Shown piece by piece: positions 1 to 64,000 of a DNA stretch of 64,000 nt. Numbering within the stretch: the first letter of the stretch is position 1; the number at the start of each line of letters is the position of its first letter. The position numbers and the translations under genes were made by a program. The DNA is from Minisyncoccota bacterium (GTDB taxonomy: Bacteria > Patescibacteriota > Minisyncoccia > Phycocordibacterales > UBA9973). The notes below the pieces were generated by a model. That model made no database searches. It was given only the letters and a program-made list of their open reading frames with translations, and was not told the origin of the DNA. The stretch is taken from assembly GCA_041650615.1 (NCBI GenBank), contig JBAZKU010000001.1:458750-522749 (forward strand). The letters run 5' to 3'.

Positions 1-7
1 ATCTGTA

Positions 8-511
8 TTGCTTTTGGTCATTATTTTAATAGCTATAATTATTATTGGTTATTGGGCGGTCGTCACCCTTGAACCTGGTAATGTAGGGGTAGAAAGACAA
101 AAGCAAGAACAACTCAAACAGCAAAATGAGGAGCTTCAAAATGAGATTAAAAAACTAACAGATGAAATTCAATCATTAAAAGACTCTCAAGTTGTAAAGG
201 AAGAACCAGAAATTGAATCTTCAGAGGTGGCTTCTCCCACTCCTTTAAAATACCAAAGTCTGATAGATGATTTGCAAAAACTTGTGGATGATAATATTTT
301 AATGAAAGAAAAATCTCAAGGCACTAGGGTTGGCACTGTCCAAACATTTTTAAACTTATATAATAAAACTTCTAAAAAGGTGGATAATGATTATGGAGTA
401 GGCACCAAAACGGATATAATAAACTTCCAAAAAGCTGTCTCATTAACTGCCGATGGTCAAGCTGGTTCCAGTACTTTTCTTAAAATGATTGAATGGCTAA
501 AGAAACAATAA
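8..511 (+). CDS. Membrane-anchored coiled-coil protein with C-terminal putative peptidoglycan-binding domain
   Basis: N-terminal TM helix, heptad-rich middle, C-terminal PG_binding_1-like segment (DNDYGVGTKTDIINFQKAVSLTADGQAGSSTFLKMIEW); may extend beyond the window start. Confidence 0.5.
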   Translation: MLLVIILIAIIIIGYWAVVTLEPGNVGVERQKQEQLKQQNEELQNEIKKLTDEIQSLKDSQVVKEEPEIESSEVASPTPLKYQSLIDDLQKLVDDNILMKEKSQGTRVGTVQTFLNLYNKTSKKVDNDYGVGTKTDIINFQKAVSLTADGQAGSSTFLKMIEWLKKQ

Positions 512-730
512 CTAAATTTATTTTCAACATAGCTACAAAAAAGTGTCGTACGCTTTTATAATGATAACGTAAGCAAGAAAAGAACTTATTATTGTAAAAA
601 TAAGTATAAAGATAATTGACCTATCAAAAGCAGACATGACTTTTTAAGTATATCATTTATTTGTTTTAGTAAATAAAAATCCCTTGATTTTTAGGCTTAT
701 TTGCTATATATTTGAGTTATTCTATTTTCC

Positions 731-803
731 CCGCCCGTAGCTCAGCTGGTAGAGCAGATCCCTTTTAAGGATAAGGTCCTCGGTTCGATCCCGAGCGGGC
801 GGA
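731..803 (+). tRNA. tRNA-Lys (anticodon TTT)
   Basis: Cloverleaf read by hand: acceptor CCGCCCG/CGGGCGG, D-arm GCTC..GAGC, anticodon loop CTTTTAA, T-arm CTCGG-TTCGATC-CCGAG, discriminator A; no encoded CCA. Confidence 0.85.
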
Positions 804-845
804 CAAACATAAAAATCCCCAGCAGGGGAATTTTATGTTTGTCCA
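803..845 (+). terminator. Long perfect hairpin immediately 3' of tRNA-Lys (GGACAAACATAAAAATCCCC-AGC-AGGGGAATTTTATGTTTGTCC)
   Basis: 15-nt arms that are exact reverse complements around a GC core; overlaps the tRNA 3' end. Confidence 0.5.
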
Positions 846-856
846 AAGTAGACTGA

Positions 857-1036
857 TTAGTTATAATTTTCTCTTTCTGCCCCTAATGCTTTCGTTAATT
901 CTTCAAGAGAATCAAAGACCCCGACTGAACCATCTCTAAAATTATATATAATTTTCCCTCTCATTTCTTTGGCAGTCTTTTTGGTTTCTAAGACTTCTTT
1001 ATTAATTTGTTGCCCTTCAATATTTGGTTTTTCCAT
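857..1036 (-). CDS. Hypothetical small protein (59 aa), below the ORF-track size cutoff
   Basis: ATG-to-TAA ORF read by hand (MEKPNIEGQQINKEVLETKKTAKEMRGKIIYNFRDGSVGVFDSLEELTKALGAERENYN) in the gap between tRNA-Lys and holA-like gene. Confidence 0.25.
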   Translation of the reverse strand: MEKPNIEGQQINKEVLETKKTAKEMRGKIIYNFRDGSVGVFDSLEELTKALGAERENYN

Positions 1037-1065
1037 ATCTTATATAATAGCACATAAAGCAATTT

Positions 1066-1713
1066 TTACAAAGCTTCAAGTAAAAACTGTTCAAATACGG
1101 ATTCGGCATCTTTTCCTTCTTTTCGAGCTTCTGGAAGAAGGTAAGAAAGCTTGCCAGCAAAATCTTTAAGTTCCGATTCGGAAAATTTACTAAAATTCTT
1201 TTTTAAAAGCATTTCTTTAACTTTCCAAAAAAGAATACCTATTAATTCCTCCATTACTGCTCCGTTTTCTATAGCCTGGCGGAAATAAATCCACAAATTT
1301 AATTTATCTTTATCCCCAAATGCATTGGCTAATAAAAAATTATTGAATTTTTCTGTTTTTTCTTTTGGCAGTTCAAAAACGTTGATTTCCGCCCGGGCTT
1401 TTTTAAAAGCATCCAACACTCCCTTATTCAGTTTCCCTTCCAAAAAAATAAAGTAGTTCTCCGACTCACTTATAAGACTTAATTTGCTTAAAATAAAATT
1501 TAGAGTTTCCTCTTTTTCAAAAATATTCGTAAAAACTACTGCACATTTTGTAAAAAAAAGTCCCGCTCCCGAGTAAAGGCTTTCCGCTTCCATCGGGTCA
1601 AAATCATTTTTCCCGATAAAAAATGTCTCTGTCTCCATTGGCAGGGATTTTATGAATTTTTCATAACTGAAATGCTTATTTTTAACGTCGTCTCCGCAAA
1701 AAAGATAAATCAT
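1066..1713 (-). CDS. holA: DNA polymerase III delta subunit-like (short)
   Basis: N-terminus MIYLFCGDD resembles the HolA start motif; size 215 aa is short, so assignment is tentative. Confidence 0.4.
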   Translation of the reverse strand: MIYLFCGDDVKNKHFSYEKFIKSLPMETETFFIGKNDFDPMEAESLYSGAGLFFTKCAVVFTNIFEKEETLNFILSKLSLISESENYFIFLEGKLNKGVLDAFKKARAEINVFELPKEKTEKFNNFLLANAFGDKDKLNLWIYFRQAIENGAVMEELIGILFWKVKEMLLKKNFSKFSESELKDFAGKLSYLLPEARKEGKDAESVFEQFLLEAL

Positions 1714-1714
1714 A

Positions 1715-2221
1715 TTAAAATTTAACTGATTTCTTATACTCTACATAAGAGGTACCATATTTTTGAGTTAAAATTTTTTCTTCTTTTTTAAGGAATATAG
1801 ATTTCGTAATAAAAAAAGAAATAATTGAAAAAATAACTATAAATAAAGCATTAATCATGATTCCAAAACCTAACATCATCAAAAAGAGTCCAAAATGTGT
1901 AGGACTTTTGGTATAACGATAGGGTCCGTGACTAAATGTTTCTTTAGTTATATTTTCTTTTTTAAAATTAAGAGAAGATTTCTGTGCCCAAAGAATTAAA
2001 AATGTGCCAAGAATCAAAAATAAGATACCGATTGACGCTATAGCATAATTATCGAAAACTTTAAGAGGAAATAAAAAATCCAAAAAAAGACCAAACAAAA
2101 ATAAAATAAAATAAAAAAGGTAGGAGTATGCTAAAATCCTATGCACTTTGTTTTTATGAGGATTCTCGTTCTCGAATTGCCCCGCTGTATTTTCCATTTC
2201 CATAACCTTATTATACCACAA
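1715..2221 (-). CDS. Isoprenylcysteine carboxyl methyltransferase (ICMT/PEMT) family membrane protein
   Basis: Multi-TM protein with GPYRYTKSPTHFGLFLMMLG motif matching the ICMT RHPxY-G signature. Confidence 0.55.
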   Translation of the reverse strand: MWYNKVMEMENTAGQFENENPHKNKVHRILAYSYLFYFILFLFGLFLDFLFPLKVFDNYAIASIGILFLILGTFLILWAQKSSLNFKKENITKETFSHGPYRYTKSPTHFGLFLMMLGFGIMINALFIVIFSIISFFITKSIFLKKEEKILTQKYGTSYVEYKKSVKF

Positions 2222-2230
2222 AATATACCG

Positions 2231-4672
2231 TTATTTAACCTCTCCAAAATTATTACCTGAACCGGAATGCACTATCAAAGGAATGTCAGTTTTATAATGC
2301 AAATATGACCGTTCAAGCACTGTCTGCATGGCATTTTTTATTATTTTTTCAGCTTCCGAAAGCTCTTTCCCCTCTACTTCATAAACTAATTCATCGTGTA
2401 TTTGGAGCACAAGATGAGTCTTATTCAACAGATCTGCTTTTTTTAAGTCTTCCTCCGCATATCTTATGGCTAACTTTATTATATCGGCGGTAGCTGTCCC
2501 CTGGACCGGCGCATTAGTAGCGGTACGTTCAGCCATATTTTTTAAAAATGGAATTCTAGAATTTATATTTGGGAAATATCTGCGTCTGCCAAATAATGTT
2601 TCCGTATAAAAATTTTTCATCGCAAATACTTTTACTTTCTCCAAATAATTTCGCACGCCGGAAAATTGGTTAAAATAATTATCATAGAATTTTTGCGCTT
2701 CGGGACGAGTTCCTCCCAAGCTTTTGCGCAAAGACGAGACTCCCATGCCATAGATAATGCCGAAGTTTATTACCTTGGCTTTGCGTCGCATTTCATTATC
2801 TACTTTTTCCATAGGTATGCCAAAAACAAACGAGGCTACCCCTGCGTGAATATCTTTGCCTTCACGAAATATCTGGGTCATTTTTTTATCTCCTGAAAGC
2901 ATCGCTATCACTCGAAGTTCAATTTGACTATAGTCAAAGGTCAAAAGTTTATATCCTTTTTCCGCGATAAAACCATTTCTTATTTTCTTGCCCAATTCTG
3001 TTTTTATCGGCAAATTTTGCAAATTTGGATCTTGGGAAGAAAATCTTCCCGTAGTTGTGCCATTTTGTAAAAATTTTGCATGTAAACGGCCATCTTCACT
3101 GACCATTTTAGGAATCACATCAATATAAGTAGAAAGCAGTTTTTGTAATTCTCTATAAGCCAAAATTTCTTTTATGATCGGATTATTTTCCTCCAATTCT
3201 TCCAGGACTGAAACTTTAGTGGAAAAAGATCCGTTTACTCCTTTTTTCTTGCCTGATTTCATTCCCATTTTGCCGAAAATTATTTCACCTAGCTGTTTGG
3301 GTGAGTTGATATTAAATTCTGTACCAGCTATTTTATATATTTTAGCCGTCAGTTTATCCAGCTCTTGGTGATATTCTTTTGACAAATTTTCAAAATATTT
3401 TTTATCTATCAAAATACCGTAATTCTGCATTTCTTTTACTGTATGTATTATCGGTTTTTCTATTTCTTCATACACTTTGTCTAGTTTTTTTTCTTTTAAT
3501 TGTTTAAAAATATATTCCTGAGCTCTTTCAAAATTATCAGTTCTGGAAAAATGTAAAATATCTTCCAAAGATGGGTTAGTTATATCTGAATTTAAGAGCC
3601 AAAGAGCGATAGAAGTTTCTTGAAGTTTTTCTTCGTCTACAAATGATGCCAGACGACCATGCTCGGAGGAGTATTCGCTGCGACCAGAAATATCTTGCCC
3701 TTCCAAGATAGTGTGCGAACGACGGAGAGCATGGTCGTCTGGCATTTCCCCCTGTTTATTCCCAAAGAAGTTTTTTAGCCGCGCAAATAAGCTTCTGAAT
3801 TCAAATTCGGAGAAAATATTTTCAATTTTTTTCAAATCCGCATTTTCCCAAAAAGTTTTTTTAGGCAATTCAAAATTTATCGGGGCATCTGTTCTTATTT
3901 TTGCCAAAGTTTTTGAAAACAGGGCTTCTTCTTCGTTATTTTTTATAAGTTCCAATATTCTAGGGGAAATGCCATTTTTTATAAATGCATTTTCATCTTT
4001 TTTTAATTTTTTATAAATTTCTTCTATGGTTCCGAAGTTTACAATTAAATTAGTTGCGGTTTTTTCACCAATACCTTTAATCCCAATAATATTATCAGAC
4101 GGATCTCCTCGCAATCCTTTATAATCCGGTAAAAGTTTCGGCTTAAAGCCAAATCTTTCAACCACTTTTTCTTCATCATATAAAATAGTGTCATTGATTC
4201 CTTTTTTTAATGTATATACTTGCACTTTTTTATCATCTATCAGTTGCATAGTATCCATATCGCCTGAAGCAATAATTATATTCATATTTTTGTCTTTCTT
4301 TAGTTCTTTTACTATGGTACCCAACACATCATCCGCTTCAAACCCCGGCGCATCATAAATAGGAATATTAAATGCTTCAAAAATTTGTCTGGAGTTTTTT
4401 AATTGTGCAATAAGACCTTCTTCTGCCTTCGCTCTCCCTGCTTTGTATCCTTCATAAACCTCATGTCTGAAAGTTTTTTGTGGCAAATCATAACAAGCTA
4501 CAATGTAGTCTGGTTTTAGGTCAGTAATTATTTTCATCAACATAGTAGAAAGCCCATATAAAGCCCCTGTCGGCTCGCCCTTGGATGATAAAAACTCCGG
4601 CAGGGCATGATAGGCGCGGTGTATTATCGCATGCGCATCCAGTAATACTAATGTCTTATTTTCCTTAGCCAT
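2231..4672 (-). CDS. polA: DNA polymerase I
   Basis: 5'-3' exonuclease N-terminus, DYSQIELRV and QIHDELV polymerase motifs; carries an in-frame palindromic insert at 3649-3742. Confidence 0.95.
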   Translation of the reverse strand: MAKENKTLVLLDAHAIIHRAYHALPEFLSSKGEPTGALYGLSTMLMKIITDLKPDYIVACYDLPQKTFRHEVYEGYKAGRAKAEEGLIAQLKNSRQIFEAFNIPIYDAPGFEADDVLGTIVKELKKDKNMNIIIASGDMDTMQLIDDKKVQVYTLKKGINDTILYDEEKVVERFGFKPKLLPDYKGLRGDPSDNIIGIKGIGEKTATNLIVNFGTIEEIYKKLKKDENAFIKNGISPRILELIKNNEEEALFSKTLAKIRTDAPINFELPKKTFWENADLKKIENIFSEFEFRSLFARLKNFFGNKQGEMPDDHALRRSHTILEGQDISGRSEYSSEHGRLASFVDEEKLQETSIALWLLNSDITNPSLEDILHFSRTDNFERAQEYIFKQLKEKKLDKVYEEIEKPIIHTVKEMQNYGILIDKKYFENLSKEYHQELDKLTAKIYKIAGTEFNINSPKQLGEIIFGKMGMKSGKKKGVNGSFSTKVSVLEELEENNPIIKEILAYRELQKLLSTYIDVIPKMVSEDGRLHAKFLQNGTTTGRFSSQDPNLQNLPIKTELGKKIRNGFIAEKGYKLLTFDYSQIELRVIAMLSGDKKMTQIFREGKDIHAGVASFVFGIPMEKVDNEMRRKAKVINFGIIYGMGVSSLRKSLGGTRPEAQKFYDNYFNQFSGVRNYLEKVKVFAMKNFYTETLFGRRRYFPNINSRIPFLKNMAERTATNAPVQGTATADIIKLAIRYAEEDLKKADLLNKTHLVLQIHDELVYEVEGKELSEAEKIIKNAMQTVLERSYLHYKTDIPLIVHSGSGNNFGEVK
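3649..3742. repeat. GC-rich palindromic element inserted in frame in polA (16-nt terminal inverted repeats CCAGACGACCATGCTC / GAGCATGGTCGTCTGG)
   Basis: Perfect 16-nt inverted repeat flanking ~62 nt of GC-rich sequence inside a ~33% GC gene; encodes ...DDHALRRSHTILEGQDISGRSEYSSEHGRLAS... with no stop. Confidence 0.7.
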
Positions 4673-4750
4673 TGTGTAAATTATAGCAATAAACGAGGAG
4701 CATAAACAAACATCTTAAACAGGCAAGGCCTGTTGAATATTAAATAATAA

Positions 4751-4786
4751 AAAAAATCCCTCGAACAAAGTGTCCAAGGGATTAAG
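4751..4786 (-). terminator. Hairpin plus T-run downstream of the 204-aa GC-rich gene
   Basis: AATCCCT...AGGGATT stem followed by a T8 run on the minus strand. Confidence 0.4.
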
Positions 4787-4811
4787 AAAATAAGTGTCAG
4801 CAACATAAGAT

Positions 4812-5426
4812 TCAAATGGTCTGTTGCGGGACCACAACACGAAGAGCGTACCGAGCGCACCACACACGGGCGTCCTCAAACCGGTCCACGAAGACATGCA
4901 AGCCGTCAGAGTTCACGATCACGCAGGCAACAAAGAATTGATCCTCAACCTTAAATAGGAAGAAGGTCGCATAACCATCAGGACGTAATCGGTTTGAATA
5001 CTTTTTGCAAAACATTTTTATTTGGTGTTGTGTTAGGCACAACTTGTCCAAATCAGTTCCGAGAGAACCGAATATTTGTGCAAATGTGGCATCTTTCACC
5101 ATTTCGTGAACAGCAACCGCAGTTTCTTTGGTTGCCTTGCCTGACTTGTCGGTATTCCAATTTTTAAAATCTGAGTCGATACCAGACTTAAAGATTTCGT
5201 TGGCGGTTGCTAGTATTTCTGATCCATCACATGCGTCAATGATAATAGTTTCCGTCTCAAAAAGACGACGGAGATAAGTCTTAACATCAGCAACTTCGTC
5301 AACGACACCTTGGAGGATTTCTGCAACCTTTTCGGGGTCACGAACTCCATCCATAATCATTTTGCAAATCATGGCCCAAAGTTTAAAGAGCCGTTCATAT
5401 TTATTTACATTTTTCTCGTTACTCAC
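4812..5426 (-). CDS. Hypothetical protein, compositionally atypical (GC ~45%)
   Basis: 204-aa ORF with no family I recognise; GC visibly higher than flanking genes. Confidence 0.5.
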
Positions 5427-5594
5427 GATATGCTCCTTTCAAAGAAATTATTTGCCTGTTACTCACAAGCATATTCTGGGTCCTGCCAGATCAGTTGCAA
5501 GGAATCCCTTGCCTATCTACATGCTAGTATATCACTTTAAATTAAAAAGTCAAGGGGGTAATGGGGAGAACAATGTTGTATTATTAAAGGATAA

Positions 5595-7292
5595 ATGGCG
5601 ACTTTTGACGAAGAAAAACAAAATAAGCAATTGGATGAATTGCACAAGCAGGAAGAGGAAGAACTGGTAGCAGTATTGGCAGAATCAAAATATAAACTTC
5701 CTTATATTGATTTGGCTCGTTTGGGAATAGATAATGAAGCACTTCGGGCAATATCCGAAAAAGATGCCCGCGAACTAAAGGTTGCGCCCTTTAAGCTTTT
5801 TGGAAAAAATATTTTTATAGCCGTCCGTTCTCCTTCAGATGACCTTCTGGCAAAACTTAAGGACCAGATAGAAAGGTTGGATTTAATTCCTACTTTTTAT
5901 ATGGTATCTCTGGCTTCCTTGGAAAAAGTTTGGGGTAGGTACAAAGAACTTTCCTTGGCGGAAAGTTCAAGAGTTGGGGGGGTAGATATCTCTGCGGAAG
6001 TTTTAAGGGAAGCAGCCAAAAATATTAAAACGACAAAAGACATAGAAAAATTAATTGGAGATACAATAGCAGGAAATTCAGTTCATAAAATTTCCCACAT
6101 GCTTGAAATAATATTAGCCGGAGCGATAGCGGTAAAAGCTTCCGATATACATATAGAACCTCAACAAGAAAGAAGCAGATTGAGACTTCGATTAGATGGC
6201 GTTCTCTACGATGTGATATTTTTCGAAAATAGTATTTATCACCTTCTTAATTCAAGAATTAAACTGCTCTCCGGAATGAAATTAACTTCAAAAATTGCGC
6301 AAGATGGCCGTTTTAGTATTATTGAGAAAGCTGAAGAATTAAGTATTCGTTCTTCTATGATTCCCGGCGCCTATGGGGAATCGATAGTGATGCGTATTTT
6401 GGACCCAAAATCTATTCAAGTAAAACTTGAAGAATTGGGGATAGAACCTTATCTTTTTTCCGTGGTAGAACAGGAAATTGCAAAACCAAACGGTTTAATT
6501 TTAGTTACTGGACCTACTGGTTCTGGAAAAACAACCACTCTTTATGCATTTTTGAGAAAAATTTATTCTCCGGAAATAAAAATAATAACCATTGAAGACC
6601 CAATTGAATATCACTTGACCGGGATAACTCAAACCCAAACAAATGACGAAAAAGGATACACGTTTTTGGAAGGATTACGTTCCGGGTTACGCCAAGACCC
6701 GGATGTGGTAATGGTCGGAGAAATTCGTGATGCGGAAACAGCCAAAACCGCAATAGAAGCAGCTTTAACCGGACATATGGTCTTCTCCACTCTCCACACC
6801 AACAACGCCGCTGGTGTTATCCCTCGTCTGATTGACCTTGACGCAAACCCAAAAATTATGGTTTCGGCATTATCTCTTTCTATTGCCCAACGATTGGTTC
6901 GCAAGCTCTGCCCCTTCTGTAAAACTGAAAAGCCTCCTATTGAAAATGAAATAAAAACTATGAAAATGGTAATGGATGGGATAAAAGAAGAAGGAAAAAG
7001 TCTTTCAAATTACAATATAAACCCGGACGCGCCGATTAAACTTTTCTCGCCTGTTGGCTGCGAAAAATGCAATATGACCGGATACAGCGGGCGAATAGGA
7101 ATTTTTGAAGCAATTAAAACCGATGAAGCTATAGAAAAAATAATGCTCCAAAATCCAAGCGAGCGAGAAATAAAAAAAGCAGCGCGAGTGCAAGGAATTC
7201 TCTCTATGCGCCAGGATGGTGTAGTAAAAATTTTAAATGGAATCACTTCTTTTGCCGAAGTACAAAGCGTGGTTGATTTAAATGAAGAATAA
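5595..7292 (+). CDS. Type II/IV secretion / type IV pilus assembly ATPase (PilB/GspE family)
   Basis: Walker A GPTGSGKTTTLYA, Asp/His boxes, C-terminal tetracysteine CPFC...CEKC. Confidence 0.9.
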   Translation: MATFDEEKQNKQLDELHKQEEEELVAVLAESKYKLPYIDLARLGIDNEALRAISEKDARELKVAPFKLFGKNIFIAVRSPSDDLLAKLKDQIERLDLIPTFYMVSLASLEKVWGRYKELSLAESSRVGGVDISAEVLREAAKNIKTTKDIEKLIGDTIAGNSVHKISHMLEIILAGAIAVKASDIHIEPQQERSRLRLRLDGVLYDVIFFENSIYHLLNSRIKLLSGMKLTSKIAQDGRFSIIEKAEELSIRSSMIPGAYGESIVMRILDPKSIQVKLEELGIEPYLFSVVEQEIAKPNGLILVTGPTGSGKTTTLYAFLRKIYSPEIKIITIEDPIEYHLTGITQTQTNDEKGYTFLEGLRSGLRQDPDVVMVGEIRDAETAKTAIEAALTGHMVFSTLHTNNAAGVIPRLIDLDANPKIMVSALSLSIAQRLVRKLCPFCKTEKPPIENEIKTMKMVMDGIKEEGKSLSNYNINPDAPIKLFSPVGCEKCNMTGYSGRIGIFEAIKTDEAIEKIMLQNPSEREIKKAARVQGILSMRQDGVVKILNGITSFAEVQSVVDLNEE

Positions 7293-7312
7293 AAAAACTA
7301 AAAATAAAAAAC

Positions 7313-7465
7313 ACTAATCTCTAAACAATCCTTTTAGGGCTAAGCCCCGAAAGTAACAAATCATTAGAGGATAGTTCCAGGAACTCGTGAAAGCACCAGA
7401 ACGTCCTATGCAAATTTATATAACCAAAGGCTGATTGCTTAGAGATTAGTGTCTTCTTTTTCAAA
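7313..7465 (+). ncRNA. Candidate structured RNA or MITE-like element (20-bp closing stem CACTAATCTCTAAACAATCC / GGCTGATTGCTTAGAGATTAGTG)
   Basis: Long-range inverted repeat enclosing ~110 nt with internal hairpins (GGGCTAAGCCC, GTTCCAGGAAC, GTGAAAGCAC), followed by a T-rich tract; no ORF. Confidence 0.35.
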
Positions 7466-7612
7466 AACAAAAGAGGTTATACCCCTTTGTAAAAACAATT
7501 ATACTATGGTTCCAAATCAAGCAATTGTTGTAAAAATGCTATAATGTGGATAGTATGTTGATAAGTGGCTTACTTATTAACACTTGGAGAAGTATAGCAT
7601 ATAATAAAACCA

Positions 7613-8653
7613 ATGTCAAGAGAAGAAGATAAAACAAAAAAGAAAACTTCTTTAGAAAAAACGTCCAATATTGGAGATTCTTTTCTAGATCAGACTCTTC
7701 GCCCTACCCGTTGGGAGGAGTATATTGGCCAAAAACATATAAAAGACAACGTTAAAATCCTATTGCGAGCGGCGGAAGAAAGAGGACATATTCCGGAACA
7801 CATTCTTTTTTATGGTCCCCCTGGTTTGGGAAAAACTACCCTGGCACACCTCATAGCTAAAGAAACGGGGAAACAGATGAAAATTACTTCGGGCCCGGCT
7901 ATTGAAAAAGTGGGTGATTTGGCCTCTATTCTTACCAATCTTTCTTCCGGAGACATACTTTTTATAGATGAAATCCACAGACTGAATAAAACAGTGGAAG
8001 AAATACTCTACCCCGCCATGGAATCCGGCGTTTTGGATATAATTATCGGTAAAGGACCATCGGCTAGGACCATTCAATTAGAACTTCCACCCTTTACCCT
8101 AATCGCGGCAACTACTCGTGTTGCACTTGTGTCTTCTCCTCTCCGTTCACGCTTTTCAGGTGGAGTTTTTAGATTGGAGTTTTACTCTGACGAAGAAATA
8201 GCCAAAATTATAGAAAGATCTAGTAGATTACTAAAAACAAAGTTGGATGAAGGAGCTTTGAAGGAAATTGCTAAGCGAAGTAGGTTTACTCCCCGCACGG
8301 CAAATTATTTTTTAAAGAGAGCGCGCGATTTTGCTCAAGTACATAAGAAAAATTTGGATCAAAAGACAGTCAGAGAAGCTTTGAATATGCTTGCCATTGA
8401 TGATATCGGTTTAAACTCCTCGGATAGAAAATTTTTGGAAATATTGATTGATAAATTTACTGGCGGGCCAGTAGGATTGAAAACAATAGGCGCTGCCATG
8501 TCCGAGGAAGAAGCTACGGTGGAAGAAGTAATAGAACCATATTTGATTCAGCTCGGCCTCTTGGAACGCACCCCTCGTGGACGGGTGGCTACTCCCAAAG
8601 CATACAAACATTTAGGTTTTGATTTAAAAGAGAAACAAAGTAAGCTTTTGTAA
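7613..8653 (+). CDS. ruvB: Holliday junction branch migration helicase RuvB
   Basis: GPPGLGKTTLA Walker A, RuvB sensor and winged-helix regions. Confidence 0.95.
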   Translation: MSREEDKTKKKTSLEKTSNIGDSFLDQTLRPTRWEEYIGQKHIKDNVKILLRAAEERGHIPEHILFYGPPGLGKTTLAHLIAKETGKQMKITSGPAIEKVGDLASILTNLSSGDILFIDEIHRLNKTVEEILYPAMESGVLDIIIGKGPSARTIQLELPPFTLIAATTRVALVSSPLRSRFSGGVFRLEFYSDEEIAKIIERSSRLLKTKLDEGALKEIAKRSRFTPRTANYFLKRARDFAQVHKKNLDQKTVREALNMLAIDDIGLNSSDRKFLEILIDKFTGGPVGLKTIGAAMSEEEATVEEVIEPYLIQLGLLERTPRGRVATPKAYKHLGFDLKEKQSKLL

Positions 8654-8655
8654 TT

Positions 8656-9195
8656 ATGTCCGGGCATAATAAATGGGCTCAAATAAAACACAAGAAAGCA
8701 ATTACTGATGCTAAAAAAAGTAAAATTTTTTCTAAGCTTGTGCGTTATATATCCGTGGAAGCAAAACTAGCTAAAGGTGATGTTAATGCGCCTGGGCTTC
8801 GTGCTGCCATAGAAAAAGCTAAAAAAGTTAATATGCCTTCTGAAAATATTGAAAGAGCTGTTAAAAAAGCTTCCGAGCCGGGCACCCAAATGGAATTAAT
8901 AACTTATGAAGCATATGGTCCCGGAGGAGTTGGAATTATTATAGAAACACTAACAGACAGTAAGAATAGAACCGTTCAAGACATAAAACACATTTTATCA
9001 AAAAATGGTTTTACTCTTGCCGATGTTGGGTCTGTCGTCTGGTCTTTCGTTAAAGAAAAAACTCTAGAAGGAATAATTTGGAAACCGAATATGTTTATCC
9101 CTGTTTCTGACGCCGATTTAGAATTATTAGACAAACTTGTAGACGAATTGGAAGAAAATGACGACGTACAAGATGTTTATACTAATGCAGAATAA
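8656..9195 (+). CDS. YebC/PmpR (TACO1) family protein (short form)
   Basis: N-terminus MSGHNKWAQIKHKKA is the YebC signature; 179 aa is shorter than typical. Confidence 0.7.
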   Translation: MSGHNKWAQIKHKKAITDAKKSKIFSKLVRYISVEAKLAKGDVNAPGLRAAIEKAKKVNMPSENIERAVKKASEPGTQMELITYEAYGPGGVGIIIETLTDSKNRTVQDIKHILSKNGFTLADVGSVVWSFVKEKTLEGIIWKPNMFIPVSDADLELLDKLVDELEENDDVQDVYTNAE

Positions 9196-9272
9196 AAAAA
9201 TACTTGTCCCGTTAAAAAATCAGCGGAATAAGTACTGTCGAAAAATTTTATTAGTTTAAATTTTTTAATGGG

Positions 9273-9752
9273 ATGAGAATTTTGGGGATAGATCCGGGAT
9301 ATGAGCGATTGGGAGTCGCCATCCTTGAAAAGAATAAAGGCAATAAAAAAGAAAAAGTGTTATTTTCCGAATGTTTCAAAACTTCCGCTAACTTAGAATT
9401 TTCTAAAAGGTTGTTTCTAATCGGAAAAGAAATAAAAAATATAATAAAAAAATTCAAACCGGAAGTTTTGGCCATTGAAACCCTTTTTTTAACTACCAAT
9501 CAAAAAACAGTAATGCGTGTGGCGGAAGTGCGTGGAGCTGTTATTTATGAAGCATCTTCAAACGGACTTAAAATTTTTGAAGCTTCCCCGCCCCAGATAA
9601 AAATAGCCACAACTGGTTATGGGAAGGCAAATAAAGAACAAGTGATGAAAATGGTGAAAATATTGGTCGAAATAGACAATAAAAAGAAGTCTGATGACGA
9701 ATTAGACGCTATTGCTATTGCCTTAACAGCCTTTGCTCATATGAAGGTGTAG
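9273..9752 (+). CDS. ruvC: Crossover junction endodeoxyribonuclease RuvC
   Basis: MRILGIDPGYERLGVAILE start, RNase H-like fold motifs. Confidence 0.9.
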   Translation: MRILGIDPGYERLGVAILEKNKGNKKEKVLFSECFKTSANLEFSKRLFLIGKEIKNIIKKFKPEVLAIETLFLTTNQKTVMRVAEVRGAVIYEASSNGLKIFEASPPQIKIATTGYGKANKEQVMKMVKILVEIDNKKKSDDELDAIAIALTAFAHMKV

Positions 9753-9890
9753 GGCTTCTCTCGCCATTGGATGGGTTATCCACATATTCTATTGCCAACT
9801 CTTTGTGTTTTTGATAGAACTAAAGAAAATAATTTTTATTTAAATAACTTTGGTCGATTAATATTTTTTAAAAAGTAAAAAATATTTTAT

Positions 9891-10031
9891 ATGGATGAAG
9901 AAGAAAAAGATGAAAATTTAATGATGGATGGTATGGGGAACGAAGATGAACCATTGGATTTGCCGGACGAACCACTTGAGGAAATTGCTGATGATGAAGG
10001 AGAATACGACCCGGACAGCAGATATCATTAA
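9891..10031 (+). CDS. Small highly acidic protein (~46 aa)
   Basis: Hand-read ORF MDEEEKDENLMMDGMGNEDEPLDLPDEPLEEIADDEGEYDPDSRYH, followed by an intrinsic terminator; coordinates +/-1. Confidence 0.25.
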   Translation: MDEEEKDENLMMDGMGNEDEPLDLPDEPLEEIADDEGEYDPDSRYH

Positions 10032-10033
10032 GT

Positions 10034-10063
10034 AAAAAAACCGCCCTGCCGGCGGTTTTTTTA
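10034..10063. terminator. Bidirectional intrinsic terminator between the acidic ORF and tyrS (A7-ACCGCC-CTGCC-GGCGGT-T7)
   Basis: 6-bp GC stem flanked by an A-run and a T-run between convergent genes. Confidence 0.7.
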
Positions 10064-10066
10064 CTT

Positions 10067-11239
10067 CTATTTAATTTTTATAAATCTTTTCTTCCCTATT
10101 TTAAATTTCATCCCGTTTTCTGGAATAAAATTCACATCTGTTATTTTTTTATTAGTATCAAGATTTGTTATTGCTCCTTCTTCCACTAATCTTCTGAACT
10201 CCCCCTTAGAAGAAAGAATTTTTGCTTCTACTAAAACATCCATTAATGTTTTTCCTTTTCCTTTCAACTCTGTCATTTCTTCCGGAATTTCTTTTTTTTG
10301 AAAGGTATTGATAAAATTTTCTTCGGCTTTTTGGGCTTCTTTTTCTCCGTGGTAAATTTTTACTATTTCATAAGCAAGTTTTGTTTTTTGGTCACGAGGA
10401 CTCTCTTTTATAAAATCATTAAAATCAAGATTTGTACAAATCTCAAAACCTGAGGCAATCATACTATCAGGCCAACTCATTACTTTGCCGAACATATTCT
10501 CAGCTGAGTCGTTTAAGGTTACCATATTTTCTTCGGTCTTTCCCATCTTTTTACCAGTTGGGTCCGTTAATAATTTTGTAGTTAAAACAAACATTTCTTT
10601 ATTTTTTTTCTTTTTCATTAAATCGCGCCCGGCAAGCATATTAAACATTTGATCATTCCCGCCAATTTGAAGATCAACATCCATGGTCACGGCATCATAT
10701 GCCTGGAAAATAGGATAAAGAAACTCGTGAGCATAAACTTCTCGGCCAGTTTTAATTCTTTCCTGAAACATGTTTCTAGTAAGTAAATTTGAAACGGTAA
10801 AATGAGCGGCTAACTCTAACATATCTTTTGGGGTAAGTTTATTTGTCCATTTTTCATTATAAACAAAACGAATATTTGATTTCTTTAAATTCAAAATTTT
10901 GCTAATTTGTTTTTTATATCCGCTCGCATTCTCTAAAACCTGTTTATGTGTTAAAGGTTTTCTGGTCGCTTGTTTATCTGTGGGATCTCCAATCTGTGCA
11001 GTAAAATCACCAATCAAAATAATAATTTCATGGCCAAGATCTTGAAATTTTTTTAATTTAAGAAACTGTACTAAATGACCAAGGTGTAAAGTATTGCCTG
11101 TCGGATCAATCCCAAAATAGAGTTTGATTTTTTTACCGGACATTAAAATTTTTTTCAGCGCATCTTTATTAGGGTAGACGTTCTCCACCCCACGGTTTAA
11201 AATTTCATTTATTTTTTCTTCATCTACGATGACTTTCAT
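10067..11239 (-). CDS. tyrS: Tyrosyl-tRNA synthetase
   Basis: Class I HIGH (HLGH) and KMSKS-like (KKMGKT) motifs, C-terminal S4 domain. Confidence 0.9.
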   Translation of the reverse strand: MKVIVDEEKINEILNRGVENVYPNKDALKKILMSGKKIKLYFGIDPTGNTLHLGHLVQFLKLKKFQDLGHEIIILIGDFTAQIGDPTDKQATRKPLTHKQVLENASGYKKQISKILNLKKSNIRFVYNEKWTNKLTPKDMLELAAHFTVSNLLTRNMFQERIKTGREVYAHEFLYPIFQAYDAVTMDVDLQIGGNDQMFNMLAGRDLMKKKKNKEMFVLTTKLLTDPTGKKMGKTEENMVTLNDSAENMFGKVMSWPDSMIASGFEICTNLDFNDFIKESPRDQKTKLAYEIVKIYHGEKEAQKAEENFINTFQKKEIPEEMTELKGKGKTLMDVLVEAKILSSKGEFRRLVEEGAITNLDTNKKITDVNFIPENGMKFKIGKKRFIKIK

Positions 11240-11278
11240 AGTTCGGATTATATCACATTTTTTGCTATAATTAGAAGG

Positions 11279-13804
11279 ATGGAAAAGGGATTCAGGGAAA
11301 TAGGAATTTCGAAAAATCTGCTAATGTTTATAGCTGGTTTCTTTATTTTAGCGATTAGTACTGGAATTATTTGGGCTTCTTCTTTAAAAATTCCTGATTT
11401 TCACTCTTTTGAAGACAGGAAAGTCGTAAATTCCACTAAAATATACGACCGTACTGGGCAAGTTTTGCTTTATAATATACACAATGATATAAAAAGAACA
11501 AATATCCCCTTTGAACAAATGGGCGCAAACATTAAGAATGCAACCGTAGCTATTGAAGATTCCGAATTTTATAATCATAGCGGGATACGAATAACCTCTA
11601 TTATTAGGGCGATTCTTTCAAATTTATTTCAAGTTGGAATAGGCGGTGGTGGTTCAACCATAACTCAACAGTTGGTTAAAAATACTCTTTTAACTCAAAA
11701 AGTAAGCTATGTCAGAAAAATAAAAGAATGGATATTGGCAATAAAAATAGATAATTCAATTCCAAAGGAAAAAATTTTGGAAGCTTATTTAAATGAAAAC
11801 CCTTACGGTGGGAATATTTATGGAATAGAAGAAGCGGCTAAGACTTATTTAAACAAAGATGCGGCAAGCTTGACTCTGGCCGAGGCTGCTTATTTAGCTT
11901 CTATCCCGCAATCTCCAACCATACTCTCCCCTTACGGGAAAAACAGAGAAAAATTAGATACCAGAAAAAATTTGGTTCTTTCTAGAATGTTAACTCTTAA
12001 TTTTATTACCCAAGAAGAATATGACATCGCTAAAAATGAAGTAGTAAATTTTGTCCCACAATCAACTGTTGGAATTAAAGCTCCCCACTTTGTCTTTTTT
12101 ATCAAAGATTATCTTGAGCAAAAATACGGAAGCGAAATAGTGGAACAAGGCGGGCTTAAGGTCACTACCACCCTTGATTACAATTTACAAGAAAAGGGGG
12201 AACAAATAGTAAAAGATGGAGCTCTCCAAAATGAAAAAGACTGGAACGGGAAAAATGCCGCACTCGTAGCAATAGATCCGAAAACCGGGCAAATTTTGAC
12301 CATGATAGGTTCAAGGGATTATTTTGATAAAACAGTGGATGGAAATTTTAATGTTGCTACCGCGGACAGCCCAGGTAGACAACCTGGCTCTTCTTTTAAG
12401 CCCTTTATATACGCTACAGCCTTCAATAAAGGGTTTACCCCCGACACAGTGCTATTCGACCTACCCACGGAATTTCAAACAACCTGTGACGCTTATGGAA
12501 AAGCTTTGCCCGGACACAACCAGAAAGATTGCTATAAACCAGAAAACTATGATAATAAATACCGCGGACCAATAAAATTAAAAGATGCCTTGGCTCAATC
12601 CATAAACATCCCGGCGGTAAAACTTTTTTATTTGTCTGGGCTTAGAAACTCGCTTAAAACAGCGGAAGACATGGGTATCAGCACTTTGACTGATGTAAAT
12701 CGTTACGGCCTTACTCTTGTTATTGGAGGTGGGGAAGTTTCTCTTCTTGATATGACTTCCGCCTATGGGGTTTTTGCCAATAATGGTGTAAGAAATCCAT
12801 ATACCGGAATCTTGAAAGTTGAAGATATGAATGGAAATATTTTGGAGGGGTATATTCCAAATGCTAAAGAAGTTTTGCCTAAAAACACTGCTTTAACTAT
12901 TTCAGATATCCTTTCCGATAATACAGCTAGATCACCAACCTTTGGCTTAACTTCTCCTCTTTTTATCCCTGGGAAAGATGTTGCGGTAAAAACAGGAACT
13001 ACAAATAATAATAAGGATGCTTGGACTATTGGTTACACCCCCTCAATAGTTGTCGGTGTTTGGGCAGGAAATAACGATAATGAGGTAATGAAAAAAGGGG
13101 GTTCGGCGGTAGCAGGACCAATTTGGAATAGTTTTATAAATGAAGCGTTAAAAACCTTGCCAAATGAAAAATTTGAAGCACCTAATTGGGAAAGTGATCC
13201 AAAAACAGTGAAACCGGTGCTTCGTGGGTATTGGCAAGGAAATGAAAACTTTTTTATAGATAAAATTTCTGGCAAGTTGGTAACCGAATTCACACCAAAA
13301 GAGACAACAATAGAGAAAGTGGTAACCAATGTACACTCTATTCTTTATTGGGTAAATAAAAACGATATTTTAGGACCACCACTTGCAGACCCAAGCGATG
13401 ATTCACAATTCAATCATTGGGAAATTCCGGTACAAAATTGGTGGGTGCAAAATAAAGGAAAATATTCAATAACGACATGGGCTGAAAAACCAACAATGGT
13501 TGATAATGTACATACTGCTACGTCTAAACCTATTATCTCAATAATTAAACCTGATACAACAACAATTTACTCCCCTGATCAAAAAATACAACTATTAGTA
13601 TCTAATTCCGGCAATTTCCCGCTTCAAAAAATAGATATATTCATAAATGACACTTTTATAGACACTATCAAACCACCTTTTAATTTTTCTTTTATCCCTG
13701 AGGAATTAGATAGTCTGAAATCTGAAAACACCTTAAAATTAATTTCTTATGATACCGCTTATAATAATATAGAAAATACTCTGATCTTTCGAGTAAAACA
13801 ATAA
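11279..13804 (+). CDS. Class A penicillin-binding protein (transglycosylase/transpeptidase, PBP1A-like)
   Basis: N-terminal TM, GT51 motif EDSEFYNHSGI, transpeptidase SSFKP and KTGT motifs, C-terminal extension. Confidence 0.9.
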   Translation: MEKGFREIGISKNLLMFIAGFFILAISTGIIWASSLKIPDFHSFEDRKVVNSTKIYDRTGQVLLYNIHNDIKRTNIPFEQMGANIKNATVAIEDSEFYNHSGIRITSIIRAILSNLFQVGIGGGGSTITQQLVKNTLLTQKVSYVRKIKEWILAIKIDNSIPKEKILEAYLNENPYGGNIYGIEEAAKTYLNKDAASLTLAEAAYLASIPQSPTILSPYGKNREKLDTRKNLVLSRMLTLNFITQEEYDIAKNEVVNFVPQSTVGIKAPHFVFFIKDYLEQKYGSEIVEQGGLKVTTTLDYNLQEKGEQIVKDGALQNEKDWNGKNAALVAIDPKTGQILTMIGSRDYFDKTVDGNFNVATADSPGRQPGSSFKPFIYATAFNKGFTPDTVLFDLPTEFQTTCDAYGKALPGHNQKDCYKPENYDNKYRGPIKLKDALAQSINIPAVKLFYLSGLRNSLKTAEDMGISTLTDVNRYGLTLVIGGGEVSLLDMTSAYGVFANNGVRNPYTGILKVEDMNGNILEGYIPNAKEVLPKNTALTISDILSDNTARSPTFGLTSPLFIPGKDVAVKTGTTNNNKDAWTIGYTPSIVVGVWAGNNDNEVMKKGGSAVAGPIWNSFINEALKTLPNEKFEAPNWESDPKTVKPVLRGYWQGNENFFIDKISGKLVTEFTPKETTIEKVVTNVHSILYWVNKNDILGPPLADPSDDSQFNHWEIPVQNWWVQNKGKYSITTWAEKPTMVDNVHTATSKPIISIIKPDTTTIYSPDQKIQLLVSNSGNFPLQKIDIFINDTFIDTIKPPFNFSFIPEELDSLKSENTLKLISYDTAYNNIENTLIFRVKQ

Positions 13805-13811
13805 TAAATAA

Positions 13812-14069
13812 TTACACTATATCTCGCGGAGTTTTTTTACCCAGAATTTCTTTTAATTTTAAAAAAATTTGATCTTTTTTTAAAAAAATCTCATTTTTAT
13901 AAATAGGTTTTATATTTAAATAAACCGTATTGTTTTTTATTTTTATATCTTCGGATTTTATTTTTACTCCAATAACCTGATATAAAATATCTATAATAGA
14001 ATTTTTTTTAATTTCTTCAGAAAAAAGAATTTTGTTAAAATGTAATAGTAAATCTTTTATTTCAATCAT
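13812..14069 (-). CDS. Small protein downstream of dnaN (possible DUF721-like)
   Basis: 85-aa ORF in the position DUF721 proteins usually occupy after dnaN; weak assignment. Confidence 0.3.
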   Translation of the reverse strand: MIEIKDLLLHFNKILFSEEIKKNSIIDILYQVIGVKIKSEDIKIKNNTVYLNIKPIYKNEIFLKKDQIFLKLKEILGKKTPRDIV

Positions 14070-15163
14070 TTATTCATTGGCATTATAAGATAAGTAAAAG
14101 AATTATCAGAATTTCCTGATATTACTATGGGTTTTGAGGGTTGGTTTAGCTTTATAGAGATACTATCTGTATTTATGGACTGGAAACAATCAAGAAAATA
14201 TTTGTAATTAAAACCAAGTGAAACATCTTCTCCTTTTATGGCGGCATCTAAATATGTTTTATTTTCTCCGATATCATTATTCTGAGACGATAATTCAAAT
14301 ATTTTTTCTTTCTGTGAAATTTTTAGATTTATTTGATTAAATTTATCCGAAAAGATATTTGAAATTTTGAGTGCATTTAATAGATCTTGTTTTAACACCA
14401 CGGCTTCAACCTTAAATTCTTTCGGAATAATTTGACGATAATCAGGGAAAACTCCATCTATAATCCTTGATGTTAAGTAAATATTATTAGAAGAAAAAGA
14501 AATTTGGTTTTTATTAAAACATACTTTTATAACATCCTGTATTTCCCCAAAAATTCTCAATATCTCGGGTATGTTCTTAAAGGGAATAAGTATTCCGGGA
14601 ATTTCTTCAGTATTTTTAATTTTAATTTTTTTCTCTGCTAATCTAAAAGAATCTGTTGAAACAAACACTAAATTATTTTCGTCAGAAAATATATAAACAC
14701 TTGATATTTCGGGTTTTATATCAGATGGAGACGAACTGTAATATACGGACTTTATGCCTTCTATTAATTTTTTTGATTCTATTTCAAAAGTTTCTCCTTC
14801 TACTGCAGGGATAGTGGGAAAATCATCATAAGTCTGGCCTTTTAGTTTTATTCTATTCTTTTTTGTTTTAATTAATAAATTTCCATCTTCACTCTCTAGG
14901 CGTACATTCTCATTTTGAAAAACATTAGAGAAAACACCAGCTAAAACTGCTCCAGAGATGGCAACAATTCCTTCTTTCTCAATTTTTGCAGGAATTTCAA
15001 TCTCTACCCCAATACTTAAATTAGTAGCGCGAAGTTTTAGAGATTTACCTTCTGCTATAAAAAGGATTGAATTCAAAATAGGGAGTGTTAAATTTTTCCC
15101 TGTGATTTTTTCCACTTGTAAAATTCCATTTTTAATTTGTTCAATTCCACATTCTAGTTTCAT
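14066..15163 (-). CDS. dnaN: DNA polymerase III beta sliding clamp
   Basis: 365 aa, three-domain clamp-like sequence, immediately downstream of dnaA. Confidence 0.8.
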   Translation of the reverse strand: MKLECGIEQIKNGILQVEKITGKNLTLPILNSILFIAEGKSLKLRATNLSIGVEIEIPAKIEKEGIVAISGAVLAGVFSNVFQNENVRLESEDGNLLIKTKKNRIKLKGQTYDDFPTIPAVEGETFEIESKKLIEGIKSVYYSSSPSDIKPEISSVYIFSDENNLVFVSTDSFRLAEKKIKIKNTEEIPGILIPFKNIPEILRIFGEIQDVIKVCFNKNQISFSSNNIYLTSRIIDGVFPDYRQIIPKEFKVEAVVLKQDLLNALKISNIFSDKFNQINLKISQKEKIFELSSQNNDIGENKTYLDAAIKGEDVSLGFNYKYFLDCFQSINTDSISIKLNQPSKPIVISGNSDNSFTYLIMPMNK

Positions 15164-15399
15164 ATGTTTATATTTTATATATTTAATTTATTAATACTAT
15201 TAATACTGTTGATAAGTGAATAAGTAATATGTGGGTTGTTTTTTATAGTTATTTTAATAATTTAATATTGATTATGTTTCTAATAATTTTTATTAATCAT
15301 TGGTCTTTTTTTAAAAAAAATATGTTTTTACTTTTTGTGTTTTTTTTATTAACAATTTTTACTTTAATTAATACTGCCTTTTACCCTTTTATTCAACAA
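15164..15399. promoter_or_regulatory. AT-rich dnaA-dnaN intergenic region with DnaA-box-like TGTTGATAA; candidate oriC / DNA unwinding element
   Basis: 236 nt with very low GC; contains TGTTGATAA (one mismatch from TGTGGATAA) at ~15209. Confidence 0.35.
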
Positions 15400-16743
15400 C
15401 TATTTAAACAGAATTCGTATTTGTTCTAGCTCCTGCAGTAATTGTGGGTCATTTTTTAGGTCCGCTTTTATTTTTAAATATGAATGTATTACTGTCGTAT
15501 GGTCTTTACCACCCAATTTTTGCCCAATTAAAGGATAAGACACATTAAAATCTTCCCTAAGTAAATACATTACCACTTGTCTTGCTTTTACTATTTCTTT
15601 TCTTCTGGTTTTTTCATAAACCAAAGACTCTTCCAGTGAATAATAATCACTCACTGTTTTTACTACGTCTTTTATAGCTATATTTTTCTTAGGCTTTATA
15701 TTATTTTTTAATAAATTTTTAACCTCAGGCACCGTAAGAGGTTTATTTTTTAAGCGATATTGGCAAACAATGGTATTTAAACTCCCCTCAAGCTCACGGA
15801 TATTACCTTGGATAGTTTCTGCGACATACTCTACCAAATCTTCTCCTAAATCAACATTGAGATCTCTTAATTTTACCTTTAAAATTGCAAGGCGAGATTC
15901 ATATTCCGGCTCGGAAACATCCACTATCATCCCAGCCGCAAAGCGCGATTTTAAACGATCTGCTAATTCTGGGATATAATTAGGGTGTTTATCTGAAGAG
16001 AATATAATTTGTTTATTGTTTTCATAAAAAGTGTTGAATGTATGAAAAAGTTCTTCTTGAATTTTTTCCATTTTGCCGATAAACTGAATGTCGTCTATAA
16101 TTAAAAGATCATATTTGCGATATTTTTCTTTAAAAGAATTTGCTTTATTGTTTTGTAGAGAATTTATAAAATCAGTGGCAAATTTTTCCAAAGTCAGATA
16201 ATACACCTTTTTATTCGGGTATTTATCTTTTATTGAGTTTCCTATTGCTTGAATCAGGTGTGTTTTACCAAGCCCAGTACCCCCATAAACAAAAAATGGA
16301 TTATATTTTGTTCCTGGGTTCTCTATTATTGCTTGAGAGGCGGCATAAGCAAGTTCATTAAAAGATCCCACAATAAAAGAATTAAAACGATAACGCGGGT
16401 TTAAATTATCTTCTGGATTTATATATAAATCTTTTAAAGGTAATTCCTTATTTATATAAACTTCATTTGTTTTAGGTAATTCCTGTTTCCCGGTTTCTAT
16501 TTTAGTGATAACATACTCCACCGCTCTCATGTTTTCGTATGCATCAGCTATGGTTTTAGTGATAAGTTTATGGTATTTATTTTTAAGCCAATCACGAACA
16601 AATTCGTTTGGCACTCCAACATAAACAATACCTACTTCCTCTTTTAGAATACAAGTGTTTTTAAACCAGGTGCTAAAGTTTGCCTTAGAAACCCCTGCCT
16701 CAATTTCCACCAAACAATTTTTCCAAAGTTGCTTTGTATCCAT
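15400..16743 (-). CDS. dnaA: Chromosomal replication initiator DnaA
   Basis: AAA+ Walker A GGTGLGKTHL, IDDIQF box, C-terminal DnaA-box binding domain. Confidence 0.95.
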   Translation of the reverse strand: MDTKQLWKNCLVEIEAGVSKANFSTWFKNTCILKEEVGIVYVGVPNEFVRDWLKNKYHKLITKTIADAYENMRAVEYVITKIETGKQELPKTNEVYINKELPLKDLYINPEDNLNPRYRFNSFIVGSFNELAYAASQAIIENPGTKYNPFFVYGGTGLGKTHLIQAIGNSIKDKYPNKKVYYLTLEKFATDFINSLQNNKANSFKEKYRKYDLLIIDDIQFIGKMEKIQEELFHTFNTFYENNKQIIFSSDKHPNYIPELADRLKSRFAAGMIVDVSEPEYESRLAILKVKLRDLNVDLGEDLVEYVAETIQGNIRELEGSLNTIVCQYRLKNKPLTVPEVKNLLKNNIKPKKNIAIKDVVKTVSDYYSLEESLVYEKTRRKEIVKARQVVMYLLREDFNVSYPLIGQKLGGKDHTTVIHSYLKIKADLKNDPQLLQELEQIRILFK

Positions 16744-16838
16744 AGGCTATAGATTATACTACACAAATTTTTAATACAATTTTAAAAAACTTATTAACCA
16801 TGTTGATAAACTGTTAATAATTTTTTATAACTTGGTTT

Positions 16839-16867
16839 TTGACTTAAGGCAAGTATTTTAGTATACT
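16839..16867 (+). promoter_or_regulatory. Sigma70-like promoter of rpmH (TTGACT-17nt-TATACT); ATG lies ~7 nt after the -10
   Basis: Consensus -35/-10 with a 17-nt spacer, then ctttaacATG, implying a leaderless rpmH mRNA. Confidence 0.5.
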
Positions 16868-16874
16868 CTTTAAC

Positions 16875-17015
16875 ATGTCACAAACATATCAACCCAAAAA
16901 GAGAAAAAGAGCAAAAGCTCACGGATTTTTAGTCAGGGCTAAAAGTAAAACAGGTCAAAAGGTGCTTTTAAGAAGAAGGAGAAAAGGACGTGCTAAACTC
17001 ACTGTTTCTTCATAG
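16875..17015 (+). CDS. rpmH: 50S ribosomal protein L34
   Basis: Hand translation [46 protein letters not shown] matches the L34 family; absent from the ORF track (too short). Confidence 0.9.
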
Positions 17016-17035
17016 TTTAAGTCTATATATAATTA

Positions 17036-17365
17036 ATGCTTCCTAAAAAAAATAGAGTTGATAGAAAAGGAGTAAACCTTATTTTTAGAAAGGGACGTTT
17101 TGTTACTTCTCCTAGTTTTGCTTTTAAATTTACCAAAATCAATACCGATAAAAATAAAAAACAGATTAGTTTTATTGCCCCAAAGAATATAGCTAAATTA
17201 GCTGTTAAAAGAAATTTACTAAGGAGAAGAGGATATTCTGCCCTAAAAAAATATATAGGTCAGTTCCCCTATGGAATTTTAGGGGTTTTTGTTTTTAAAA
17301 AATATCAAGATAATATTCTAACAATTGAAAATGAAATTAAAGACATTCTTAATAAACTTAATTAA
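17036..17365 (+). CDS. rnpA: RNase P protein component
   Basis: Basic 109-aa protein with RNRLKRR-like motif (KRNLLRRR) right after rpmH. Confidence 0.85.
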
Positions 17366-17546
17366 TTTTTACCAGAAATATATTTCTATTTTTAAAAAAA
17401 GAAGTTGCGTTTTTTACCCTACTTGTTCGGAATATACAAAAGAGGCCATAAAAAGATACGGAATTATAAAAGGTTCTTATTTGGGATTTTTACGCATTCT
17501 TCGTTGTCATCCTTGGCAAAAAAATCATATTGATCCCGTGAAGTAA
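17325..17546 (+). CDS. yidD: Membrane protein insertion efficiency factor YidD
   Basis: YPTCSEY...RCHPW motifs; conserved operon position. Confidence 0.85.
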
Positions 17547-17585
17547 AAACTTGGATTTTTGAGTGTTTTCGTATAAGATAAGATA

Positions 17586-18329
17586 ATGCTGTCAAATATT
17601 TGGAATACTATTTTATACGGGCCGCTTTTAAACGCATTGGCCTTTTTAGTTTCTATTATCCCAGGTGGAGATATCGGTATTGCCGTTATTATCCTTACTC
17701 TTTTTGTTAAAACTGTGTTATTTCCCCTTTCCCAGCGCTCTATTGAAAGTCAGATCAAAATGAATTTACTTGCTCCGGAACTTAAAAAAATAAAAGATAG
17801 TGGAGTTTCCAAAGAAGAACAGGCAAAACAAACTTTTGAACTTTATAAACACCATAAAACTAATCCTTTTTCCGGATGCCTATTGATTTTTATTCAAATC
17901 CCTATTATTTTTGCATTATATTATGTTTTTTTAAAGGGAATAAACTTAGAAAGCGGGCTGTATTCATTCATTCACGCTCCAGAACATATAAATATGCTTT
18001 TTTTGGGAATTCTGGATATCAGCCAAAAGAATATCTTAATTTTAGCAATACTGGCAGGGATCTCTCAATATTTTCAAGCGAGCCTTATGCCCAAACCGGC
18101 TATTTCAGAAAAAATCGACAAATCTTCTTTCCAAGAAAATATGACCAAAAGCATGCAGACACAAATGAAATATGTTTTCCCATTTATAATTGCCTTTATC
18201 GCTTATAGTGTTTCAGGCGCAGTTGCATTATATTGGATTACGAGTAATATATTTGCCATAGGTCAACAAATGTATGCCAACAAGAAAAAACGATTAGCCA
18301 TTGAAGCAGTAAATAATATTCATGAATAA
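17586..18329 (+). CDS. yidC: Membrane protein insertase YidC/Oxa1 (short form)
   Basis: Five-TM 60-kDa_IMP core, conserved operon position. Confidence 0.85.
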   Translation: MLSNIWNTILYGPLLNALAFLVSIIPGGDIGIAVIILTLFVKTVLFPLSQRSIESQIKMNLLAPELKKIKDSGVSKEEQAKQTFELYKHHKTNPFSGCLLIFIQIPIIFALYYVFLKGINLESGLYSFIHAPEHINMLFLGILDISQKNILILAILAGISQYFQASLMPKPAISEKIDKSSFQENMTKSMQTQMKYVFPFIIAFIAYSVSGAVALYWITSNIFAIGQQMYANKKKRLAIEAVNNIHE

Positions 18330-18864
18330 AATTGAAATGCAAAATTTAATAAAAGAGCTTATTGAAAAAACCACTATCCCAGTAAATAAAATTTCTACAG
18401 ATGAAGATAGGCCTGTTTCTCTCAACTCAAATGGAGACAAAACCACCTGGTTTTCAGTGGAAGTAAGTCAACCGCATTTTTTCTGGGAACGCGGAGGTGA
18501 AGCTCTTTTTGCTATTAATCATCTTGCTCGCAGAATGATTGAAGCCAAAACTCTCAAAATAGCCCCCAAGTCGGACTTAGGGGATTCCCCTAAGTCCGAC
18601 TTGGGGATACCACAAGAAGGATTGGGAATTTTGATTGACATTAATGGTTTTCAAAAAAAACGTATAGAAAATATCCATGCAATAGCGCATATGATGGCCG
18701 AAAGAGCTAGATATTTTAAATCAAACATAGAAGTTGATCCGATGCCAGCCTTTGAACGTAGAATAGTTCATGAATTTTTATCTAGTGCAACTGATTTAAA
18801 AACTGAATCACAAGGCGAAGGTTTTGCCCGCCGAGTAGTTATCAAGTATATAGGGGCTATATAA
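18322..18864 (+). CDS. jag: Jag/KhpB-like RNA-binding protein (KH + R3H)
   Basis: R3H motif RRIVHEFL; contains an in-frame 43-nt perfect palindrome. Confidence 0.8.
   Translation: MNKIEMQNLIKELIEKTTIPVNKISTDEDRPVSLNSNGDKTTWFSVEVSQPHFFWERGGEALFAINHLARRMIEAKTLKIAPKSDLGDSPKSDLGIPQEGLGILIDINGFQKKRIENIHAIAHMMAERARYFKSNIEVDPMPAFERRIVHEFLSSATDLKTESQGEGFARRVVIKYIGAI
18564..18606. repeat. Perfect 20/20 palindrome (CCCCAAGTCGGACTTAGGGG-ATT-CCCCTAAGTCCGACTTGGGG) inside the jag coding sequence
   Basis: Arms are exact reverse complements; encodes the duplicated peptide PKSDLGDSPKSDLG in frame. Confidence 0.75.
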
Positions 18865-18883
18865 TAAAAAATTATTTCTTAGC

Positions 18884-20209
18884 TTATTTTAATTGTAATT
18901 CCCAAAAGTATGAGTCTTTTTTGTTTATAAAGAATAAATAGTTTTGATTTTCATCCAAACTGAGTTTTATCCCATCTATTTCACCCCCCCCCACCGAAGC
19001 TGGGTCCAATAACATTGTTGTATTACCACTTATAACATCTATTTTCCATATTTCATCGATAAAAGAGACCTCTCCTTGATACCAAGAATCCGGGTACTGA
19101 ACTCGATCTATAAATTTTGGCACGGCGCAATAAACAACATCGCTTGCCTTCCCCCAAGCGCATTTTTCCGGCAAAGTTTTTACGCCAAGTAAAGTAGAAT
19201 TTCCTGTATTTATATTAAAGGCACTTAGCGATAAATTATTGTCACCATAAAGAACCATTTTACTGTCCGGACTGGCGAGAGTTGTTAATCCATTTATCCC
19301 GCCTAAAATTTTATTAAAGTCTTTTTTGTCTGGATTAATTACATACATAAACCCGGGAACATTCGCAGAAGGTTTAGTTGTAACCGTAATCATTTTGTTA
19401 TTGGGCCAAAAAGACAGCCATTCGGTAAAAGGAGAACCAAATACTTGAATTTTTGTATTGGTTCCCAAAGCAAGGGTTACTCCCACTGCGGTATTTTCTG
19501 TGTTGAATAAATAAAATATTTTTGAGGCATCAGATGACACACTCATATCTGAAATGTTTTCTGGGAGAAAAGAGCCTTTAATTTCATCTGTTCCAACTGA
19601 ATCCGCTCCCAAATATTCTTTTGGAAGAGTGCCAATAAAAGTTTCTATGGTTTTGTTGTCTTCTTTCAAATATCGCATAACCACGGATTCTCCTTTGTTT
19701 CCGAAATATGCCTCATAAACCTTTGGTATTACTGTGGAAGAAAATTGTCGTTCATCTATCCTGTCTGCAAAAGTTTGATAAATGTTTCCTGTGGCTTTAT
19801 TAACATATCTTAAAGCTGGCATAAACTCAGTTGGAGGAGCAGTTGGAGTTACGGTTTGTCCCCTTTGATCTATTTGTTCTGTTGATGTTGTGATAGGCAC
19901 ATCTTTAAATCTTTCTTTTGTAAAGATTCCGTAACCAGCAATAGGAAAACTGGAAATTTTTTTTAATTTTACGTTTTGAGTTTCCGTTTCTGAAGTTGGT
20001 GTATTTTCTGAAACATTAGTAGGTGTCGTCGTATCTACGGGAGTCGTGTTTTTACTTTTTCCAAAAGGTAAAAAGTCCGCTAGAAAATTAGTTCCCTGTG
20101 TGGTTTCTGCTAGCTGGCTCGCCGGTTGATAAAAAAAGAAAAATCCAAAAGCAATAACCACAATGATTGCCAGAATTATTATTAATAAGATAAGATTTCT
20201 TGTTGACAT
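18884..20209 (-). CDS. Secreted/membrane-anchored protein, last gene of the T4SS-like operon (possibly beta-propeller)
   Basis: N-terminal TM, Thr/Pro-rich linker, beta-rich C-terminal domain; contains a G9 homopolymer at ~18977-18985. Confidence 0.5.
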   Translation of the reverse strand: MSTRNLILLIIILAIIVVIAFGFFFFYQPASQLAETTQGTNFLADFLPFGKSKNTTPVDTTTPTNVSENTPTSETETQNVKLKKISSFPIAGYGIFTKERFKDVPITTSTEQIDQRGQTVTPTAPPTEFMPALRYVNKATGNIYQTFADRIDERQFSSTVIPKVYEAYFGNKGESVVMRYLKEDNKTIETFIGTLPKEYLGADSVGTDEIKGSFLPENISDMSVSSDASKIFYLFNTENTAVGVTLALGTNTKIQVFGSPFTEWLSFWPNNKMITVTTKPSANVPGFMYVINPDKKDFNKILGGINGLTTLASPDSKMVLYGDNNLSLSAFNINTGNSTLLGVKTLPEKCAWGKASDVVYCAVPKFIDRVQYPDSWYQGEVSFIDEIWKIDVISGNTTMLLDPASVGGGEIDGIKLSLDENQNYLFFINKKDSYFWELQLK

Positions 20210-20215
20210 AAAAAA

Positions 20216-21577
20216 TTAGTATACATTTATTAAATGTTTTAATGAATCGCCATAAAAAGTAAGTGAACGACCTGATTTTATAGCTCCATTTGTTCCTCCA
20301 CTTCCACTAACTTCTATAGTTTTTCCATCCCCAATATACATAACCACATGGCCTACATTAGGGAATATAGCGCTTTCCCCAATTTTCCAACCCAACAAAT
20401 CTCCAATCTTTAATTCTTTCCCGTTTACCGAATTGCCAGAAATACTTATTGAAGTGTTATCAAGGAACATGCTAGATGTACGGTCGCCCGAAAAGTCTAG
20501 TCCTGCGCATTTATATACTTGTTTCACAAAAGAAGAACAATCAAGATATAAAGTCGGGACGGTTTTATTAATTTTATTTCTGTTGTTTTGACTATAAGTT
20601 ACTTTCCCCTCAAAACTATTAGCTATTTTTAGAAGTTCAGAACTTCTATTATTAGCTGTTGAAGTACCGGGACAATAAATTTGTAAAAAATCCAAGTCTG
20701 TTTTACTCGCGGCTACGAAGGCTTCGTTTGATTCTGCAGCAGGGCCATTTATTTCTATTGTTGCTTGGGGCAAATTATTCAAACACACACTAAGCAACTG
20801 AGGATTTATGGTATTTAAAATAAGATAAGAACCCAAAGCTAAGAGAAGTCCCAATACTGCATGAACAATTCTTTCCTTCCCAGCTTCCTTGGAAGACACA
20901 AGCTCGCTAGTCATGTATTCTATTCCCCCCATTACAATCATCACCATGGCCATTACCGCCGCAAAACCGATAACCAGTTTAATTATTATATTTAAGTAGT
21001 TTCCAAAAGGGCACGGATTGCTGTCAGAGCTCTGAGTATCAATTGTTGTATCTACTCCAGGCAATGAGGCAAGTGGAGTATAGGTTGTATCTGTGGTAGA
21101 AGTGGTTGCAGAAGAGAGAATTACGGTATCATATGGATTTTTAACTACTACTGAAACACCTGTGGTATCAAAAATCAACGGATTATTAGGGATGTCCTCT
21201 TGTTTTTCAAAAGCTAACCCAGCTATATAATAAGTTCCTTCTTCGGTGTAAGAAGATGTAAAATAAACTGAGCAAGTATTGTAACTTCCGGTTGAATTTG
21301 GGATCATGGTGCATGTTCCCCCGTCAGAAAAAGAATAGTCCTGACTAGGCCCGGTATTAACGCTAAATTCAAATATATTATTATATGGAGATTCTGACTT
21401 AACCGTTATTTTTACTGTTTGCCCTGGAACTGAAGTTGATGGTTCCGCGGACAGAGTTATTTTAAGATTTTGTGCCAAGCTTTGATTAAACGGAATAAAT
21501 AAACCAAATGAAAACATCATTAAGAATATCAGAACTATGGTTTTTTTAAAAAGTTTTTGCATATTAAAATGATACAC
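20216..21577 (-). CDS. Cell-wall hydrolase: NlpC/P60 peptidase C-terminus fused to a pilin-like two-helix hydrophobic hairpin
   Basis: Signal peptide; two hydrophobic helices separated by a short polar loop; NlpC/P60 catalytic Cys motif LDCSSFV and His in GHVVMYIGDG. Confidence 0.7.
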   Translation of the reverse strand: MYHFNMQKLFKKTIVLIFLMMFSFGLFIPFNQSLAQNLKITLSAEPSTSVPGQTVKITVKSESPYNNIFEFSVNTGPSQDYSFSDGGTCTMIPNSTGSYNTCSVYFTSSYTEEGTYYIAGLAFEKQEDIPNNPLIFDTTGVSVVVKNPYDTVILSSATTSTTDTTYTPLASLPGVDTTIDTQSSDSNPCPFGNYLNIIIKLVIGFAAVMAMVMIVMGGIEYMTSELVSSKEAGKERIVHAVLGLLLALGSYLILNTINPQLLSVCLNNLPQATIEINGPAAESNEAFVAASKTDLDFLQIYCPGTSTANNRSSELLKIANSFEGKVTYSQNNRNKINKTVPTLYLDCSSFVKQVYKCAGLDFSGDRTSSMFLDNTSISISGNSVNGKELKIGDLLGWKIGESAIFPNVGHVVMYIGDGKTIEVSGSGGTNGAIKSGRSLTFYGDSLKHLINVY

Positions 21578-22553
21578 TAATTTGCTTTGTCATACTTTGG
21601 AAAAGCGTATTAACATTATTTATGGCGACTTTAATTAAAGCGCTTCCGGATTGTCCGGCTTCCGGTTTGATGGACAATATATTTTTAGGATCTGGTGTTT
21701 GTATTTTCTCTCCATTTAAAGACCAATCAAAGACAAGGTCGGATGAATTTATATTTTTAGGTGAAAAGAAATAAGGTTCTACTATGAAGATTTCTCCGTC
21801 CGAATTTATTTTAAATCCATCACTCAAGGCTGTTTCCCATTGTACGCCGAGTAATGGGTCATTTCTATAAAAAAGTATTTTAGGATTTGCCGTGCTTAAG
21901 GTTATTTTTCCGGAGGCATTAGTACTCCCGGTAATATCGGACACTTTTACTTCAACAACATTTCCTTTATCCAAATAACTATTTTGAAAAATAAAATAAT
22001 TTTTACCCCATCCGGAAGAATTAGATTGAGCACTTCCATCCTTGGTCCATATATAAGACAAATTGTTTATATTCACTTTCCCGTATTGATTTACTAAATT
22101 CGGTATTGCTACCACTTTAAAGGTTCCTTGACTGGGGACCAGTGCTTTCCCTCTATAAAAAGGCGGAGTGTAAGAATCAGGGGCTTCCCAGAGTATATCT
22201 ACTCCCGATGGCGTTAAAGTCAGAGTTTTTGATATGGTTTCCCCGTCAATTGTGTTTATTATTACAGATAAAATAGTAGACGATCCTGCACTTCCCACCT
22301 TAAAAGAAAAAGATTTTTTCCCAATTCCTGCGCTTGCCTCTTGGCCATTTACTGACCAAGAAATATTCGCCTTATCAAGATTGATAGCATAACTATTTAA
22401 AGTGGCATCTGTATTTTGATTTGGACTTGGGTATTGGGGGGAAACATTAAGAACAATGTCCGTATCTTGTACCTGAGCACTCGCAAAAGACCCAAAAAGG
22501 GTAAAAATAAGCATAAAAAGCAACACTGAATATTTTTTTGCCATTATTCTCAT
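21564..22553 (-). CDS. Secreted beta-rich protein of the T4SS-like operon
   Basis: Cleavable signal peptide (FASAQV); overlaps the downstream gene by 14 nt (translational coupling). Confidence 0.5.
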   Translation of the reverse strand: MRIMAKKYSVLLFMLIFTLFGSFASAQVQDTDIVLNVSPQYPSPNQNTDATLNSYAINLDKANISWSVNGQEASAGIGKKSFSFKVGSAGSSTILSVIINTIDGETISKTLTLTPSGVDILWEAPDSYTPPFYRGKALVPSQGTFKVVAIPNLVNQYGKVNINNLSYIWTKDGSAQSNSSGWGKNYFIFQNSYLDKGNVVEVKVSDITGSTNASGKITLSTANPKILFYRNDPLLGVQWETALSDGFKINSDGEIFIVEPYFFSPKNINSSDLVFDWSLNGEKIQTPDPKNILSIKPEAGQSGSALIKVAINNVNTLFQSMTKQISVSF

Positions 22554-22557
22554 TGTA

Positions 22558-24405
22558 TCATTTTTTTTCTTCCATCTCTATTCTCTCCATGTCTTGTTTT
22601 GCTTTCTTGATTGATAATATCTGAGATGGGTCGGAAGTAATAATTTGATCTTCCGTATAAGAAGATATAACCTTTATGGCGACATGTTTTAATCCGGCGA
22701 AGAATATTCCTTCCCCCACTTCGGATTCCAAAAGCAAATATTTTTCTTCATCTGTAAGATTGAAGGTTTTTTGCAAAGCGTCTATGGTAGTTGGGGACTG
22801 TTTTAAAAGGAGTTGGATGGAAGAGTTGGTAATAATTGGAATTCCATATGGAGATTTCATAAAATCTGCCGCATCTTGGGTGATGGTGGAAAGCCCCAAA
22901 TAATATTTTCTGCCTCGCTTGGCGATGGAATACAAGAAAGAGGCCGTATCTTCGGATTTCATCATCCACCATGCTTCATCAACAATCAAAAGACGTTTTT
23001 TCAAATTCTTGCGTATGGTTATCCAAATATAATGCATTACGATATACATTGCGACTGGTTTTAATTCGTCTTCCATGTCGCGAACAGAAAATACCACGAA
23101 TTTTTTATTAATATCCACATTTGATGGTCTGTTAAGGAAAGTAGACCAAGACCCTTTTGTATATTTGACCAATCTTTGCATTACTGAATCACTTCCTTCC
23201 ATTCCTCCCAGCACCATTTCAAAATCCGAAAGGAGTGGCGGTTCAATGTTTGAAAAATCCGAATCCGGAGTTATATCTTTCATCGCATAAGTTTCTGAAA
23301 TAGCGCGGTCTACCATAGAATCTTCCTCCGGAGTGAGGCCACCTAACATCAATCTGAAAAGTCCGACTAGATTAATAATATTTGATCGGAGAACATCTTC
23401 GGCTGATTCATCTTCGCGCGGAATTGGCAAGTCAAAAGGGTTTATGTGATGGTCCGAAGAAAGAGAAATATTAAAATATCGTCCTCCTACGGCTTCAGCT
23501 AAATATTCATATTCTCGTTCAGGGTCTATTACTATAATATCCACATCAAACATTAAGGACCTCAAAATTTCCAGTTTTGTAGCATAACTTTTTCCTGAAC
23601 CGGATTTGGCAAAAGTCACAGAATTATAGTTTTCCAGTGAAAACCTGTCAAAAATTACCAAACTTGAATTGTGCCTGTTAACACCATAAAGTATTCCCAT
23701 ATCGGAAGTTAAGTCAAAAGAAATAAAAGGAAAGACGCTTGAAAGCGGTTCTGAATTTAATTTTTGATGAATGTCCAATAAATCATTGCCGAGTGGCATG
23801 ACGCTCTTAAAACCTTCTTCTTGCTGGAAAAGAGCCGGTTTGATATAAATCAACTTTGATTCAAGTATTGATTTTATTTCATTTTCAACTTTATAAAGTT
23901 CCAAATCATTATCGGCATAAATCGTAATATAAATGCTAACGTCAAACATTTTTTGTTGTGCTTGGATGAGATTATCACGGAGCCCCTCCAGGTCCTGATA
24001 TGCGGTATCAAGCATCGGATCGCGAACCATCCCCTTTCCTTCGCGTACATTTATTTGGCTTTGAACTTCGGCAACTTTTTTCTGAAATTGTCTTAAGGCA
24101 AGCGATGTATCTATGGGATGGATAAAAATTGAAACATCAAAAACCTTATCTAAATTAATTATCGGAGAAAACCAGTTATCACTTAAGAATCTAGGGTAAG
24201 AAATTATAAAAAAAGTACGGGCGATTTTGTCACCCAGGTTTATGGTCTTGGATTCAATTTTTAAAGCGGATGGCGCAATAATATCTTGAAGTTCCAGTTT
24301 AGCGGATTCATATATTTCTTCTGGCAATACCGCTAAAACTGAAGCATTTGCTCCTTTGGCTTCATCCGTTTTATTTTTCCCGAGCAGTTTATCAAAAATT
24401 CCCAT
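22558..24405 (-). CDS. VirB4/TrbE/CagE-family type IV secretion ATPase
   Basis: N-terminal FFIISYPRF...VSIFIHPID region typical of VirB4; Walker A FAKSGSGKSY; Walker B LLIVDEAWWMM (the DEAW motif). Confidence 0.85.
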   Translation of the reverse strand: MGIFDKLLGKNKTDEAKGANASVLAVLPEEIYESAKLELQDIIAPSALKIESKTINLGDKIARTFFIISYPRFLSDNWFSPIINLDKVFDVSIFIHPIDTSLALRQFQKKVAEVQSQINVREGKGMVRDPMLDTAYQDLEGLRDNLIQAQQKMFDVSIYITIYADNDLELYKVENEIKSILESKLIYIKPALFQQEEGFKSVMPLGNDLLDIHQKLNSEPLSSVFPFISFDLTSDMGILYGVNRHNSSLVIFDRFSLENYNSVTFAKSGSGKSYATKLEILRSLMFDVDIIVIDPEREYEYLAEAVGGRYFNISLSSDHHINPFDLPIPREDESAEDVLRSNIINLVGLFRLMLGGLTPEEDSMVDRAISETYAMKDITPDSDFSNIEPPLLSDFEMVLGGMEGSDSVMQRLVKYTKGSWSTFLNRPSNVDINKKFVVFSVRDMEDELKPVAMYIVMHYIWITIRKNLKKRLLIVDEAWWMMKSEDTASFLYSIAKRGRKYYLGLSTITQDAADFMKSPYGIPIITNSSIQLLLKQSPTTIDALQKTFNLTDEEKYLLLESEVGEGIFFAGLKHVAIKVISSYTEDQIITSDPSQILSIKKAKQDMERIEMEEKK

Positions 24406-24410
24406 AATAT

Positions 24411-25079
24411 TTATACATTTACGCTGGGCGTGACTGCGCCCGGCTCTAATTCTATCTTTCCTTCTAATTCCCCTGGGTTGAAAACTTTATAAAATACCTC
24501 CACGACTTCTTCCGTTCCTAATTGAGCTGATTTTATGCCACAGCGCGAAAGTCCTTGCTGTATTACACTTACTCTTTCTTCCAGCTGTGATCTTTTTTCT
24601 TCAAAATCCAATTGATTTTTGATCTCCTCTTCCTTTGTATTTCCCTTTGAAAACAAATTTTTTAATATTCCGGATTTTGGCCCCAAATTTACGTGTGTAT
24701 AAGGCACTACAATAAAAAAGTTTTTTGTCATAATACTTACCGATTCGGTAAAATTTCTGATAAATTCTATATATTCTTTTGTCTGCAATTTAAGTAACGG
24801 TTCATTTTGCACTTTCATTCTGTTTTCTAAAAGCAAAAGGTACGGTCTAATGTCCAGCCTTCTTGATTGTACGGATATTTGAATGGAAAAATCCAAAGTA
24901 TTCAAGAAATTTTGGAATTGAAGTATTGTAGCTTGCTGTTCATCATTTGATTTTAAGGACAAGTTCACTGAATTAGCCAGCACTACCGCCCTAAGCCCCC
25001 CGTCTTTTAAGACAACAATACCATCACGGACTTCCTTGATCGGGACAAACTCTTGAGTTGCTTTTGCTTTTAATGCCAT
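24411..25079 (-). CDS. Hypothetical protein of the T4SS-like operon
   Basis: 222 aa, no TM; tightly packed between the VirB3-like and VirB4-like genes. Confidence 0.45.
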   Translation of the reverse strand: MALKAKATQEFVPIKEVRDGIVVLKDGGLRAVVLANSVNLSLKSNDEQQATILQFQNFLNTLDFSIQISVQSRRLDIRPYLLLLENRMKVQNEPLLKLQTKEYIEFIRNFTESVSIMTKNFFIVVPYTHVNLGPKSGILKNLFSKGNTKEEEIKNQLDFEEKRSQLEERVSVIQQGLSRCGIKSAQLGTEEVVEVFYKVFNPGELEGKIELEPGAVTPSVNV

Positions 25080-25086
25080 ATATTAA

Positions 25087-25536
25087 TTACGAATTATTCT
25101 CTTCCTTTTTCAAATCAAGAACATCCAAACTCCAAGCTAAATCTCGGAGTTTGCTTCCGCTGAGTCGAACCCCATTTTGATTCATCGTTTCATTTTTTAA
25201 TTCAACTGCTGCTCCTATCTCTTTTTGTTGTTCCCTTTTTACTTTAATTGTGTGCCTTTTCCAAATATAAAGCTTATTTTGCAGAGTATATTTTATTCCA
25301 GCTTCAACCATATTGATAAAAGGCTTGCCGTTTGGATGGTAAAAAGTGAGAGCTACTGATAATCCTGCTACAATCAAAATTGGTATGGCCCCCAACCACA
25401 ATCCTAATAATTTAAATAATATGTAACATATCCCTGCTCCCCCTACCAAATACACAAATTCCTTAAAGGTAAATGGGCCAAAAATTTTATCTTCTATTTC
25501 CAAAAATTGTGGGACTTTGAATTGCATATGAATCAA
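25087..25536 (-). CDS. Small two-TM membrane protein, VirB3-like
   Basis: 149 aa with two adjacent TM helices (GAGICYILFKLLGLWLGAIPILIVAGLSVALTF), placed just upstream of the VirB4 region as in Gram-positive T4SS. Confidence 0.45.
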   Translation of the reverse strand: MIHMQFKVPQFLEIEDKIFGPFTFKEFVYLVGGAGICYILFKLLGLWLGAIPILIVAGLSVALTFYHPNGKPFINMVEAGIKYTLQNKLYIWKRHTIKVKREQQKEIGAAVELKNETMNQNGVRLSGSKLRDLAWSLDVLDLKKEENNS

Positions 25537-25568
25537 TTATAAACTACAAACTATCGGCCACCTAGCGT

Positions 25569-26240
25569 CTAATCAATGGGCATTCTGTACGGGTCTACTT
25601 TTGGAATTTCAGTGCTTGGTTTTATTGGGATACCGGAATCTTTTGTCATATTAGTAAGAGAATGTTCGGTTTCAACTGTTGGAATTTGAAAAGACCCGGA
25701 AAGTTTTTGTGCCAGTATTGGATGTATTTCCTTACCTGTTTCTGAATCAATAGGAAGATGGGCAAGTTCCTCTTTTGAAGGAGCAGGAAGTTCTTTTTCA
25801 GCCAACAAATCGGGAGTTTCCAAGTGTTTCAACATTTCTTCCCGGCTTTCCAGGGGTTGCTCTTTTGATTCCTCTGATGTTTGTGTTTGTTTATTTTCAG
25901 ATATTTTTTTTATTTCAATATTTTTTACAAGTTCCTCGCGAATTTTTTTAAAAACTCTTTCATTCATTTCATTTACTAATATATCTACCTGAGCTCTTGG
26001 GATATTCATTCTCTTTTCCAGTTCCTTCGGATAATCTTCTGGATTAATAAGCCCGCAAAGTAACAATTCCGTCTCAATCTCAAGGTCTTCCAACTGTGTA
26101 TAGCTGTATCCTTTCTCTGCTCTCATCCCCAAAATTATTCCCTTCCAATCAATTGCATCAATAGCGTGTTGGCTTTCTTCTGATAGTCCTGTCTTCGCTT
26201 TTTCTATTTTTATTTTTAGTAAATCTACTGTGTTTTCCAT
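25569..26240 (-). CDS. Hypothetical acidic protein, paralog of 26249-26749
   Basis: N-terminal ~70 aa align with the neighbouring ORF (ESQ.AI.A.DW...L..E.L). Confidence 0.5.
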   Translation of the reverse strand: MENTVDLLKIKIEKAKTGLSEESQHAIDAIDWKGIILGMRAEKGYSYTQLEDLEIETELLLCGLINPEDYPKELEKRMNIPRAQVDILVNEMNERVFKKIREELVKNIEIKKISENKQTQTSEESKEQPLESREEMLKHLETPDLLAEKELPAPSKEELAHLPIDSETGKEIHPILAQKLSGSFQIPTVETEHSLTNMTKDSGIPIKPSTEIPKVDPYRMPID

Positions 26241-26248
26241 AATATTTA

Positions 26249-26749
26249 TTATATAACAAACTTATTTTTAATATCCGTAATTTTAGAACTATTATCTAAC
26301 GTAGTTGTTCTAGAATCCTTAGTAGGTATATTTGAATTATTTTCTTTTTTTATAAAAGCAGAATAATCTCCGCCAGAAACTATAAAATTAAGGGTTTGTT
26401 TCCAATTTAGGTTTTTGTTTTTTAAATTGTCTTCAATTGTTTTTCTTATCGTTTCACTTATTGGGCTAAATATCTTTTTATTTACTTCTTCTGCAATTTT
26501 TTCCGCTTCTTCCTTGCTTGTTCCTACATTATTCTCAATATTAAGTGCATATTCATCTACATCTACCAATCCCACTAAAACTAATCCAGTTTCTACTTGG
26601 AGATCGTTTACCTCACTTTCAGTGAGTAAATTTTTTTTACCAATTTCTTCTGAGATATTCCCCCAATCAAAAGCATTAATAGCATCTTGTGATTCTTTTG
26701 GCAAATTTATCATTTCTTCTTTTATTTTTTGTTTTAATTTTTCAGTCAT
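26249..26749 (-). CDS. Hypothetical acidic protein, paralog of 25569-26240
   Basis: Shared N-terminal motif (LPKESQDAINAFDWGNISEEIGKKNLLTESEVNDLQVETGLVLVGL). Confidence 0.5.
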   Translation of the reverse strand: MTEKLKQKIKEEMINLPKESQDAINAFDWGNISEEIGKKNLLTESEVNDLQVETGLVLVGLVDVDEYALNIENNVGTSKEEAEKIAEEVNKKIFSPISETIRKTIEDNLKNKNLNWKQTLNFIVSGGDYSAFIKKENNSNIPTKDSRTTTLDNSSKITDIKNKFVI

Positions 26750-26761
26750 AAATTTTTATTT

Positions 26762-28726
26762 TTAATGCGGTTTTTCTCCACTATCTAATTTTGTTCCAGT
26801 TCTTATTTTTCTGGCAGCCTCATCTGCTCCAGCTCGGCTATATGCACCTAATTTAAATATTTGATTTAAGGTTTTACTTGTATTCCCTGATATCTTTTTT
26901 GCGTAAGCAGTTGTAATTTGATCACTCTTTACATCTAATCTTTGTTTTGCTTCACGTACATCTTTTTCAAAATCTTTTATACTACCAGAGCCCCCACTTG
27001 CCAGACTCCCCGCGTCTCTTATTGTTTCCTTTCTGGCTTTTGCAGCATCTAAACTAGCTTTTGCAGTGGCCATAGCTACTATGTCGTTAGCATTTTTTGC
27101 TTCTTTTAGATCTATTCTAGCCTTATCTATTTCTTTATCTACTTGTGCTAGGTCAAGTTTTACTGGGAGAGTAGCTTCTTTTAATTTAATCTCTGCGTCA
27201 GCTACTTCATCTTTTTCCTTTCCAATCCCTCTTTTTTCTAATTCATCCGCTCTCTTTTGTCTTCTCTCTACTTGCTGTTTCTTCATTTCTGTCCACCCCC
27301 CCTTTAAGTTTTCAGTACTGCCAATTCCCCCAACTAAAAATCCTCTACCTAGATTTATACCAGTCTGTTTTTGAAATGCTTTTCCCGCTCCAGTTTGTCG
27401 TATATCCCAACTACTCTTTTGCGTAAACTTACCTACATCTTTAAATACACTAGCAGTACGTTTGAGCCCCAATCTTTCCGCACCCTTTGCTGCTTGACTA
27501 GCAAGATATCCCCCACCCCCACCCAAAGCTACTCTTCCTGCCAAAGCAGCTCCTCCCGTTGCTGCCCCCAGCGCCAATCCTCCTGCCATTGCGCCAATAC
27601 TTGTTATTGCCTTCCCCATTTTGCCAGAATATTCTACTGCTAATTTTTTGGCCATGGTCAGGAGCATAAAAATAATAGCGAAAGGAATTATTACACTCAT
27701 TAAATGTTGCATTATATTTTCCATACCGGTTAAATTTGGGTTGTCAGCATAACTTATAATATCTGTAAGAAATTTAGTAAACAATACAATAATATACAAA
27801 AAGAATATAAACAAAGGAGCGAGCATTGCGTTTTCTATCAAATTTTTCCACCATTCTTTGTGACCGAAACCCGGGATATCAAAAGGAACACTGTATGATA
27901 TAAAAGCAATAGGAGAAAAAATCATAGATATCCAAAGAGAAACCACTCTCCCTACAAAAAGAAGAGCCACTGAAAAGAATATATAGGTCATATAAAGAAG
28001 AATTGCGGCAATTATGAGGGTCATAAAAATAAAAGTATACGCATTGGCGTCATATACTGGTTGCGTAATAAGTTCTACAGGATTGAATTTATCAACTAAT
28101 CCAACTGAAATAGTTTTTTGTCCACCAACCCCAGCTTCTGAATCTTGTAATTCACCATTTACTTTTGGAGCACTTGCATCTTTTGAAGTTATATTATTGT
28201 AAAATACTTTTGCCAGAATATTTGAACCATCAATAACTAACTTTGTAGTGAATAAGCTGAAATTTATAACTAAAGCAACTATAATAACTGCGCTAATTAA
28301 TTTTTTATTATCTGTAACATTTAAGCCGAGGATTGTTTTGATTGCTACATACAGTAAGGCAATTATAAAAAATATATTTGCGACATCTCTCACCGCCCCC
28401 CAGCCTTGTTTTACAAAATCATTGGTATATGAGGAACTATTGGTGGAATAATATACAAAGAAGTCAAGAAATTCTCCAGCAACCCGAGCAATAGCGGCAG
28501 ATACTGACCAAATTATATAAGTTAACTGCGCAGTACAAGCTGAAAGACTAATAGAAGTAAAACTAGTACAACCTAAATCAAGTTCTGTTTGTGCCCTAGC
28601 TTCATTAATTTCCACTCTCAATGTAAACTGTTGTTTATAATTTATTTTAAATCCAGCTGAAATAGGCGCCATAAAAATAGCCACCATGATCACCGATATT
28701 AAAATTTTTGATAAATGTTTTTTCAT
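26762..28726 (-). CDS. Polytopic membrane protein with C-terminal coiled coil, VirB6/TrbL-like
   Basis: Signal peptide, >=6 TM helices in the N-terminal 400 aa, Gly-rich segment, long charged coiled-coil tail. Confidence 0.55.
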   Translation of the reverse strand: MKKHLSKILISVIMVAIFMAPISAGFKINYKQQFTLRVEINEARAQTELDLGCTSFTSISLSACTAQLTYIIWSVSAAIARVAGEFLDFFVYYSTNSSSYTNDFVKQGWGAVRDVANIFFIIALLYVAIKTILGLNVTDNKKLISAVIIVALVINFSLFTTKLVIDGSNILAKVFYNNITSKDASAPKVNGELQDSEAGVGGQKTISVGLVDKFNPVELITQPVYDANAYTFIFMTLIIAAILLYMTYIFFSVALLFVGRVVSLWISMIFSPIAFISYSVPFDIPGFGHKEWWKNLIENAMLAPLFIFFLYIIVLFTKFLTDIISYADNPNLTGMENIMQHLMSVIIPFAIIFMLLTMAKKLAVEYSGKMGKAITSIGAMAGGLALGAATGGAALAGRVALGGGGGYLASQAAKGAERLGLKRTASVFKDVGKFTQKSSWDIRQTGAGKAFQKQTGINLGRGFLVGGIGSTENLKGGWTEMKKQQVERRQKRADELEKRGIGKEKDEVADAEIKLKEATLPVKLDLAQVDKEIDKARIDLKEAKNANDIVAMATAKASLDAAKARKETIRDAGSLASGGSGSIKDFEKDVREAKQRLDVKSDQITTAYAKKISGNTSKTLNQIFKLGAYSRAGADEAARKIRTGTKLDSGEKPH

Positions 28727-30469
28727 TTATTTTTGAAAATAATATTCATAACTGGAAGCGTCTTTAAAGACAGTGGTTAAATTTCGGATATCCACTATTT
28801 TGTTGTCAAAATATTCATACACAGTTAATCTATTCCCGATTAGTTGAAGCTGATAAGCTGCTATATCCGGGAAGCTGACTCGTATTTCCTGACCATTGGA
28901 ATCAATATAACCGAAGGCTTTGGCAAAAGTATGAGAAAGGTCTTCCGCAAAAGTTTGTAGATTGGTCCCTTCTTGGTACCCATACGTTTTTGCAAATAAG
29001 GAATTTTTAATAATTTGTCTGGTGAAAACTGTTTCAATCCCTTCGTGGTAACGAACGATAGCATCCGAAGGGGGGGTGCTTGTCTGCCCCAAAACAAGAT
29101 TTGTCCATGTTCCTGTTCCTGTACTGCTTGTTCCCGAAGTAGTTGTCCAAGTTCCGGAACCTGTACTGCTTGTCCATGTTCCTAAACCATTTCCTAGTCC
29201 GACCCAAGTAACACTTCCTGTTCCTCCTGTTCCCGAAGTAGTTGTCCAAGTTCCGGAACCTGTTCCAGTTCCCCAAGTTCCGCTAGTTCCTTCATTGTCA
29301 GTTGTCCAAATTCCGGATTCATTAGTTGTAGTTGTAGTTGTTGTAGTGGTGGTGGTAGGAGTTGTAGTTGTTGTAGTGGTAGTGGTAGTAGAAGTTGTAG
29401 TATCCCTGCTCCCTCCTCCACTTGTGCTTGCACTAGAAGAATTTGTCGTAGTAAAATTTATTATTTGTGGCGCTGGAAATATTTTTTCTTCACCGCTAGT
29501 TGTAATATTTTTTACTGTAGCTCTGAATTGGTATTCTGTGTTTGGTTTTAATCCGGACAAGCCAAATTTTATGTCTCCATAAAGATTGGCATTATTATCC
29601 ATATTATAAGTTTGTTCTCCGGCTGAAACCCACGATGCGACACAAGCAGGATATACTCCGGTCCAACCGGTCGGGCATCCATTATTAACATTTTCTCCTG
29701 TAGGTATCACTAATTTTGCTTCTCTATATTGAAAGTAAGTTTTGACTTTTTCATTTGTGATTGTTCCATCAGAATTTGTTTTTGGAGAGCAATAGGAACC
29801 GCTCAATTGAGCAGAAGTTGATTTTATATTTTTTACGCTTTTTGTTTCTACAGTTGTGTCATAACAATTGGTATGAAAGCTTTTTACGGCACTTTCTCCG
29901 CCATAAGATATATTTTCTTTATTGGAAAGTATTGCGCAATAATAATATGTTGTATTTGGGCTTAAGCCGGTTATTTGTTGATAAAAAGAATTTGTTTCCT
30001 GGGTAGAATTGAAAAGAGAACCTAAACCTGGGGTGAAAAATGGAGCAGAAGTATAATTATTTCCTTTTCCATCTTTAGTAAAGCTTGCTCCTAAGTGAAT
30101 ATCCCCTGTTGAAACCATATTAGTGCCATAAATATCATTGCAGAAAATCGGTGAAATAACCGCTTTTGAATATCTAAAATATGCGGTAATTGGAGACATT
30201 TGGGTGACTCCGGTATTACACGGTATCCCTGTTCTTGTGCTATATCCTTCAAATGAGGTGCATCCCAACTGGTAAGTTGTAGTTATAGTGCCTGTCCCAT
30301 GTAATGTCGCAGTAGTTTGAGTAATATTGTTTGCGGAATCGGTAGAAAAAGAAAGAAAAGAAGGTGTATAGGCTTGCAAAATAAATGGAGCAAGAAATAA
30401 TGAGATTATTAGAATTTTTAATATATTTTTTTTCATTTCTTTTTTAATAAATTCCGATTGTATTTTCAA
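28727..30469 (-). CDS. Secreted Thr/Gly-rich repeat surface protein
   Basis: Signal peptide; poly-Thr tract (T10-P-T11) and repeated GTGSGTWTTTSG units; tandem ACN-codon repeats at DNA level. Confidence 0.6.
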   Translation of the reverse strand: MKIQSEFIKKEMKKNILKILIISLFLAPFILQAYTPSFLSFSTDSANNITQTTATLHGTGTITTTYQLGCTSFEGYSTRTGIPCNTGVTQMSPITAYFRYSKAVISPIFCNDIYGTNMVSTGDIHLGASFTKDGKGNNYTSAPFFTPGLGSLFNSTQETNSFYQQITGLSPNTTYYYCAILSNKENISYGGESAVKSFHTNCYDTTVETKSVKNIKSTSAQLSGSYCSPKTNSDGTITNEKVKTYFQYREAKLVIPTGENVNNGCPTGWTGVYPACVASWVSAGEQTYNMDNNANLYGDIKFGLSGLKPNTEYQFRATVKNITTSGEEKIFPAPQIINFTTTNSSSASTSGGGSRDTTTSTTTTTTTTTTPTTTTTTTTTTTNESGIWTTDNEGTSGTWGTGTGSGTWTTTSGTGGTGSVTWVGLGNGLGTWTSSTGSGTWTTTSGTSSTGTGTWTNLVLGQTSTPPSDAIVRYHEGIETVFTRQIIKNSLFAKTYGYQEGTNLQTFAEDLSHTFAKAFGYIDSNGQEIRVSFPDIAAYQLQLIGNRLTVYEYFDNKIVDIRNLTTVFKDASSYEYYFQK

Positions 30470-33218
30470 ACGGATAAGGATTTCCTAACCGTATGTATTT
30501 TGATCCTTGGGTTTCATGACCATAAGTATCAACTAAGTCACCTATGTATAACCTTTCTGGTCCTTCTCCAGGGAATTTAGAAAGATCAGTTGCATTTGAG
30601 AAAAAGGTAAAATTTAGAAATCCGGGGTCATAGATAAGATCATCGTTTAGATAAAGTGATGGTCGCCCCGATACCAAATTAGAATTAGCATCTGGCATTG
30701 TATTTAAATAACCGCTTCCCCATGGGTCTGGGAGTACTTGAAATCCATTATTAATCTTTTTTGTAAAATTATTATAATCATAAAGTATTGGATGTGGATA
30801 AGTCATCCTTTTAACGGAATTAACATTAAAGTCACTCCAGTCTGGATTGTACACTAGATTAACTCCTGGTCCCGCTGAAGAGAAATTTGTTATGTTTTGT
30901 GGGTTACTGAGAAAGGCCTCACAACCATAAGGTCCTTTCAAAAGATCATTATAGATGTAATTTTTTTTGTCAACGATTTGCTTATATAAGTTATCAGCGC
31001 TAGCTATATCATTTCCATTAACCATCTCTAAAGATAATCTTCCGAAAGCATTTATTTGAGTTTTTAATTCGTTTTCATATACGTCACCTCCGTCCGGGTA
31101 TTGCGCATTCAACAAATCAACAGCATCTTTTATTTGTCCTAATATATTTACAGTAGTTTTTAAAGAAATTATTTTATCTTCGTTGTTTTTTATCATCTGA
31201 GAATATCCAGTCAATTGATTAAAACTAGCGGCTGCTTCTTTAGAAACTGCAGGTAAAATTTCCGGACTGGAAAAATAAGTTTTATTCATTATTTCAATGT
31301 ATCTGCTTAATATTTTATTCAAAATCTGAGCTAATCCAGCTTGAGTTGATATATTATTATCCTGTGGATCCATAGAAGTATTGTTATGGGCATTACTTCC
31401 ACCATCATCACGAACTCGGAGTCCATAACCTGTTAACAAATAAAATAGATAAGAGTATTGCTTTCTGGCTTCGTAGGAAAGTTCCCCTGGATCATCAGAT
31501 TGTCCGAAGATTGAACCTAATATACCGCCAATGACAGGGATAGAACTGACAATATTAACAAAGGTGCTGTTCCCGGGCGCTGAATTTGCTCCGGGAATCA
31601 CTATATTTGTCAATGTTTCTTGCGCGTCTTGTTCCCAGCCCGGATGAGGTCCTGGAATACAATAATCCAATTGATAGATAGCTGGTATAAGTCCATATGC
31701 ATTGGAACGTCCTGTAACTACATCAATTTTATAAGGTTTTCCATCGGTGGTGGAATTGAGTTCTTTATTTTGTAGCGCGAGTTTATCAGAATAAGTTCTT
31801 TGCTCGTCTATTAAAGCTTGAGTAAGGTCTGTGCGGATATTGAAATCCGGATTGGCAGCTAGCCAAGAACTTGTAAGTTGAGAAGGCTCAAAATCCTTTT
31901 CTGTTTGGGTTTGAAATATAACGCCTGTGCTTACGTTGCTTGTGGTATACAAAGTTCCATCTGCCCCCTGATTTGAGAGACCAGCAAACCCTTTTTCCAT
32001 AATAGTGGAAGAGAATTGGCCTAAGAGGGCATCTGTAATAGCCGCAACAGCATCATTTAAATCTGTTGCATTTAGATATGCATTATTTTGATAATTAATT
32101 GCTGTCGTAGCCGCCTCGGATATTAATTTCCCCGGTGTAACATACTCCCATCTTTTACATATGCCTATTATGTTTCCTTCAGAATCCTTTTCTCCCGCTA
32201 TTAAAGCTTTATTATGTTCTTCCCTTGTAAGACCCACTGGGTCGGCGCAACGTTGGTCACCCAAAAATCCATTTGCCTGCGCTAGGGCTTCATGCACAGC
32301 CTCCGCTGTTGACTGTGTTGTTCCTTCTAATCTTTGCTGTAATTCATTGTCAGCCATTAATTTAAAACCAAGAGGATTATTAGCCGGGACTTGGGTCATG
32401 GCTGTCCAAGCGTTCCATCCGCCTTGGCTGAAATCTTCTTGAAAAGTTATCGCGGAATATTCTGGGTTGGTTTTTTGAATAAGTTCATTCAAAGAATAGC
32501 GTGCGTTATCTTGAAATTTATTATTGAAAGCTATAGCTGTATTTTGCATCCAAACTTTACCGAATGGAAATAATTGCGGGTCGCTTATTTCTAAACCAAA
32601 TTGCAATACTTCATTTTTGGCAATATCTCCAAAGAATTTACTTGAATCTTGGATGAAGGCAGGACTGCCGTCAAAACCGCTATTAATCCAATTAACCGTA
32701 CTGACAGTTAATTTTTGCAGAAGCATTTTTATAATTAATCGCCCGATGCTTTGGATGCAAGTAGAGTTTGCATTCATAGATTCAGTAGCCGTCTTCGTTG
32801 CCTGGGTATTTGCATTAATTGTATCTATTTTTTTTGCTGTTGCTGTTCCTTCAATATTAACCTTAATGGAATCACTTTCACTTGTTAATGAACCCGCTGT
32901 ATCATCTAGCATTTTAATTTCTCTTCCATTAAGATCAGAAATGCTAGAAATTTCCCCAAAATCTGTTATTGTTTCCCCTGAAAAATTTTCTGAACTAGAA
33001 TTTAATAAATTTCCAATCCCACTAAACAAGCTTTTTACTCCGCTATTTATTACATTTTTACATTGTGGTAATATGGCAATAGCTGGGGCCAGTCCGGTAG
33101 CATATCCTGTTAAACTTTGTGCTTCGGCCTTTTTAGGAATAAAACTCAAAGGCATCAATATTGTACTTATAATTAGGATGGGAGGGATTATTAAATTAGT
33201 AAGATATTTTTTCTTCAT
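30444..33218 (-). CDS. Large secreted protein (924 aa) of the T4SS-like operon
   Basis: Signal peptide/TM at the N-terminus, no recognisable catalytic motifs; 26-nt overlap with the downstream gene. Confidence 0.6.
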   Translation of the reverse strand: MKKKYLTNLIIPPILIISTILMPLSFIPKKAEAQSLTGYATGLAPAIAILPQCKNVINSGVKSLFSGIGNLLNSSSENFSGETITDFGEISSISDLNGREIKMLDDTAGSLTSESDSIKVNIEGTATAKKIDTINANTQATKTATESMNANSTCIQSIGRLIIKMLLQKLTVSTVNWINSGFDGSPAFIQDSSKFFGDIAKNEVLQFGLEISDPQLFPFGKVWMQNTAIAFNNKFQDNARYSLNELIQKTNPEYSAITFQEDFSQGGWNAWTAMTQVPANNPLGFKLMADNELQQRLEGTTQSTAEAVHEALAQANGFLGDQRCADPVGLTREEHNKALIAGEKDSEGNIIGICKRWEYVTPGKLISEAATTAINYQNNAYLNATDLNDAVAAITDALLGQFSSTIMEKGFAGLSNQGADGTLYTTSNVSTGVIFQTQTEKDFEPSQLTSSWLAANPDFNIRTDLTQALIDEQRTYSDKLALQNKELNSTTDGKPYKIDVVTGRSNAYGLIPAIYQLDYCIPGPHPGWEQDAQETLTNIVIPGANSAPGNSTFVNIVSSIPVIGGILGSIFGQSDDPGELSYEARKQYSYLFYLLTGYGLRVRDDGGSNAHNNTSMDPQDNNISTQAGLAQILNKILSRYIEIMNKTYFSSPEILPAVSKEAAASFNQLTGYSQMIKNNEDKIISLKTTVNILGQIKDAVDLLNAQYPDGGDVYENELKTQINAFGRLSLEMVNGNDIASADNLYKQIVDKKNYIYNDLLKGPYGCEAFLSNPQNITNFSSAGPGVNLVYNPDWSDFNVNSVKRMTYPHPILYDYNNFTKKINNGFQVLPDPWGSGYLNTMPDANSNLVSGRPSLYLNDDLIYDPGFLNFTFFSNATDLSKFPGEGPERLYIGDLVDTYGHETQGSKYIRLGNPYPFENTIGIY

Positions 33219-33243
33219 TTTTTGCTATTTTCCTTTTATTATA

Positions 33244-34179
33244 TCATTGTTTTGACAAAGTTGTTTCTAGGGCCCCCACTGCTTTTATTAAATCATCGCT
33301 ATATTTTTGATACTGAGAAAGTCCTGAGAGCCCAATAATAGGATCACTTACAATTTTCTCCATATTTAATACGCTTATGCCGGTGTTATTGGAGCTATTT
33401 GCTATTTGCAGATGATATTCAGCCAAACTTTGTGGAACATTCATTTCTATTACTTTTTTGGCAAAATTCTGATATGCGTTTCCTATTGTAGATAATTTAT
33501 CATATTGATTAGTATCATTTATTGTTTCACTGGTAGAATCTGTGGCAAGTCCGTTACTAATAATAATTAACTCGTCCCCTAATCCAACTTCCTGATAACT
33601 TTTGAATAGTTTTTGCATATCTTCATAATATTTTTGTTTTGAAACCAAGTTATCGGTAGTACTTATCTTTATATCTGCCTCCGAATAACGATCAATTAAA
33701 TTGGGATTCACTATATTTTGCCCGAGAGAGCTGGAAAAATTATTAATAGTGTCATTGTCAACTTGCCCGGAAGATTTCAATGCTGAATAACTGGCAAAAA
33801 ACTCTCTGGCAAACTTTTCGGTTTCCGTTAAATTTGCTTCATTGGCACTTGTGTTTTCTTCTATGTTCAATTCTTTCTTTTTATTTTCTATATAAGTGGC
33901 GTCGGGGGTATCATTAAAAGTTATTTTTTTGTTCGGATTTGTCCCCCAGAGAGATTCTTCCCAATCAGGGATGTTGTCATTATCTGTGTCTTTTTCTATT
34001 AAGCCTGTAATAGATTGATTCTCTACTTTCAGGGCAGTATCTTTTTCCCCTCCTATGTTAAAATTTTCTCCACTGGAGGACATAAAGAAAATCACAAAAA
34101 TAATTATCACTAAAACAATAATAACACTTGTTATTATTATAAATTTTTTACTCGGTAAGTATTTAAAATATTTTTCCAT
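33244..34179 (-). CDS. Bitopic membrane protein with DTDNDNIPD calcium-binding-like motif (possible VirB8-like scaffold)
   Basis: Single N-terminal TM then a soluble domain; thrombospondin-type-3-like Asp-rich motif. Confidence 0.5.
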   Translation of the reverse strand: MEKYFKYLPSKKFIIITSVIIVLVIIIFVIFFMSSSGENFNIGGEKDTALKVENQSITGLIEKDTDNDNIPDWEESLWGTNPNKKITFNDTPDATYIENKKKELNIEENTSANEANLTETEKFAREFFASYSALKSSGQVDNDTINNFSSSLGQNIVNPNLIDRYSEADIKISTTDNLVSKQKYYEDMQKLFKSYQEVGLGDELIIISNGLATDSTSETINDTNQYDKLSTIGNAYQNFAKKVIEMNVPQSLAEYHLQIANSSNNTGISVLNMEKIVSDPIIGLSGLSQYQKYSDDLIKAVGALETTLSKQ

Positions 34180-34220
34180 TTTTACTTTTCAATTTTATGA
34201 ACTTTTTACTTGATAACTTT

Positions 34221-34616
34221 TTAATATCTTGATGTTCCAAAAAGATTTATCGTATCTAAACTGACTATTTGGACATCTCCTGCCGGATTAGTACAGGTTA
34301 TCATTGTTTGCCCGCTATACCTGCCTAATATTAATTGACTCATTGTTGGAGTAGTTCTGGTTTTTGAGGTTATATAAGATGGAATGAAGTAGTCTGTTGG
34401 AGTACCAATAGGTGAACCAATTGGTGTGATTGAAATAGAAGTACCAGACATGGGACAAACATAACCAGTTGCTTCCAATATTGTTACTTCTGTGGCTTTA
34501 GTGTTAATTATTTTCCCCCCAAAGACTCCCCCCAAAAAAGAATAAGCAAAAACTATCTTGGCGCTAATAGATACCAAAAAAACTATTAGCAAAACAAAAA
34601 TGGTGCCTTTTTTCAT
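34221..34616 (-). CDS. Small secreted/membrane protein, first gene of the T4SS-like operon (pilin-like candidate)
   Basis: 131 aa, N-terminal hydrophobic helix, Thr/Ser/Gly-rich; TATAAT 6 nt upstream of its ATG. Confidence 0.45.
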   Translation of the reverse strand: MKKGTIFVLLIVFLVSISAKIVFAYSFLGGVFGGKIINTKATEVTILEATGYVCPMSGTSISITPIGSPIGTPTDYFIPSYITSKTRTTPTMSQLILGRYSGQTMITCTNPAGDVQIVSLDTINLFGTSRY

Positions 34617-34648
34617 ATCTATATTATAACAATATTAAGAGGTGAGGG

Positions 34649-35515
34649 CTATCCTTTTTTGTTAATATCTATGGCTTTGGCAAGATTTAACCAATCTTCC
34701 AACGTCAGTTCTTCTGCCCTTTTATTCCCAAGTATCCTGGCGGAAGCTATTCTTCCGTATTTTGAGAGAGTTTTTAAATTTGAAGAGAGTTTTTTTCTCT
34801 TATGCGCAAAACCAGCGTGAATTATTTCCCAAAATTTCTCTTCATTTATTTTATTTTTAATAAAATTTTTTCTGGAAATATTTTTAATAGCAATGACCAC
34901 TGAATTCACATTAGGAACGGGTGAAAAGTACCGTGCCGGTACCTTCATAATCGTTTCAGGATTTCCATATGCTTTTACCGAGATTGAAAGAATGCTTTCT
35001 TTTTTATCTCTAGCCATAATTCTTTTGGCGACTTCGTTTTGAACCATCAATATCATTCTTTCCGGCTGATTTTTCTCCGTCAGAAATTTTTTTAATATTG
35101 CGCCAGTGATATTGTAAGGTATGTTGGCAATAATTTTATATTCAAAATCTGGGTGTTTCTTTCGATTTTGAGCTTCCCGAGGGGCCCACTCGGTAATCCG
35201 AGAAGGGCGCAGGGACGAAAAATCGGAAGAAACATCCAGATTTAAGATATCGTCATTTATTAGGATCAATTTCTCATCTTTAATTTCCTTAGAAAATTTT
35301 TCTTGCAAAAATTTAAAAAGTTCATAGTCTTTCTCTATGGCAATTACACAGCCAGCTCTTTCTAAAAGTTTTTCTGTCAGTGCGCCTTTTCCAGGACCGA
35401 TTTCTAAAATAATATCTTCTTCAGAGATTTCCCCAGCTTCCACTATTTTTTTTAGCGCCAAAGCAGACTTTAAAAAATTTTGCCCTAATGATTTTTTTGC
35501 CTTGTATATTTTCAT
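34649..35515 (-). CDS. rsmA: 16S rRNA (adenine1518/1519-N6)-dimethyltransferase
   Basis: LGQNFL motif and SAM-binding EIGPGKGALT; carries an in-frame GC-rich repeat insert at 35170-35223. Confidence 0.9.
   Translation of the reverse strand: MKIYKAKKSLGQNFLKSALALKKIVEAGEISEEDIILEIGPGKGALTEKLLERAGCVIAIEKDYELFKFLQEKFSKEIKDEKLILINDDILNLDVSSDFSSLRPSRITEWAPREAQNRKKHPDFEYKIIANIPYNITGAILKKFLTEKNQPERMILMVQNEVAKRIMARDKKESILSISVKAYGNPETIMKVPARYFSPVPNVNSVVIAIKNISRKNFIKNKINEEKFWEIIHAGFAHKRKKLSSNLKTLSKYGRIASARILGNKRAEELTLEDWLNLAKAIDINKKG
35170..35223 (-). repeat. Family C GC-rich palindromic element inserted in frame in rsmA
   Basis: ~54 nt nearly identical (reverse complement) to the intergenic copy at 51432-51481; encodes SLRPSRITEWAPREAQNR. 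Confidence 0.75.
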
Positions 35516-37584
35516 ATATAAATTGTTTTTATTCCGCCCTTTTCCCTTTCTTTTTCTATAATATCACTGGGAATATCAGAAATGAATTCTGATGGAGTAT
35601 TTATTTGGCGCGAACCGAAAATAGTGCGGAAATTTACAAACGATAAAAATAATTTTTCTTTGGCGCGAGTAAGCGCGACATAAAAAAGTCTACGTTCTTC
35701 TTCCTTATCTTCGGCATTTTTTATTTCACCATCTCTTTGGTGCGGAAAAAGTCCGTCTTCTAATCCTGTGACAAAAACATATTTGAACTCAAGTCCTTTT
35801 GAAGCATGCACGGTCATTAATTTTACGGCATTTTTATTTTCTTTTTTTTCTTGATTAAACATCATTCCGTCTTGATCCGAAGCCAAAGAAGCATCTTCTA
35901 AAAGTTTTTCTATTCCTGTCCCATCCTTTAAATCATTATATTTTAAGGCTAAAGTAGCCAATTCCTTTATATTTTCCAACCTTTCCATGTCTTCTTCGGT
36001 GCCGGAAAGAAGTTCTTTCTCAATGTCGGATTTTTTTATCGTAAATCTTATAACATCAGACGCTTTTTCAGTTACTATTTTTTCTTTTATTTCTTCCAAT
36101 GTTTTATAGAAATTATCAACTTTTGTTTTTACTTTTATTGGTAATGTTTCTTTTTCGCCGGCGAAAATTTTAGCTAGAGTTACTTTTCCTATTCCCCTTG
36201 CAGGGAAGTTTATTATTCTTTTTATATCAGACAAACTTTCTCTGTTAAGTGCAGCCCGAAGATATGCGAGAGTGTCTTTTATTTCTTTTCTTTCAAAAAA
36301 TTTAACACCCAAAACTTGATATGGAATATTATATCGGAGCATTGCTTCTTCCAACGCGCGCGATTGAAAATTCGCGCGGTATAAAACTGCGACTTCGGAC
36401 ATAGATGCGGGTGTGCTTTGAGGGGGTGTCTCAGATGGCGAAAGGCGAGGTATTCTCGAGCGAACCCTTGGTAGGAGCGACGGCGACGGACAGAGAAAAT
36501 TTTCAGCAGAAAATTTTCGTGGTGAGTCCGAGAATACCTCACCTGAAGCCCTGTCCATAATCTCTAAAACTTTTGTCGCGACAAAATCCGCTTCGTCACT
36601 TTCATCCAATGCTTCGTAAAAACCGATTTTCTCACCGATTTTATTTTTGGTGAATAAATTTTTATCCGGCCTGTATTTATTTTTCTTTATTATTTCGTTG
36701 GCCGCCTCTAAGATGTTTTGAGTGGACCTGTAATTTTCTTCAAGCAAAATTATTTTCGCACTAGGGTAATCTTTCTCAAAACTCAAAATATTTTTTAAAT
36801 TGGCTCCGCGCCAAGAATAAATATTTTGATCGGCATCCCCTACCACGCAGATATTTCTATTTTTTTCAGAAAGCAAGCGCGACATTAAATATTGTACTTC
36901 ATTTGTATCTTGATATTCGTCAATGTGGATGTAATCCCATTTTTCTTGATAAATTTTTCTAATTTGTTCATTTTCTTTTAACAACTTGGTTGCTTTTAAA
37001 AGCAAATCGTCAAAATCCAAAGAATTTTCTTTGACTTTTTTCTTTTCATATAAATTCCAAACTTGCGCCACTATCCCCCCAAAAAAATCATGCGTTCTTT
37101 CTTTATAATCCGCCAGAGGAGTAAATTTCCCCTTTTCCCGGCTGATTATGTTGCCTATTTTCTTAGGATCGTATTGTTTCGGGTCCAACCCCAGCTCCTT
37201 TAATGATTCCTTTATAAGGGTTGTTGAATCTGATTCATCTAAAATAGTGAAATGTCTGGTTAATCCTAAAATTCTTGCATTTTCCTTTATTATATAAACT
37301 CCCAAGGAATGAAAAGTACTAATAAAAGGTATAGTATTTTGGCCTTTGGCATTTTCCTTAATTTCCGAGATAATTCGTTCACGCATTTCTTTAGCTGCTT
37401 TATTAGTAAAAGTGACAGCTAGAATTTTCTCCGGAGCGATCCCATTTTTGATTAAATTTAGTATTCTATGCGTTATTGTCTTTGTTTTCCCCGCGCCTGC
37501 TCCGGCAACAATAAGAAGCGGTCCGTCTATATGGATTGCTGCCTCTCTTTGTTTACTGTTGAGTCCCCTTAAATGTTCGTCCAT
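35512..37584 (-). CDS. uvrD: ATP-dependent DNA helicase UvrD/PcrA
   Basis: Walker A AGAGAGKTKTITHRI and SF1 helicase motifs; carries an in-frame ~95-nt repeat element. Confidence 0.9.
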   Translation of the reverse strand: MDEHLRGLNSKQREAAIHIDGPLLIVAGAGAGKTKTITHRILNLIKNGIAPEKILAVTFTNKAAKEMRERIISEIKENAKGQNTIPFISTFHSLGVYIIKENARILGLTRHFTILDESDSTTLIKESLKELGLDPKQYDPKKIGNIISREKGKFTPLADYKERTHDFFGGIVAQVWNLYEKKKVKENSLDFDDLLLKATKLLKENEQIRKIYQEKWDYIHIDEYQDTNEVQYLMSRLLSEKNRNICVVGDADQNIYSWRGANLKNILSFEKDYPSAKIILLEENYRSTQNILEAANEIIKKNKYRPDKNLFTKNKIGEKIGFYEALDESDEADFVATKVLEIMDRASGEVFSDSPRKFSAENFLCPSPSLLPRVRSRIPRLSPSETPPQSTPASMSEVAVLYRANFQSRALEEAMLRYNIPYQVLGVKFFERKEIKDTLAYLRAALNRESLSDIKRIINFPARGIGKVTLAKIFAGEKETLPIKVKTKVDNFYKTLEEIKEKIVTEKASDVIRFTIKKSDIEKELLSGTEEDMERLENIKELATLALKYNDLKDGTGIEKLLEDASLASDQDGMMFNQEKKENKNAVKLMTVHASKGLEFKYVFVTGLEDGLFPHQRDGEIKNAEDKEEERRLFYVALTRAKEKLFLSFVNFRTIFGSRQINTPSEFISDIPSDIIEKEREKGGIKTIYI
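36447..36540 (+). repeat. Family B MITE-like element inserted in frame (antisense) in uvrD
   Basis: 12-nt terminal inverted repeats GAGGTATTCTCG/CGAGAATACCTC; ~65-nt core near-identical to the intergenic copy at 43664-43766. Confidence 0.75.
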
Positions 37585-37963
37585 TCTTTGTTAATATTAG
37601 CACATAATAAAAATAGCCCAAATTTTAAGGCTTTTTGGTGTTTTCTCTAATTTGGTTGTCATGGTTATATAACACTAAAAATATAATGTCAATTAGTTTT
37701 CCACAGACTGGGTGGACTTAAAGCATGAAGTGAGCTACCCTTTAAATAATCCCGAATATGAAGCGAAGATTAAACTGTCTAAAAGAATAGAAATGTCAGT
37801 AACCATCGCGAGAGCCTTATTTTGCAGCACAATTCTGGTCGTTCTGTGATTCTGCCCTTAATTTTAAAGGGGCTGAGAGGAAAACTTGCGGTAATTAATT
37901 TGCCTTATAAAACCTCAATTTAAAATATACAGCTCTATTCTAGCCTTTTCCCTTGTATTTGGG

Positions 37964-38935
37964 GTGTTTTTTGTGTCTGTTGGCCTTGTAAATGCCCAAG
38001 ATGTCACAGAAGTTGCTTTGGATCCTAGAAATGTTTCCATTTCCCCTATTATCGGTCAAAATAAGGATGAAATTGACTTAAGTGCAAATATCAACATTTC
38101 GGGCAATGCTCTTCTTCCTGCAGTCAACCATGTAAGTATTCCGGGAGAAGCTGAGGCTGGAGATTCCTCTTCTGATCAGATAATTGTTTATGTGGTAAGA
38201 AAAGGTGACTCCATCTCTCAAATAGCAGAAATGTTTGGAGTTTCTACTAATACTATTCTTTGGGCAAATGATTTAAAAAAGGGAGCAGTCTTAAAAGAAG
38301 GTGACGTTTTACTTATTTTGCCAGTTTCTGGAGTTAAACATATTGTTCAAAAAGGCCAGACCTTAAAGGGTATTGCTCAAAAATATAACGCTGAGGTGTC
38401 AGATATTGCTGCATTTAACGGTATTTCTGAAAGTGCTATTTTGGCTATTGGTGAAGAATTAATTATTCCGGATGGAGAAATGTATATTGAAGGAGCAACA
38501 AGTAACGACAGTACAAATAAAAATATAAAGACACCGAGCAAGAACTTAGCTGGTTATTTCGTAAATCCAGCTCCAGGAGCTATTAGAACTCAAAACTTGC
38601 ATGGGAAGAATGCGGTTGATCTAGCTGCCCCAATTGGCACTCCAATTCGAGCTGCTGCAGCCGGAACTGTCTTAGTCGCTCGTATGGGTTGGAACGGAGG
38701 TTATGGAGGTTTGATAATTATTCAACATTCAAATGGAACCAAGACCCTTTATAGTCACTTATCTAGCTTAAATACTGGTACCGGTAAAAAAGTTTCTCAA
38801 GGAGAGGTAATTGCTAAGATGGGTAATACTGGACATGTCAGAGCTGTTCCAGGTGGGACTGGTTCACACTTACACTTTGAAGTTGACGGAGCAAAAAATC
38901 CTGGGGCAACAACTCCAATGTCCTGGGCAAACTAA
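37964..38935 (+). CDS. LysM-domain M23 family metallopeptidase (peptidoglycan hydrolase)
   Basis: Two LysM repeats and M23 motifs (HxxxD-like region, HLHFEV); GTG start; ~370-nt ORF-free leader upstream. Confidence 0.9.
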   Translation: MFFVSVGLVNAQDVTEVALDPRNVSISPIIGQNKDEIDLSANINISGNALLPAVNHVSIPGEAEAGDSSSDQIIVYVVRKGDSISQIAEMFGVSTNTILWANDLKKGAVLKEGDVLLILPVSGVKHIVQKGQTLKGIAQKYNAEVSDIAAFNGISESAILAIGEELIIPDGEMYIEGATSNDSTNKNIKTPSKNLAGYFVNPAPGAIRTQNLHGKNAVDLAAPIGTPIRAAAAGTVLVARMGWNGGYGGLIIIQHSNGTKTLYSHLSSLNTGTGKKVSQGEVIAKMGNTGHVRAVPGGTGSHLHFEVDGAKNPGATTPMSWAN

Positions 38936-38969
38936 AAATAAAGATGCACATGTATTTATTGTTTTCGTG

Positions 38970-39040
38970 TGCGGGATGGGAGAATCGAACTCCCAACCTC
39001 AGTTTGGAAAACTGACGTTTTACCATTAAACTAATCCCGC
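38970..39040 (-). tRNA. tRNA-Gly (anticodon TCC)
   Basis: Hand-folded cloverleaf on the reverse strand; anticodon loop TTTCCAA; T-loop TTCGATT. Confidence 0.8.
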
Positions 39041-39079
39041 TTTCCGCTCATAGTCGAAGACCCTGAGCTTACCGAAGGG

Positions 39080-39150
39080 TCGGGCTGCTGGGAATCGAAC
39101 CCAGTCTAAACGCTCCCAAAGCGCTTGTACTACCGGTATACTACAGCCCG
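39080..39150 (-). tRNA. tRNA-Pro (anticodon TGG)
   Basis: Acceptor CGGGCTG/CAGCCCG, anticodon loop TTTGGGA, T-arm CTGGG-TTCGATT-CCCAG. Confidence 0.8.
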
Positions 39151-39189
39151 ATAAACGATATGATCATAAAAAACAACATATAACGACAA

Positions 39190-39237
39190 CAGTCTAAACG
39201 CTCCCAAGGTGCTTGTACTACTGGTACATACAGCCCA
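39190..39237 (-). pseudogene. Truncated tRNA-Pro fragment (5' acceptor/D/anticodon portion only)
   Basis: ~48 nt with ~88% identity to the 5' two-thirds of the adjacent tRNA-Pro; lacks the T-arm. Confidence 0.6.
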
Positions 39238-39256
39238 TGAAAACTTTTTGAGTATA

Positions 39257-39670
39257 TCATAAAATAATATCGCTCACCACTTTTACCCTTGCCTTTTTTT
39301 CTTTTTGGCATATGTAAACAACCAATAAATCAACCTGCCACTCTTTTTCTTCTTCATTGATATTTTTATTTAAAAGATAAGTTTGAATTGTCCTTGATAA
39401 TCTCTTTAATTTCCAAGGGTGCATATTGTCTTCAGGATGGTAATTATCTAATGTTTCATGATTAACACTACCCAAAGTTTCACGCAAAACACTTTTTACT
39501 TCCACAAAATATAATTTATTATCCTTCTCAGCCACAATATCTATTTCTCCCCATTTTTTAGTGTAATTTCGGTCTAATATTAAAAAACCATGTTTCATGA
39601 GAAACCCTTCAGCTATATTTTCACCTATTTCCCCTGTTTTTTGCGTTTCTGATGTAAAAACTTTTGGCAT
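39257..39670 (-). CDS. UPF0102/YraN family predicted endonuclease
   Basis: GE..A..FL...G..IL.RN......GEIDIVA......L.FVEVK pattern typical of YraN. Confidence 0.7.
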   Translation of the reverse strand: MPKVFTSETQKTGEIGENIAEGFLMKHGFLILDRNYTKKWGEIDIVAEKDNKLYFVEVKSVLRETLGSVNHETLDNYHPEDNMHPWKLKRLSRTIQTYLLNKNINEEEKEWQVDLLVVYICQKEKKARVKVVSDIIL

Positions 39671-39911
39671 TCTCTGCTTGTTTCATGTAAAACATCTATA
39701 ATTATGTTTCACGTGAAACTTTTTACTTAATTTTTATGTCTTTTATTATAATATCCTTATTTTACAACGCATTTTTAACAAAAATACCTCTTAAAGACAA
39801 CATTTTTCTATGTCCTTTATAAACATTACCAACATAGTTATCCACAGTTTTTTACAAAACCCTTATAAAATGAAGATAAAATAAAGAAAGTATAAAGGAC
39901 AGGAAAATTTG

Positions 39912-39982
39912 TGCGGCTAGGGAGAATCGAACTCCCGTCTCATCCTTGGCAAGGACGTGTTCTACCACTAAACCATAACCGC
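39912..39982 (-). tRNA. tRNA-Gly (anticodon GCC)
   Basis: Reverse-strand cloverleaf; anticodon loop TTGCCAA; T-arm GGGAG-TTCGATT-CTCCC. Confidence 0.8.
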
Positions 39983-39990
39983 TTTTTATT

Positions 39991-40142
39991 ATGTAAAAAG
40001 ACCACCAAATATAACCACAATTTAAACAATGTAAAAAGACCACCAAATATAACCACAATTTAAACAATGTAATAAAGACCGTTAAATATAACCACAATTT
40101 AAACAATGTAAAAAGACCCTGAATATAATCGCAATTTTAAAT
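39991..40142. repeat. Tandem direct repeat, 4 copies of a ~38-bp unit (ATGTAAAAAGACCACCAAATATAACCACAATTTAAACA)
   Basis: Copies 1 and 2 identical, copies 3 and 4 degenerate; no spacers, so not CRISPR; sits between two tRNA genes. Confidence 0.85.
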
Positions 40143-40261
40143 ATATTTTTATTATAATATTTTAATTAAACTAATGCAATTCTGAATCAGCTTTTATTTT
40201 AAGCATTATTTGTTTCTTTATAAAAAAGGTGTAAAATAATATGTATTATTATAATAATTTT

Positions 40262-40333
40262 GCGCCCGTAGCTCAACGGATAGAGTACCGGTCTTCGGAA
40301 CCGTGGATGTGGGTTCGATTCCTACCGGGCGCA
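40262..40333 (+). tRNA. tRNA-Arg (anticodon TCG)
   Basis: Acceptor GCGCCCG/CGGGCGC, anticodon loop CTTCGGA, T-loop TTCGATT. Confidence 0.75.
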
Positions 40334-40340
40334 CAAAACA

Positions 40341-41831
40341 ATGAATACTATAAAAAGTTTAATGTCAAAAATTCCCAAAGAGGTTTCACATGTAACGAAC
40401 ACACTTGAAAAAGCGGGGTTTAAAGCATATTTAATTGGTGGATGTGTTCGAGATCTCCTAATGGACAGGGAACCTAAAGATTGGGATGTAACGACAAGTG
40501 CCAAACCGGAACAGATCATTGAACTCTTTGAAAAAACAGTATATGAAAACGAATTCGGAACGGTAATGGTTATTCAAGATGATGTTTCACAAGAAACATT
40601 ACGCCAAATAGAAGTTACTCCTTATAGAATTGAGGCAAGATATAGCGATTTTAGACACCCTGATGAAGTAAAGTTTAGCGATAAGCTAGAAGATGATTTA
40701 AAAAGGCGTGATTTTACAGTAAATGCTATGGCTTATAGAAATGGGCAATTAACGGACATGTTTAATGGATTAAAGGACATAGAAGATAAAATGTTAAAAG
40801 CGGTAGGAGAATCTGATGACCGTTTTAAAGAAGATGCGCTCAGAATGCTTCGGGCTGTCCGTATAGCTTTACAGCTTGGTTTTTCTGTGTCTTATGAAAG
40901 TAGTGAAAGTATTTTAAAAAATGCGAATTTAATAAAAAAAATATCACCGGAAAGAATTCGCGATGAACTTATAAAAATAATTTTGTCTAAAAATCCTTCC
41001 GTTGGAATTATAATGCTTCAAAAATTTGGATTATTAAAAAACATAATTCCAGAACTAGAAGAGGGAATTAATTGCGAACAAGGAGGCGAGCATATTTATG
41101 ATGTTTTTAACCATTTACTTCATGCCTTGCAACACTCTGCAGATAAAAATTGGCCTTTAGAAGTAAGGCTCGCAGCGCTTTTTCATGATATAGGAAAGCC
41201 AAAAAGTAGAAGATTAGCAGAGAGCGCTGGTTCGGCTAATAAAAAGAAATTTACCTTCTATGGTCATGAAGTTTTGAGTGCACGAATGGCAAAAAAAATA
41301 ATGGAACGATTGAAATTTTCCAAAAAAGAAATTGAACTGGTTGAAAAACTTATTCGCAATCATATGTTTTTTTCCGATACGGAGTTAATCACACTTTCTG
41401 CAGTACGAAGAATTATTACCAAAGTTGGTCAGGAAAATATTTGGTTGCTAATGGACGTCCGTGAGTGCGATAGGGTAGGAATGAAGAAAAAAGAAGCACC
41501 TTATCGCCTGCGAAAGTATTTTGCCATGATAGAAGAAGCGTTACATGACCCGATTTCTGTCGGGCAGCTTAAAATTAACGGAGAATTTATGATAAAAGAA
41601 TTAGGAATAATTCCAGGTCCGCGAATGGGGTGGATTTTACACGCGCTTCTTGAAGAAGTTTTAGATGATCCGAAGAAAAATACGAAAGAACATCTTTCGG
41701 AGCTAGTTAAATCACTAAATATTCTTCCAGATGATGCATTAAGAACTTTAGGTGAGCGCGGGAAAGAAAAAAAAGAGGAATTGGAGGAAAAAGAAATAGA
41801 AAAACTGCACACAAAACATGGGGTGAGATAA
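40341..41831 (+). CDS. cca: CCA-adding tRNA nucleotidyltransferase with HD domain
   Basis: Pol-beta-type head GGCVRDLLM...DWD, HD domain HDIGK; starts 8 nt after tRNA-Arg. Confidence 0.85.
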   Translation: MNTIKSLMSKIPKEVSHVTNTLEKAGFKAYLIGGCVRDLLMDREPKDWDVTTSAKPEQIIELFEKTVYENEFGTVMVIQDDVSQETLRQIEVTPYRIEARYSDFRHPDEVKFSDKLEDDLKRRDFTVNAMAYRNGQLTDMFNGLKDIEDKMLKAVGESDDRFKEDALRMLRAVRIALQLGFSVSYESSESILKNANLIKKISPERIRDELIKIILSKNPSVGIIMLQKFGLLKNIIPELEEGINCEQGGEHIYDVFNHLLHALQHSADKNWPLEVRLAALFHDIGKPKSRRLAESAGSANKKKFTFYGHEVLSARMAKKIMERLKFSKKEIELVEKLIRNHMFFSDTELITLSAVRRIITKVGQENIWLLMDVRECDRVGMKKKEAPYRLRKYFAMIEEALHDPISVGQLKINGEFMIKELGIIPGPRMGWILHALLEEVLDDPKKNTKEHLSELVKSLNILPDDALRTLGERGKEKKEELEEKEIEKLHTKHGVR

Positions 41832-41851
41832 AAATATGTTAAGATAAAATT

Positions 41852-42778
41852 ATGAGAATTGGAATTTTTGATTCGGGGGTGGGAGGGCTGATTATTGCCA
41901 AAGCGATAAGAAAAATGATGTCGGAATATGATTATGTATATTTAGGAGACACCAAAAGAGTGCCTTATGGTAATCGCTCATATGAGGCAGTTTTTGAATT
42001 CACTAAAGAAGCGATGAATTATCTATTTAAGAAAGAAAATTGCGCCATTGTCATTATTGCTTGTAATACAGCCTCTGCTAGAGCTCTCCGAAGAATTCAG
42101 CGGGAATATTTGGTTGATTACAATGCTACTCGCAGAGTAATGGGGGAGTCTGTTGAAAGAAAAATATTGGGAGTTTTGATTCCAACGGCGGAAGAATGCA
42201 CTAAATATAAAAGAGTGGGGATATTGGGAACTGCGGGAACAATAAATTCGAATACTTTTCCGAAGGAGATAAAAAAAGTAAATTCACAAAAGAAGAAAAG
42301 TTTGCTGCTTTTTCACGGCTCGCACTCGAACTTGGATGCGGTTAACGAGAGTAATCTTGCGTATGCCGAAAAAAGCACAAACTTTTCTTCTTTTACAACA
42401 GTTTTCCAAAATCCTGCGCCGATGCTTGTGCCTTTGATTGAAGAAGGGGAGAGAGTTTTAGCCAAAGAATTTCTTAAAAAATATTTAAAGCCATTTTTAA
42501 ATAAAAAACTGGATGCAGTAGCGCTTGGTTGCACTCATTATCCGTTTTATAAAAGTGAAATCAAAAAAATTCTTGGTCCAAAAGTAAAAATTATTTCTCA
42601 AGACGAAATTATTCCTAAAAAACTAAAAGAATATTTTGCGAGACATCCGGAGGTCACAAAAAAATTAACCCAAAACAGTAAAGCTCAAATACTTGTCACA
42701 GACTTAACTCCCAATATCCTGAAACTTTCAAAAAAATGGTTTGGAGGGAAGATAAAACCAAAACTGATTAGCCTATAA
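41852..42778 (+). CDS. murI: Glutamate racemase
   Basis: GIFDSGVGGL and ACNTAS catalytic Cys motifs; contains a ~35-aa insertion relative to typical MurI. Confidence 0.85.
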   Translation: MRIGIFDSGVGGLIIAKAIRKMMSEYDYVYLGDTKRVPYGNRSYEAVFEFTKEAMNYLFKKENCAIVIIACNTASARALRRIQREYLVDYNATRRVMGESVERKILGVLIPTAEECTKYKRVGILGTAGTINSNTFPKEIKKVNSQKKKSLLLFHGSHSNLDAVNESNLAYAEKSTNFSSFTTVFQNPAPMLVPLIEEGERVLAKEFLKKYLKPFLNKKLDAVALGCTHYPFYKSEIKKILGPKVKIISQDEIIPKKLKEYFARHPEVTKKLTQNSKAQILVTDLTPNILKLSKKWFGGKIKPKLISL

Positions 42779-42783
42779 TTTTG

Positions 42784-42867
42784 TGCCGTGGGGGAGACTC
42801 GAACTCCCAAGGAATTGCTTCCACTAGTACCTGAAACTAGCGCGTCTACCAATTTCGCCACCACGGC
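42784..42867 (-). tRNA. tRNA-Leu (anticodon CAG), class II with long variable arm
   Basis: Acceptor GCCGTGG/CCACGGC, anticodon loop TTCAGGT, long variable arm, T-arm GGGAG-TTCGAGT-CTCCC. Confidence 0.8.
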
Positions 42868-42873
42868 ATTTAT

Positions 42874-43641
42874 TTAAATCTCCAGCCAAATAGGACAGTG
42901 ATCGGAACCGTAATAATCAGATAATATGCCTGTGCCTTTTATTTTAGCAATGATTTCGGAACTGGCGAAAAAGTAGTCGAAACGCCAGCCAACATTTCTG
43001 TCTCTGGCAAAAGTTTTCATATCCCAATAAGTATAAGCACCGATTTTATTGGGATAAAATTTTCTAAAGACATCTATAAAGTTATTTTTTATTACTTTAT
43101 CTATCCAAGCGCGTTCAATAGGCAAGAATCCGGTATTTTCTTCATTTGCTTTTGGGCGAGCGAGGTCTATTTCTTTATGGGAAGTGTTCACATCTCCGCA
43201 GAAAATAACATGTTCACCATTCTTTCGTAATCTCAGGATAAATTTCAAAAAAGTTTCGTAAAATTCAAGCTTGTATTTTAATCGATGAGGGCCTTGTCCG
43301 CCATTTGGAAAATAAGCAGTGATGATAGTAAAATTTTCAAATTTTGCGCCAACTATTCTTCCTTCACCGTCAAATTTTTTAATGCCCATGCCGTAAAAAA
43401 TTTCTTTTGGTTTTTCTTTTGAATAAATTGCTACCCCACTATATCCTTTTCTTAATTTTGAATATGAAAAATATGAATAATAGCCGGGGACATTGCGCGT
43501 TTCTTCTGTAAGTTGGTCTGGCTCTGCTTTTGTTTCCTGCAGACATAGAATATCGGGCTTCTCTTCTTTAAATAAAGGCATGAAAAAACCTTGTTTTACT
43601 GTTGCTCTTAGTCCATTTGTATTCCAAGAAATTATCTTCAT
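42874..43641 (-). CDS. xth: Exodeoxyribonuclease III (AP endonuclease)
   Basis: MKIISWNTNGLRA start and EEP-fold motifs. Confidence 0.9.
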   Translation of the reverse strand: MKIISWNTNGLRATVKQGFFMPLFKEEKPDILCLQETKAEPDQLTEETRNVPGYYSYFSYSKLRKGYSGVAIYSKEKPKEIFYGMGIKKFDGEGRIVGAKFENFTIITAYFPNGGQGPHRLKYKLEFYETFLKFILRLRKNGEHVIFCGDVNTSHKEIDLARPKANEENTGFLPIERAWIDKVIKNNFIDVFRKFYPNKIGAYTYWDMKTFARDRNVGWRFDYFFASSEIIAKIKGTGILSDYYGSDHCPIWLEI

Positions 43642-43663
43642 ACATTATTATGATAACATAAAG

Positions 43664-43766
43664 TCGTGAAACTAAGATTTTTTCACCACGAAAATTTTCT
43701 GCTGAAAATTTTCTCTGTCCGTCGCCGTCGCTCCTCCCAAGGGTTCAAAAATCTTAGTTTCACGAC
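43664..43766 (-). repeat. Family B MITE-like element, intergenic copy, with 20-nt terminal inverted repeats GTCGTGAAACTAAGATTTTT / AAAAATCTTAGTTTCACGAC
   Basis: Perfect TIRs flank a GC-rich core (GAACCCTTGGGAGGAGCGACGGCGACGGACAGAGAAAATTTTCAGCAGAAAATTTTCGTGGTGA) shared with the uvrD insert. Confidence 0.8.
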
Positions 43767-43767
43767 T

Positions 43768-44682
43768 TTATTTGTGACTGTGAAACTTTTTATGTACATC
43801 TAGTAATTGCCTGTCAGTAACGTGAGTATAAATTTGAGTTGTGGCGATATTGGAATGTCCAAGCATCATTTGAACAGAACGGATGTCTGCGCCGTTTTGC
43901 AATAAATCCGTAGCGAAACAATGCCTAATTATGTGCGGGGTAACTTTTTTTGAAATACCGGCCTTAATCGCATATTGTTTCACAATTCTTTCAATAGACC
44001 TCTTGGTTAATGGACCAGTTTCTTTTTGAGAAGTTTCCTTTCCCACTTTTACAAAGAGCGCATCATCCATATCTTTTCGCAATGCCAGGTATTTTTTAAT
44101 GGCATCTTTCGCTTCGGGAGATATAAAAACCACTCTGATTTTTCCCCCCTTGCCACGAATGGAAAATTGTTCAGATCCGAGATCAATATCATTAGTTAAA
44201 CTACAGAGCTCAGAAACACGAAGACCGGTGGAAAAAAGGAGTTCCAATATAGCTTTATCTCGCAATGATTTTATGTCATTTCCTTTAGGTGCATCAAGCA
44301 GGCGGCGAAGTTCTGTTTGGGTGATTAAATCAAGAGATCTTTCCGTGATTTTAGCCAATTCTATTCTTTCAGCTGGCATTGATTTTATTCCTTGTCGTGC
44401 AAGATATTTCAGAAAGGCTCTTATGGCTATCAGATAATAATTTTGGGTTTTTTTAGACAAAGTTTCGCCTGTAGCTTTATTATTACCGGTGGATTGGCGA
44501 TTAAGCCAAAGACGAAATTCCCGCACGGTGTTGTCGTTTATATTTGTTGGATTATCATTTTTTACGAAATCTAAAAAGCGAGTAAGGTAATGGTCATAAT
44601 TTCTAACCGTATTAAGCGCTCGGCCTCTTTCTATTTCTACATATTCCAAAAATTGAGTTTTAAGCTGTTTGAGGGATGCCAT
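43768..44682 (-). CDS. xerC: Tyrosine site-specific recombinase XerC/XerD family
   Basis: R..HxxR..Y catalytic region HIIRHCFATDLL...LGHSNIATTQIYTHV. Confidence 0.9.
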   Translation of the reverse strand: MASLKQLKTQFLEYVEIERGRALNTVRNYDHYLTRFLDFVKNDNPTNINDNTVREFRLWLNRQSTGNNKATGETLSKKTQNYYLIAIRAFLKYLARQGIKSMPAERIELAKITERSLDLITQTELRRLLDAPKGNDIKSLRDKAILELLFSTGLRVSELCSLTNDIDLGSEQFSIRGKGGKIRVVFISPEAKDAIKKYLALRKDMDDALFVKVGKETSQKETGPLTKRSIERIVKQYAIKAGISKKVTPHIIRHCFATDLLQNGADIRSVQMMLGHSNIATTQIYTHVTDRQLLDVHKKFHSHK

Positions 44683-44720
44683 AATCTAATTTTACCATGT
44701 CGCACAATATTTTAGAAGGA

Positions 44721-44812
44721 AAATCGTTGCCTATGAAGAATTTAAGAAACGTGTGGGTTCCCTGTCCTTTTGACTCCGAGGGCGCAATTTCGAAATTCTT
44801 CATAGGCAACGA
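44721..44812 (+). repeat. Family F structured element in the rpsO 5' region (21-bp closing stem ATCGTTGCCTATGAAGAATTT / AAATTCTTCATAGGCAACGAT around a GC core GTGGGTTCCCTGTCCTTTTGACTCCGAGGGCG)
   Basis: Perfect long inverted repeat; core is near-identical to the copy at 63621-63713. Confidence 0.7.
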
Positions 44813-44855
44813 TAAAACCTTGCAATTTCAACGACTTTATGCTAATGTGAAGTAC

Positions 44856-45119
44856 ATGTTAACCACAAAGAAAAAGCAAACAATTATAAAGAAAAATCAA
44901 ATTCATGAGAAAGATACTGGCTCTTCTGAGGTTCAGGTAGCTGTTTTATCCACTCAAATAGAAGAATTGGCAAAACATTTAAAAAAACACAAAAAAGACA
45001 ACAGTTCTCGCAGGGGGCTTATTAAAATGGTAGCTGATAGGCGTACTCATTTGAAGTATTTAGAACGCAAAAACAAGCCTCGTTATAATGCACTCATGAA
45101 AAAGATGAATCTCGTCTAG
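44856..45119 (+). CDS. rpsO: 30S ribosomal protein S15
   Basis: 87 aa, GSSEVQVAVLSTQIEELAKHLKKHKKDNSSRRGL matches the S15 family; the upstream part of the 44697 ORF is a spurious extension. Confidence 0.9.
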   Translation: MLTTKKKQTIIKKNQIHEKDTGSSEVQVAVLSTQIEELAKHLKKHKKDNSSRRGLIKMVADRRTHLKYLERKNKPRYNALMKKMNLV

Positions 45120-45139
45120 TCTTTTGCTATAATCTATTT

Positions 45140-45646
45140 ATGACAGTAATAAAAAATAAAGAACAAAGAGTTGGAGTTTTTATTGATACACAAAATTTAT
45201 ATCATTCGGCTCGCAATTTATATAATGCGCGAGTAAATTTTGGCGCGGTTTTGAAAGAAGCAGTAGCGGGAAGAAAACTTGTTCGCGCTGTGGCTTATGT
45301 TATTACTTCCGAAGCGGGTGATGAAAAGAATTTTTTTGAAGCGCTTAGTAAACTGGGCATTGAAACAAAGACAAAGGATTTACAGGTTTATGGTGGGTTT
45401 AAAAAAGGCGATTGGGATGTCGGTTTGGCGGTGGATGCTATTAAATTTGCGCCGAAACTGGATGCGGTTGTATTGGTTGCCGGTGATGGCGATTATGTGC
45501 CGATGGTTGAATATATTCAGAACATAGGCACGCAAGTGGAAGCTATTTCTTTTGGAAAATCAACCTCCGGCAAACTTCGCGAAGCCGTGGATGATTTTAT
45601 TGACCTTTCTCTGAACCCAAAGAAATATTTGATAAATGCGAGATAA
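45140..45646 (+). CDS. NYN-domain (LabA-like) predicted ribonuclease
   Basis: VGVFIDTQNLYHSAR...VLVAGDGDYVPMV NYN signature; inserted between rpsO and pnp. Confidence 0.75.
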   Translation: MTVIKNKEQRVGVFIDTQNLYHSARNLYNARVNFGAVLKEAVAGRKLVRAVAYVITSEAGDEKNFFEALSKLGIETKTKDLQVYGGFKKGDWDVGLAVDAIKFAPKLDAVVLVAGDGDYVPMVEYIQNIGTQVEAISFGKSTSGKLREAVDDFIDLSLNPKKYLINAR

Positions 45647-45659
45647 GATTTTATAAGTT

Positions 45660-45765
45660 AACCGGTTCGCGTTCGGACAAAAAGTAGTGTTCTCAAAAAT
45701 ATTGAGGAACAATACTGTAGTCTGAACACGAACTATAGTCCCGACCTAGGTCGGGATAAAAATAT
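45660..45765 (+). promoter_or_regulatory. Structured pnp leader (nested stems GTTCGCGTTCGGAC/GTCTGAACACGAAC, and palindrome TCCCGACCTAGGTCGGGA)
   Basis: 13/14-bp long-range stem and an 18-nt perfect palindrome directly upstream of the pnp start. Confidence 0.4.
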
Positions 45766-45768
45766 TTT

Positions 45769-47880
45769 ATGAAGAAAAAAGAGTATTCAGTTGAAATCGG
45801 CGGCAAGACATTGACTGCTATTTTCTCGGATTTAACAGAGCAAGCACATGGGTCCGTGATTTTAAAATACGGTGAAACAATTGTGTTGGCAACAGCTTGT
45901 ATGTCCAAAGACAGACAAGAAGGTTTGGGATTTTTTAATTTGACAGTAGATTATTTGGAAAAATTTTATGCTACCGGAAAAATTTTAGGGTCGCGCTTTA
46001 TGCACAGAGAAGGGAAACCATCAGAAGATGCAATTCTAGCTTGCCGAGTGATTGACAGAACTCTCCGTCCGCTTTTTAACCAATCTATCCGTCATGCTGT
46101 GCAAGTTATCACCACGGTCATTTCTTTAGACCAAGACGACCCGACAATTTTGGCCATCAACGCTGCTTCTCTTGCTTTGGCGGTATCTAATATTCCTTGG
46201 GCAGGACCAATCGGCGCAGTGCGTATTGGAAAATACGACGATGATAATTTGAAAATAAACCCCGCGCAGGGATTGCGACAAGATGATACAAAATATAAAT
46301 TTGACTTAACTATTTGCGGGAAAGATGGCAACTTGAATATGATTGAAGCCTCGGCTCATCAGGCCAAGGAAGAAGAATTGGAGGAAGCATTTAAAGTAGC
46401 AAGTGAGGAAATAACCAAATTAGAAAATTTTCAGAAAAAAATAGTGGCTGAAATAGGTATTCCAAAAAGGGTAATAGAAGAAGAAAAAATATCAGATGAA
46501 TCAGTAAAATTATTTAATGAAAATATATTACCGAAAATGAAAAGCGCCCTATTTGCCGGAGCCGGAAAAAAGAAAATAGACGAACTACATAATGTTTGGA
46601 ATAAAATGGTGGCAGAAAAATACCCGGACAGGGATGATTTCACTTTAGAGGATAATCTTTTTGATAACACGGAAAATAATATGCTACACGAAAAGGCTAT
46701 AAAAGAGAACAAGCGCGCCGATGGCCGGGCGATGGATGAAATTCGGGACCTTTATGTTCAAGCTGGAGGAATTTCTTCAATTTTGCATGGTAGCGGAATT
46801 TTTTATCGCGGAGGAACGCATGTGCTTTCTATCCTTACTCTCGCTGGCCCCGAAGAAAAACTTTTAGTTGACGGCATGGAAACAAAAGAAGAAAAAAGAT
46901 TTATGCATCATTATAATTTCCCGCCTTATTCCAGTGGGGAAGTTGGTCGTATAGGCACTACTAATCGCAGGGAAATCGGTCACGGGGCATTGGCTGAAAA
47001 AGCTTTAGCGATGGTTTTGCCGAGCGTGGAAGATTTTCCTTACACTATGCGCCTGGTTTCCGAATCAATGGCATCAAATGGTTCTACTTCTCAAGCTTCA
47101 ATCTGTGCATCCTCTATTGCCCTAATGGATGGAGGGGTTCCGATTAAAGCGCCGGTTGCTGGCATTGCTATGGGGCTGATGTATAAGAATAACAACGAGT
47201 ATAAAATTTTAACCGATATTCAGGGACCGGAAGACCATCATGGTGATATGGATTTTAAAGTTGCAGGGACAAAAGAAGGAATTACAGCCATTCAACTTGA
47301 TGTAAAAGTGGAAGGAGTGCCGATAAAAATATTAGCTGAAGCGATGGAACAATCCAAGAAAGCAAGAATCGCAATTTTGGATAAAATTGAAAAAGAAATT
47401 CCTACACCAAGAGCTCATATTTCTCCTAATGCACCAAAGATTCTGATTATCAGAATTAAGCAAGACCAAATCGGTATGGTTATCGGAAGTGGAGGAAAAA
47501 CTATTAAAGACATAAAAGATAAAACAGGGGCGGAAATAACTATTGAAGATGATGGCACAGTGTATTTAACTGGAAAAGATGATATGGCGGAAAAAGCTAA
47601 AGCTATTATAGAAGAAATGACTCATGAATTTAAAGTTGGAGAAGTGTTGAAAGGGGAAGTGGTTAAATTGGCGGATTTTGGAGTGTTTGTCAGATTAAAT
47701 CCTTTTACCGACGGGATGGTGCATATTTCCGAAATGGCTCCGTTTCGCGTAGAACGAGTTAGCGATATAATAAGAGAAGGGACAATTGTGCCAGTGAAGG
47801 TTATAAAGATTGATGAGGAAAGAGGGAAAATCAGCTTATCAATAAAAGAAGCAGATAAGAATTTTTTTAAGAAGCCTTAA
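45769..47880 (+). CDS. pnp: Polyribonucleotide nucleotidyltransferase (PNPase)
   Basis: Two RNase PH domains, KH and S1 C-terminal domains. Confidence 0.95.
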   Translation: MKKKEYSVEIGGKTLTAIFSDLTEQAHGSVILKYGETIVLATACMSKDRQEGLGFFNLTVDYLEKFYATGKILGSRFMHREGKPSEDAILACRVIDRTLRPLFNQSIRHAVQVITTVISLDQDDPTILAINAASLALAVSNIPWAGPIGAVRIGKYDDDNLKINPAQGLRQDDTKYKFDLTICGKDGNLNMIEASAHQAKEEELEEAFKVASEEITKLENFQKKIVAEIGIPKRVIEEEKISDESVKLFNENILPKMKSALFAGAGKKKIDELHNVWNKMVAEKYPDRDDFTLEDNLFDNTENNMLHEKAIKENKRADGRAMDEIRDLYVQAGGISSILHGSGIFYRGGTHVLSILTLAGPEEKLLVDGMETKEEKRFMHHYNFPPYSSGEVGRIGTTNRREIGHGALAEKALAMVLPSVEDFPYTMRLVSESMASNGSTSQASICASSIALMDGGVPIKAPVAGIAMGLMYKNNNEYKILTDIQGPEDHHGDMDFKVAGTKEGITAIQLDVKVEGVPIKILAEAMEQSKKARIAILDKIEKEIPTPRAHISPNAPKILIIRIKQDQIGMVIGSGGKTIKDIKDKTGAEITIEDDGTVYLTGKDDMAEKAKAIIEEMTHEFKVGEVLKGEVVKLADFGVFVRLNPFTDGMVHISEMAPFRVERVSDIIREGTIVPVKVIKIDEERGKISLSIKEADKNFFKKP

Positions 47881-47918
47881 TGTTATTTAAAAACTCTTTC
47901 TCGGTATATCTTTTTCTA

Positions 47919-47985
47919 GGGTACGGATTTTTTGAAGCTTAAAAAATCCTGAAGTTCTCGGCTCGTCAGCCTCGAAACCCCCTAA
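47919..47985 (+). repeat. Family A REP-like element (copy 1), 39 nt downstream of the pnp stop
   Basis: GGTACGGATTTTTTGAAGCTTAAAAAATCCTGAAGTTCTCGGCTCGTCAGCCTCGAAACCCC; contains a 9-bp hairpin GGATTTTTT/AAAAAATCC. Confidence 0.8.
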
Positions 47986-48021
47986 AAAAGATACACCTTC
48001 AACGAGTTTTTAAAATCAATT

Positions 48022-48894
48022 ATGGAAAACGAAAATAAATTTAAAAATAAAAATGTGGAAACCTATACCAGAGATATGGTAAAGGCTATTGAAAATGATA
48101 AAGGAGGATTGATAAAAAAAATAATTCACGAAGAAGAAGAGCATGAGGCTCAAAAGAAAAATTTATCTCCCGGCTCAAAGAAAAACAGGATATTTATGTT
48201 TATAAGCGTAGCACTTATATTTATAGCTTTAGCTGCTTTGTTTTTTTTGATATTTTTAAATAAAAAAATCGGCACCGTTTCAATTGTGCCACAAATGACT
48301 TCAATTATTTTTACCGATAAAAGTGATTTTAAAGCAATTGACGGACTTAATAAAGATAAAATAGAACAGACTGTTTTAAATCAGGTTAATGATACTGGAA
48401 CGAAGATAGGGGGAATAGATGGCATCTATCTTACGGAAAATAAAGAAACCGTAGGTTTTAAAGAATTTATAAAAATTATAAAAGGCAGTTTGATTGCTGA
48501 CCAGACGAGCTTAATTAGCGACAATTTTCTATTAGGAGCGTATGTAAGCGGCATAAAACAGACATCGCCCTCAGCAGGAGATTTTTTCATCTTGCTCAAT
48601 GTTCGTTCTTTCTCCGATATATTCCCAGTAATGCAAGCTTGGGAGAACAAAATGTTATATGACTTGGGTGGATTTTTCGGAATAGAAATAACTCCCAATA
48701 CCAATTATTTATTTACGAAAAATTTTGAGGATGGCATAGTGGCAAACAAAAATGCGCGAATTCTTTATGATAATAATGGGGGTATTGTTTTGATGTATAT
48801 ATTCGCCGACGATAATTTCATTATCATTTCCAATTCCGAATTAGCTACCCAGGAAGTAATCCTTCGACTGAATTCCAGTAAGATAAAAAAATAA
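48022..48894 (+). CDS. Hypothetical membrane-anchored protein
   Basis: 290 aa with one TM helix after a charged N-terminus. Confidence 0.5.
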   Translation: MENENKFKNKNVETYTRDMVKAIENDKGGLIKKIIHEEEEHEAQKKNLSPGSKKNRIFMFISVALIFIALAALFFLIFLNKKIGTVSIVPQMTSIIFTDKSDFKAIDGLNKDKIEQTVLNQVNDTGTKIGGIDGIYLTENKETVGFKEFIKIIKGSLIADQTSLISDNFLLGAYVSGIKQTSPSAGDFFILLNVRSFSDIFPVMQAWENKMLYDLGGFFGIEITPNTNYLFTKNFEDGIVANKNARILYDNNGGIVLMYIFADDNFIIISNSELATQEVILRLNSSKIKK

Positions 48895-48958
48895 AAAAGA
48901 TTTTTCTGCTTCTTTTGTCTGGCTATTTATTTGCCTTTTTGGGTGAAAGTGCTAGTAT

Positions 48959-49321
48959 TTGGGTATGTTAGACAAGAAAAAAATTAAAGAAAAATTGGAA
49001 AAGGAAAAAGAAGTTCTTCTTGAACAGCTTCGTGATATTGGAAAATTGAATCCGGAAACAAATGAATGGGAAGCAATTCCAGAAGAAAGAGATTCCAGAG
49101 AATCAGACCAAAATGACATGGCGGACAGATTTGAAGATTTTGAAGCAAGAAGCATTATGATAAAAGCCTTAGAAGGAAGAATGAATAGTGTTTTAAGCGC
49201 GCTTAAAGGATTGAATAGGGAGTCTTTTGGCAGATGTGAAGTATGCAAAAAAGATATTGAAATGGATAGAATGGAAGTCAACCCTGCAGCCAAAACCTGC
49301 AAGAAACATTTGAATGGGTAA
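48959..49321 (+). CDS. DksA/TraR-family C4 zinc-finger protein
   Basis: Coiled-coil N-terminus and CEVC-x17-CKKH zinc finger. Confidence 0.6.
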   Translation: MGMLDKKKIKEKLEKEKEVLLEQLRDIGKLNPETNEWEAIPEERDSRESDQNDMADRFEDFEARSIMIKALEGRMNSVLSALKGLNRESFGRCEVCKKDIEMDRMEVNPAAKTCKKHLNG

Positions 49322-49366
49322 TTAAAAAATAATATAAAATTAATGACAAAAGTAAAAAATTTTGTC

Positions 49367-49434
49367 GGTACGGATTTTTTGAAGCTTAAAAAATCCTGAA
49401 ATTGGCTCGCCGTCGCTCGCCAAACCCCTTAAAA
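49367..49434 (+). repeat. Family A REP-like element (copy 2), 46 nt downstream of the stop
   Basis: Near-identical to copies 1, 3 and 4 (GGTACGGATTTTTTGAAGCTTAAAAAATCCTGAAATTGGCTCGCCGTCGCTCGCCAAACCCC). Confidence 0.8.
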
Positions 49435-49466
49435 TCTTTTCTTTTGCCATTAATTTTTTAATAATC

Positions 49467-51008
49467 ATGAGTTTTGCAAAAGTTTATTCAGCACAAGTAA
49501 ACCTCCTTTCCGGTCAAATCGTAACCATAGAGGTTGATTTATCGCGTGGGTTGCACACTTTTAACGTGGTAGGACTTCCGGATAATGCCGTAAATGAATC
49601 AAAAGACAGAGTAAGTTCGGCTATAAAAAATTCCGGTTTTAAATCTCCCAAAGCCAAGAACCAAAAAATAATCGTCTCCCTTTCACCGGCCGACTTGAAA
49701 AAAGAAGGGCCGTTTTTTGATCTGGCTATTGCCCTCGCCTATATGCTGGCGTCGGAGGATTTAAAATTTGATTCTGAGAAGAAGATTTTTCTTGGGGAAC
49801 TGGGTTTAGACGGAACGCTGCGACGTATCAGGGGAGCGTTGCCCCTCGTTCAAGAAGCCAAGCGAGCCGGATATGAAGAAATCTTTTTGCCGAAAGAAAA
49901 TGCGGTTGAGGCGGCATTAGTGGAAGGGGTAAAAATTTTTGGCGCAAGCAGTTTAAAGGAAGTGGTGGAACATATTAATGAAGAAAAAAACAAGGAAAAT
50001 AAAAAAATAAAAATTCAACCGAAAACAGAAGTAAATTTTAAAAAAGAAAGAAAAAATTCCGACTTTTCTGATATTAGAGGACAAGAAGGCGCGAAAAGAG
50101 GATTGGAAATAGCGGCTGCCGGCGGACACAATATTGCTATGTACGGTCCTCCTGGTACGGGGAAAACAATGTTGGCGAGAGCCTTCTCTCAATTATTGCC
50201 GGACTTAGGGTTGGAAGAAGTTTTAGAGATCACCGGAATACACTCTGTTGCTGGAGTAACGCGAGGGGAATTAATTTCCACTCCGCCGTTTCGCTCTCCG
50301 CATCACACTTCTTCTTATGTCTCAATTATTGGCGGAGGAACTTATCCGAAGCCTGGGGAAGTGACCTTGGCACACAGAGGCGTTTTATTTTTAGATGAAT
50401 TCCCGGAATTTGAAAAAAGAGTAATTGAATCTCTACGACAACCATTGGAAGATAATGTTGTTTCAATTTCTAGAGCCAAAGGAACAGCTTCTTTCCCATC
50501 AAATTTTATTTTAGTGGCGGCAATGAATCCTTGCCCATGCGGGAATACCGGTTCAAAACAAAAAGTTTGTATTTGTAGGCCGTCTGATTTGGATAGATAT
50601 AAAAGAAAATTGTCGGGGCCGATAATGGATCGTATTGATTTGTGGGTTTCTGTCGGTAATGTTGATTATAAAAAGTTGGGGGAGGAGGGAAATGGGGAGA
50701 AAAGCGAAAAAATAAAATACAGAGTGACAAAAGCGCGGGAAATTCAAAAGAAAAGATTTGAAAAATTTGGTAGAAAAATACAAACAAATAGCGAAATGAA
50801 TGTGAAAGATTTATCCGGAATGATAAAACTGAAAGAAGAAGTAAGAAATCTACTGGATGATAGCGCCGAACGTTTGGCCCTCTCCGCTCGTGCTTATCAT
50901 CGGGTTATCAAAATCGCCCGCACTATTGCTGACCTGGAAAATTCAGAGGAAATTAACTCAAATCATATCTTAGAGGCTATACAATACAGACCGAAAGTGA
51001 ATAGTTAA
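49467..51008 (+). CDS. comM: Mg-chelatase-like AAA+ ATPase YifB/ComM
   Basis: N-terminal Lon-like domain, AAA+ Walker A GPPGTGKTMLA, C-terminal Mg_chelatase_C. Confidence 0.9.
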   Translation: MSFAKVYSAQVNLLSGQIVTIEVDLSRGLHTFNVVGLPDNAVNESKDRVSSAIKNSGFKSPKAKNQKIIVSLSPADLKKEGPFFDLAIALAYMLASEDLKFDSEKKIFLGELGLDGTLRRIRGALPLVQEAKRAGYEEIFLPKENAVEAALVEGVKIFGASSLKEVVEHINEEKNKENKKIKIQPKTEVNFKKERKNSDFSDIRGQEGAKRGLEIAAAGGHNIAMYGPPGTGKTMLARAFSQLLPDLGLEEVLEITGIHSVAGVTRGELISTPPFRSPHHTSSYVSIIGGGTYPKPGEVTLAHRGVLFLDEFPEFEKRVIESLRQPLEDNVVSISRAKGTASFPSNFILVAAMNPCPCGNTGSKQKVCICRPSDLDRYKRKLSGPIMDRIDLWVSVGNVDYKKLGEEGNGEKSEKIKYRVTKAREIQKKRFEKFGRKIQTNSEMNVKDLSGMIKLKEEVRNLLDDSAERLALSARAYHRVIKIARTIADLENSEEINSNHILEAIQYRPKVNS

Positions 51009-51032
51009 AAAGCAAAGAACAATATTTTTGCC

Positions 51033-51100
51033 GGTACGGATTTTTTGAAGCTTAAAAAATCCTGAAATTGGCTCGCCGTCGCTCGCCAAACCCCTTAAAA
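51033..51100 (+). repeat. Family A REP-like element (copy 3), 25 nt downstream of the comM stop
   Basis: Same sequence as copy 2. Confidence 0.8.
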
Positions 51101-51140
51101 ACATTGTTTTTTGCTTTTTAGGTTATCCACAGGTGGGTTG

Positions 51141-51169
51141 TTGACAGTGAACGCTCGTTCACTTATACT
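51141..51169 (+). promoter_or_regulatory. Consensus sigma70 promoter (TTGACA-17-TATACT) whose spacer is a Cheo-type LexA box GAACGCTCGTTC; TTATCCACA just upstream
   Basis: Palindrome GTGAACGCTCGTTCAC (GAAC-N4-GTTC) lies exactly between the -35 and -10; a LexA homolog is encoded 350 nt downstream. Confidence 0.6.
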
Positions 51170-51209
51170 TTAGGTAGGTCATTTATAAACAATTTAACCT
51201 ATATAAAAT

Positions 51210-51407
51210 ATGTCACAAAAACAATATATTAAAACTGTTGAAAGAGAAATCCAAAGAATCAATAGAATAATTGATTTGAAAATTCTTCGCGGGGAAGAAT
51301 ATTTTAGGGAAGCTAGAGACCATAAGCTTCTCTTGAAAAAAATACGCTTTTATAACAGGCAGAATTTTTTCAGAAAATTATTTCCAACTTTTTCTGTCCT
51401 TTTTTAA
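51210..51407 (+). CDS. Hypothetical small basic protein (65 aa) in the lexA operon
   Basis: ORF directly downstream of the SOS-box promoter; no recognisable family. Confidence 0.3.
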   Translation: MSQKQYIKTVEREIQRINRIIDLKILRGEEYFREARDHKLLLKKIRFYNRQNFFRKLFPTFSVLF

Positions 51408-51431
51408 ATTTCGCTCCGTTTCTTCAAATTT

Positions 51432-51481
51432 TTCGTCCCTGCGCCCTTCTCGGAGTACCGAGTGGGACCCTCGGGAAGCTC
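51432..51481 (+). repeat. Family C GC-rich palindromic element, intergenic copy
   Basis: TTCGTCCCTGCGCCCTTCTCGGAGTACCGAGTGGGACCCTCGGGAAGCTC; matches the rsmA in-gene copy. Confidence 0.75.
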
Positions 51482-51511
51482 AAAATTTAAAGAAACTTCG
51501 CTCAGATAAAA

Positions 51512-52078
51512 ATGAAAAACATTTATCAGACAAAACTGGAAAATTTCTACGGGAAAAATAAAAGAATGCCCACCTATTCTGAAATGCTGGAGCTTTTCAA
51601 TTTCAAATCCAAGAATGCTGTTTTTAAGATTGTAAATAAGCTGATTGAAGCGGGAATTGTTGCTAAGGACCATCTAGGAAGGTTGATGCCGACCGAGATT
51701 TTTAGTGAAATACCAAAACTCGGTTTTGTTACCGCTGGATTCCCAGCTACGGTAGAAGAAGAATTGACCGATACAGTAAATTTGGATGATTTTCTAATAA
51801 AAAATAAACCATTAACTTATATGTTAGAAGTGGATGGGGATTCTATGATTGATGCGCACATAGAAAAAGGGGATATGGTTCTCGTAGAAAAAACAAATCA
51901 AGCCAAAGACGGGCAAATTGTTATCGCGGAAGTGGATGGAGATTTTACAATGAAATATTTTAAAAAAAATGGTTCCAGGGTTTGGCTAGAACCAGCCAAT
52001 AAAAATTATAAACCAATTTATCCAACTCAAAGCTTGAATGTGATTGCGATATTAAAAGCTGTAGTTAGAAAATATTAA
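51512..52078 (+). CDS. lexA: LexA-like repressor (S24 peptidase)
   Basis: N-terminal winged-helix HTH, C-terminal S24 domain with GDSM Ser and MKYF Lys. Confidence 0.8.
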   Translation: MKNIYQTKLENFYGKNKRMPTYSEMLELFNFKSKNAVFKIVNKLIEAGIVAKDHLGRLMPTEIFSEIPKLGFVTAGFPATVEEELTDTVNLDDFLIKNKPLTYMLEVDGDSMIDAHIEKGDMVLVEKTNQAKDGQIVIAEVDGDFTMKYFKKNGSRVWLEPANKNYKPIYPTQSLNVIAILKAVVRKY

Positions 52079-52080
52079 AC

Positions 52081-52112
52081 AGAACAAAATAAAAAGCCCC
52101 TAAGGGGCTTTT
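52081..52112. terminator. Bidirectional intrinsic terminator between lexA and hup (AAAAAGCCCC-TAA-GGGGCTTTTT)
   Basis: Perfect 10-bp stem with an A-run and a T-run. Confidence 0.8.
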
Positions 52113-52136
52113 TATTTTTTATCTCGAGATAAAAGA

Positions 52137-52409
52137 TTAAGCAACTGCGTCTTTTAGGGCCTTGGCAGCTCTGAATTTTGGAACTTTCTTAGCAGCTACT
52201 TTGACTTGCTCTCCGGTCTTTGGATTGCGAGCTGTTCTAGCAGCGCGTGCCTTTACGGAAAAGATTCCGAAGCCGGCGATTGATACTTCGCCACCTTTCT
52301 TCATGGTGCCGATGATAGCGTCAAACAAACTGTCAACAATTTCTTCAGCTTGTACTTTTGTACCACCAAGCTTTCCATGTACTAACTCAGCTAATGCTTG
52401 TTTATTCAT
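52137..52409 (-). CDS. hup: DNA-binding protein HU
   Basis: 90 aa, GFGIFSVKARAARTARNPKTGE beta-arm motif. Confidence 0.9.
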   Translation of the reverse strand: MNKQALAELVHGKLGGTKVQAEEIVDSLFDAIIGTMKKGGEVSIAGFGIFSVKARAARTARNPKTGEQVKVAAKKVPKFRAAKALKDAVA

Positions 52410-52603
52410 ATTTTTAAAGGTTATTTTTATAATGCTTTCGACCGTTTGCTTATATAAATACTATCCATACATTATATATCAAGGGTTTTTTAAGGCAAGC
52501 TCCCACACTTTCTTCTCTGAAGCGCTAAAAAGCGTATTGTTATCAATATCAGGGAAGATAGTGTGGGGGCAAGTGTGTCTAAAATAGAAAAAGAATAATT
52601 TTT

Positions 52604-52669
52604 AAAGGGGTTTGGCGAGCGACGGCGAGCCAATTTCAGGAAATTTTAAGCTTAAAAATTTCCGTACCG
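52604..52669 (-). repeat. Family A REP-like element (copy 4, reverse orientation), 28 nt downstream of the rny stop on the minus strand
   Basis: Reverse complement matches copies 1-3, so it is sense to the upstream minus-strand gene. Confidence 0.8.
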
Positions 52670-52696
52670 ACTAAAAATTGATTCTTTTTCTATTTT

Positions 52697-54226
52697 TTAC
52701 CTCGCATATTCAATAATTCTGGTCTCTCTTATCATTGTAACCTTGATTTCGCCAGGGTATTTCAATTCTTGTTCTATTTTTACGGCAATATCATGAGCCA
52801 TTATCTTAGCTTCAGCGTCGGATACTTTTTCCGGAGTAACAAAGATGCGAATTTCACGGCCAGCCTGAAGCGCATACGATTTTTCCACTCCCGGAAAAGC
52901 ATTTACCAATCCTTCAAGTTCCTGTAATCTCTTCAAGTAATTTTCCACTGAATCACGGCGAGCTCCGGGTCTGCCACCGGAGATAGCGTCAGCTGTTTGG
53001 ACGATTACCGCTTCTATTGTTTCATACGGATAATCTTCATGGTGGGATTTCATTGCGGTGATAATGCGTTCGTCCGCTCCGAATTTCTGTAAAATTCTTA
53101 TCCCTATTTCAATATGTGTGCCTTGTACTTCGTGGTCCAACGCTTTACCGATATCATGTACCAGTGCCCCGGCTTTAGCTATCGCCACATCTGCGCCTAA
53201 TTCCTCGGCAATCATTCCAGCGATGTGCGCCATTTCAATGGAATGCTGAAGCACATTTTGTCCGTAACTGGTGCGGAAATATAATCGTCCAATAATAGCA
53301 ACAATACGTGGGTCAAAATTAAATATTCCGCATTCATATACCGCTTGTTCTCCTTTTTCTTTAATGATTTTATTTATTTCTTCTTTTGCTTTTTCTACTA
53401 GCTCTTCAATCTTGGCTGGTTGAATGCGCCCGTCTAAAATCAAGTTTTCAAGCGCAAGACGGGCAACCTGGCGTCTAATTGGGTCAAAGGAAGAAATAAT
53501 TATTGATCCTGGAGTATCATCCACAATAAGTTCAACCCCGGAAGCTCGTTCAAAAGCCCTTATATTTCGGCCTTCTTTTCCAATAACTTTGCCCTTAATT
53601 TCATTGTTTGGAATATTCACTATGGTTGTCATTAATTCAGAGGCGGTGCTTGAAGCAAGACGCTGGATAGAAGTGGCTAAAATGTCTTTTGCCCTGTTAT
53701 CTAGCTTTTCTTCATTGCTATTTTCAAGTTTTTGAATTCTGATCAAAAGATCTTCCTCGTATTTCTTTTCAATGTCTCTCATTAGCTCTCCTTTTGCTTC
53801 TTCTTCCGTTAGTTTTGATACCCTTTCTAATTCAATTATCTTTTCCGCTTCTATTCCCGAGACCTTTTCCTGAATTTTTTTTACTTCTTCTACCTTAAGT
53901 TTAATATTTTCAGTTTCTTTATTTATTTCCACTTGCCGAGCATCCAAAAACTCATCTTTTTTTATAAGTCTTTTTTCTGTTTCTTTATATTCCTCTTCTT
54001 TCTTTTTCTCTTCCTCTTTTAGCTCAGCAAGCCTTTTCTCTACTTTATTTTTAGCTTCATCTATAAGTTTCTGCGCTTCTTCTTTAGCGCCAACCAACAT
54101 CTGCTTTATATCTATTTCTATGGATTTTCTCTTTCCCAGCGCAACAACCATTCGCAAATAGTATCCGATTCCCGCGCCCAAAAGGAGCACTCCGACTCCG
54201 ATTAGAATTATTGTTAATAAGCTCAT
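52697..54226 (-). CDS. rny: Ribonuclease Y
   Basis: N-terminal TM, coiled coil, KH domain, HD domain HDIGK. Confidence 0.9.
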   Translation of the reverse strand: MSLLTIILIGVGVLLLGAGIGYYLRMVVALGKRKSIEIDIKQMLVGAKEEAQKLIDEAKNKVEKRLAELKEEEKKKEEEYKETEKRLIKKDEFLDARQVEINKETENIKLKVEEVKKIQEKVSGIEAEKIIELERVSKLTEEEAKGELMRDIEKKYEEDLLIRIQKLENSNEEKLDNRAKDILATSIQRLASSTASELMTTIVNIPNNEIKGKVIGKEGRNIRAFERASGVELIVDDTPGSIIISSFDPIRRQVARLALENLILDGRIQPAKIEELVEKAKEEINKIIKEKGEQAVYECGIFNFDPRIVAIIGRLYFRTSYGQNVLQHSIEMAHIAGMIAEELGADVAIAKAGALVHDIGKALDHEVQGTHIEIGIRILQKFGADERIITAMKSHHEDYPYETIEAVIVQTADAISGGRPGARRDSVENYLKRLQELEGLVNAFPGVEKSYALQAGREIRIFVTPEKVSDAEAKIMAHDIAVKIEQELKYPGEIKVTMIRETRIIEYAR

Positions 54227-54529
54227 AAGCCTTGTGTCGGCTTATAAAAACAAACCACTATATTTGCGATCCTATTTCTTTACTAGCAATTCTTGCAAAG
54301 ATTTGATTTATCCCGCTAAAGCGCGGGAATTTTCTCTTTAAAAACTTCATAAATATATGGAATATTCCTATAAACCAATCGAAAATAAATTTGTAAAATT
54401 CAACGGATATAGTATAACAAATTGCACTTATTTTGTCTACGGGTTGCATTTTTTCGTAATACGTGCTATGATTTTGGCAAATAAAAATGTTCTTAATGCA
54501 CTAATTCACTCATCTATTTTCAGGAGATT

Positions 54530-54820
54530 TTGATGAAAAAAACCCGAAAGTCTAAGAGAAAAAGAAATTCACTTGAAAAAGACATTGACGCGATAATCAG
54601 TTTTCTTGAAAAAGAAAAAATTAAGAGACTAATAATCAGAAGAGAGATGGATAAAGCCAGAATGGCCTTCTTAAAAGTTGCAGAAAAACTCACTACTCCT
54701 GATTTTAGAGAATTGGATAAATTAATTTCAAGAATTGGTCGGTGTTCTATGACGAGAATTAGCAATCCTCCCCGTTGCAGTAATAGGTATAGTCGTCGTT
54801 CAGGCCACGGGGCGAGATAG
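54530..54820 (+). CDS. Hypothetical basic protein
   Basis: 96-aa ORF with an AGGAG SD; no recognisable family. Confidence 0.35.
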   Translation: MMKKTRKSKRKRNSLEKDIDAIISFLEKEKIKRLIIRREMDKARMAFLKVAEKLTTPDFRELDKLISRIGRCSMTRISNPPRCSNRYSRRSGHGAR

Positions 54821-54833
54821 TTTTTAATACACA

Positions 54834-54873
54834 AAGCCTCATCAATAATATTGATGAGGCTTTTATTTTTCCT
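54834..54873. terminator. Bidirectional intrinsic terminator (AAAGCCTCATCAATA-ATA-TTGATGAGGCTTT + T-run)
   Basis: 13-bp stem between convergent genes. Confidence 0.75.
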
Positions 54874-54881
54874 TTTTAAAA

Positions 54882-55481
54882 CTAGGATTTGGAGAGAGGA
54901 GTTTTTGACTTAGTAACTATTTCATCAATAATCCCATATTTTTTAGCTTCTTCGGCATCCATAAAGAAATCTCTTTCTACATCTTTTTCTATTTGAGGTA
55001 GAGGCTTGCCCGTGTTTTTAGCTAAAATTTTATTTAAATTGTCTTTTGTTTTTAAAATATGTTTTGCGGTAATAGCAATATCCGTAGCTTGCCCTTCCAC
55101 TCCGCCCAATGGCTGATGAATCATTATTTCCGCATTCGGCAAAATAAATCTTTTACCTTTTTTCCCTGCGGATAAAATAATGGCCGCGCCGGACGCTGCT
55201 ACTCCCACACAGAAAGTGGAAATATCGGGGCGGACATGATTCATGGTGTCTACTATCGCCAAAGTGGAAGTGACAGATCCTCCAGGAGAATTTATATACA
55301 AAGCTATATCTTTTTTTGCGTCTTCGGATTCAAGGAAAAGAAGCTGAGCAATGACAATATTCGCCACATTATCGTCAATCGGACCGGCTAAAAAAACTAT
55401 TCTTTCTCGTAAAAGACGAGAATATATATCATAAGCTCTTTCTCCAAATTGTGATTTTTCTATGACTGTGGGTATCAACAT
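54882..55481 (-). CDS. clpP: ATP-dependent Clp protease proteolytic subunit
   Basis: Ser-His-Asp catalytic triad context ([17 protein letters not shown]). Confidence 0.95.
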
Positions 55482-55496
55482 ACAACTATTATAGCA

Positions 55497-56654
55497 CTAT
55501 TTTTGATTTTCTAGAAATTGAAAAACTTTTTCGTTTGTGAGAACATTTTCGGCATGAAGGGTGGCTCGTTCCGGGTCAGCATCTTTATAATGTTCCAATA
55601 TTTTTGCCACCTCATTGGCCACTTGTTCTTTATCTGCTTCAATTTTTTCTATTTCAGCAATTTTATTCAGAATAAGTCCAAGTTTTGCTTTCTTTTCCGC
55701 ATCGATCCTGAATTCTTTTCTTAAATCAGGGACTGTTTTATTCAGATGTTTCAAATAATCTTCAAATTTTAATCCCATTTGAGTGATGTCAGATTCCATC
55801 CTATACAAAATCTTATCCAATTCCACTTCAATCAAAACTTCCGGCATTTCAACTTTTAAGTCATCAATTATTTTTTCGACGATTTTCAATCTGGTTTTCT
55901 CTTTTGCTTGATTTACTTTTTCCAGCTTTATATTTTCCTTTAGTTTTTCTTTGAAATCTACGACATTCTTAAAGGGTCCAAGCGCTTGCACAAATTCATC
56001 ATTAAATTCAGGTAATTCCTGCTTTATTTCCTCTTTCTCTTTTTCGTTATCGTGTTCTTCTCCCTCTTTATGTATATGTTCCTCTGCCTTATCCGCCATA
56101 TGTATTTTAGGAGCGCGAGATTTTCTGATATCCGTGATGGTATCTTCTACTTCTTTTTCTGTTACCTCTGTGTTTTTTTCGGCATCCGTTGTTTCGGAAA
56201 TTATTTTTTTAGCAATCTGTTTGTAATCGGGAAGTTTCATTTCCGGCATAGTGGCTGTTTTAATTTTAAATCCCAATGGGTTTTTGCGGGCAAGTTTGGT
56301 AATAGAAATTTCCGGACGGCTTATAGCGTCAATCCCGTTAGAGGCAGAGGATCGCTGCGAGCCCTCGCGGCCTCTAACGGGATCAATTTTATTTTCTGTT
56401 ATCTCTCCGCTAAGAATTTTAGGGTAAATATCTGAGATAGCCATTTCTGCCATTTCTCCTAAAATTTGTGACTCGGGCACTTTGGAAAGCAAAATATTCT
56501 CTGGAACTTTTCCTTTTCTAAACCCATCTATTTCCAAATTATCCCCGATTCTTTTTAAGGCCTTGTTGAAATATGTTTCAAAAGCATCAGCTTCAATTTC
56601 ACCTTCAATTTCCACTTCGCTTTTTGGAAGTTTTTTAATACTTATCTTTGGCAT
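55497..56654 (-). CDS. tig: Trigger factor
   Basis: N-terminal ribosome-binding domain GFRKGKVP; carries an in-frame palindromic insert. Confidence 0.85.
   Translation of the reverse strand: MPKISIKKLPKSEVEIEGEIEADAFETYFNKALKRIGDNLEIDGFRKGKVPENILLSKVPESQILGEMAEMAISDIYPKILSGEITENKIDPVRGREGSQRSSASNGIDAISRPEISITKLARKNPLGFKIKTATMPEMKLPDYKQIAKKIISETTDAEKNTEVTEKEVEDTITDIRKSRAPKIHMADKAEEHIHKEGEEHDNEKEKEEIKQELPEFNDEFVQALGPFKNVVDFKEKLKENIKLEKVNQAKEKTRLKIVEKIIDDLKVEMPEVLIEVELDKILYRMESDITQMGLKFEDYLKHLNKTVPDLRKEFRIDAEKKAKLGLILNKIAEIEKIEADKEQVANEVAKILEHYKDADPERATLHAENVLTNEKVFQFLENQK
56332..56383. repeat. GC-rich palindromic element inserted in frame in tig (14-nt arms ATCCCGTTAGAGGC / GCCTCTAACGGGAT)
   Basis: Perfect inverted repeat around a GCGAGCCCTCGC palindromic core; encodes VRGREGSQRSSASNGID. 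Confidence 0.75.
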
Positions 56655-56896
56655 TAGTTTATAGCATTTACATCAACATCAATATTTGTGTCTATCGCGT
56701 TTAAATCTTGTTCCAGTATGTCTAGTTCATTAACATCTGTCTCCGCAGGGGTCATGTTTTCTGATTGAAGGTTTTTCTGTTCCAACGCGCTTTTTACTTT
56801 TGATTGCCAAATGTAAATCCCGCCGATAATAAGAATAATAACAATAATTATTGAGCCAAGGAGCGCTCCGTTTGATTTTTTTTCTTCTAGTTCCAT
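56654..56896 (-). CDS. Small membrane protein
   Basis: 80 aa with a single TM helix; stop overlaps the tig start. Confidence 0.35.
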   Translation of the reverse strand: MELEEKKSNGALLGSIIIVIILIIGGIYIWQSKVKSALEQKNLQSENMTPAETDVNELDILEQDLNAIDTNIDVDVNAIN

Positions 56897-56923
56897 ATAT
56901 ATTTATTTTAATTTATTTATAAT

Positions 56924-57664
56924 TTACTGAGTGGTTTCGACGTTACCATTTGTTTCTATTTCTGCCTCCATTTTGATCTTGAGATTGTCTTTCAATGATT
57001 TAACAGCATCATTAAGCGTTTGATGAATTTCTTTTATAAGGGTTTGTATTTCTCCCGCTAGCGTTTTTAATTTAGTTTTATCTTCTGTTGAAAGTTGATT
57101 GGTTGATTCGGCAAGCAAAACGTTTATCTCCGTGATTTTTATATTAACTTCAGCCAATTTCGTTTCAGTATTTGCTATAAGACTTTCTGCCTTTGCAACG
57201 TCAACACCCTTTGCTTTAAGTTTTGTTATCTGGGAATTAATTTTATCTTTTAAATTACTTATTCTCTCCACCGCGTTATCAAATCTTTCTAAAGCTTTTT
57301 CTCGGCCCTCAATCCTCGCCTCTTCTATTTTTGCCTTAACTTCATCCTTTTCATTTTTTAAAGCTTCTTTTAAAGCCTCCATTTTATTTTTTGCTTCTTC
57401 TCGTAAAGTTTTTACCCCTTCTTTTAATTTTTCAATTCGGGTATTGACTTCAGCCCTTACCGTAGCATTAACTTCAGTTTTTGTCTCAGTATTAACTTCA
57501 TTTCTTAACTTTACTTCTTCTCTTATATTTTTTATTTCTTGTCCTAAATTTTGTACGGAAATTGATGCAGCTGTATTAAGTTTAGCTGCCTGTGCTATTG
57601 AAAACGATCCTAAAGACGAAAGAACTAATGTACCTATAATAAACAAATTTAAATATTTTTTCAT
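56924..57664 (-). CDS. Secreted coiled-coil protein
   Basis: Signal peptide then heptad-rich Lys/Glu sequence. Confidence 0.5.
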   Translation of the reverse strand: MKKYLNLFIIGTLVLSSLGSFSIAQAAKLNTAASISVQNLGQEIKNIREEVKLRNEVNTETKTEVNATVRAEVNTRIEKLKEGVKTLREEAKNKMEALKEALKNEKDEVKAKIEEARIEGREKALERFDNAVERISNLKDKINSQITKLKAKGVDVAKAESLIANTETKLAEVNIKITEINVLLAESTNQLSTEDKTKLKTLAGEIQTLIKEIHQTLNDAVKSLKDNLKIKMEAEIETNGNVETTQ

Positions 57665-57751
57665 AATTTTACGACGTTAAATTGATAATCAAACTAAACT
57701 AGATTATAGCAAAAAATCAGGACAATTGCTATTCTCGTATGCTTGTTTGTT

Positions 57752-57780
57752 TTGACTTTTAATAAGTGTTCGGGTATAGT
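57752..57780 (+). promoter_or_regulatory. Sigma70-like promoter upstream of the H+-PPase gene (TTGACT-17-TATAGT)
   Basis: Consensus hexamers with a 17-nt spacer. Confidence 0.45.
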
Positions 57781-57852
57781 CATTTACAGTCAATAAATTA
57801 TAGAAAGTCGAAGATCTATAATCTTTTATTATTAATAATTTTAAAAAAAATT

Positions 57853-59883
57853 ATGTTATTAACTTCGTTTATCATTTCTATTCTTGCTTTGTTTTTTGCC
57901 GGCTATCTTGTTTTTTGGATTAAGAAAAACGATATGGGAACAGCAAAAATGCAAGAAATATATGAGGCAATTAAAAAAGGGGCAAACGCATTTTTAAAAA
58001 GACAATACAAAACAATTGGAATTATCACGATTGTTTTAGCCTTGATTCTTTTTGGGGTCTACGCTCTTAACGGAAAGCCAATTTCAGGTTTCCAGGTCAG
58101 TCTCGCTTTTATTTTGGGCGCTTTGTGTTCCTGTCTTTCCGGTCTTGTCGGCATGTGGATTTCTGTTCGTTCAAATATCAGAACGGCTTCCGCAGCTCAA
58201 ACAAGTTTCAGTAAAGCGTTAACTATCGCTTTAAGAGCCGGAGCGGTTTCCGGTATTACGATAGTGGCATTGAGTTTGATTGGCATTACTGGACTTTATT
58301 ATATTTATGGCGTTTTAGGATATACAGCTGTGGAAATACCCGCTTTGCTCGTTGGTTTTGGATTCGGAGCCAGCTTGGTAGCTTTATTTGCCCAACTTGG
58401 AGGAGGAATTTACACCAAAGCGGCGGATGTCGGAGCAGACTTGGTTGGTAAAGTAGAAAAAGATATTCCTGAAGACGATCCTCGCAATCCTGCCGTTATT
58501 GCTGATTTGGTTGGGGATAATGTTGGAGACTGCGCTGGTAGAGGAGCGGACCTTTTTGAATCAACAGCGGCGGAAAATATTGGAGCAATGATAATAGGGG
58601 TTGCTCTTTTCCCTCATTTTGGCATTAGTGGAATTATTTTTCCCTTAGTTATCAGAGGATTTGGATTACTTGCGGCAATGATTGGAGTTTTGTCAGCAAA
58701 AGCAAAAGAAGAAGATGAACCTCTAAAAGCATTAAACAAAGGATACTTTGTGACTTCTGTTTTAGTGACTATTGCTTTTTATTTTGTGACAATGAACATG
58801 CTAGGCAATATTTTATATTTCTTTGCAGGATTAGTCGGTTTATTGGCCAGTATCGCTTTCGTATTTATTACTCAATATTATACGGAACATAAATACAAAC
58901 CGGTGCAATCAATAGCAAATGCTTCAAAAACTGGACACGCTACGAATATAATTGCCGGACTTTCCGTAGGATTTGAATGTACCTTTGCAACAGTAGTAAC
59001 AATTTCAGCAGCTTTGCTTGCTTCTTTTAAATTAGGAGCCATGACCGGTTTTGCTTCCGGCGGACTTTATGGAACAGCAGTAGCTACGATGGGAATGTTG
59101 GCTACCGCCGCTTATGTTTTAGCTATGGATACTTTCGGACCGATTACCGATAATGCCGGTGGAATTGTGGAAATGTCTGGAGCTTCAGAGCAAGTCAGGG
59201 AGAGAACGGACAAACTTGATGCTGCCGGAAATACAACCAAAGCTTTGACTAAGGGATATGCAATGGGTAGCGCGGCCTTAGCGGCTTTCTTGCTTTTCTC
59301 TTCATATTTACAAGAAGCGGGAATAACAACCGTTGATTTGGCAAAAGTGGAAGTTTTCGTGGCCGCTTTGATAGGGGCAATGTTAATCTTTTTCTTCTCC
59401 GGTTTCACTATGAGAGCGGTAGGAAAAGCGGCTGGAAAGATTGTGGATGAAGTTAGGCGTCAATTTAAAGCAGACCCCGGACTGATGGCGGGGACCAGCA
59501 AGCCTGATTATGCAGCTTGCGTTGATATCACCACCAAAGCGGCTTTGAGAGAAATGATTTTGCCTGGATTATTGGCAGTGGTAGTTCCAATCCTTGTTGG
59601 AGTCTTTTTGAAAGCGGAAGCGGAAGCGGGACTGATAATGGTTGGCACTATTGCCGGCATCCTCTTGGCTACTCTAATGAACAATGCTGGTGGCGCTTGG
59701 GATAATGCTAAGAAATATATTGAAATGGGAAATCTGGGTGGAAAGGGAAGCGATGCTCACAAAGCAGCCGTCACAGGAGACACTGTTGGCGATCCGTTCA
59801 AAGACACAGCTGGGCCATCCTTACACGTGTTAGTAAAATTACTCGGAACTCTTTCTCTGGCCCTGGTTGCGTTGTTTATGTAA
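57853..59883 (+). CDS. hppA: K+/H+-translocating inorganic pyrophosphatase
   Basis: Multi-TM protein with GDNVGDCAGRGADLFES motif; likely start at the internal ATG 57853 rather than the track start 57766. Confidence 0.9.
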   Translation: MLLTSFIISILALFFAGYLVFWIKKNDMGTAKMQEIYEAIKKGANAFLKRQYKTIGIITIVLALILFGVYALNGKPISGFQVSLAFILGALCSCLSGLVGMWISVRSNIRTASAAQTSFSKALTIALRAGAVSGITIVALSLIGITGLYYIYGVLGYTAVEIPALLVGFGFGASLVALFAQLGGGIYTKAADVGADLVGKVEKDIPEDDPRNPAVIADLVGDNVGDCAGRGADLFESTAAENIGAMIIGVALFPHFGISGIIFPLVIRGFGLLAAMIGVLSAKAKEEDEPLKALNKGYFVTSVLVTIAFYFVTMNMLGNILYFFAGLVGLLASIAFVFITQYYTEHKYKPVQSIANASKTGHATNIIAGLSVGFECTFATVVTISAALLASFKLGAMTGFASGGLYGTAVATMGMLATAAYVLAMDTFGPITDNAGGIVEMSGASEQVRERTDKLDAAGNTTKALTKGYAMGSAALAAFLLFSSYLQEAGITTVDLAKVEVFVAALIGAMLIFFFSGFTMRAVGKAAGKIVDEVRRQFKADPGLMAGTSKPDYAACVDITTKAALREMILPGLLAVVVPILVGVFLKAEAEAGLIMVGTIAGILLATLMNNAGGAWDNAKKYIEMGNLGGKGSDAHKAAVTGDTVGDPFKDTAGPSLHVLVKLLGTLSLALVALFM

Positions 59884-59953
59884 GAAAAACACCTTGTCTT
59901 TTAAAGATAAAGTTATTCACACATAAAATTCATAGTTATGTTAGAATAAAAAA

Positions 59954-60529
59954 ATGGGAAATAAAAAACCACATTTGATTTTCATTTACGGATTTGTAGC
60001 CGTTGGAAAGCTTACTGTTGCCAAAGAACTTGCGAAATTAACTAAATATAAAATTTTACATAATCATATGATTGTTGATCTTTTCGGTGATCTTTTTGGC
60101 CATGAAAGGCCAGGAACTGTCGAGAAAGCTGAAATTAAAGAATGGTTTTATTTTGAATTAACAAAAAAATTAATAGGTACAGGAGATAATTTTATTTTTA
60201 CTCATACGTATTCAGACTCATATGTTTCTAAAACTGGAATGACTGATTTAGATTTTGTAAAAAAAATTAAAGAAATAGTAACTGAATTAGGAGGTATTTT
60301 TTGTCCAGTGTATCTCTTTTGTTCCGAACAAGAAATGCTTAAAAGATTAAAAAATAAATCACGTAAGTCGCATAAAAAATTAAGATCCTTGAAAATTATG
60401 AAAGAATTAATGAAAAGAGAAAATTTTAAAACACCAGCACCACTTAGAAATAATTTTTTAATGGATACAACTGAAAATTCTCCTAAAAAAGTTGCAAAAA
60501 TGATAAAAGAACATTTTAAATTAGATTAA
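59954..60529 (+). CDS. P-loop NTPase / small kinase-like protein
   Basis: Degenerate Walker A GFVAVGKLT at the N-terminus. Confidence 0.45.
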   Translation: MGNKKPHLIFIYGFVAVGKLTVAKELAKLTKYKILHNHMIVDLFGDLFGHERPGTVEKAEIKEWFYFELTKKLIGTGDNFIFTHTYSDSYVSKTGMTDLDFVKKIKEIVTELGGIFCPVYLFCSEQEMLKRLKNKSRKSHKKLRSLKIMKELMKRENFKTPAPLRNNFLMDTTENSPKKVAKMIKEHFKLD

Positions 60530-60541
60530 GTTTTTTAATAT

Positions 60542-60578
60542 AAAAAAGCCGAACATATTTCTATGTCCGGCTTTTGTC
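60542..60578. terminator. Bidirectional intrinsic terminator (AAAAAAGCCGAACATA-TTTC-TATGTCCGGCTTTTG)
   Basis: ~10-bp stem with one mismatch, A/T runs on both sides, between convergent genes. Confidence 0.7.
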
Positions 60579-60655
60579 TTGACGGGTTAGTTAAATTAAT
60601 TAACTTCCCCATCCGTTTTTTAGTACCATAGTAATCACCTCCTTTCTTTGTAAAA

Positions 60656-61792
60656 TTAATCTATCATTGCCTTTACATTATTTTCGTTGATATTGGGGTA
60701 TGTTCCTTCTTGATCTATTAAACTAGAAAAAGCTAATCTTTCACCGTCTCCCAATAGAGGCAAGATAACTTTTTCTACCCTAGGCATTATACAACATGAG
60801 TTAGGATCAATAACATTTATTTTCCCTAACCACCTAAATGGAGTAGCGCGACAGCCCCCACCACATATTTTTATATATCGACAATTGCCGCAACCAAGAG
60901 AATTTACTGTTATTTTTTTGAAATCAGTAAGCCAATCAGAATCTTTTATTGCATCCTTTATGGATTTGTTCTTTACTGATCCGTATTTGATGTTTAATGC
61001 TGGACAGAATATCAAATCACCATTTGCATTAATGCAAATATTTGCAAAATTATACTCACAAGAGTGACCAGAAAGATTCATTGGAGCATAATCTTCTTTT
61101 TCTATCCAAGAATAATAAACATTATCTATCCTTAGAAGAAAAGGTTTGGCATCTAATTGATGATTTTTTATAACATCAACATACACATTGAACAACCTAT
61201 CATAATCAGAGAAATTTACAATATGGCTGTTTTTTTGTGTTCTGATTGTTTTCCAGAGCTGGCTTAAACGCCAGCAATAAATTCCAGTTTCTTTTAGCTC
61301 TTTATATAAAGGTAATAATTCTGAAACATTTTGCTCATAAACAACCGTTTGAATCATGATTTTACATCCTGGTAGAAACGATTTTAAATTCTTAATGTTT
61401 TTTATGGAAGACAAATAACTACTACCTTCGCGTATTATATCGTTAGTTGCCAACCCATCTAAACTAGTTCTAAACTCTTTTACCTGAGAGAGTTCAGAAA
61501 TAATATTAAGATTTTTTTGAGAAAAATGTTTCCCATTGGTTGATATTATTACTCTTGATTCTTGACCACAGGCCTCTATTATTTCAGGCCAACGAAGGTA
61601 GCGGAAAGGTTCTCCGCCAGTGAGTGTAAAATTTACCACTCCAAGTTCTTTACATTCAGCAATAATTTCCAGCCATCTTTGATGAGATAATTCATCTTTG
61701 CGATATAGAACTGAATTTTTTTCTCCAGCATGACAGTAAAGACACTGCATATCACAATCCCCAGTCAATTCTAATCTAACTGAATTAAACAT
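60656..61792 (-). CDS. Radical SAM enzyme with C-terminal SPASM domain (peptide/protein maturase family)
   Basis: CDMQCLYC (Cx3Cx2C) radical SAM cluster motif; C-terminal CxxC...CGNCRYIKICGGGCRA auxiliary-cluster Cys array; AAGGAG SD. Confidence 0.8.
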   Translation of the reverse strand: MFNSVRLELTGDCDMQCLYCHAGEKNSVLYRKDELSHQRWLEIIAECKELGVVNFTLTGGEPFRYLRWPEIIEACGQESRVIISTNGKHFSQKNLNIISELSQVKEFRTSLDGLATNDIIREGSSYLSSIKNIKNLKSFLPGCKIMIQTVVYEQNVSELLPLYKELKETGIYCWRLSQLWKTIRTQKNSHIVNFSDYDRLFNVYVDVIKNHQLDAKPFLLRIDNVYYSWIEKEDYAPMNLSGHSCEYNFANICINANGDLIFCPALNIKYGSVKNKSIKDAIKDSDWLTDFKKITVNSLGCGNCRYIKICGGGCRATPFRWLGKINVIDPNSCCIMPRVEKVILPLLGDGERLAFSSLIDQEGTYPNINENNVKAMID

Positions 61793-61924
61793 TTTTGTTC
61801 TCCTTATTTTGTTTTCAATGAATTAGTTATTTATTTATAAAATAACAAATTAAATTGATTTTGTCAATACTAAAATATTTTTAATATTTTTTTATGTTAT
61901 TTTAATAAGTGATATACTTTTTAT

Positions 61925-62446
61925 ATGAAAAAATTAACAATAGCTGTTGGAACAACTTCTCTTCAAAAAATTAGCTATCTTAAAGAAGTTTTAAAAGAAC
62001 TTGGGATAAAAGCAGTTATTAAGTCTATTGAAGTAAAAAGTGGAATTTCTACTCAGCCGATAACATCAAAAGAAACTAAAATAGGTTCCATTAATAGAGC
62101 AAAAAATGCGTTAAAGAAAGTTGAGAATGCTGATTTTGCTTTGGGAGTGGAAGTTGGGTATCACAAATATTTAAAAAATAAATATGAAATTTTTTGCTGG
62201 GCTACTATTATTGATAAACATAGTCACCAGATATCAGGACAGTCATATAAATTTTCATTACCGGAATATCATCAAAAAATCTTAAAAAGTGGCAAATATC
62301 TGGGTGATAATTTAGATGGATATTCAAAAAAAGTAAAAGATTCTATTGGTGTATATATAGATAATGCGATTCGTCATCGTAAGCCTTTTATAATAAGCGC
62401 CCTAAAAGACACCCTGGTTAGATATTTAAGAAAAGAAGATTTTTAA
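61925..62446 (+). CDS. Inosine/xanthosine triphosphatase (YjjX/DUF84 family)
   Basis: VKSGISTQPITSKETKIGSINRAKNA and DSIGVYIDNAIRHRKPFIISAL align with YjjX motifs. Confidence 0.65.
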   Translation: MKKLTIAVGTTSLQKISYLKEVLKELGIKAVIKSIEVKSGISTQPITSKETKIGSINRAKNALKKVENADFALGVEVGYHKYLKNKYEIFCWATIIDKHSHQISGQSYKFSLPEYHQKILKSGKYLGDNLDGYSKKVKDSIGVYIDNAIRHRKPFIISALKDTLVRYLRKEDF

Positions 62447-62448
62447 TT

Positions 62449-63609
62449 TTATTCCTCCTTCACTTCCACTTTTTCGCCGTCGGTGGAGGCGACTTCTTTG
62501 CCGTCGCCTTTGATGTCTATTCTCCAGCCAGTGAGCTTGGCAGCCAGGCGCACATTTTGTCCACCTTTGCCGATAGCTAGAGAAAGCTGGTCATCAGCGA
62601 CTTCTATAATAGCTTTATGTTCTTTTTCATCTATTTCTATGGAAAGGACTTTAGCCGGAGAAAGAGAATTGGAAACAAATTGTTTTGGGTCTTCGGACCA
62701 AGGAATAATATCTATCTTTTCACCCAAAAGTTCTTGAGTAATGGTATTTACCCGAGTGCCTTTTTGTCCGACACATGAACCAACCGGGTCAATATGTTCA
62801 TCATTTGAATGCACGGCTATTTTTGAACGAGCGCCCGCTTCTCGAGCCACCGATTTTATTTCTACAATTCCATTTTCCACTTCCGGCGCTTCAATAGCAA
62901 AAAGTTTTTCTATAAATTTAGGATGAGTACGAGAAAGACGAAGATTGATGCCTCTGACTGTGTCTTCCACTGAATATAAATAAGCTCGCACGCGCTGGCC
63001 TCTTTGGAAAAATTCTCCCGGAATTTGCTCTTCCGCAGGCAGAATTCCAGTGGCGCGGTTAAAATCAACATAAACATTTCCTCTTTCTATTTTCTGCACG
63101 ATGCCTGAGACTATTTCTCCTTCTTTTGTTCCATATTCATCTATAATAGATGTTCGTTCCGCTTCTCGAATTCTCTGAATAATAACTTGTTTGGCGGTCT
63201 GGGCAGCAATACGTCCATAATCTTCCTTGGCTTCAAGCGGGAAAACAACTTCATCGTTCAATTCCACATCTTTTTTTATTTTTTTTGCGTCCTCCAGCAT
63301 TATATGATGCTCTCCATTGAAGCGAACACGCTCATCGCCTTCATCTTTCACCGAATATTCCTCGTCTGTTTCATTTTCTTCTCCTATTTTTGCGATAGTA
63401 TCATCCACCACTATTTTTATTTGAAAAAAATCCGTTTTGCCGGTTTCCAAATCAAACTTTGCTCGGATGATTTGTCCTTTTTTACCATAATCTTTTTTAT
63501 AAGCGGCGGCCATAGCTTGCTCTATGGCGTCTAATATTTTTTCTTTTGGAATTTTCTTCTCCTCCTCTAATTGTTCCAAGGCTGATTTGAATGTTTTTAT
63601 ATCTAACAT
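62449..63609 (-). CDS. nusA: Transcription termination/antitermination factor NusA
   Basis: N-terminal domain, S1 and two KH domains. Confidence 0.9.
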   Translation of the reverse strand: MLDIKTFKSALEQLEEEKKIPKEKILDAIEQAMAAAYKKDYGKKGQIIRAKFDLETGKTDFFQIKIVVDDTIAKIGEENETDEEYSVKDEGDERVRFNGEHHIMLEDAKKIKKDVELNDEVVFPLEAKEDYGRIAAQTAKQVIIQRIREAERTSIIDEYGTKEGEIVSGIVQKIERGNVYVDFNRATGILPAEEQIPGEFFQRGQRVRAYLYSVEDTVRGINLRLSRTHPKFIEKLFAIEAPEVENGIVEIKSVAREAGARSKIAVHSNDEHIDPVGSCVGQKGTRVNTITQELLGEKIDIIPWSEDPKQFVSNSLSPAKVLSIEIDEKEHKAIIEVADDQLSLAIGKGGQNVRLAAKLTGWRIDIKGDGKEVASTDGEKVEVKEE

Positions 63610-63620
63610 AATGATTTAAA

Positions 63621-63713
63621 ATTATGAAAATTAAAAAATTTAAGGCGTCGTGGGTTCCCTGTCCTGTTGACTCCGAGGGCGAAGGCGCAAAAATTTTTTG
63701 AATTTTTATAATT
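63621..63713 (+). repeat. Family F structured element upstream of nusA (antisense to it), with imperfect ~21-bp flanking stem
   Basis: Core GTGGGTTCCCTGTCCTGTTGACTCCGAGGGCG near-identical to the rpsO-leader copy; flanked by ATTATGAAAATTAAAAAATTT / AAAATTTTTTGAATTTTTATAAT. Confidence 0.7.
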
Positions 63714-64000
63714 TATATTAAATTTTTAAATTAAAAAGCCCTGTTTCGACAGGACTTGTACAATTCATAGAGTATCACAAGCTATATTAAAATGCAAGGA
63801 CTTTAGAAAAAGTAATAAAAATGTTGGAATTAGAAAAACAAGAAAGGTTAGTCCATAATTATTGGCATTTGTTTAAAGATTATAAGAAGGCTAATAATTT
63901 AGTTGGAGAAGATATAGTTTTTTAAAAATAAATTTAGAAGCTTTGCTAGATCTTTTCCCGCGGTGATAAAAACAAAGTCTGAGTTTTTTTTATTTGTTTA

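Follow-up and report, generated by a model that had tools for sequence, protein, structure and literature searches.

Probable palindromic insertion elements with a conserved core and locus-specific arms in spacers and genes of Patescibacteria

Two repeat copies in a stretch of 64,000 nucleotides of patescibacterial DNA (hereafter the window), one in the spacer between xerC and xth (B1) and one inside uvrD (B2), are probably non-autonomous palindromic insertion elements of ~90–140 bp, members of a superfamily found abundantly in Paceibacteria/Nomurabacteria (Patescibacteria, CPR). Their unusual property is the combination of an invariant centre with stems that are unique to each locus. The set of elements is apparently undescribed and the first for Patescibacteria in the searchable literature: a search for palindromic, MITE or RPE-type elements in CPR, Patescibacteria or Nomurabacteria returned nothing relevant among searchable papers.

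B1 occupies positions 43658–43771 (+ strand), between the Exo_endo_phos gene xth (42874–43641, − strand) and a gene for a XerC-type tyrosine recombinase (43768–44682, − strand). An earlier note on this DNA, made from the sequence alone, had named xth, xerC and uvrD as flanking and host genes, and Pfam and database names agree. Read directly from the sequence, the 20-nt arms of B1, GTCGTGAAACTAAGATTTTT and AAAAATCTTAGTTTCACGAC, fall at 43663–43682 and 43747–43766. The perfect 20-nt terminal inverted repeats that had been placed at 43664–43766 are therefore present, but they start 1 nt earlier, and the perfect repeat really extends to 25 nt (43658–43682 and 43747–43771), or to 30 nt at 93%. The outer 4 nt of the element overlap the xerC stop codon, and the xth ATG lies 16 nt downstream of its end. 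Between the arms is a 64-nt core (43683–43746) that reads TCACCAC-GAAAATTTTC-TGCT-GAAAATTTTC-TCTGTCCGTCGCCGTCGCTCC-TCCCAAGGGTTC; G+C content of the window is 35%.

B2 (36443–36544, − strand) has a core region of 70 nt between two arms of 16 nt each, and sits in frame in uvrD; its length of exactly 102 bp corresponds to 34 codons, and the ~34 encoded residues include ..GEVFSDSPRKFSAENFLCPSPSLLPRVRSRIPR.. Its arms (36443–36458 and 36529–36544) are complementary at 15 of 16 positions. They contain the perfect 12-nt repeats GAGGTATTCTCG and CGAGAATACCTC that the earlier note had described, although the full element reaches beyond the 36447–36540 given there. The B1 core matches positions 36462–36525 on the opposite strand with 98% identity over 64 nt, the longest identical stretch being 52 nt, where 100 shuffles gave an expectation of 0 matches. 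The outer arms of B1 and B2 are unrelated, so that the original observation of two copies with a near-identical core and different arms was borne out. It had overlooked the in-frame translation of the uvrD copy and the spread of the phenomenon across the genome and the class. Both UvrD and Xth of the window are 100% identical to proteins of a Ca. Paceibacterota MAG.

Family B, to which both copies belong, was counted by scanning species-representative genomes with the motif of its AT-rich hairpin P2, GAAAATTTTCTNNTGAAAATTTTC. The scan returned 90 loci, ~80 of which are true copies, nearly all in MAGs of Nomurabacteria, Paceibacterota or Parcubacteria. Common to every copy is the core ..CAC-GAAAATTTTC-TGCT-GAAAATTTTC-TCTGTCCGTCGCCGTCGCTCC-T.CCAAGG.., flanked by symmetric inverted-repeat arms of 12–33 nt (0–3 mismatches) whose sequence differs by locus. 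The commonest subtype, with 26 standard copies, is exactly 102 bp long and has the loose arm consensus GG.CAAAATATTCTCG; across these 26 copies, arm positions are 85–100% Watson–Crick, with 2–4 pair types each. Metagenomes scanned with a family-A 30-mer yielded 43 loci, and the arms could be analysed in 28 non-redundant ones; the window's own contig was not among the loci returned. Families A and B have the order arm-P2-P3-arm and the 12-mer TCGCCGTCGCTC in common, P3 being the GC hairpin of the core, and families A, C and E were found in other genomes with other arms and the same design. Some 190 copies in 1.05 Mb of DNA are all 80–150 bp long, and neither an autonomous version nor a mobilising enzyme was found among them. 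Viral contigs scanned for the core gave 0 matches.

The window itself contains at least 12 elements from at least 6 core families, which make up ~2% of its DNA, and all of them follow a common design, a GC-rich centre (44–67% G+C) between AT-rich self-complementary arms. Family A comprises A1 (a variant; 47875–48025, + strand), directly 3′ of the pnp stop codon and with a P3 of GGCT CGTC AGCC; A2 (49330–49463, + strand), which takes in the ATG of a yifB/comM-like gene and has an ortholog in L137; A3 (51006–51120, + strand), inserted with the yifB stop codon on one side and a conserved promoter-like sequence on the other; and A4 (52581–52696, − strand), directly 3′ of the rny stop codon. The 62-nt cores of A2 and A3 are identical, and A4 shows compensatory changes in P2 relative to both. 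From family C, C1 (35138–35250, + strand) lies in frame in rsmA/ksgA and C2 (51405–51510, − strand) is intergenic; from family E, E1 (44723–44813, + strand) lies upstream of rpsO with 21-nt perfect arms, and E2 (63629–63732, + strand) has the core GTGGGTTCCCTGTCC.GTTGACTCCGAGGGCG. Element D (42288–42394) is in frame in murI and adds 35 aa, and element G (3646–3745), with 19-nt perfect arms, is in frame in polA. A simple terminator scan did not pick up the elements, whose loops are too large for it. The Pfam scan covered 10 ORFs of the window.

The core and its arms appear to form one folded unit. An ungapped alignment of 56 family-B copies served to test a model of three helices, with P1 as the arm stem, P2 as the AT-rich GAAAATTTTC stem and P3 as a GC stem that has a GACG/CGTC loop and often tandem G.A pairs. 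In this alignment, 81% of cells were paired, compared with 62% after shuffling and 37–53% with the partner slid, and both-sided (compensatory) changes were seen in 25 of the 28 arm pairs. The covariation score was 0.467 against ~0.13 in shuffled or slid controls; since shuffling takes no account of relatedness among the copies, many of them orthologous, these statistics are indicative and do not amount to a formal probability. Within P3, 43 copies have C-G at pair 66:71 and 11 have U-A, and in subfamilies the two non-canonical positions are replaced by G-C and C-G. The sequence of P2 is fixed by the search pattern in the family-B set; the uvrD copy of L099, GAAAATCTTC-AGCA-GAAGATTTTC, has a T-A to C-G double change, at the price of two substitutions in the protein (F to S and N to D). 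A folded structure is thus supported by compensatory changes in the arms, P3 and P2, and of the earlier suggestion that the core may be, for example, a structured RNA or a recombination target, the structure, which may act as RNA or as DNA, has stood up.

Single-sequence folds were far stabler than those of shuffled sequences (z about −5 to −10; −8.6 for one fold). Mismatches in the arms are G.T-compatible on one strand of the element in 36 cases versus 7, regardless of the direction of transcription, and this is also the strand on which the tandem P3 mismatches of families A and B read G.A/A.G. Known RNA motifs were also considered: by eye, the consensus of hammerhead or twister was not matched, and a K-turn reading of P3 fails, P3 being fully Watson–Crick in intergenic subfamilies. 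In Rfam only tRNAs reached the gathering score, the best matches by E-value being generic miRNA-hairpin models far below threshold.

To follow gain and loss, we compared the window with L091, the closest relative found, whose Xth is 92% identical and whose flanks at the B1 site are 82–90% identical. Over 20 kb of synteny containing nine elements, six are absent from L091 (B2, E1, A1, A2, A3 and C2), two sites hold another family, and a single element, D, is orthologous. L091 resembles an error-prone long-read assembly, and Illumina-type contigs confirm the empty state at the sites that they cover. At the B1 site L091 carries a family-A element adjoining a remnant of the B1 arm; in five other relatives the xerC/xth site is empty, with the xerC stop codon and the xth ATG 1–2 nt apart. 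One site may hold different families in different genomes: at the RsmA/KsgA site the window has a family-C element, L008 one of family B and L091 one of a third family, and at the PolA site the window has family G where L004 has family B. Insertion polymorphism is real. Direct repeats at the ends were lacking in 48 of 80 family-B copies, and were 1–6 nt long and inconsistent in the others. With no consistent length or sequence among them, and no target-site duplication in the filled/empty pairs inspected, we rejected a target-site duplication. Conserved terminal inverted repeats with target-site duplications around a variable core, the pattern that the earlier note had named as counting against its reading, were not found.

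Arms behave differently from cores. Across the 28 family-A loci, cores are 97% identical between copies, compared with ~80% at arm positions 1–12; arm positions 13–24, in a comparison that is gapped owing to bulges, are at the AT-rich background between copies (0.63–0.72) and 0.90 complementary within a copy. The core-proximal 5–20 nt of the arms are conserved within families or subfamilies, and further out every locus has its own sequence. A de novo search of 1.05 Mb found 112 elements, and no outer arm in this set was common to non-orthologous copies, on which ground inheritance of the arms from donor copies was rejected. A2 and A3, both absent in L091, have identical cores and unrelated outer arms, so faithful copying of the whole element does not explain the arms. 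At orthologous sites, the arms evolve at about the rate of the flanks. The view of the core as the conserved unit and of the flanking repeats as copy-specific, drawn in the earlier note from two copies, therefore holds across ~80 family-B copies, the 28 family-A loci and copies of families C and E.

The proposal in the same note that the stems form locally is only partly borne out, in three intergenic elements. In A2, the left outer arm, TAATATAAAATTAATG, comprises the native spacer and the ATG of the yifB/comM-like gene, for which L091 has the orthologous sequence, and the right outer arm is an inverted copy of the left. The left outer 9 nt of E1, ATCGTTGCC, resemble the native L091 flank ATCGCTGTT, and a 14-nt inversion adjoins the element. 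On its xth side, the B1 arm overlaps a module, TTCA(A)CGACTTTATG, that recurs before rpsO, and L091 keeps this piece in inverted form, as expected after an asymmetric deletion between ACT repeats. The proposal does not fit most clean filled/empty pairs, where the empty allele has neither arm (A3, B2, D, L025, L062, L131 and L092_0). Matches to outer arms within 400 nt numbered 14 against 10.5 ± 2.6 expected, that is, they were not enriched, and templating of the arms from nearby DNA was rejected. None of three explanations, namely faithful copying, slow compensatory drift and inverted duplication of the target, agrees with all of these observations.

Within genes, the elements are read as protein. 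Family-B copies lie within long ORFs in 54 cases, and all 54 are in frame and free of stop codons, a strict rule that excludes an intron or a ribosomal bypass element. By orientation and frame, 47 of the 54 are of one type, with the peptide ..LERTLGRSDGDGQRKFSAENFRGESENI.., six are oriented as in the uvrD of the window (..SDSPRKFSAENFLCPSPSLLPRV..) and one uses a third frame. The hosts are PolA (DNA polymerase I), RecG, RsmA/KsgA, TsaD, Dus and UvrD (two sites), together with Fmt, the CCA-adding enzyme, UvrC, UvrB, MetK and RNase H. The MetK insert amounts to exactly 102 bp between ..RKHG and VIPWL.., where Escherichia coli MetK reads RKNG-TLPWL. A predicted peptide spanning an insert junction is GDGQRKFSAENFR. 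Searches with insert peptides gave six short matches in a representative library and 45 candidates in a word-indexed search, and no Pfam family was found for them. Variation in the family-B core is spread evenly over codon positions (39:51:58), indicating conservation at the nucleotide rather than the peptide level.

Intergenic copies lie 5–18 nt after stop codons and have a 15:2 orientation relative to neighbouring genes, a bias (2:15) that runs opposite to that of the intragenic copies (47:7). Taken by itself, the 15:2 orientation hints at transcript-level effects, which speaks against a mobile-element reading. The same may be said of Fmt. At its orthologous site in eight genomes the core is 96% identical, a value inflated by ascertainment with an exact 22-mer and still ~94% once the 22 positions set by the search pattern are left out. 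Over windows of 66 nt, the host gene has a mean identity of 69%. A core at 96%, next to 82% in the best host window, resembles a resident sequence under purifying selection more than a selfish insert in decay. Decayed copies were seen in L047 and P0102, and core constraint is common, not universal.

The uvrD gene is a hot spot for these insertions. In the window, uvrD/pcrA (35512–37584, − strand) encodes a helicase of 690 aa in an ORF that remains uninterrupted by B2, which lies between ..KVLEIMD and MSEVAVLYRANF; downstream of B2 is the remnant of an older element (..SPSETPPQSTPAS). In the AlphaFold model of this UvrD, which is moderate only (mean pLDDT 66, shallow alignment), residues 347–392 are coil with pLDDT 25–29 between a helix and a strand, and the B2 insert is accordingly predicted to be a disordered loop. 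In 120 close homologs, the site (KILEILD.. / LSEIAVLYRANF) was empty in 17 and filled in 103, with at least five peptide types and a median insert of 34 aa. Family B is present there in both orientations, as is a second family (25 + 25), and the site also holds family C and an FSRVLGSP type. Twelve homologs carry a tandem pair of elements.

B1, B2 and their relatives have a GC-rich core of 55–70 nt, conserved across genomes, of which one strand can fold into the hairpins P2 and P3, and a long AT-rich arm stem, its inner part family-specific and its distal part locus-unique, that would close a three-way junction. Read as insertion elements, such units would insert whole, without target-site duplication, into spacers (typically after stop codons) or into permissive loops of proteins. 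In proteins only in-frame, stop-free and hydrophilic readings would survive, giving a translated, disordered loop of ~34 residues. Elements would be rapidly gained, lost and replaced, with the same sites hit repeatedly. The transcription-independent strand asymmetry and the conserved folded core together suggest that a trans-acting enzyme may recognise one particular DNA strand in its folded form, the intermediate being a single-stranded hairpin of the core. Hairpin-templated synthesis or repair of DNA, selection on the stem, or both may maintain the complementarity of the arms and at times carry it further into the DNA next to the element. A bolder form of this proposal, which we offer tentatively and regard as possible at best, is that the structured core of ~55–70 nt is the transposing unit, is recognised as a folded single strand and gains a locus-specific stem at each insertion, through inverted duplication or hairpin-primed synthesis. 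It would then represent a new class of bacterial mobile element that re-targets the same positions, remodels surface loops of essential proteins across a major CPR lineage and has perhaps been partly domesticated as a structured signal.

Whether the stem travels with the core or is built at the target bears directly on this proposal. The mobile unit could be the core with short inner arms, the distal stem being made on site, as a target-site inverted duplication, by snap-back or template-switch synthesis from adjacent DNA, and later asymmetric deletions would leave small inversions. We consider this unlikely, even though the native left arm of A2 with its inverted copy on the right, the resemblance of the left outer 9 nt of E1 to the L091 flank, the 14-nt inversion beside E1, and the overlap of the B1 arm with the TTCA(A)CGACTTTATG module, inverted in L091, all fit it, as does the fact that outer arms are never common to two loci despite identical cores. 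Most clean pairs lack both arms in the empty allele, the intragenic 102-bp family-B copies have fixed 16-nt arms that arrive with the insert, and outer-arm matches within 400 nt are not enriched; moreover, short homologies are hard to judge in AT-rich flanks at 75–90% identity. Improbable, in our assessment, is a core that is a structured signal selected by the host (an RNA motif, a processing or stability signal, a terminator or a DNA site) and conserved for a function in the cell. Such a signal would account for a core more conserved than any window of the Fmt host gene, for equal invariance at all three codon positions, for three covarying helices with conserved junction nucleotides, and for intergenic copies placed 5–18 nt past stop codons in a 15:2 orientation. 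It does not account for orientations relative to transcription that are opposite in genes (47:7) and spacers (2:15), for a mismatch asymmetry that tracks the element and not the transcript, or for at least six unrelated cores of one design, and no Rfam match was obtained. At most sites the closest relatives lack the element, which is therefore dispensable there. The opposite orientation biases and the dispensability of most copies in L091 argue against a single transcript-level role. A sense-strand RNA as the unifying explanation was rejected, given the opposite orientations in genes and spacers and a wobble asymmetry that follows the element.

Two further readings have little left in their favour. 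An ordinary MITE, mobilised by a transposase that recognises its terminal inverted repeats, would be small, repeated and often intergenic with inverted-repeat ends, as these elements are, and the core-proximal 5–20 nt of the arms are indeed conserved within subfamilies. With locus-specific termini, conservation of the centre instead of the ends, no direct target duplications and no parent IS seen in 1.05 Mb, this reading is largely refuted and very improbable; the label MITE, under which B1 was originally described, is only loosely right. Scarcely credible is the idea of selection for the inserted peptide (..LGRSDGDGQRKFSAENFRGE..) as a protein module, or of an insert that is an intron or translational-bypass element absent from the protein. 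The dominant frame (47 of 54) and the high conservation of the peptide would fit a module, but conservation is at the nucleotide level (39:51:58 over codon positions), the same core occurs between genes and in the other orientation, and the peptides have no Pfam family; introns and bypass elements need no frame, yet all 54 copies are in frame and stop-free.

To our knowledge, protein-coding palindromic repeats have so far been treated as a peculiarity of Rickettsia. If the insertion-element reading is right, a richer, multi-family version in Patescibacteria would mean that the phenomenon arose independently in another reduced-genome lineage, and it would account for many of the unexplained inserts of ~34 residues, and of the differences in length, that CPR housekeeping proteins show (UvrD, PolA, RsmA, MurI, MetK and Fmt, among others). 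For annotation, the elements inflate ORFs such as rpsO, create false ‘novel’ segments and fragment protein clusters. An invariant core with locus-unique stems poses a concrete, testable puzzle about the movement of hairpin DNA; with their very high turnover and reuse of sites, the elements can serve as strain markers. They might also allow protein surfaces to vary rapidly in organisms attached to host cells.

Among known systems, we compared the elements with Rickettsia palindromic elements (RPEs), MITEs, REP/REPIN sequences and organellar palindromes. RPEs are palindromic repeats of 100–150 bp that occur between genes and in frame within unrelated genes, where they encode family-specific peptides; their host proteins stay intact, and the mechanism of their mobilisation is unknown (PMC1779305, PMC10969869). 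RPE-1 to RPE-10 and the CPR elements are alike in being palindromic, in occupying both intergenic and coding DNA and in size, and also in inserting in frame, so that the host ORF is kept and a family-specific peptide is added (54 of 54 copies here, the UvrD insert being predicted to be disordered). They differ in their hosts, Patescibacteria and not Rickettsiales, and their sequences are unrelated as far as is visible. Features of the CPR elements that may set them further apart are the conserved centre, the locus-unique distal stem and the three-way-junction core with covarying hairpins, as well as very high turnover between close relatives and reuse of identical sites by different families. 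By analogy, we regard the CPR elements as an RPE analogue and not as a member of the RPEs.

Classical MITEs have conserved terminal inverted repeats, direct target-site duplications and usually a recognisable parent IS. The CPR elements have neither conserved terminal inverted repeats nor target-site duplications, and no parent IS was seen in 1.05 Mb. Correia/NEMIS, ERIC, RUP, BOX, SPRITE and Nezha are small, non-autonomous, hairpin-forming elements with inverted-repeat ends, and bacterial MITEs are sometimes intragenic and in frame and sometimes terminator-like (PMC10969869, PMC2229807, PMC3184786). REPs and REPINs, mobilised by RAYT, are GC-rich hairpins that are recognised as a structure and tagged with GTAG or CGTC (PMC3733652). 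The tetranucleotide CGTC recurs in families A and B and in a ‘SQADEP’ family, and single-strand, strand-specific recognition of the RAYT type may be the mechanistic model nearest to the strand asymmetry that we observed. REPs are 20–40 bp long and extragenic, with the tag at the palindrome's 5′ end, and in REPINs the arms are conserved and the loop is variable. In contrast, the CPR elements are ~100 bp long, many are intragenic, CGTC forms the loop of P3, and the arms are the variable part.

GC-rich hairpins that spread in AT-rich genomes also include the GC clusters of yeast mitochondria and the ‘byp’ elements of Magnusiomyces; the latter are skipped by the ribosome and need no frame. These are systems of organelle genomes, and, unlike byp elements, the intragenic CPR copies are all in frame and stop-free. 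Organelle palindromes of Volvox are likewise short GC-rich hairpin elements that spread in AT-rich genomes, coding regions included (PMC2670323). Set beside these systems, the CPR elements stand outside the RPE, classical MITE and REP/REPIN families.

A variant of the family-B element, one of the families of ~100-bp hairpin-shaped insertions defined by their conserved cores, was seen in four genomes (L003, L017, L037 and L088). In it, a longer hairpin (CAGAAATGTGCTCCCAGCACATTTCTG) stands in place of the GC stem P3, one of the two short hairpins of the core, and is unrelated to it. Because this variant occupies at least three different sites in the four genomes (the uvrD N-terminal site, the uvrD main site and rsmA), it has itself spread. 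Besides the small hairpin elements, an insertion the size of an intein is present in the UvrD of some relatives (L020, protein P0023); in P0023, Pfam assigns it the intein domain PF14890.

The rpsO open reading frame (44697-45119) encodes 140 aa, with the S15 domain at residues 60-139; in relatives, rpsO encodes 87 aa. The length in the window is due only to the family-E element E1 (44723-44813, plus strand), which precedes the S15 domain in the same reading frame; this is likely an inflation of the gene call caused by the insertion. Further features lie around rpsO and xth, in the window and in L091, the closest relative found. A module of the form TTCA(A)CGACTTTATG(C/T)TA is common to the regions upstream of xth (43620-43672, minus strand) and rpsO (44806-44860, plus strand), and may be a promoter or leader. 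Upstream of xth, the 9 nt preceding ACTTTATG are inverted in L091 relative to the window. A 14-nt segment adjoining E1 (TGTCGCACAATATT, at about 44683-44696) likewise has the opposite orientation in L091 (at about 8900), and may be a trace left by a former hairpin element. In one other relative (L096:2259-3615), xth directly adjoins a bAvd gene and a gene for a reverse transcriptase (RVT_1), a combination that is the hallmark of diversity-generating retroelements.

Directly after A3, the family-A element that follows the yifB stop codon, lies a near-consensus sigma-70-type promoter (TTGACA, 17 nt, TATACT; 51141-51169), which is kept in L091. At 45738-45758 there is a plain GC hairpin typical of terminators (TCCCGACCTAGGTCGGGA), and the matching site in another genome (L094:4162) holds a family-A-like element instead.

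Several other repeats were found in the window. The interval between tRNA-Gly(gcc) and tRNA-Arg(tcg) contains three tandem repeats of 38-39 nt (AAAGACCACCAAATATAACCACAATTTAAACAATGTAAAA; 39997-40118) that are 91-93% identical. A 37-nt direct repeat (92%; 39102-39138 and 39190-39226), whose first copy falls within tRNA-Pro (39077-39151), may reflect partial duplication of the tRNA. A G/T-rich stretch at 29105-29401 has short coding repeats with periods of 9-12 and 99 nt, which presumably belong to a repetitive surface protein encoded on the opposite strand. Finally, at 18564-18606 two 21-nt arms (CCCCAAGTCGGACTTAGGGGA / TCCCCTAAGTCCGACTTGGGG) separated by a single nucleotide form a perfect palindrome, which is unlike the ~100-bp hairpin elements.

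Follow-up and report, generated by a model that had tools for sequence, protein, structure and literature searches.

The structured element that lies upstream of rpsO, and again upstream of nusA, in the window (the whole 64,000-nucleotide stretch of DNA analysed here) is best explained, with moderate confidence, as a dispersed non-coding palindromic repeat, a selfish element in the manner of Rickettsia palindromic elements (RPEs) and MITEs, filtered by orientation, which we call family F. It is very probable that its copies serve neither rpsO nor nusA in a gene-specific way. When one genome per species was scanned for the exact core pattern, 42 cores turned up at 39 genome loci, and a slightly degenerate core pattern revealed more than 115 further loci in metagenomes. 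After removal of duplicates at least 159 distinct copies remained, located at about 61 genomic sites as judged by clustering of the flanking DNA, and counting them, as the initial annotation had suggested, revealed no tie to translation genes. The named carriers are nearly all 'Candidatus Nomurabacteria' or 'Paceibacterota' MAGs (Parcubacteria group, CPR), with up to 6-7 copies per MAG. The contigs derive from groundwater and lake communities, among them those of Rifle, Hainich and Lac Pavin. No copy was found in viral contigs with the degenerate pattern, and searches of the literature by sequence and topic found no earlier description of the family.

Two copies upstream of rpsO and nusA

The 32-nt GC-rich core, GTGGGTTCCCTGTCCT[T/G]TTGACTCCGAGGGCG, occurs at two sites on the + strand of the window (Table 1) and has no match in any of 100 dinucleotide-preserving shuffles of the window, in agreement with the earlier claim of one core in two places. 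The core pair of the two copies was also grouped as repeat family D13 within the window. The outer stem of copy 1 is a perfect inverted repeat with all 21 of 21 bp formed, and folding of a 106-nt region gave -43.1 kcal/mol (z = -6.8). The element and its perfect stem are therefore as first described, except that the ends given earlier (44721-44812) are off by 1-2 nt. Copy 2 has a stem of 20 bp (63619-63638 paired with 63695-63714) with two mismatches (A.G and G.T). Its imperfect stem and its position near nusA were correctly recognised, whereas the gap to the nusA ATG (63607-63609), put at about 12 nt, was measured as 9 nt. The strand relations also held, with both cores and rpsO on the + strand and nusA on the - strand, and the gene identities were confirmed by Pfam, as was that of the NYN-domain gene that comes after rpsO. 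The + strand is the well-folding strand in both copies. In copy 2 this strand is antisense to nusA, the orientation typical of family F, and its place in front of a start codon is likewise usual for the family, whereas copy 1, which separates the divergently oriented promoters of rpsO and the xerC-like gene, is sense to rpsO and belongs to the minority class of copies between divergent genes (7 of 159).

The inferred rpsO promoter consists of a -35 box TTGCAA (44820-44825), a 17-nt spacer, a TGn motif (TGC, 44840-44842) and a -10 box TAATGT (44843-44848), which is separated from the ATG at 44856 by 7 nt. This layout is kept in four relatives as TTGCA(A/T), 17 nt ending in TG(C/T), TAAGAT/TAATGT/TATATA, 6 or 7 nt and ATG. 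In addition, most genes of the window have a TGnTATAAT motif 6-8 nt before the ATG, without a Shine-Dalgarno sequence. Because of the conserved promoter and this window-wide pattern, the rpsO mRNA is probably leaderless or nearly so, with copy 1 upstream of the -35 box. Copy 1 stops at 44813, before the inferred promoter at 44820, and its assignment to the 5' UTR of rpsO was not confirmed. A weak promoter prediction on the minus strand makes an arm of copy 1 serve as the -35 box of xerC. At the other site, the ordinary intrinsic terminator on the nusA strand precedes copy 2, and therefore the repeat is not needed to end the preceding transcript.

Table 1. Coordinates of the two family F copies, their host genes and related features in the window
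Feature	Position	Strand	Evidence
Family F copy 1, whole palindromic element, inner-helix subfamily AAACGTGT/CGCAATTT	44723..44813	+	CM R1 match 44729-44806, 73.1 bits, E = 5e-16
Copy 1 outer stem, 5' arm (ATCGTTGCCTATGAAGAATTT)	44723..44743	+	Perfect 21-bp complement of 44793-44813
Copy 1 near-invariant GC-rich core	44753..44784	+	28-nt centre identical or nearly so in 159 copies
Copy 1 outer stem, 3' arm	44793..44813	+	Complement of 5' arm
Family F copy 2, whole element, helix P2 subfamily GCGTC/GGCGC	63619..63714	+	CM match 63628-63703, 92.6 bits
Copy 2 core	63650..63681	+	One mismatch to copy 1 core
rpsO (ribosomal protein S15)	44856..45119	+	Pfam PF00312, 1.6e-30
Xer-type tyrosine recombinase gene, divergent from rpsO, start 40 nt from copy 1	43768..44682	-	Pfam PF00589/PF02899
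nusA	62449..63609	-	Pfam NusA_N, KH_5, S1
Inferred rpsO promoter, downstream of copy 1	44820..44848	+	Layout common to L016, L154 and L118
Ordinary intrinsic terminator upstream of copy 2 on nusA strand	63736..63757	-	Terminator scan
Family G copy, intergenic, antisense to flanking + genes	51420..51495	-	CM R1, 23.7 bits, E = 0.02; nhmmer
Second family G copy, inside ksgA/rsmA ORF (34649-35515, -), in-frame read-through	35156..35231	+	CM, nhmmer; host Pfam RrnaAD

Neither position is occupied in every relative compared. The locus L016 shares the gene order xth-xerC-rpsO-NYN-pnp with the window, and its 78-nt xerC|rpsO spacer lacks the element. The same spacer is empty in L154 and carries another palindromic family in L118. 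Six relatives (L016, L149, L154, L118, L052 and L143) instead have a family F copy 3' of rpsO, within the rpsO|NYN spacer; this spacer is only 20 nt long in the window. At the site upstream of nusA, an orthologous copy is present in L137 (NusA 89% identical), whereas the site is empty in L067 (84% identical). Run over the entire window with the Rfam gathering thresholds, cmscan returned tRNAs only and no S15 leader, and a permissive scan of 44600-44900 gave only far-sub-threshold matches to miRNA-type hairpins. When both window copies and one typical copy were scanned on both strands, at gathering and permissive thresholds, no Rfam family was matched, the hits being generic miRNA-precursor noise from long hairpins.

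The initial annotation had raised the possibility of a cis-regulatory RNA common to the rpsO and nusA leaders. On such a reading, S15, NusA or another translation factor would bind the core for autoregulation. Indeed, both copies lie less than 45 nt upstream of a gene of the translation or transcription machinery, the element is strongly structured, and the nusA copy is kept in one close relative. However, the copies lie beside or inside unrelated genes, copy 1 stands upstream of the conserved -35 box of rpsO and is missing in two relatives, the nusA copy is antisense to its gene and missing in another, and neither an S15 leader nor any other Rfam family is matched. The S15 (rpsO) operator leaders and the nusA-infB leader have only their neighbourhood in common with family F, as structured elements upstream of the gene. 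They are single-copy and gene-specific and lie in a transcribed 5' UTR overlapping the ribosome-binding site, whereas family F is multi-copy, precedes the rpsO promoter, has its folding strand antisense to nusA and is absent from close relatives. Both observations that had been named beforehand as contrary to the regulator, namely many scattered copies without association to translation genes and no conservation in the rpsO leaders of close relatives, were made. A shared leader RNA is thus highly improbable, and we regard the original regulatory idea as refuted; what is left is family F, which makes a clean and testable oddity of CPR genomes. Annotation of the element as a riboswitch-like leader of rpsO or nusA should be avoided, and the window's other palindromic families call for equal caution.

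Anatomy, strand polarity and insertion sites of family F

Alignment of the copies showed that the conserved unit is larger than the 32-nt core, with a total length of ~85-100 nt and the consensus ..AAAATTTTAAG-AGTCGT-GGGTYCCCTGYC-loop-GNCTCCGAGGG-CGAAGGCTC-AGAAATTTT... At its centre is the near-invariant, asymmetric, GC-rich core GGGTYCCCTGYC-loop-GNCTCCGAGGGCG, the invariance of which is partly a collection effect, as the copies were gathered by core-based patterns. Around it, P2 is a 5-bp helix, GAGUC/GGCUC, usually with a U.G wobble, which also occurs in the covariant forms GCGUC/GGCGC, GCGUC/GACGC, GAGCC/GGCUC and a shifted AAAC..GUG/CGC.A.GUUU. Further out, the inner AT-rich stem (10-14 bp; ..AAAATTTT..) is semi-conserved and falls into a few classes, followed by an outer stem of 10-15 bp, the sequence of which is different at nearly every site, yet self-complementary. 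Stems have a median length of 20 bp, with perfect pairing in 40 of 150. When 116 copies were aligned with a covariance model, the outer stem and P2 showed covariation, with 343 double-change cells compared to 95 in shuffles and 36-129 with slid partners. The putative CCCU/AGGG helix of the core shows no variation in any copy. Two other pairings found no support: a small core GUC/GAC helix, its middle pair being unpaired in 50 of 114 sequences, and an alternative helix GAGUC/GACUC between the 5' strand of P2 and the core, suggested by the MFE fold, as the P2 variants occur without matching changes in the core.

A sister family, family G, has GGGTCCC...ACTCCGAGAAGGGCGCAG in common with family F. 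At the RNA level the two families share GGGUYCCC...CUCCGAG..GGGCG, whereas the local helix context is different. The window holds two family G copies, one of them within an ORF (Table 1).

Genes flanking the family F copies are unrelated to one another and include gatC/gatA, dnaX, an scpB-like gene, gap, map and rpmE, among others. The intergenic copies fill the whole spacer, with mostly 29-40 nt from the core to the upstream stop codon and mostly 36-47 nt from the core to the downstream ATG, and they abut the -10 box of the downstream gene. A further 42 of the 159 copies (26%) are located inside ORFs and are read through in an open frame, one example of the peptide encoded across the element being ..AFALGDKRTGNPRR... 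Hosts of these copies include RsmH (6 copies), the CCA-adding enzyme (5), LeuRS (3), MnmA (two copies in one gene), an FAD oxidase, LigA, UvrC, PheT and a class II aaRS, all of which except LeuRS were confirmed by Pfam. Inside ORFs the core is conserved at every codon position.

The two strands of the element are not equivalent. Mismatches in the outer stem, read on the core strand, are G.T in 72 cases and A.C in 24, a bias independent of host direction. One pair of P2 is most often U.G and would read C.A on the opposite strand. Folding predictions favour the core strand in 136 of 150 copies, with a mean advantage of 6.1 kcal/mol. Judged from these wobble-pair statistics and folding energies only, the core strand, if either, would be the one that acts as RNA. 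With respect to co-directional flanking genes the core strand is antisense in 62 copies and sense in 11; inside ORFs the figures are 39 and 3. Counted by site cluster, 50 are antisense and 5 sense (55 scorable; ~90%). By our own reading of the consensus, one stop-free frame exists in either orientation, and therefore stop codons alone do not explain the bias inside ORFs. Gene strands switch every few kb in the window and each copy of families F, G and D1 follows the local genes; therefore, the polarity tracks transcription rather than replication, and a replication-strand origin was set aside as unlikely. The GC skew of the window tracks the coding strand only. At about 10 site clusters the core is flipped between orthologous copies, as expected from recombination between the arms.

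The presence of family F differs at orthologous sites. Three cleanly aligned pairs of filled and empty sites revealed that the whole palindrome is inserted, with both arms missing from the empty site. At the cleanest junction (L049 compared to L147) the duplication is at most 1 nt, and no target-site duplication above 1 nt was found in any of the filled/empty alignments. In five other organisms the cca gene contains a family F copy at a site that is empty in the cca gene of the window; the insert is about 28 residues with both arms included. The outer arms of these five orthologous copies differ, each with a matching partner arm, which points to long-term compensatory evolution, templated in-place repair or repeated hot-spot insertion of different sublineages. 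A few sublineages have common arms of ~24 nt at unrelated sites, such as the nusA copy of the window (63652) and L023 1922 (gatC|gatA); therefore, arms can travel with the core. We also considered that the arms are inverted target duplications, or that the element lands in a pre-existing hairpin. Both were rejected for most sites, the empty site lacking both arms in the three clean pairs and in cca, while the comparison of L145 7916 with L024, together with the L118 spacer (where an arm contains the rpsO -35 hexamer), leaves room for some outward extension of the arms into host DNA. No sign of recent mobility was seen, with neither near-identical copies at different sites among those collected nor a presence/absence difference between nearly identical strains. 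An unsystematic look through 1.2 Mb of loci (stretches of 8-15 kb around the copies) revealed no full-length parent with a transposase and no other mobilising protein.

Several simple roles were tried and dropped. An intrinsic terminator was rejected for want of a U-tract, as the mean T fraction after the stem is 0.48 for the core strand and 0.36 for its complement, and the terminator scan detected nothing at copy 1 and, near copy 2, only the separate hairpin at 63736-63757. The conserved part of family F contains no convincing -35/-10 pair of an internal promoter. Inspection by hand of both strands for hammerhead, twister, pistol and HDV cores found no CUGANGA/GAAA or comparable signature, and no Rfam covariance model of self-cleaving ribozymes (hammerhead, twister, pistol, hatchet, HDV-like) was matched.

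Candidate explanations of the repeat

We propose that the active or selected form of family F could be its core-bearing strand, folded as single-stranded RNA or DNA. Where an insertion places this structured strand in host mRNA, it would mostly be purged by selection, and the surviving copies would be those that occupy the space from a stop codon to the next -10 box, or that are translated as loops of about 28-33 residues. Complementarity of the arms might be upheld by compensatory change or template-switch repair. Taken alone, this mechanism of a selfish element plus an orientation filter could equally well prove right or wrong. Retention of the core at all codon positions, and of complementary arms across saturated divergence, looks more like locus-level purifying selection, which would favour a host-level function over decaying selfish DNA; however, concerted evolution or repeated hot-spot insertion could mimic such selection. 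The selfish reading also leaves the origin of the site-specific outer arms unexplained.

A host-level function could be that of a host-exapted structural RNA on the antisense strand, either a small-RNA gene or a barrier or attenuator of antisense/divergent transcription, which, with its two forms taken jointly, we consider doubtful. In one form the variable 20-bp stem would be an RNase III-type processing stalk that releases a core RNA of ~50-60 nt, and the layout of a conserved core with variable complementary flanks, being that of RNase III-processed RNAs, would fit this form. In the other, the element would block antisense or divergent transcription, which is expected to be frequent in an AT-rich genome with TGnTATAAT-like promoters; the intergenic copies abut the downstream -10 box, where divergent transcription from a symmetric -10 would start. 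Both agree with the selection of structure on the strand antisense to the host genes, with the constancy of the core across codon positions and with the covarying arms at orthologous sites. However, no core-strand promoter is recognisable inside the element, the sequence after the stem is not a terminator-type U-tract, many orthologous sites in relatives have no copy, about 10% of the sites are reversed, about 10 clusters contain copies with the core flipped at one and the same site, and it is difficult to see what would be gained from such a barrier within leuS or ligA. A further reading, which also seems rather unlikely, takes families F and G as CPR-specific multi-copy genes of small structured RNAs (~50-60 nt), or as a novel module that acts as a ribozyme or protein handle. 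The transcript would come from the strand antisense to the host genes, freed from the variable 20-bp processing stem, and selection at each locus would explain the invariant core in ORFs, the covarying arms of orthologous copies and the strand-specific wobbles.

A host-level function of the antisense strand is nevertheless more likely than either a catalytic or transposase-recognised module or a classical DDE-type MITE. The former, which supposes that the core is a new catalytic or protein-recognised RNA or ssDNA module (a self-cleaving ribozyme or an HUH-type transposase hairpin) driving its own propagation, is quite unlikely. About 30 near-invariant nt, including the predicted-unpaired GGGUY, CUCCG and CGAAG, a conserved U.G wobble in P2, the core segments that family G shares in a different helix context, strand-specific folding and insertion without target-site duplication, as in single-strand transposition, are all consistent with such a module, yet this support is circumstantial throughout: no Rfam ribozyme family is matched, no HUH transposase was identified, and the invariant core offers no covariation by which its fold could be defined. 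The latter, a cut-and-paste MITE derived by deletion from a DDE-transposase IS, with conserved terminal inverted repeats and target-site duplications, is very unlikely. Family F is small, multi-copy, palindromic, non-coding and polymorphic in presence, and some sublineages have their ~24-nt arms in common at unrelated sites. However, the outer arms differ between most copies, with only the inner AT-rich part semi-conserved; the junctions have no target-site duplication above 1 nt; no transposase-bearing parent was seen in the unsystematic look through the 1.2 Mb of loci; and the centre rather than the termini is most conserved, the reverse of a MITE. The MITE alternative of the initial annotation is thus right in kind, as family F is a repeat family, and fails on the unconserved arms, the lack of target-site duplication and the parent transposase that was not found.

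Comparison with known repeat systems

By behaviour, the closest known system is that of the RPEs, followed by REP/REPIN and the Correia/ERIC-type repeats. RPEs are palindromic repeats of ~100-150 bp with several families per genome in the reduced, AT-rich genome of a host-dependent bacterium, where they occur in intergenic DNA and, unusually often, in frame in housekeeping genes, in which they are translated; they have no known transposase (PMC10969869). The family F palindromes that are read through in housekeeping ORFs resemble RPEs in this respect. This is a likeness of kind and not homology, as the host phyla are unrelated and no sequence relationship is expected. RPE copies can be aligned over most of their length, whereas conservation in family F is confined to the central core, P2 and the inner stem, with outer arms specific to each site. 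In addition, we know of no strong antisense polarity of RPEs relative to their host genes.

The REP/BIME/REPIN elements are short, GC-containing imperfect palindromes between genes that form strand-asymmetric hairpins, do not duplicate their target and can influence the stability or termination of mRNAs. By definition REPs lie outside genes; they are also RAYT-associated, and in REPs and REPINs the stem is the conserved part, whereas 26% of the family F copies are intragenic, with a conserved loop and core and a variable stem. The Correia/NEMIS and ERIC elements are non-autonomous and multi-copy, form hairpins when transcribed, lie just upstream of genes and can supply promoter elements or RNase III sites. 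Their terminal inverted repeats are conserved and they are flanked by target-site duplications (TA for Correia); neither feature is found in family F. Correia elements can invert in place (PMC10969869), similar to the family F core, which flips at orthologous sites. Family F differs from RPE, REP/REPIN and Correia/ERIC by its conserved centre with variable termini, its lack of target-site duplication, its frequent intragenic copies and its antisense polarity. Yeast mitochondrial GC clusters are another set of mobile, short, GC-rich palindromes in an AT-rich genome, mostly intergenic and also found in frame in a coding gene; to our knowledge, neither their mobilisation mechanism nor any antisense polarity has been established. 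They belong to a eukaryotic organelle, are much shorter (~30-60 bp) than family F and lack its long AT-rich closing stems.

The combination of an invariant asymmetric core, site-specific complementary arms, insertion without target-site duplication and ~90% antisense polarity is unmatched among the RPE, REP/REPIN and MITE systems as compared here. Family F extends the RPE-like phenomenon to a second lineage of host-dependent bacteria, unrelated to the first, and palindromes within ORFs would account for some unexplained insertions in CPR proteins. Small CPR genomes carry several palindromic families of ~100 nt, as seen in this 64-kb window. Besides family F, the window has four other palindromes inside ORFs, in ksgA, murI, uvrD and polA; when an open frame running into rpsO is included, at least five palindromes of the window are in frame in essential genes.

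Palindromic families D1 and I2

The palindromic family D1 is represented by 27 copies across the sampled loci, with a core composed of GGTACGG, a hairpin with a GAAGCTT loop, and CCTGAAATTGGCTCGCCGTCGCTCGCCAAACCCC. The internal hairpins covary, and the outer stems differ from site to site. D1 copies are located at the 3' ends of genes in the sense orientation, which distinguishes them from the dispersed palindromic repeat family F, and 8 of the 27 lie between the two genes of a convergent pair. This placement suggests that D1 is a 3'-UTR or terminator-type element.

The third palindromic family, I2, has the loop motif CGCCGTCGCTC in common with D1. In the window, an I2 copy fills the spacer between the Xer-type recombinase gene xerC and its neighbour xth; in the related locus L016 this spacer measures 1 nt. 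The window also has three other long inverted repeats whose centres are GC-rich, each a singleton in the DNA sampled here. Two of them sit inside the essential genes murI and polA and are read through in frame.

Coordinates of palindromic elements, recombinase-associated motifs and genes of the dnaA region
Feature	Locus	Position	Strand	Context
D1	window	47875-48025	+	
D1	window	49330-49463	+	
D1	window	51006-51120	+	
D1	window	52581-52696	-	
I2	window	43658-43771	+	xerC/xth spacer
I2	window	36443-36544	-	in frame, UvrD-type helicase gene (35512-37584)
Inverted repeat	window	42288-42394		murI (41852-42778), in-frame read-through
Inverted repeat	window	3646-3745		polA (2231-4672), in-frame read-through
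Inverted repeat	window	7302-7461		intergenic
GTCGCACAATATT(TT)	window	44699-44713		
GTCGCACAATATT(TT)	L016	3301-3313	-	
GTCGCACAATATT(TT)	L118	10688-10700	-	
GTCGCACAATATT(TT)	L149	8721-8733	+	
GTCGCACAATATT(TT)	L154			spacer
dnaA	window	15400-16743	-	
dnaN-like	window	14066-15163	-	
rnpA-like	window	17036-17365	+	

Insertion sites of family F

Some family F copies form tandem pairs spaced by 111-146 nt, or are present twice in a single gene, mnmA (L017 3101-3322; L077 7791-7977; L069 4194-4782). The arms of the L077 pair are 98% identical; nothing else points to recent duplication at a local scale. Orthologues of F-hosting genes carry unrelated, non-F inserts of 30-40 residues (L016 44-1108, UvrC of L054 and Cca of L046), and the insert in L016 Cca occupies the exact site of family F in five other organisms, suggesting that insertion hot spots are common to several element families.

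The xerC-rpsO intergenic region

The Xer-type recombinase gene has a conserved 13-15-nt motif, GTCGCACAATATT(TT), beside its start in five relatives. Relative to xerC it is oriented one way in the window, L118 and L154, and the other way in L016 and L149. The motif may be a dif-like recombinase site or an invertible promoter segment.

The frame opened by an ATG at 44697 crosses the F copy upstream of rpsO and enters rpsO in frame (44697-45119), giving 140 codons compared with 87 from the canonical start. It is probably fortuitous, since the promoter is conserved at the canonical rpsO start. The arrangement resembles the translated inserts found at other element sites.

Promoters and the dnaA region

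Throughout the window, TGnTATAAT ends 6-8 nt ahead of the ATG in most genes (e.g. 45126-45139, 2210-2230 and 7598-7612) and most genes have no Shine-Dalgarno sequence, a sequence pattern implying that mRNAs of the source organism would be predominantly leaderless.

An AT-rich gap of 292 nt (16744-17035) separates the divergent dnaA and rnpA/yidC cluster and is a candidate oriC; DnaA-box matches do not cluster within it. At 39997-40118, in a stretch flanked by tRNA genes, a 38/39-nt unit (AAAGACCACCAAATATAACCACAATTTAAACAATGTAA...) is repeated three times in tandem. Each repeat contains ATAACCACA, a near-match to the DnaA box, and a perfect TTATCCACA is found at 39838.

What the first reader, a model, noticed from the sequence alone, without database searches (positions are those of the whole stretch)
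47919..52669. Family A repeat: four copies, each 25-46 nt downstream of a stop codon and always in sense orientation
A ~68-nt element (GGTACGGATTTTTTGAAGCTTAAAAAATCCTGAAATTGGCTCGCCGTCGCTCGCCAAACCCC) occurs four times: after pnp (47919-47985), after the DksA-like gene (49367-49434), after comM (51033-51100), and as a reverse complement after the minus-strand rny (52604-52669).

Each copy contains a 9-bp hairpin (GGATTTTTT/AAAAAATCC) with a HindIII-palindrome loop. The orientation tracks the upstream gene every time (4 of 4). This argues for a selected function at mRNA 3' ends, such as termination, 3' stabilisation or a protein-binding site, like REP/BIME elements. It argues against random MITE scatter.

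The core CGCCGTCGCTC is shared with family B (uvrD insert), which suggests a common origin.
Basis: seen in the sequence. Interest (0 to 1): 0.6.

Follow-up and report, generated by a model that had tools for sequence, protein, structure and literature searches.

The report
Capped-hairpin mobile repeats in Paceibacteria
The four repeats are real copies of a small mobile DNA hairpin (a miniature transposon) with a very conserved 62-base cap, found across one group of ultra-small bacteria; it tends to sit just after genes, but no role at the ends of messenger RNAs is shown.

Summary
There are exactly four copies, with cores at 47920-47981, 49367-49428 and 51033-51094 on the + strand and 52607-52668 on the - strand. 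Each lies 24-45 nt after a same-strand stop codon.

The core is a three-way junction; its two hairpins covary, and the arms differ between copies but stay complementary.

The core occurs in at least 118 loci from about 70 Patescibacteria (Paceibacteria) assemblies. No Rfam family matches.

The "always sense" rule does not generalise. In tandem intergenic regions the split is 25 sense to 12 antisense. The preference for gene 3' ends is real: convergent regions outnumber divergent ones 20 to 5.

The element is a MITE. The subfamily of window copy 1 has 17-nt terminal inverted repeats identical to those of a ~1-kb IS982-like insertion sequence, plus 6-8-bp target-site duplications. Copies also sit in frame inside pepN, and sister families sit inside uvrD and ksgA.

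G.U pairs are not enriched on either strand. However, the cap is better conserved (92%) than the arms (about 76%) at syntenic sites.

Verdict: a new bacterial MITE family with an unusually constrained cap. An RNA 3'-end role is possible but not shown.

The parts
47883..48019 (+). Copy 1, whole element (subfamily A1, degenerate IS982-type ends). The arms are 47883-47919 and 47982-48019. It almost fills the spacer between the pnp stop (47878-47880) and the next start codon (48022).
   Evidence: The arms match the A1 consensus AAACTCTTTCTCGG...CCTTCAACGAGTTT.
47920..47981 (+). Copy 1, 62-nt cap. It is a three-way junction: a GGU/ACC closing helix, an 11-bp hairpin 1, the junction UGAAG, and hairpin 2 (UUC-UC-GGCU-CGUC-AGCC-UC-GAA).
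   Evidence: Covariance model hit of 91.7 bits, fold, covariation.
49330..49463 (+). Copy 2, whole element (subfamily A2), lying between the DksA/TraR-like ORF stop (49321) and the comM start (49467). The core is 49367-49428.
51005..51121 (+). Copy 3, whole element (subfamily A2). The 5' arm begins on the comM stop codon (51006-51008). The core is 51033-51094.
52581..52696 (-). Copy 4, whole element (subfamily A2), abutting the rny stop codon (52697-52699). The core is 52607-52668, with compensatory changes in hairpin 1.
36447..36540 (-). This is a capped hairpin translated in frame inside the pcrA/uvrD ORF. Its cap is weakly related to the family-A cap.
   Evidence: (16.1 bits, E 0.01).
43658..43771 (+). 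Second copy of the uvrD-insert family, intergenic. It lies immediately after the stop of the xerC/D-like integrase gene (43768-44682, minus strand) and antisense to it.
   Evidence: (I4, I10).

Best explanation
**What it is.** Family A is the conserved 62-nt apical cap of a family of non-autonomous palindromic mobile elements (MITEs) of 115-140 nt. They live in Paceibacteria (Patescibacteria) genomes.

**Anatomy (shown).** Each element is a long hairpin. The arms act as terminal inverted repeats and evolve fast while staying complementary. The tip is a three-way junction whose sequence is almost invariant.

**How it moves (shown for subfamily A1, which includes window copy 1).** The ends are the 17-nt inverted repeats of a ~1-kb IS982-like insertion sequence that encodes a 267-aa DDE transposase. 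Insertions are flanked by 6-8-bp target-site duplications. The element is therefore moved as DNA by a transposase supplied in trans.

**Subfamily A2 (window copies 2-4).**
- Shown: the arms share their own consensus, A-run + NCAAGAATAAA + TTTTTGCC [cap] TTAAAAA + ... + T-run.
- Not shown: how this subfamily is mobilised.

**Why it sits where it does (inferred).** The position right after stop codons and the partial orientation bias result mainly from which insertions survive in very compact genomes.
- A 115-140-bp hairpin is tolerated between a stop codon and the next gene's signals. It is best tolerated between convergent genes.
- Inside genes it is tolerated only in the antisense orientation, which has two open reading frames. 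The sense strand has stops in all three frames.

**Possible RNA effect (inferred, weakest step).** Once transcribed, the hairpin probably behaves like an intercistronic or 3' stem-loop of the REP type. It could act as an exonuclease barrier or a double-strand RNase site. A2 copies also have an A-tract/T-tract base that resembles a terminator.

**The cap (inferred).** Its strong conservation implies that it is recognised as a folded single strand by some conserved protein.
For: **Distribution**
- The core pattern is found in at least 118 loci from about 70 Patescibacteria assemblies, with 2-8 or more copies per assembly.
- No neighbouring gene family recurs: the largest cluster holds 11 of 862 ORFs.

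**Structure**
- 21 pairs are 96.8% paired. Twelve pairs change on both sides, and 0 of 500 shuffles reach the observed values.
- Anchored arm scores have a median of 16.4, against 3.2 for mismatched flanks.
- Even the proximal T-run/A-run swaps sides in some copies.

**Mobility**
- Related genomes carry the opposite orientation and different arms at the rny-HU and dksA-comM spacers.
- Downstream of comM, L095 has an ordinary terminator hairpin instead of the element.
- pepN carries an in-frame insertion of about 38 aa that includes the arms, in L081, L083 and P0005. It is absent from P0002, P0008, P0013 and P0014.
- Seven of nine long-form A1 copies have 6-8-bp direct repeats exactly at the ends of their inverted repeats.
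- Sixteen elements of 0.98-1.07 kb carry the same inverted repeats. The one ORF scanned (L152 1460-2263) matches PF13612 at E 1.2e-25 and the NCBIfam IS982 model at E 1.2e-28; tblastn finds transposase relatives in 21 of the TIR-retrieved loci.

**A2 arms belong to the element**
- Conservation extends to -27 and +26 from the cap and then drops to background.

**DNA-like pairing**
- Sense wobble mismatches number 83, antisense 89 (p 0.70).
- Both strands fold equally well as single-stranded DNA.

**Position**
- Convergent 20, divergent 5; tandem sense 25, antisense 12.

**Cap constraint**
- At syntenic sites the cap is 92% identical, the arms 74-78% and the outer flanks 67-71%.
- In a set retrieved by terminal inverted repeat, and so unbiased for the cap, the caps still score 67-81 bits. 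There the 'invariant' G6-C30 pair covaries to A-T.
Against: - Window copies 2-4 (A2) show no clear target-site duplication, and no autonomous partner was found.
- No transposase or intact IS982-type end lies in the window or in about 0.9 Mb of genome loci.
- A purely selfish element should decay after insertion, yet the cap stays nearly identical while the arms diverge. This needs selection, gene conversion or very recent spread.
- The IS982-type ends also carry at least 46 unrelated cargos, and the insertion sequence itself lacks the cap. The cap is therefore a separable module of unexplained origin and role.
- The orientation bias, and the slightly better fit of orientation to GC skew than to gene direction (11:2 among discordant cases), are not explained by survival alone.
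- Most copies were retrieved with a pattern that fixes 19 of the 62 positions, which inflates apparent conservation.
Confidence: 0.72

Rival explanations
1. The element is a selected RNA signal at mRNA 3' ends. Read in the sense orientation, the capped hairpin would terminate transcription, or protect or process the 3' end of the upstream message. The cap would be a protein-binding site. Mobility would only be the way the signal spreads.
For: - 98 of 116 copies lie within 150 nt of a stop codon on at least one side.
- Convergent spacers are enriched about 2.7-fold over background.
- Sense orientation is in excess: 41:16 crude and 25:12 de-duplicated.
- A2 arms have an A-run/stem/T-run base like the native bidirectional terminators at 52086-52118 and 54833-54863.
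- In the window, several gene ends (pnp, the DksA-like ORF, comM, rny, xer, lexA/HU, clpP) carry either a capped element or an ordinary terminator.
- The cap is more conserved than its flanks at syntenic sites.
Against: - About 30% of tandem-spacer copies are antisense, and the orientation flips at orthologous sites.
- There is no G.U excess on the sense strand.
- As RNA, the antisense strand folds better in 97 of 115 copies.
- The genes after copies 1 and 2 start within 10 nt of the hairpin with no room for a promoter, so strong termination there would silence them.
- Copies persist inside the pepN reading frame, and sister families inside the uvrD and ksgA frames.
- There is no Rfam match.
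Confidence: 0.17
2. The cap is a separate mobile or structure-specific DNA module that acts as folded single-stranded DNA. This would resemble REP/RAYT, IS200/IS605 ends or integron attC sites. It would insert into, or be copied onto, the tips of existing hairpins, whether MITE centres or terminators. That would explain why the same cap tops unrelated arm sets.
For: - The same cap occurs on three different arm types: IS982-type ends, A/T-run arms, and the GCTCGCT-flanked type.
- The IS982-like insertion sequence lacks the cap, and its ends carry many other cargos.
- Hairpin tips do receive nested palindromes. A 20-nt GC palindrome sits in the AAGCTT loop in L080 and L138, and there is an insert in hairpin 2 in L051.
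- Wobble use is strand-neutral.
- The element strand lies on the G-rich strand 86:36, and follows the skew in 11 of 13 discordant cases.
- On the sense strand, mismatches are pyrimidine-pyrimidine 316 versus purine-purine 67. This is a strand-specific design.
Against: - In pepN the arms are part of the inserted DNA.
- A2 arms are homologous between genomes rather than derived from the target.
- No Y1/HUH transposase or other recurrent gene lies next to copies.
- No empty hairpin site was found.
Confidence: 0.09
3. The cap is a small catalytic or otherwise autonomous RNA, such as a self-cleaving ribozyme or an sRNA. It would be carried in many copies with a variable closing stem.
For: - It is a compact three-way junction with near-invariant junction nucleotides and covarying helices.
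- The outer stem is variable, as in genomic hammerhead or twister copies.
- On the antisense strand the internal loops become tandem G.A pairs.
Against: - No Rfam family matches at E up to 1.
- The junction strand lengths (2, 5 and 0 nt) do not fit the hammerhead core.
- There is no G.U enrichment.
- No promoter-like site is conserved.
- Both orientations occur relative to genes.
Confidence: 0.02

Closest known systems
Bacterial MITEs derived from insertion sequences (here an IS982-family element)
   Same: - Short, non-coding and present in several dispersed copies.
- Terminal inverted repeats identical to those of a ~1-kb transposase-encoding insertion sequence.
- 6-8-bp target-site duplications.
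- Presence or absence differs between related genomes.
   Different: - The most conserved part is the internal tip, not the ends.
- The same cap sits on at least three kinds of arms.
- Copy number per genome is low: 2-8 as a lower bound.
- For window copies 2-4, neither a target-site duplication nor a partner insertion sequence was found.
REP/BIME elements of enterobacteria (and REPIN/RAYT systems)
   Same: - Extragenic palindromes concentrated after stop codons and between convergent genes.
- They can sit between cistrons of one operon.
- They could plausibly act as 3' stem-loops.
   Different: - REPs are imperfect palindromes of 20-40 nt with a conserved tetranucleotide, present in hundreds of copies, and tied to a Y1 transposase.
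- Here the unit is 115-140 nt with a three-way-junction cap and few copies.
- Its link is to a DDE transposase, and no RAYT-like neighbour was seen.
Rickettsia palindromic elements (RPEs)
   Same: - Palindromic elements of about 100-150 bp in a reduced genome.
- They are found both between genes and as in-frame, translated insertions inside conserved protein genes. Here that is pepN for family A, and uvrD and ksgA for the sister families.
   Different: - The host lineage is different, and sequence similarity was not tested.
- RPEs are not known to carry insertion-sequence-type ends with target duplications or an invariant apical junction (stated from my own knowledge).
Neisseria Correia elements
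   Same: MITEs that are co-transcribed with neighbouring genes. Their long stem formed by inverted repeats affects mRNA processing and stability.
   Different: Correia elements duplicate a TA target, are very abundant, and have characterised promoter and RNase III effects. None of that is shown here.

Membership tests
MITE (non-autonomous derivative of a DDE insertion sequence) | Short element with no coding capacity of its own | tested here: met
   The elements are 115-140 nt. The sense strand of the core has stop codons in all three frames.
MITE (non-autonomous derivative of a DDE insertion sequence) | Terminal inverted repeats | tested here: met
   Arms of 16-60 nt are complementary in 114 copies: median score 16.4 versus 3.2 in the control. 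A1 ends are TTTGAATTACGAAACTC / GAGTTTCGTAATTCAAA.
MITE (non-autonomous derivative of a DDE insertion sequence) | Target-site duplication flanking the element | tested here: inconclusive
   This is met for A1: 7 of 9 genome copies have 6-8-bp repeats, and many metagenome copies have 8-bp repeats. It is not resolvable for A2, which includes window copies 2-4. Across all copies the excess is weak: direct repeats of 6 nt or more occur in 24% versus 13% of controls.
MITE (non-autonomous derivative of a DDE insertion sequence) | An autonomous insertion sequence with the same ends that encodes a transposase | tested here: inconclusive
   This is met for A1. Sixteen elements of 0.98-1.07 kb share the same ends, and a 267-aa ORF in one of them (L152) matches DDE_Tnp_1_3 at E 1.2e-25. 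The IS982 NCBIfam model scores 100 bits, below its 130-bit cut-off. No partner was found for A2, and none lies in the window.
MITE (non-autonomous derivative of a DDE insertion sequence) | Dispersed copies with insertion polymorphism between relatives | tested here: met
REP/BIME (RAYT-associated) | Imperfect palindrome of 20-40 nt with a conserved tetranucleotide at its foot, in hundreds of copies | tested here: not met
   The unit is a 62-nt three-way junction on arms of about 30 nt. At least 2-8 copies per assembly were seen (the scan was truncated).
REP/BIME (RAYT-associated) | Association with a Y1 (RAYT) transposase gene flanked by the repeats | tested here: not met
   No gene family recurs within the 8-kb loci. 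Whole genomes were not searched.
Intrinsic (Rho-independent) terminator | A stable stem directly followed by a U-tract, at the end of a transcription unit | tested here: inconclusive
   A2 arms end in A-run/T-run like the native terminators. However, the stem encloses about 75 nt, copies 1 and 2 are followed within 10 nt by the next gene, and no general T enrichment appears beyond the arms. No transcript data are available.
Any Rfam RNA family, including self-cleaving ribozymes and tRNA-like elements | Match to a curated covariance model | tested here: not met
   A scan of 30000-64000 at E up to 1 gave no hit on any of the four copies.
Rickettsia palindromic element-like in-frame palindromes | A palindromic element inserted in frame and translated within conserved genes | tested here: met
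   pepN in L081, L083 and P0005, compared with homologues that lack the insert. The sister families sit in pcrA/uvrD and ksgA. Sequence homology to RPEs was not tested.

The most novel reading that the evidence does not exclude
The 62-nt cap may be a functional, protein-recognised folded module under purifying selection across the class Paceibacteria. It could act as RNA or as single-stranded DNA, and it has been grafted onto several kinds of mobile hairpin. In effect it would be a portable 3'-end or intercistronic signal, for example for RNA processing, for RNA stability or as a terminator cap. Alternatively it could be a new structure-specific recombination site. It would be spread by MITEs and retained by the host.
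Probability: 0.2. Interest if true: 0.7.

Novelty: new member of a known kind. Interest (0 to 1): 0.45.

Why it matters
Patescibacteria have tiny, densely packed genomes and are usually thought to carry little repetitive DNA.

This finding shows that they host modular hairpin MITEs. Some of these are tied to an IS982-like element. They settle at gene ends and can even be translated inside housekeeping proteins (pepN, uvrD, ksgA).

Practical consequences:
- These elements will confuse gene calling, because they produce spurious ORFs and protein insertions.
- They are useful markers of recent genome change in uncultured lineages.

If the conserved cap turns out to have a host function, it would be a rare example of a mobile, ready-made RNA or DNA signal in a poorly understood part of the bacterial tree.

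Tried and rejected
- **Rfam.** A permissive scan of the region gave nothing on the copies.
- **Hammerhead-like core.** I compared the junction strands with the hammerhead core by eye. The lengths and sequences do not fit.
- **Arms as pre-existing terminators split by a cap insertion.** I rejected this as the general model. In pepN the arms are part of the inserted DNA, and A2 arms share a consensus across genomes. It is kept only as a minor rival.
- **Hairpin base from RNAfold with 70-nt flanks.** This over-extends in AT-rich DNA. I replaced it with an anchored, Watson-Crick-only extension.
- **Local alignment of flanks.** It was too noisy, with a control median of 19 matches.
- **A gene that travels with the element.** None was found.
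- **Target-site duplications across all copies.** Only a weak excess outside subfamily A1.
- **Literature.** Searches for Patescibacteria or Parcubacteria MITEs, palindromic repeats and structured RNA motifs found nothing relevant.
- **Close pepN homologues.** The search returned only fragments, but they were enough to define the insertion.
- **Transposase or intact IS982-type ends in the window.** None.
Full report
**1. The observation**

The window is AT-rich, with 28-42% G+C. Protein look-up places it on a 147-kb metagenome contig.

The motif GGATTTTTTGAAGCTTAAAAAATCC occurs three times on the + strand, and a variant occurs once on the - strand. Shuffled sequence gives no matches. A covariance model built later finds exactly four copies in the 64 kb when every position is scored, at 75.8-91.7 bits.

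The cores are 47920-47981, 49367-49428 and 51033-51094 on the + strand, and 52607-52668 on the - strand. They lie 39, 45, 24 and 28 nt after the stop codons of four genes:
- pnp
- a DksA/TraR zinc-finger ORF
- comM
- rny

Pfam supports these identities. All four copies are in the sense orientation, but 4 of 4 has a chance probability of only 1/16.

**2.

Each core is the tip of a much longer inverted repeat. With the arms included, the elements span 47883-48019, 49330-49463, about 51005-51121, and 52581-52696. Copies 1 and 2 almost fill the spacer between a stop codon and the next gene; copies 3 and 4 abut the upstream stop codon but are followed by about 90-170 nt of spacer. They fold with z-scores of -3.4 to -6.9.

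The core itself is a three-way junction with these parts:
- a GGU/ACC closing helix
- hairpin 1, which copy 4 keeps through compensatory changes
- the junction UGAAR
- hairpin 2, which has a symmetric UC/UC internal loop and a CGNC loop

The arms differ between copies but remain complementary.

**3. Distribution**

Nearly all are Patescibacteria of the Paceibacteria/Parcubacteria group: Nomura-, Vogel-, Yonath- and Yanofskybacteria, plus MAGs labelled Saccharibacteria. They come from about 70 assemblies, with 2-8 copies each as a lower bound.

Rfam has no matching family. Three literature searches found no description.

**4. The structure is under constraint**

On 118 sequences, 96.8% of cells form pairs. 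Twelve of the 21 pairs change on both sides. None of 500 shuffles reaches the observed values, and slid registers collapse.

The upper stem of hairpin 2 runs through GGCU/AGCC, GCGC/GCGC, GUGU/ACAC, GCCC/GGGC and other combinations.

The arms have a median length of 31 nt. They score 16.4, against 3.2 when flanks from different copies are paired. In some copies the proximal T-run and A-run have swapped sides.

**5. RNA or DNA?**

- Transition mismatches in the arms would be G.U on the sense strand in 83 cases and on the antisense strand in 89 cases (p 0.70). Inside hairpin 2 the counts are 6 versus 10. A structured RNA read from one strand should show a clear G.U excess; none is seen.
- As RNA, the antisense strand folds better in 97 of 115 copies. 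The reason is that the UC/UC loops become tandem G.A pairs.
- As single-stranded DNA, both strands fold equally well.
- There is a real strand asymmetry of another kind. Mismatches on the sense strand are pyrimidine-pyrimidine 316 times and purine-purine 67 times.

**6. Orientation and position genome-wide**

With simple ORF calls, tandem spacers hold 41 sense and 16 antisense copies, convergent spacers 32 and divergent spacers 9.

With stricter calls and syntenic sites counted once, the figures are:
- tandem spacers: 25 sense to 12 antisense (p 0.047)
- convergent to divergent: 20 to 5 (p 0.004)
- background in the same loci: 504 tandem, 78 convergent and 75 divergent spacers

So the preference for 3' ends is real, while the orientation rule holds for only about 70% of copies.

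Related genomes carry the element in the opposite orientation at the orthologous rny-HU and dksA-comM spacers.

The element strand lies on the G-rich strand in 86 of 122 cases. In the 13 cases where skew and gene direction disagree, orientation follows skew 11 times. This is suggestive only.

The genes after copies 1 and 2 begin within 10 nt of the hairpin, so transcription must normally pass through it.

**7. It is mobile DNA**

- *No companion gene.* No gene family recurs next to the copies.
- *In-frame insertion in pepN.* In two genomes (L081, L083) and one metagenome protein (P0005), the element sits in frame in the antisense orientation inside the M1 aminopeptidase gene. Close homologues read IPIT-FKKN-KVNF where these have an extra ~38 residues, which cover both arms and the cap. 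The arms therefore arrive with the element.
- *A2 boundaries.* For subfamily A2 (window copies 2-4), conservation extends to -27 and +26 from the cap. The consensus is AAAAAANCAAGAATAAAATTTTTGCC[cap]TTAAAAAYTTTATTCTTGNTTTTTT, and beyond it conservation falls to background.
- *A1 ends and duplications.* For subfamily A1 (window copy 1 is a degenerate member), the ends are TTTGAATTACGAAACTC and its complement. Seven of nine copies are flanked by 6-8-bp direct repeats.
- *Autonomous partner.* A metagenome scan with that end sequence found 16 elements of 0.98-1.07 kb with the same ends. One of them (L152) holds a 267-aa ORF that matches DDE_Tnp_1_3 at E 1.2e-25 and the IS982 model at E 1.2e-28, below NCBI's cut-off. 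tblastn with that ORF finds relatives in 21 of the TIR-retrieved loci.
- *Other cargos.* The same scan found 52 MITE-sized elements. Six carry the family-A cap and 46 carry other palindromic cargos, typically with 8-bp duplications.
- *Origin of the cap.* The insertion sequence itself lacks the cap, so the cap is a separable module.
- *In the window.* There is no transposase and no intact end of this type.

**8. The cap is unusually conserved**

At 13 syntenic site pairs, the cap is 92% identical, the arms 74-78% and the outer flanks 67-71%.

In loci retrieved by the end sequence, which is unbiased for the cap, caps still score 67-81 bits. Two intermediate variants score 23-26 bits. In that set the otherwise invariant G6-C30 pair changes to A-T.

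One caveat applies: most copies were retrieved with a pattern that fixes 19 positions, which inflates apparent conservation.

**9. Sister families**

The family-A model weakly hits the uvrD-insert family: 36474-36523 (-) and 43685-43734 (+), E 0.01.
- One copy is translated in frame inside pcrA/uvrD. Compared with PcrA, there are about 45 extra residues (query 347-396 against PcrA 348-352).
- The other copy follows the xerC/D-like gene.

A third family lies in frame inside ksgA (35145-35243) and before lexA (51418-51496). All of these fold as capped hairpins.

**10. Conclusion**

The finding is a real and apparently undescribed family of capped-hairpin MITEs in Paceibacteria.

Its position after stop codons is best explained by where such insertions can survive in compact genomes. 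A 3' stem-loop effect on RNA is possible but undemonstrated.

The open question is why the cap is so well conserved and why it appears on several arm types.

Noticed in passing
window 35145-35243 and 51418-51496: A third capped-hairpin repeat family; the two copies are 92% complementary over 79 nt. One copy lies in frame inside the ksgA/rsmA ORF (34649-35515, minus strand; PF00398 at E 1.9e-61). The other is intergenic, just before lexA.
   Followed up: partly
window 36447-36540 and 43658-43771: The uvrD-insert family. One copy is translated in frame inside pcrA/uvrD, giving about 45 extra residues compared with PcrA (1pjr). The other abuts the stop codon of a xerC/D-like integrase gene. The cap is weakly related to family A (E 0.01).
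   Followed up: partly
window 52494-52573: A ~68-nt insert with the inverted ends cccacac/gtgtggg, flanked by CTTGCC direct repeats. It is absent from the orthologous spacer in L095 and L100. It sits just upstream of a promoter-like TTGCCT-16-TATAAT for the HU gene.
   Followed up: partly
L152 1383-2386 (also L139, L122, L167, L194 and others): An IS982-like insertion sequence of about 1.0 kb with a 267-aa DDE transposase. Its 17-nt ends also flank dozens of different small palindromic cargos in groundwater metagenomes, with 8-bp target duplications.
   Followed up: partly
L080 6282-6363; L138 2933-3072 and 2272-2431: A 20-nt GC-rich palindrome, CCTGCCTGCCGGCAGGCAGG, is inserted in the AAGCTT loop of family-A caps and in another cargo. 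It appears to be a tiny nested palindrome that lands in hairpin tips.
   Followed up: no
L050, L052, L070, L075, L115 (for example L052 6896-7017): A third arm type for the family-A cap. The stop codon TAA is followed directly by AGRCCGCTCGCT. The short-armed hairpin is bracketed by direct GCTCGCT repeats and followed by CTCTGAG. It occurs after four different genes: tuf, gyrB, a secretion ATPase and a small basic protein.
   Followed up: partly
window 51141-51169: A strong promoter-like site, TTGACA-17-TATACT, containing the palindrome GAACGCTCGTTC (SOS-box-like). It lies upstream of a 65-aa ORF and lexA, and is conserved in L095 and L030.
   Followed up: no
window 44753-44784 and 63650-63681: A 32-nt direct repeat (97% identical), GTGGGTTCCCTGTCCTTTTGACTCCGAGGGCG. 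One copy is in the leader or N-terminal extension of the rpsO ORF.
   Followed up: no
window 39997-40118: Three tandem copies of a 38-39-nt unit (91-93% identical), lying between tRNA genes.
   Followed up: no
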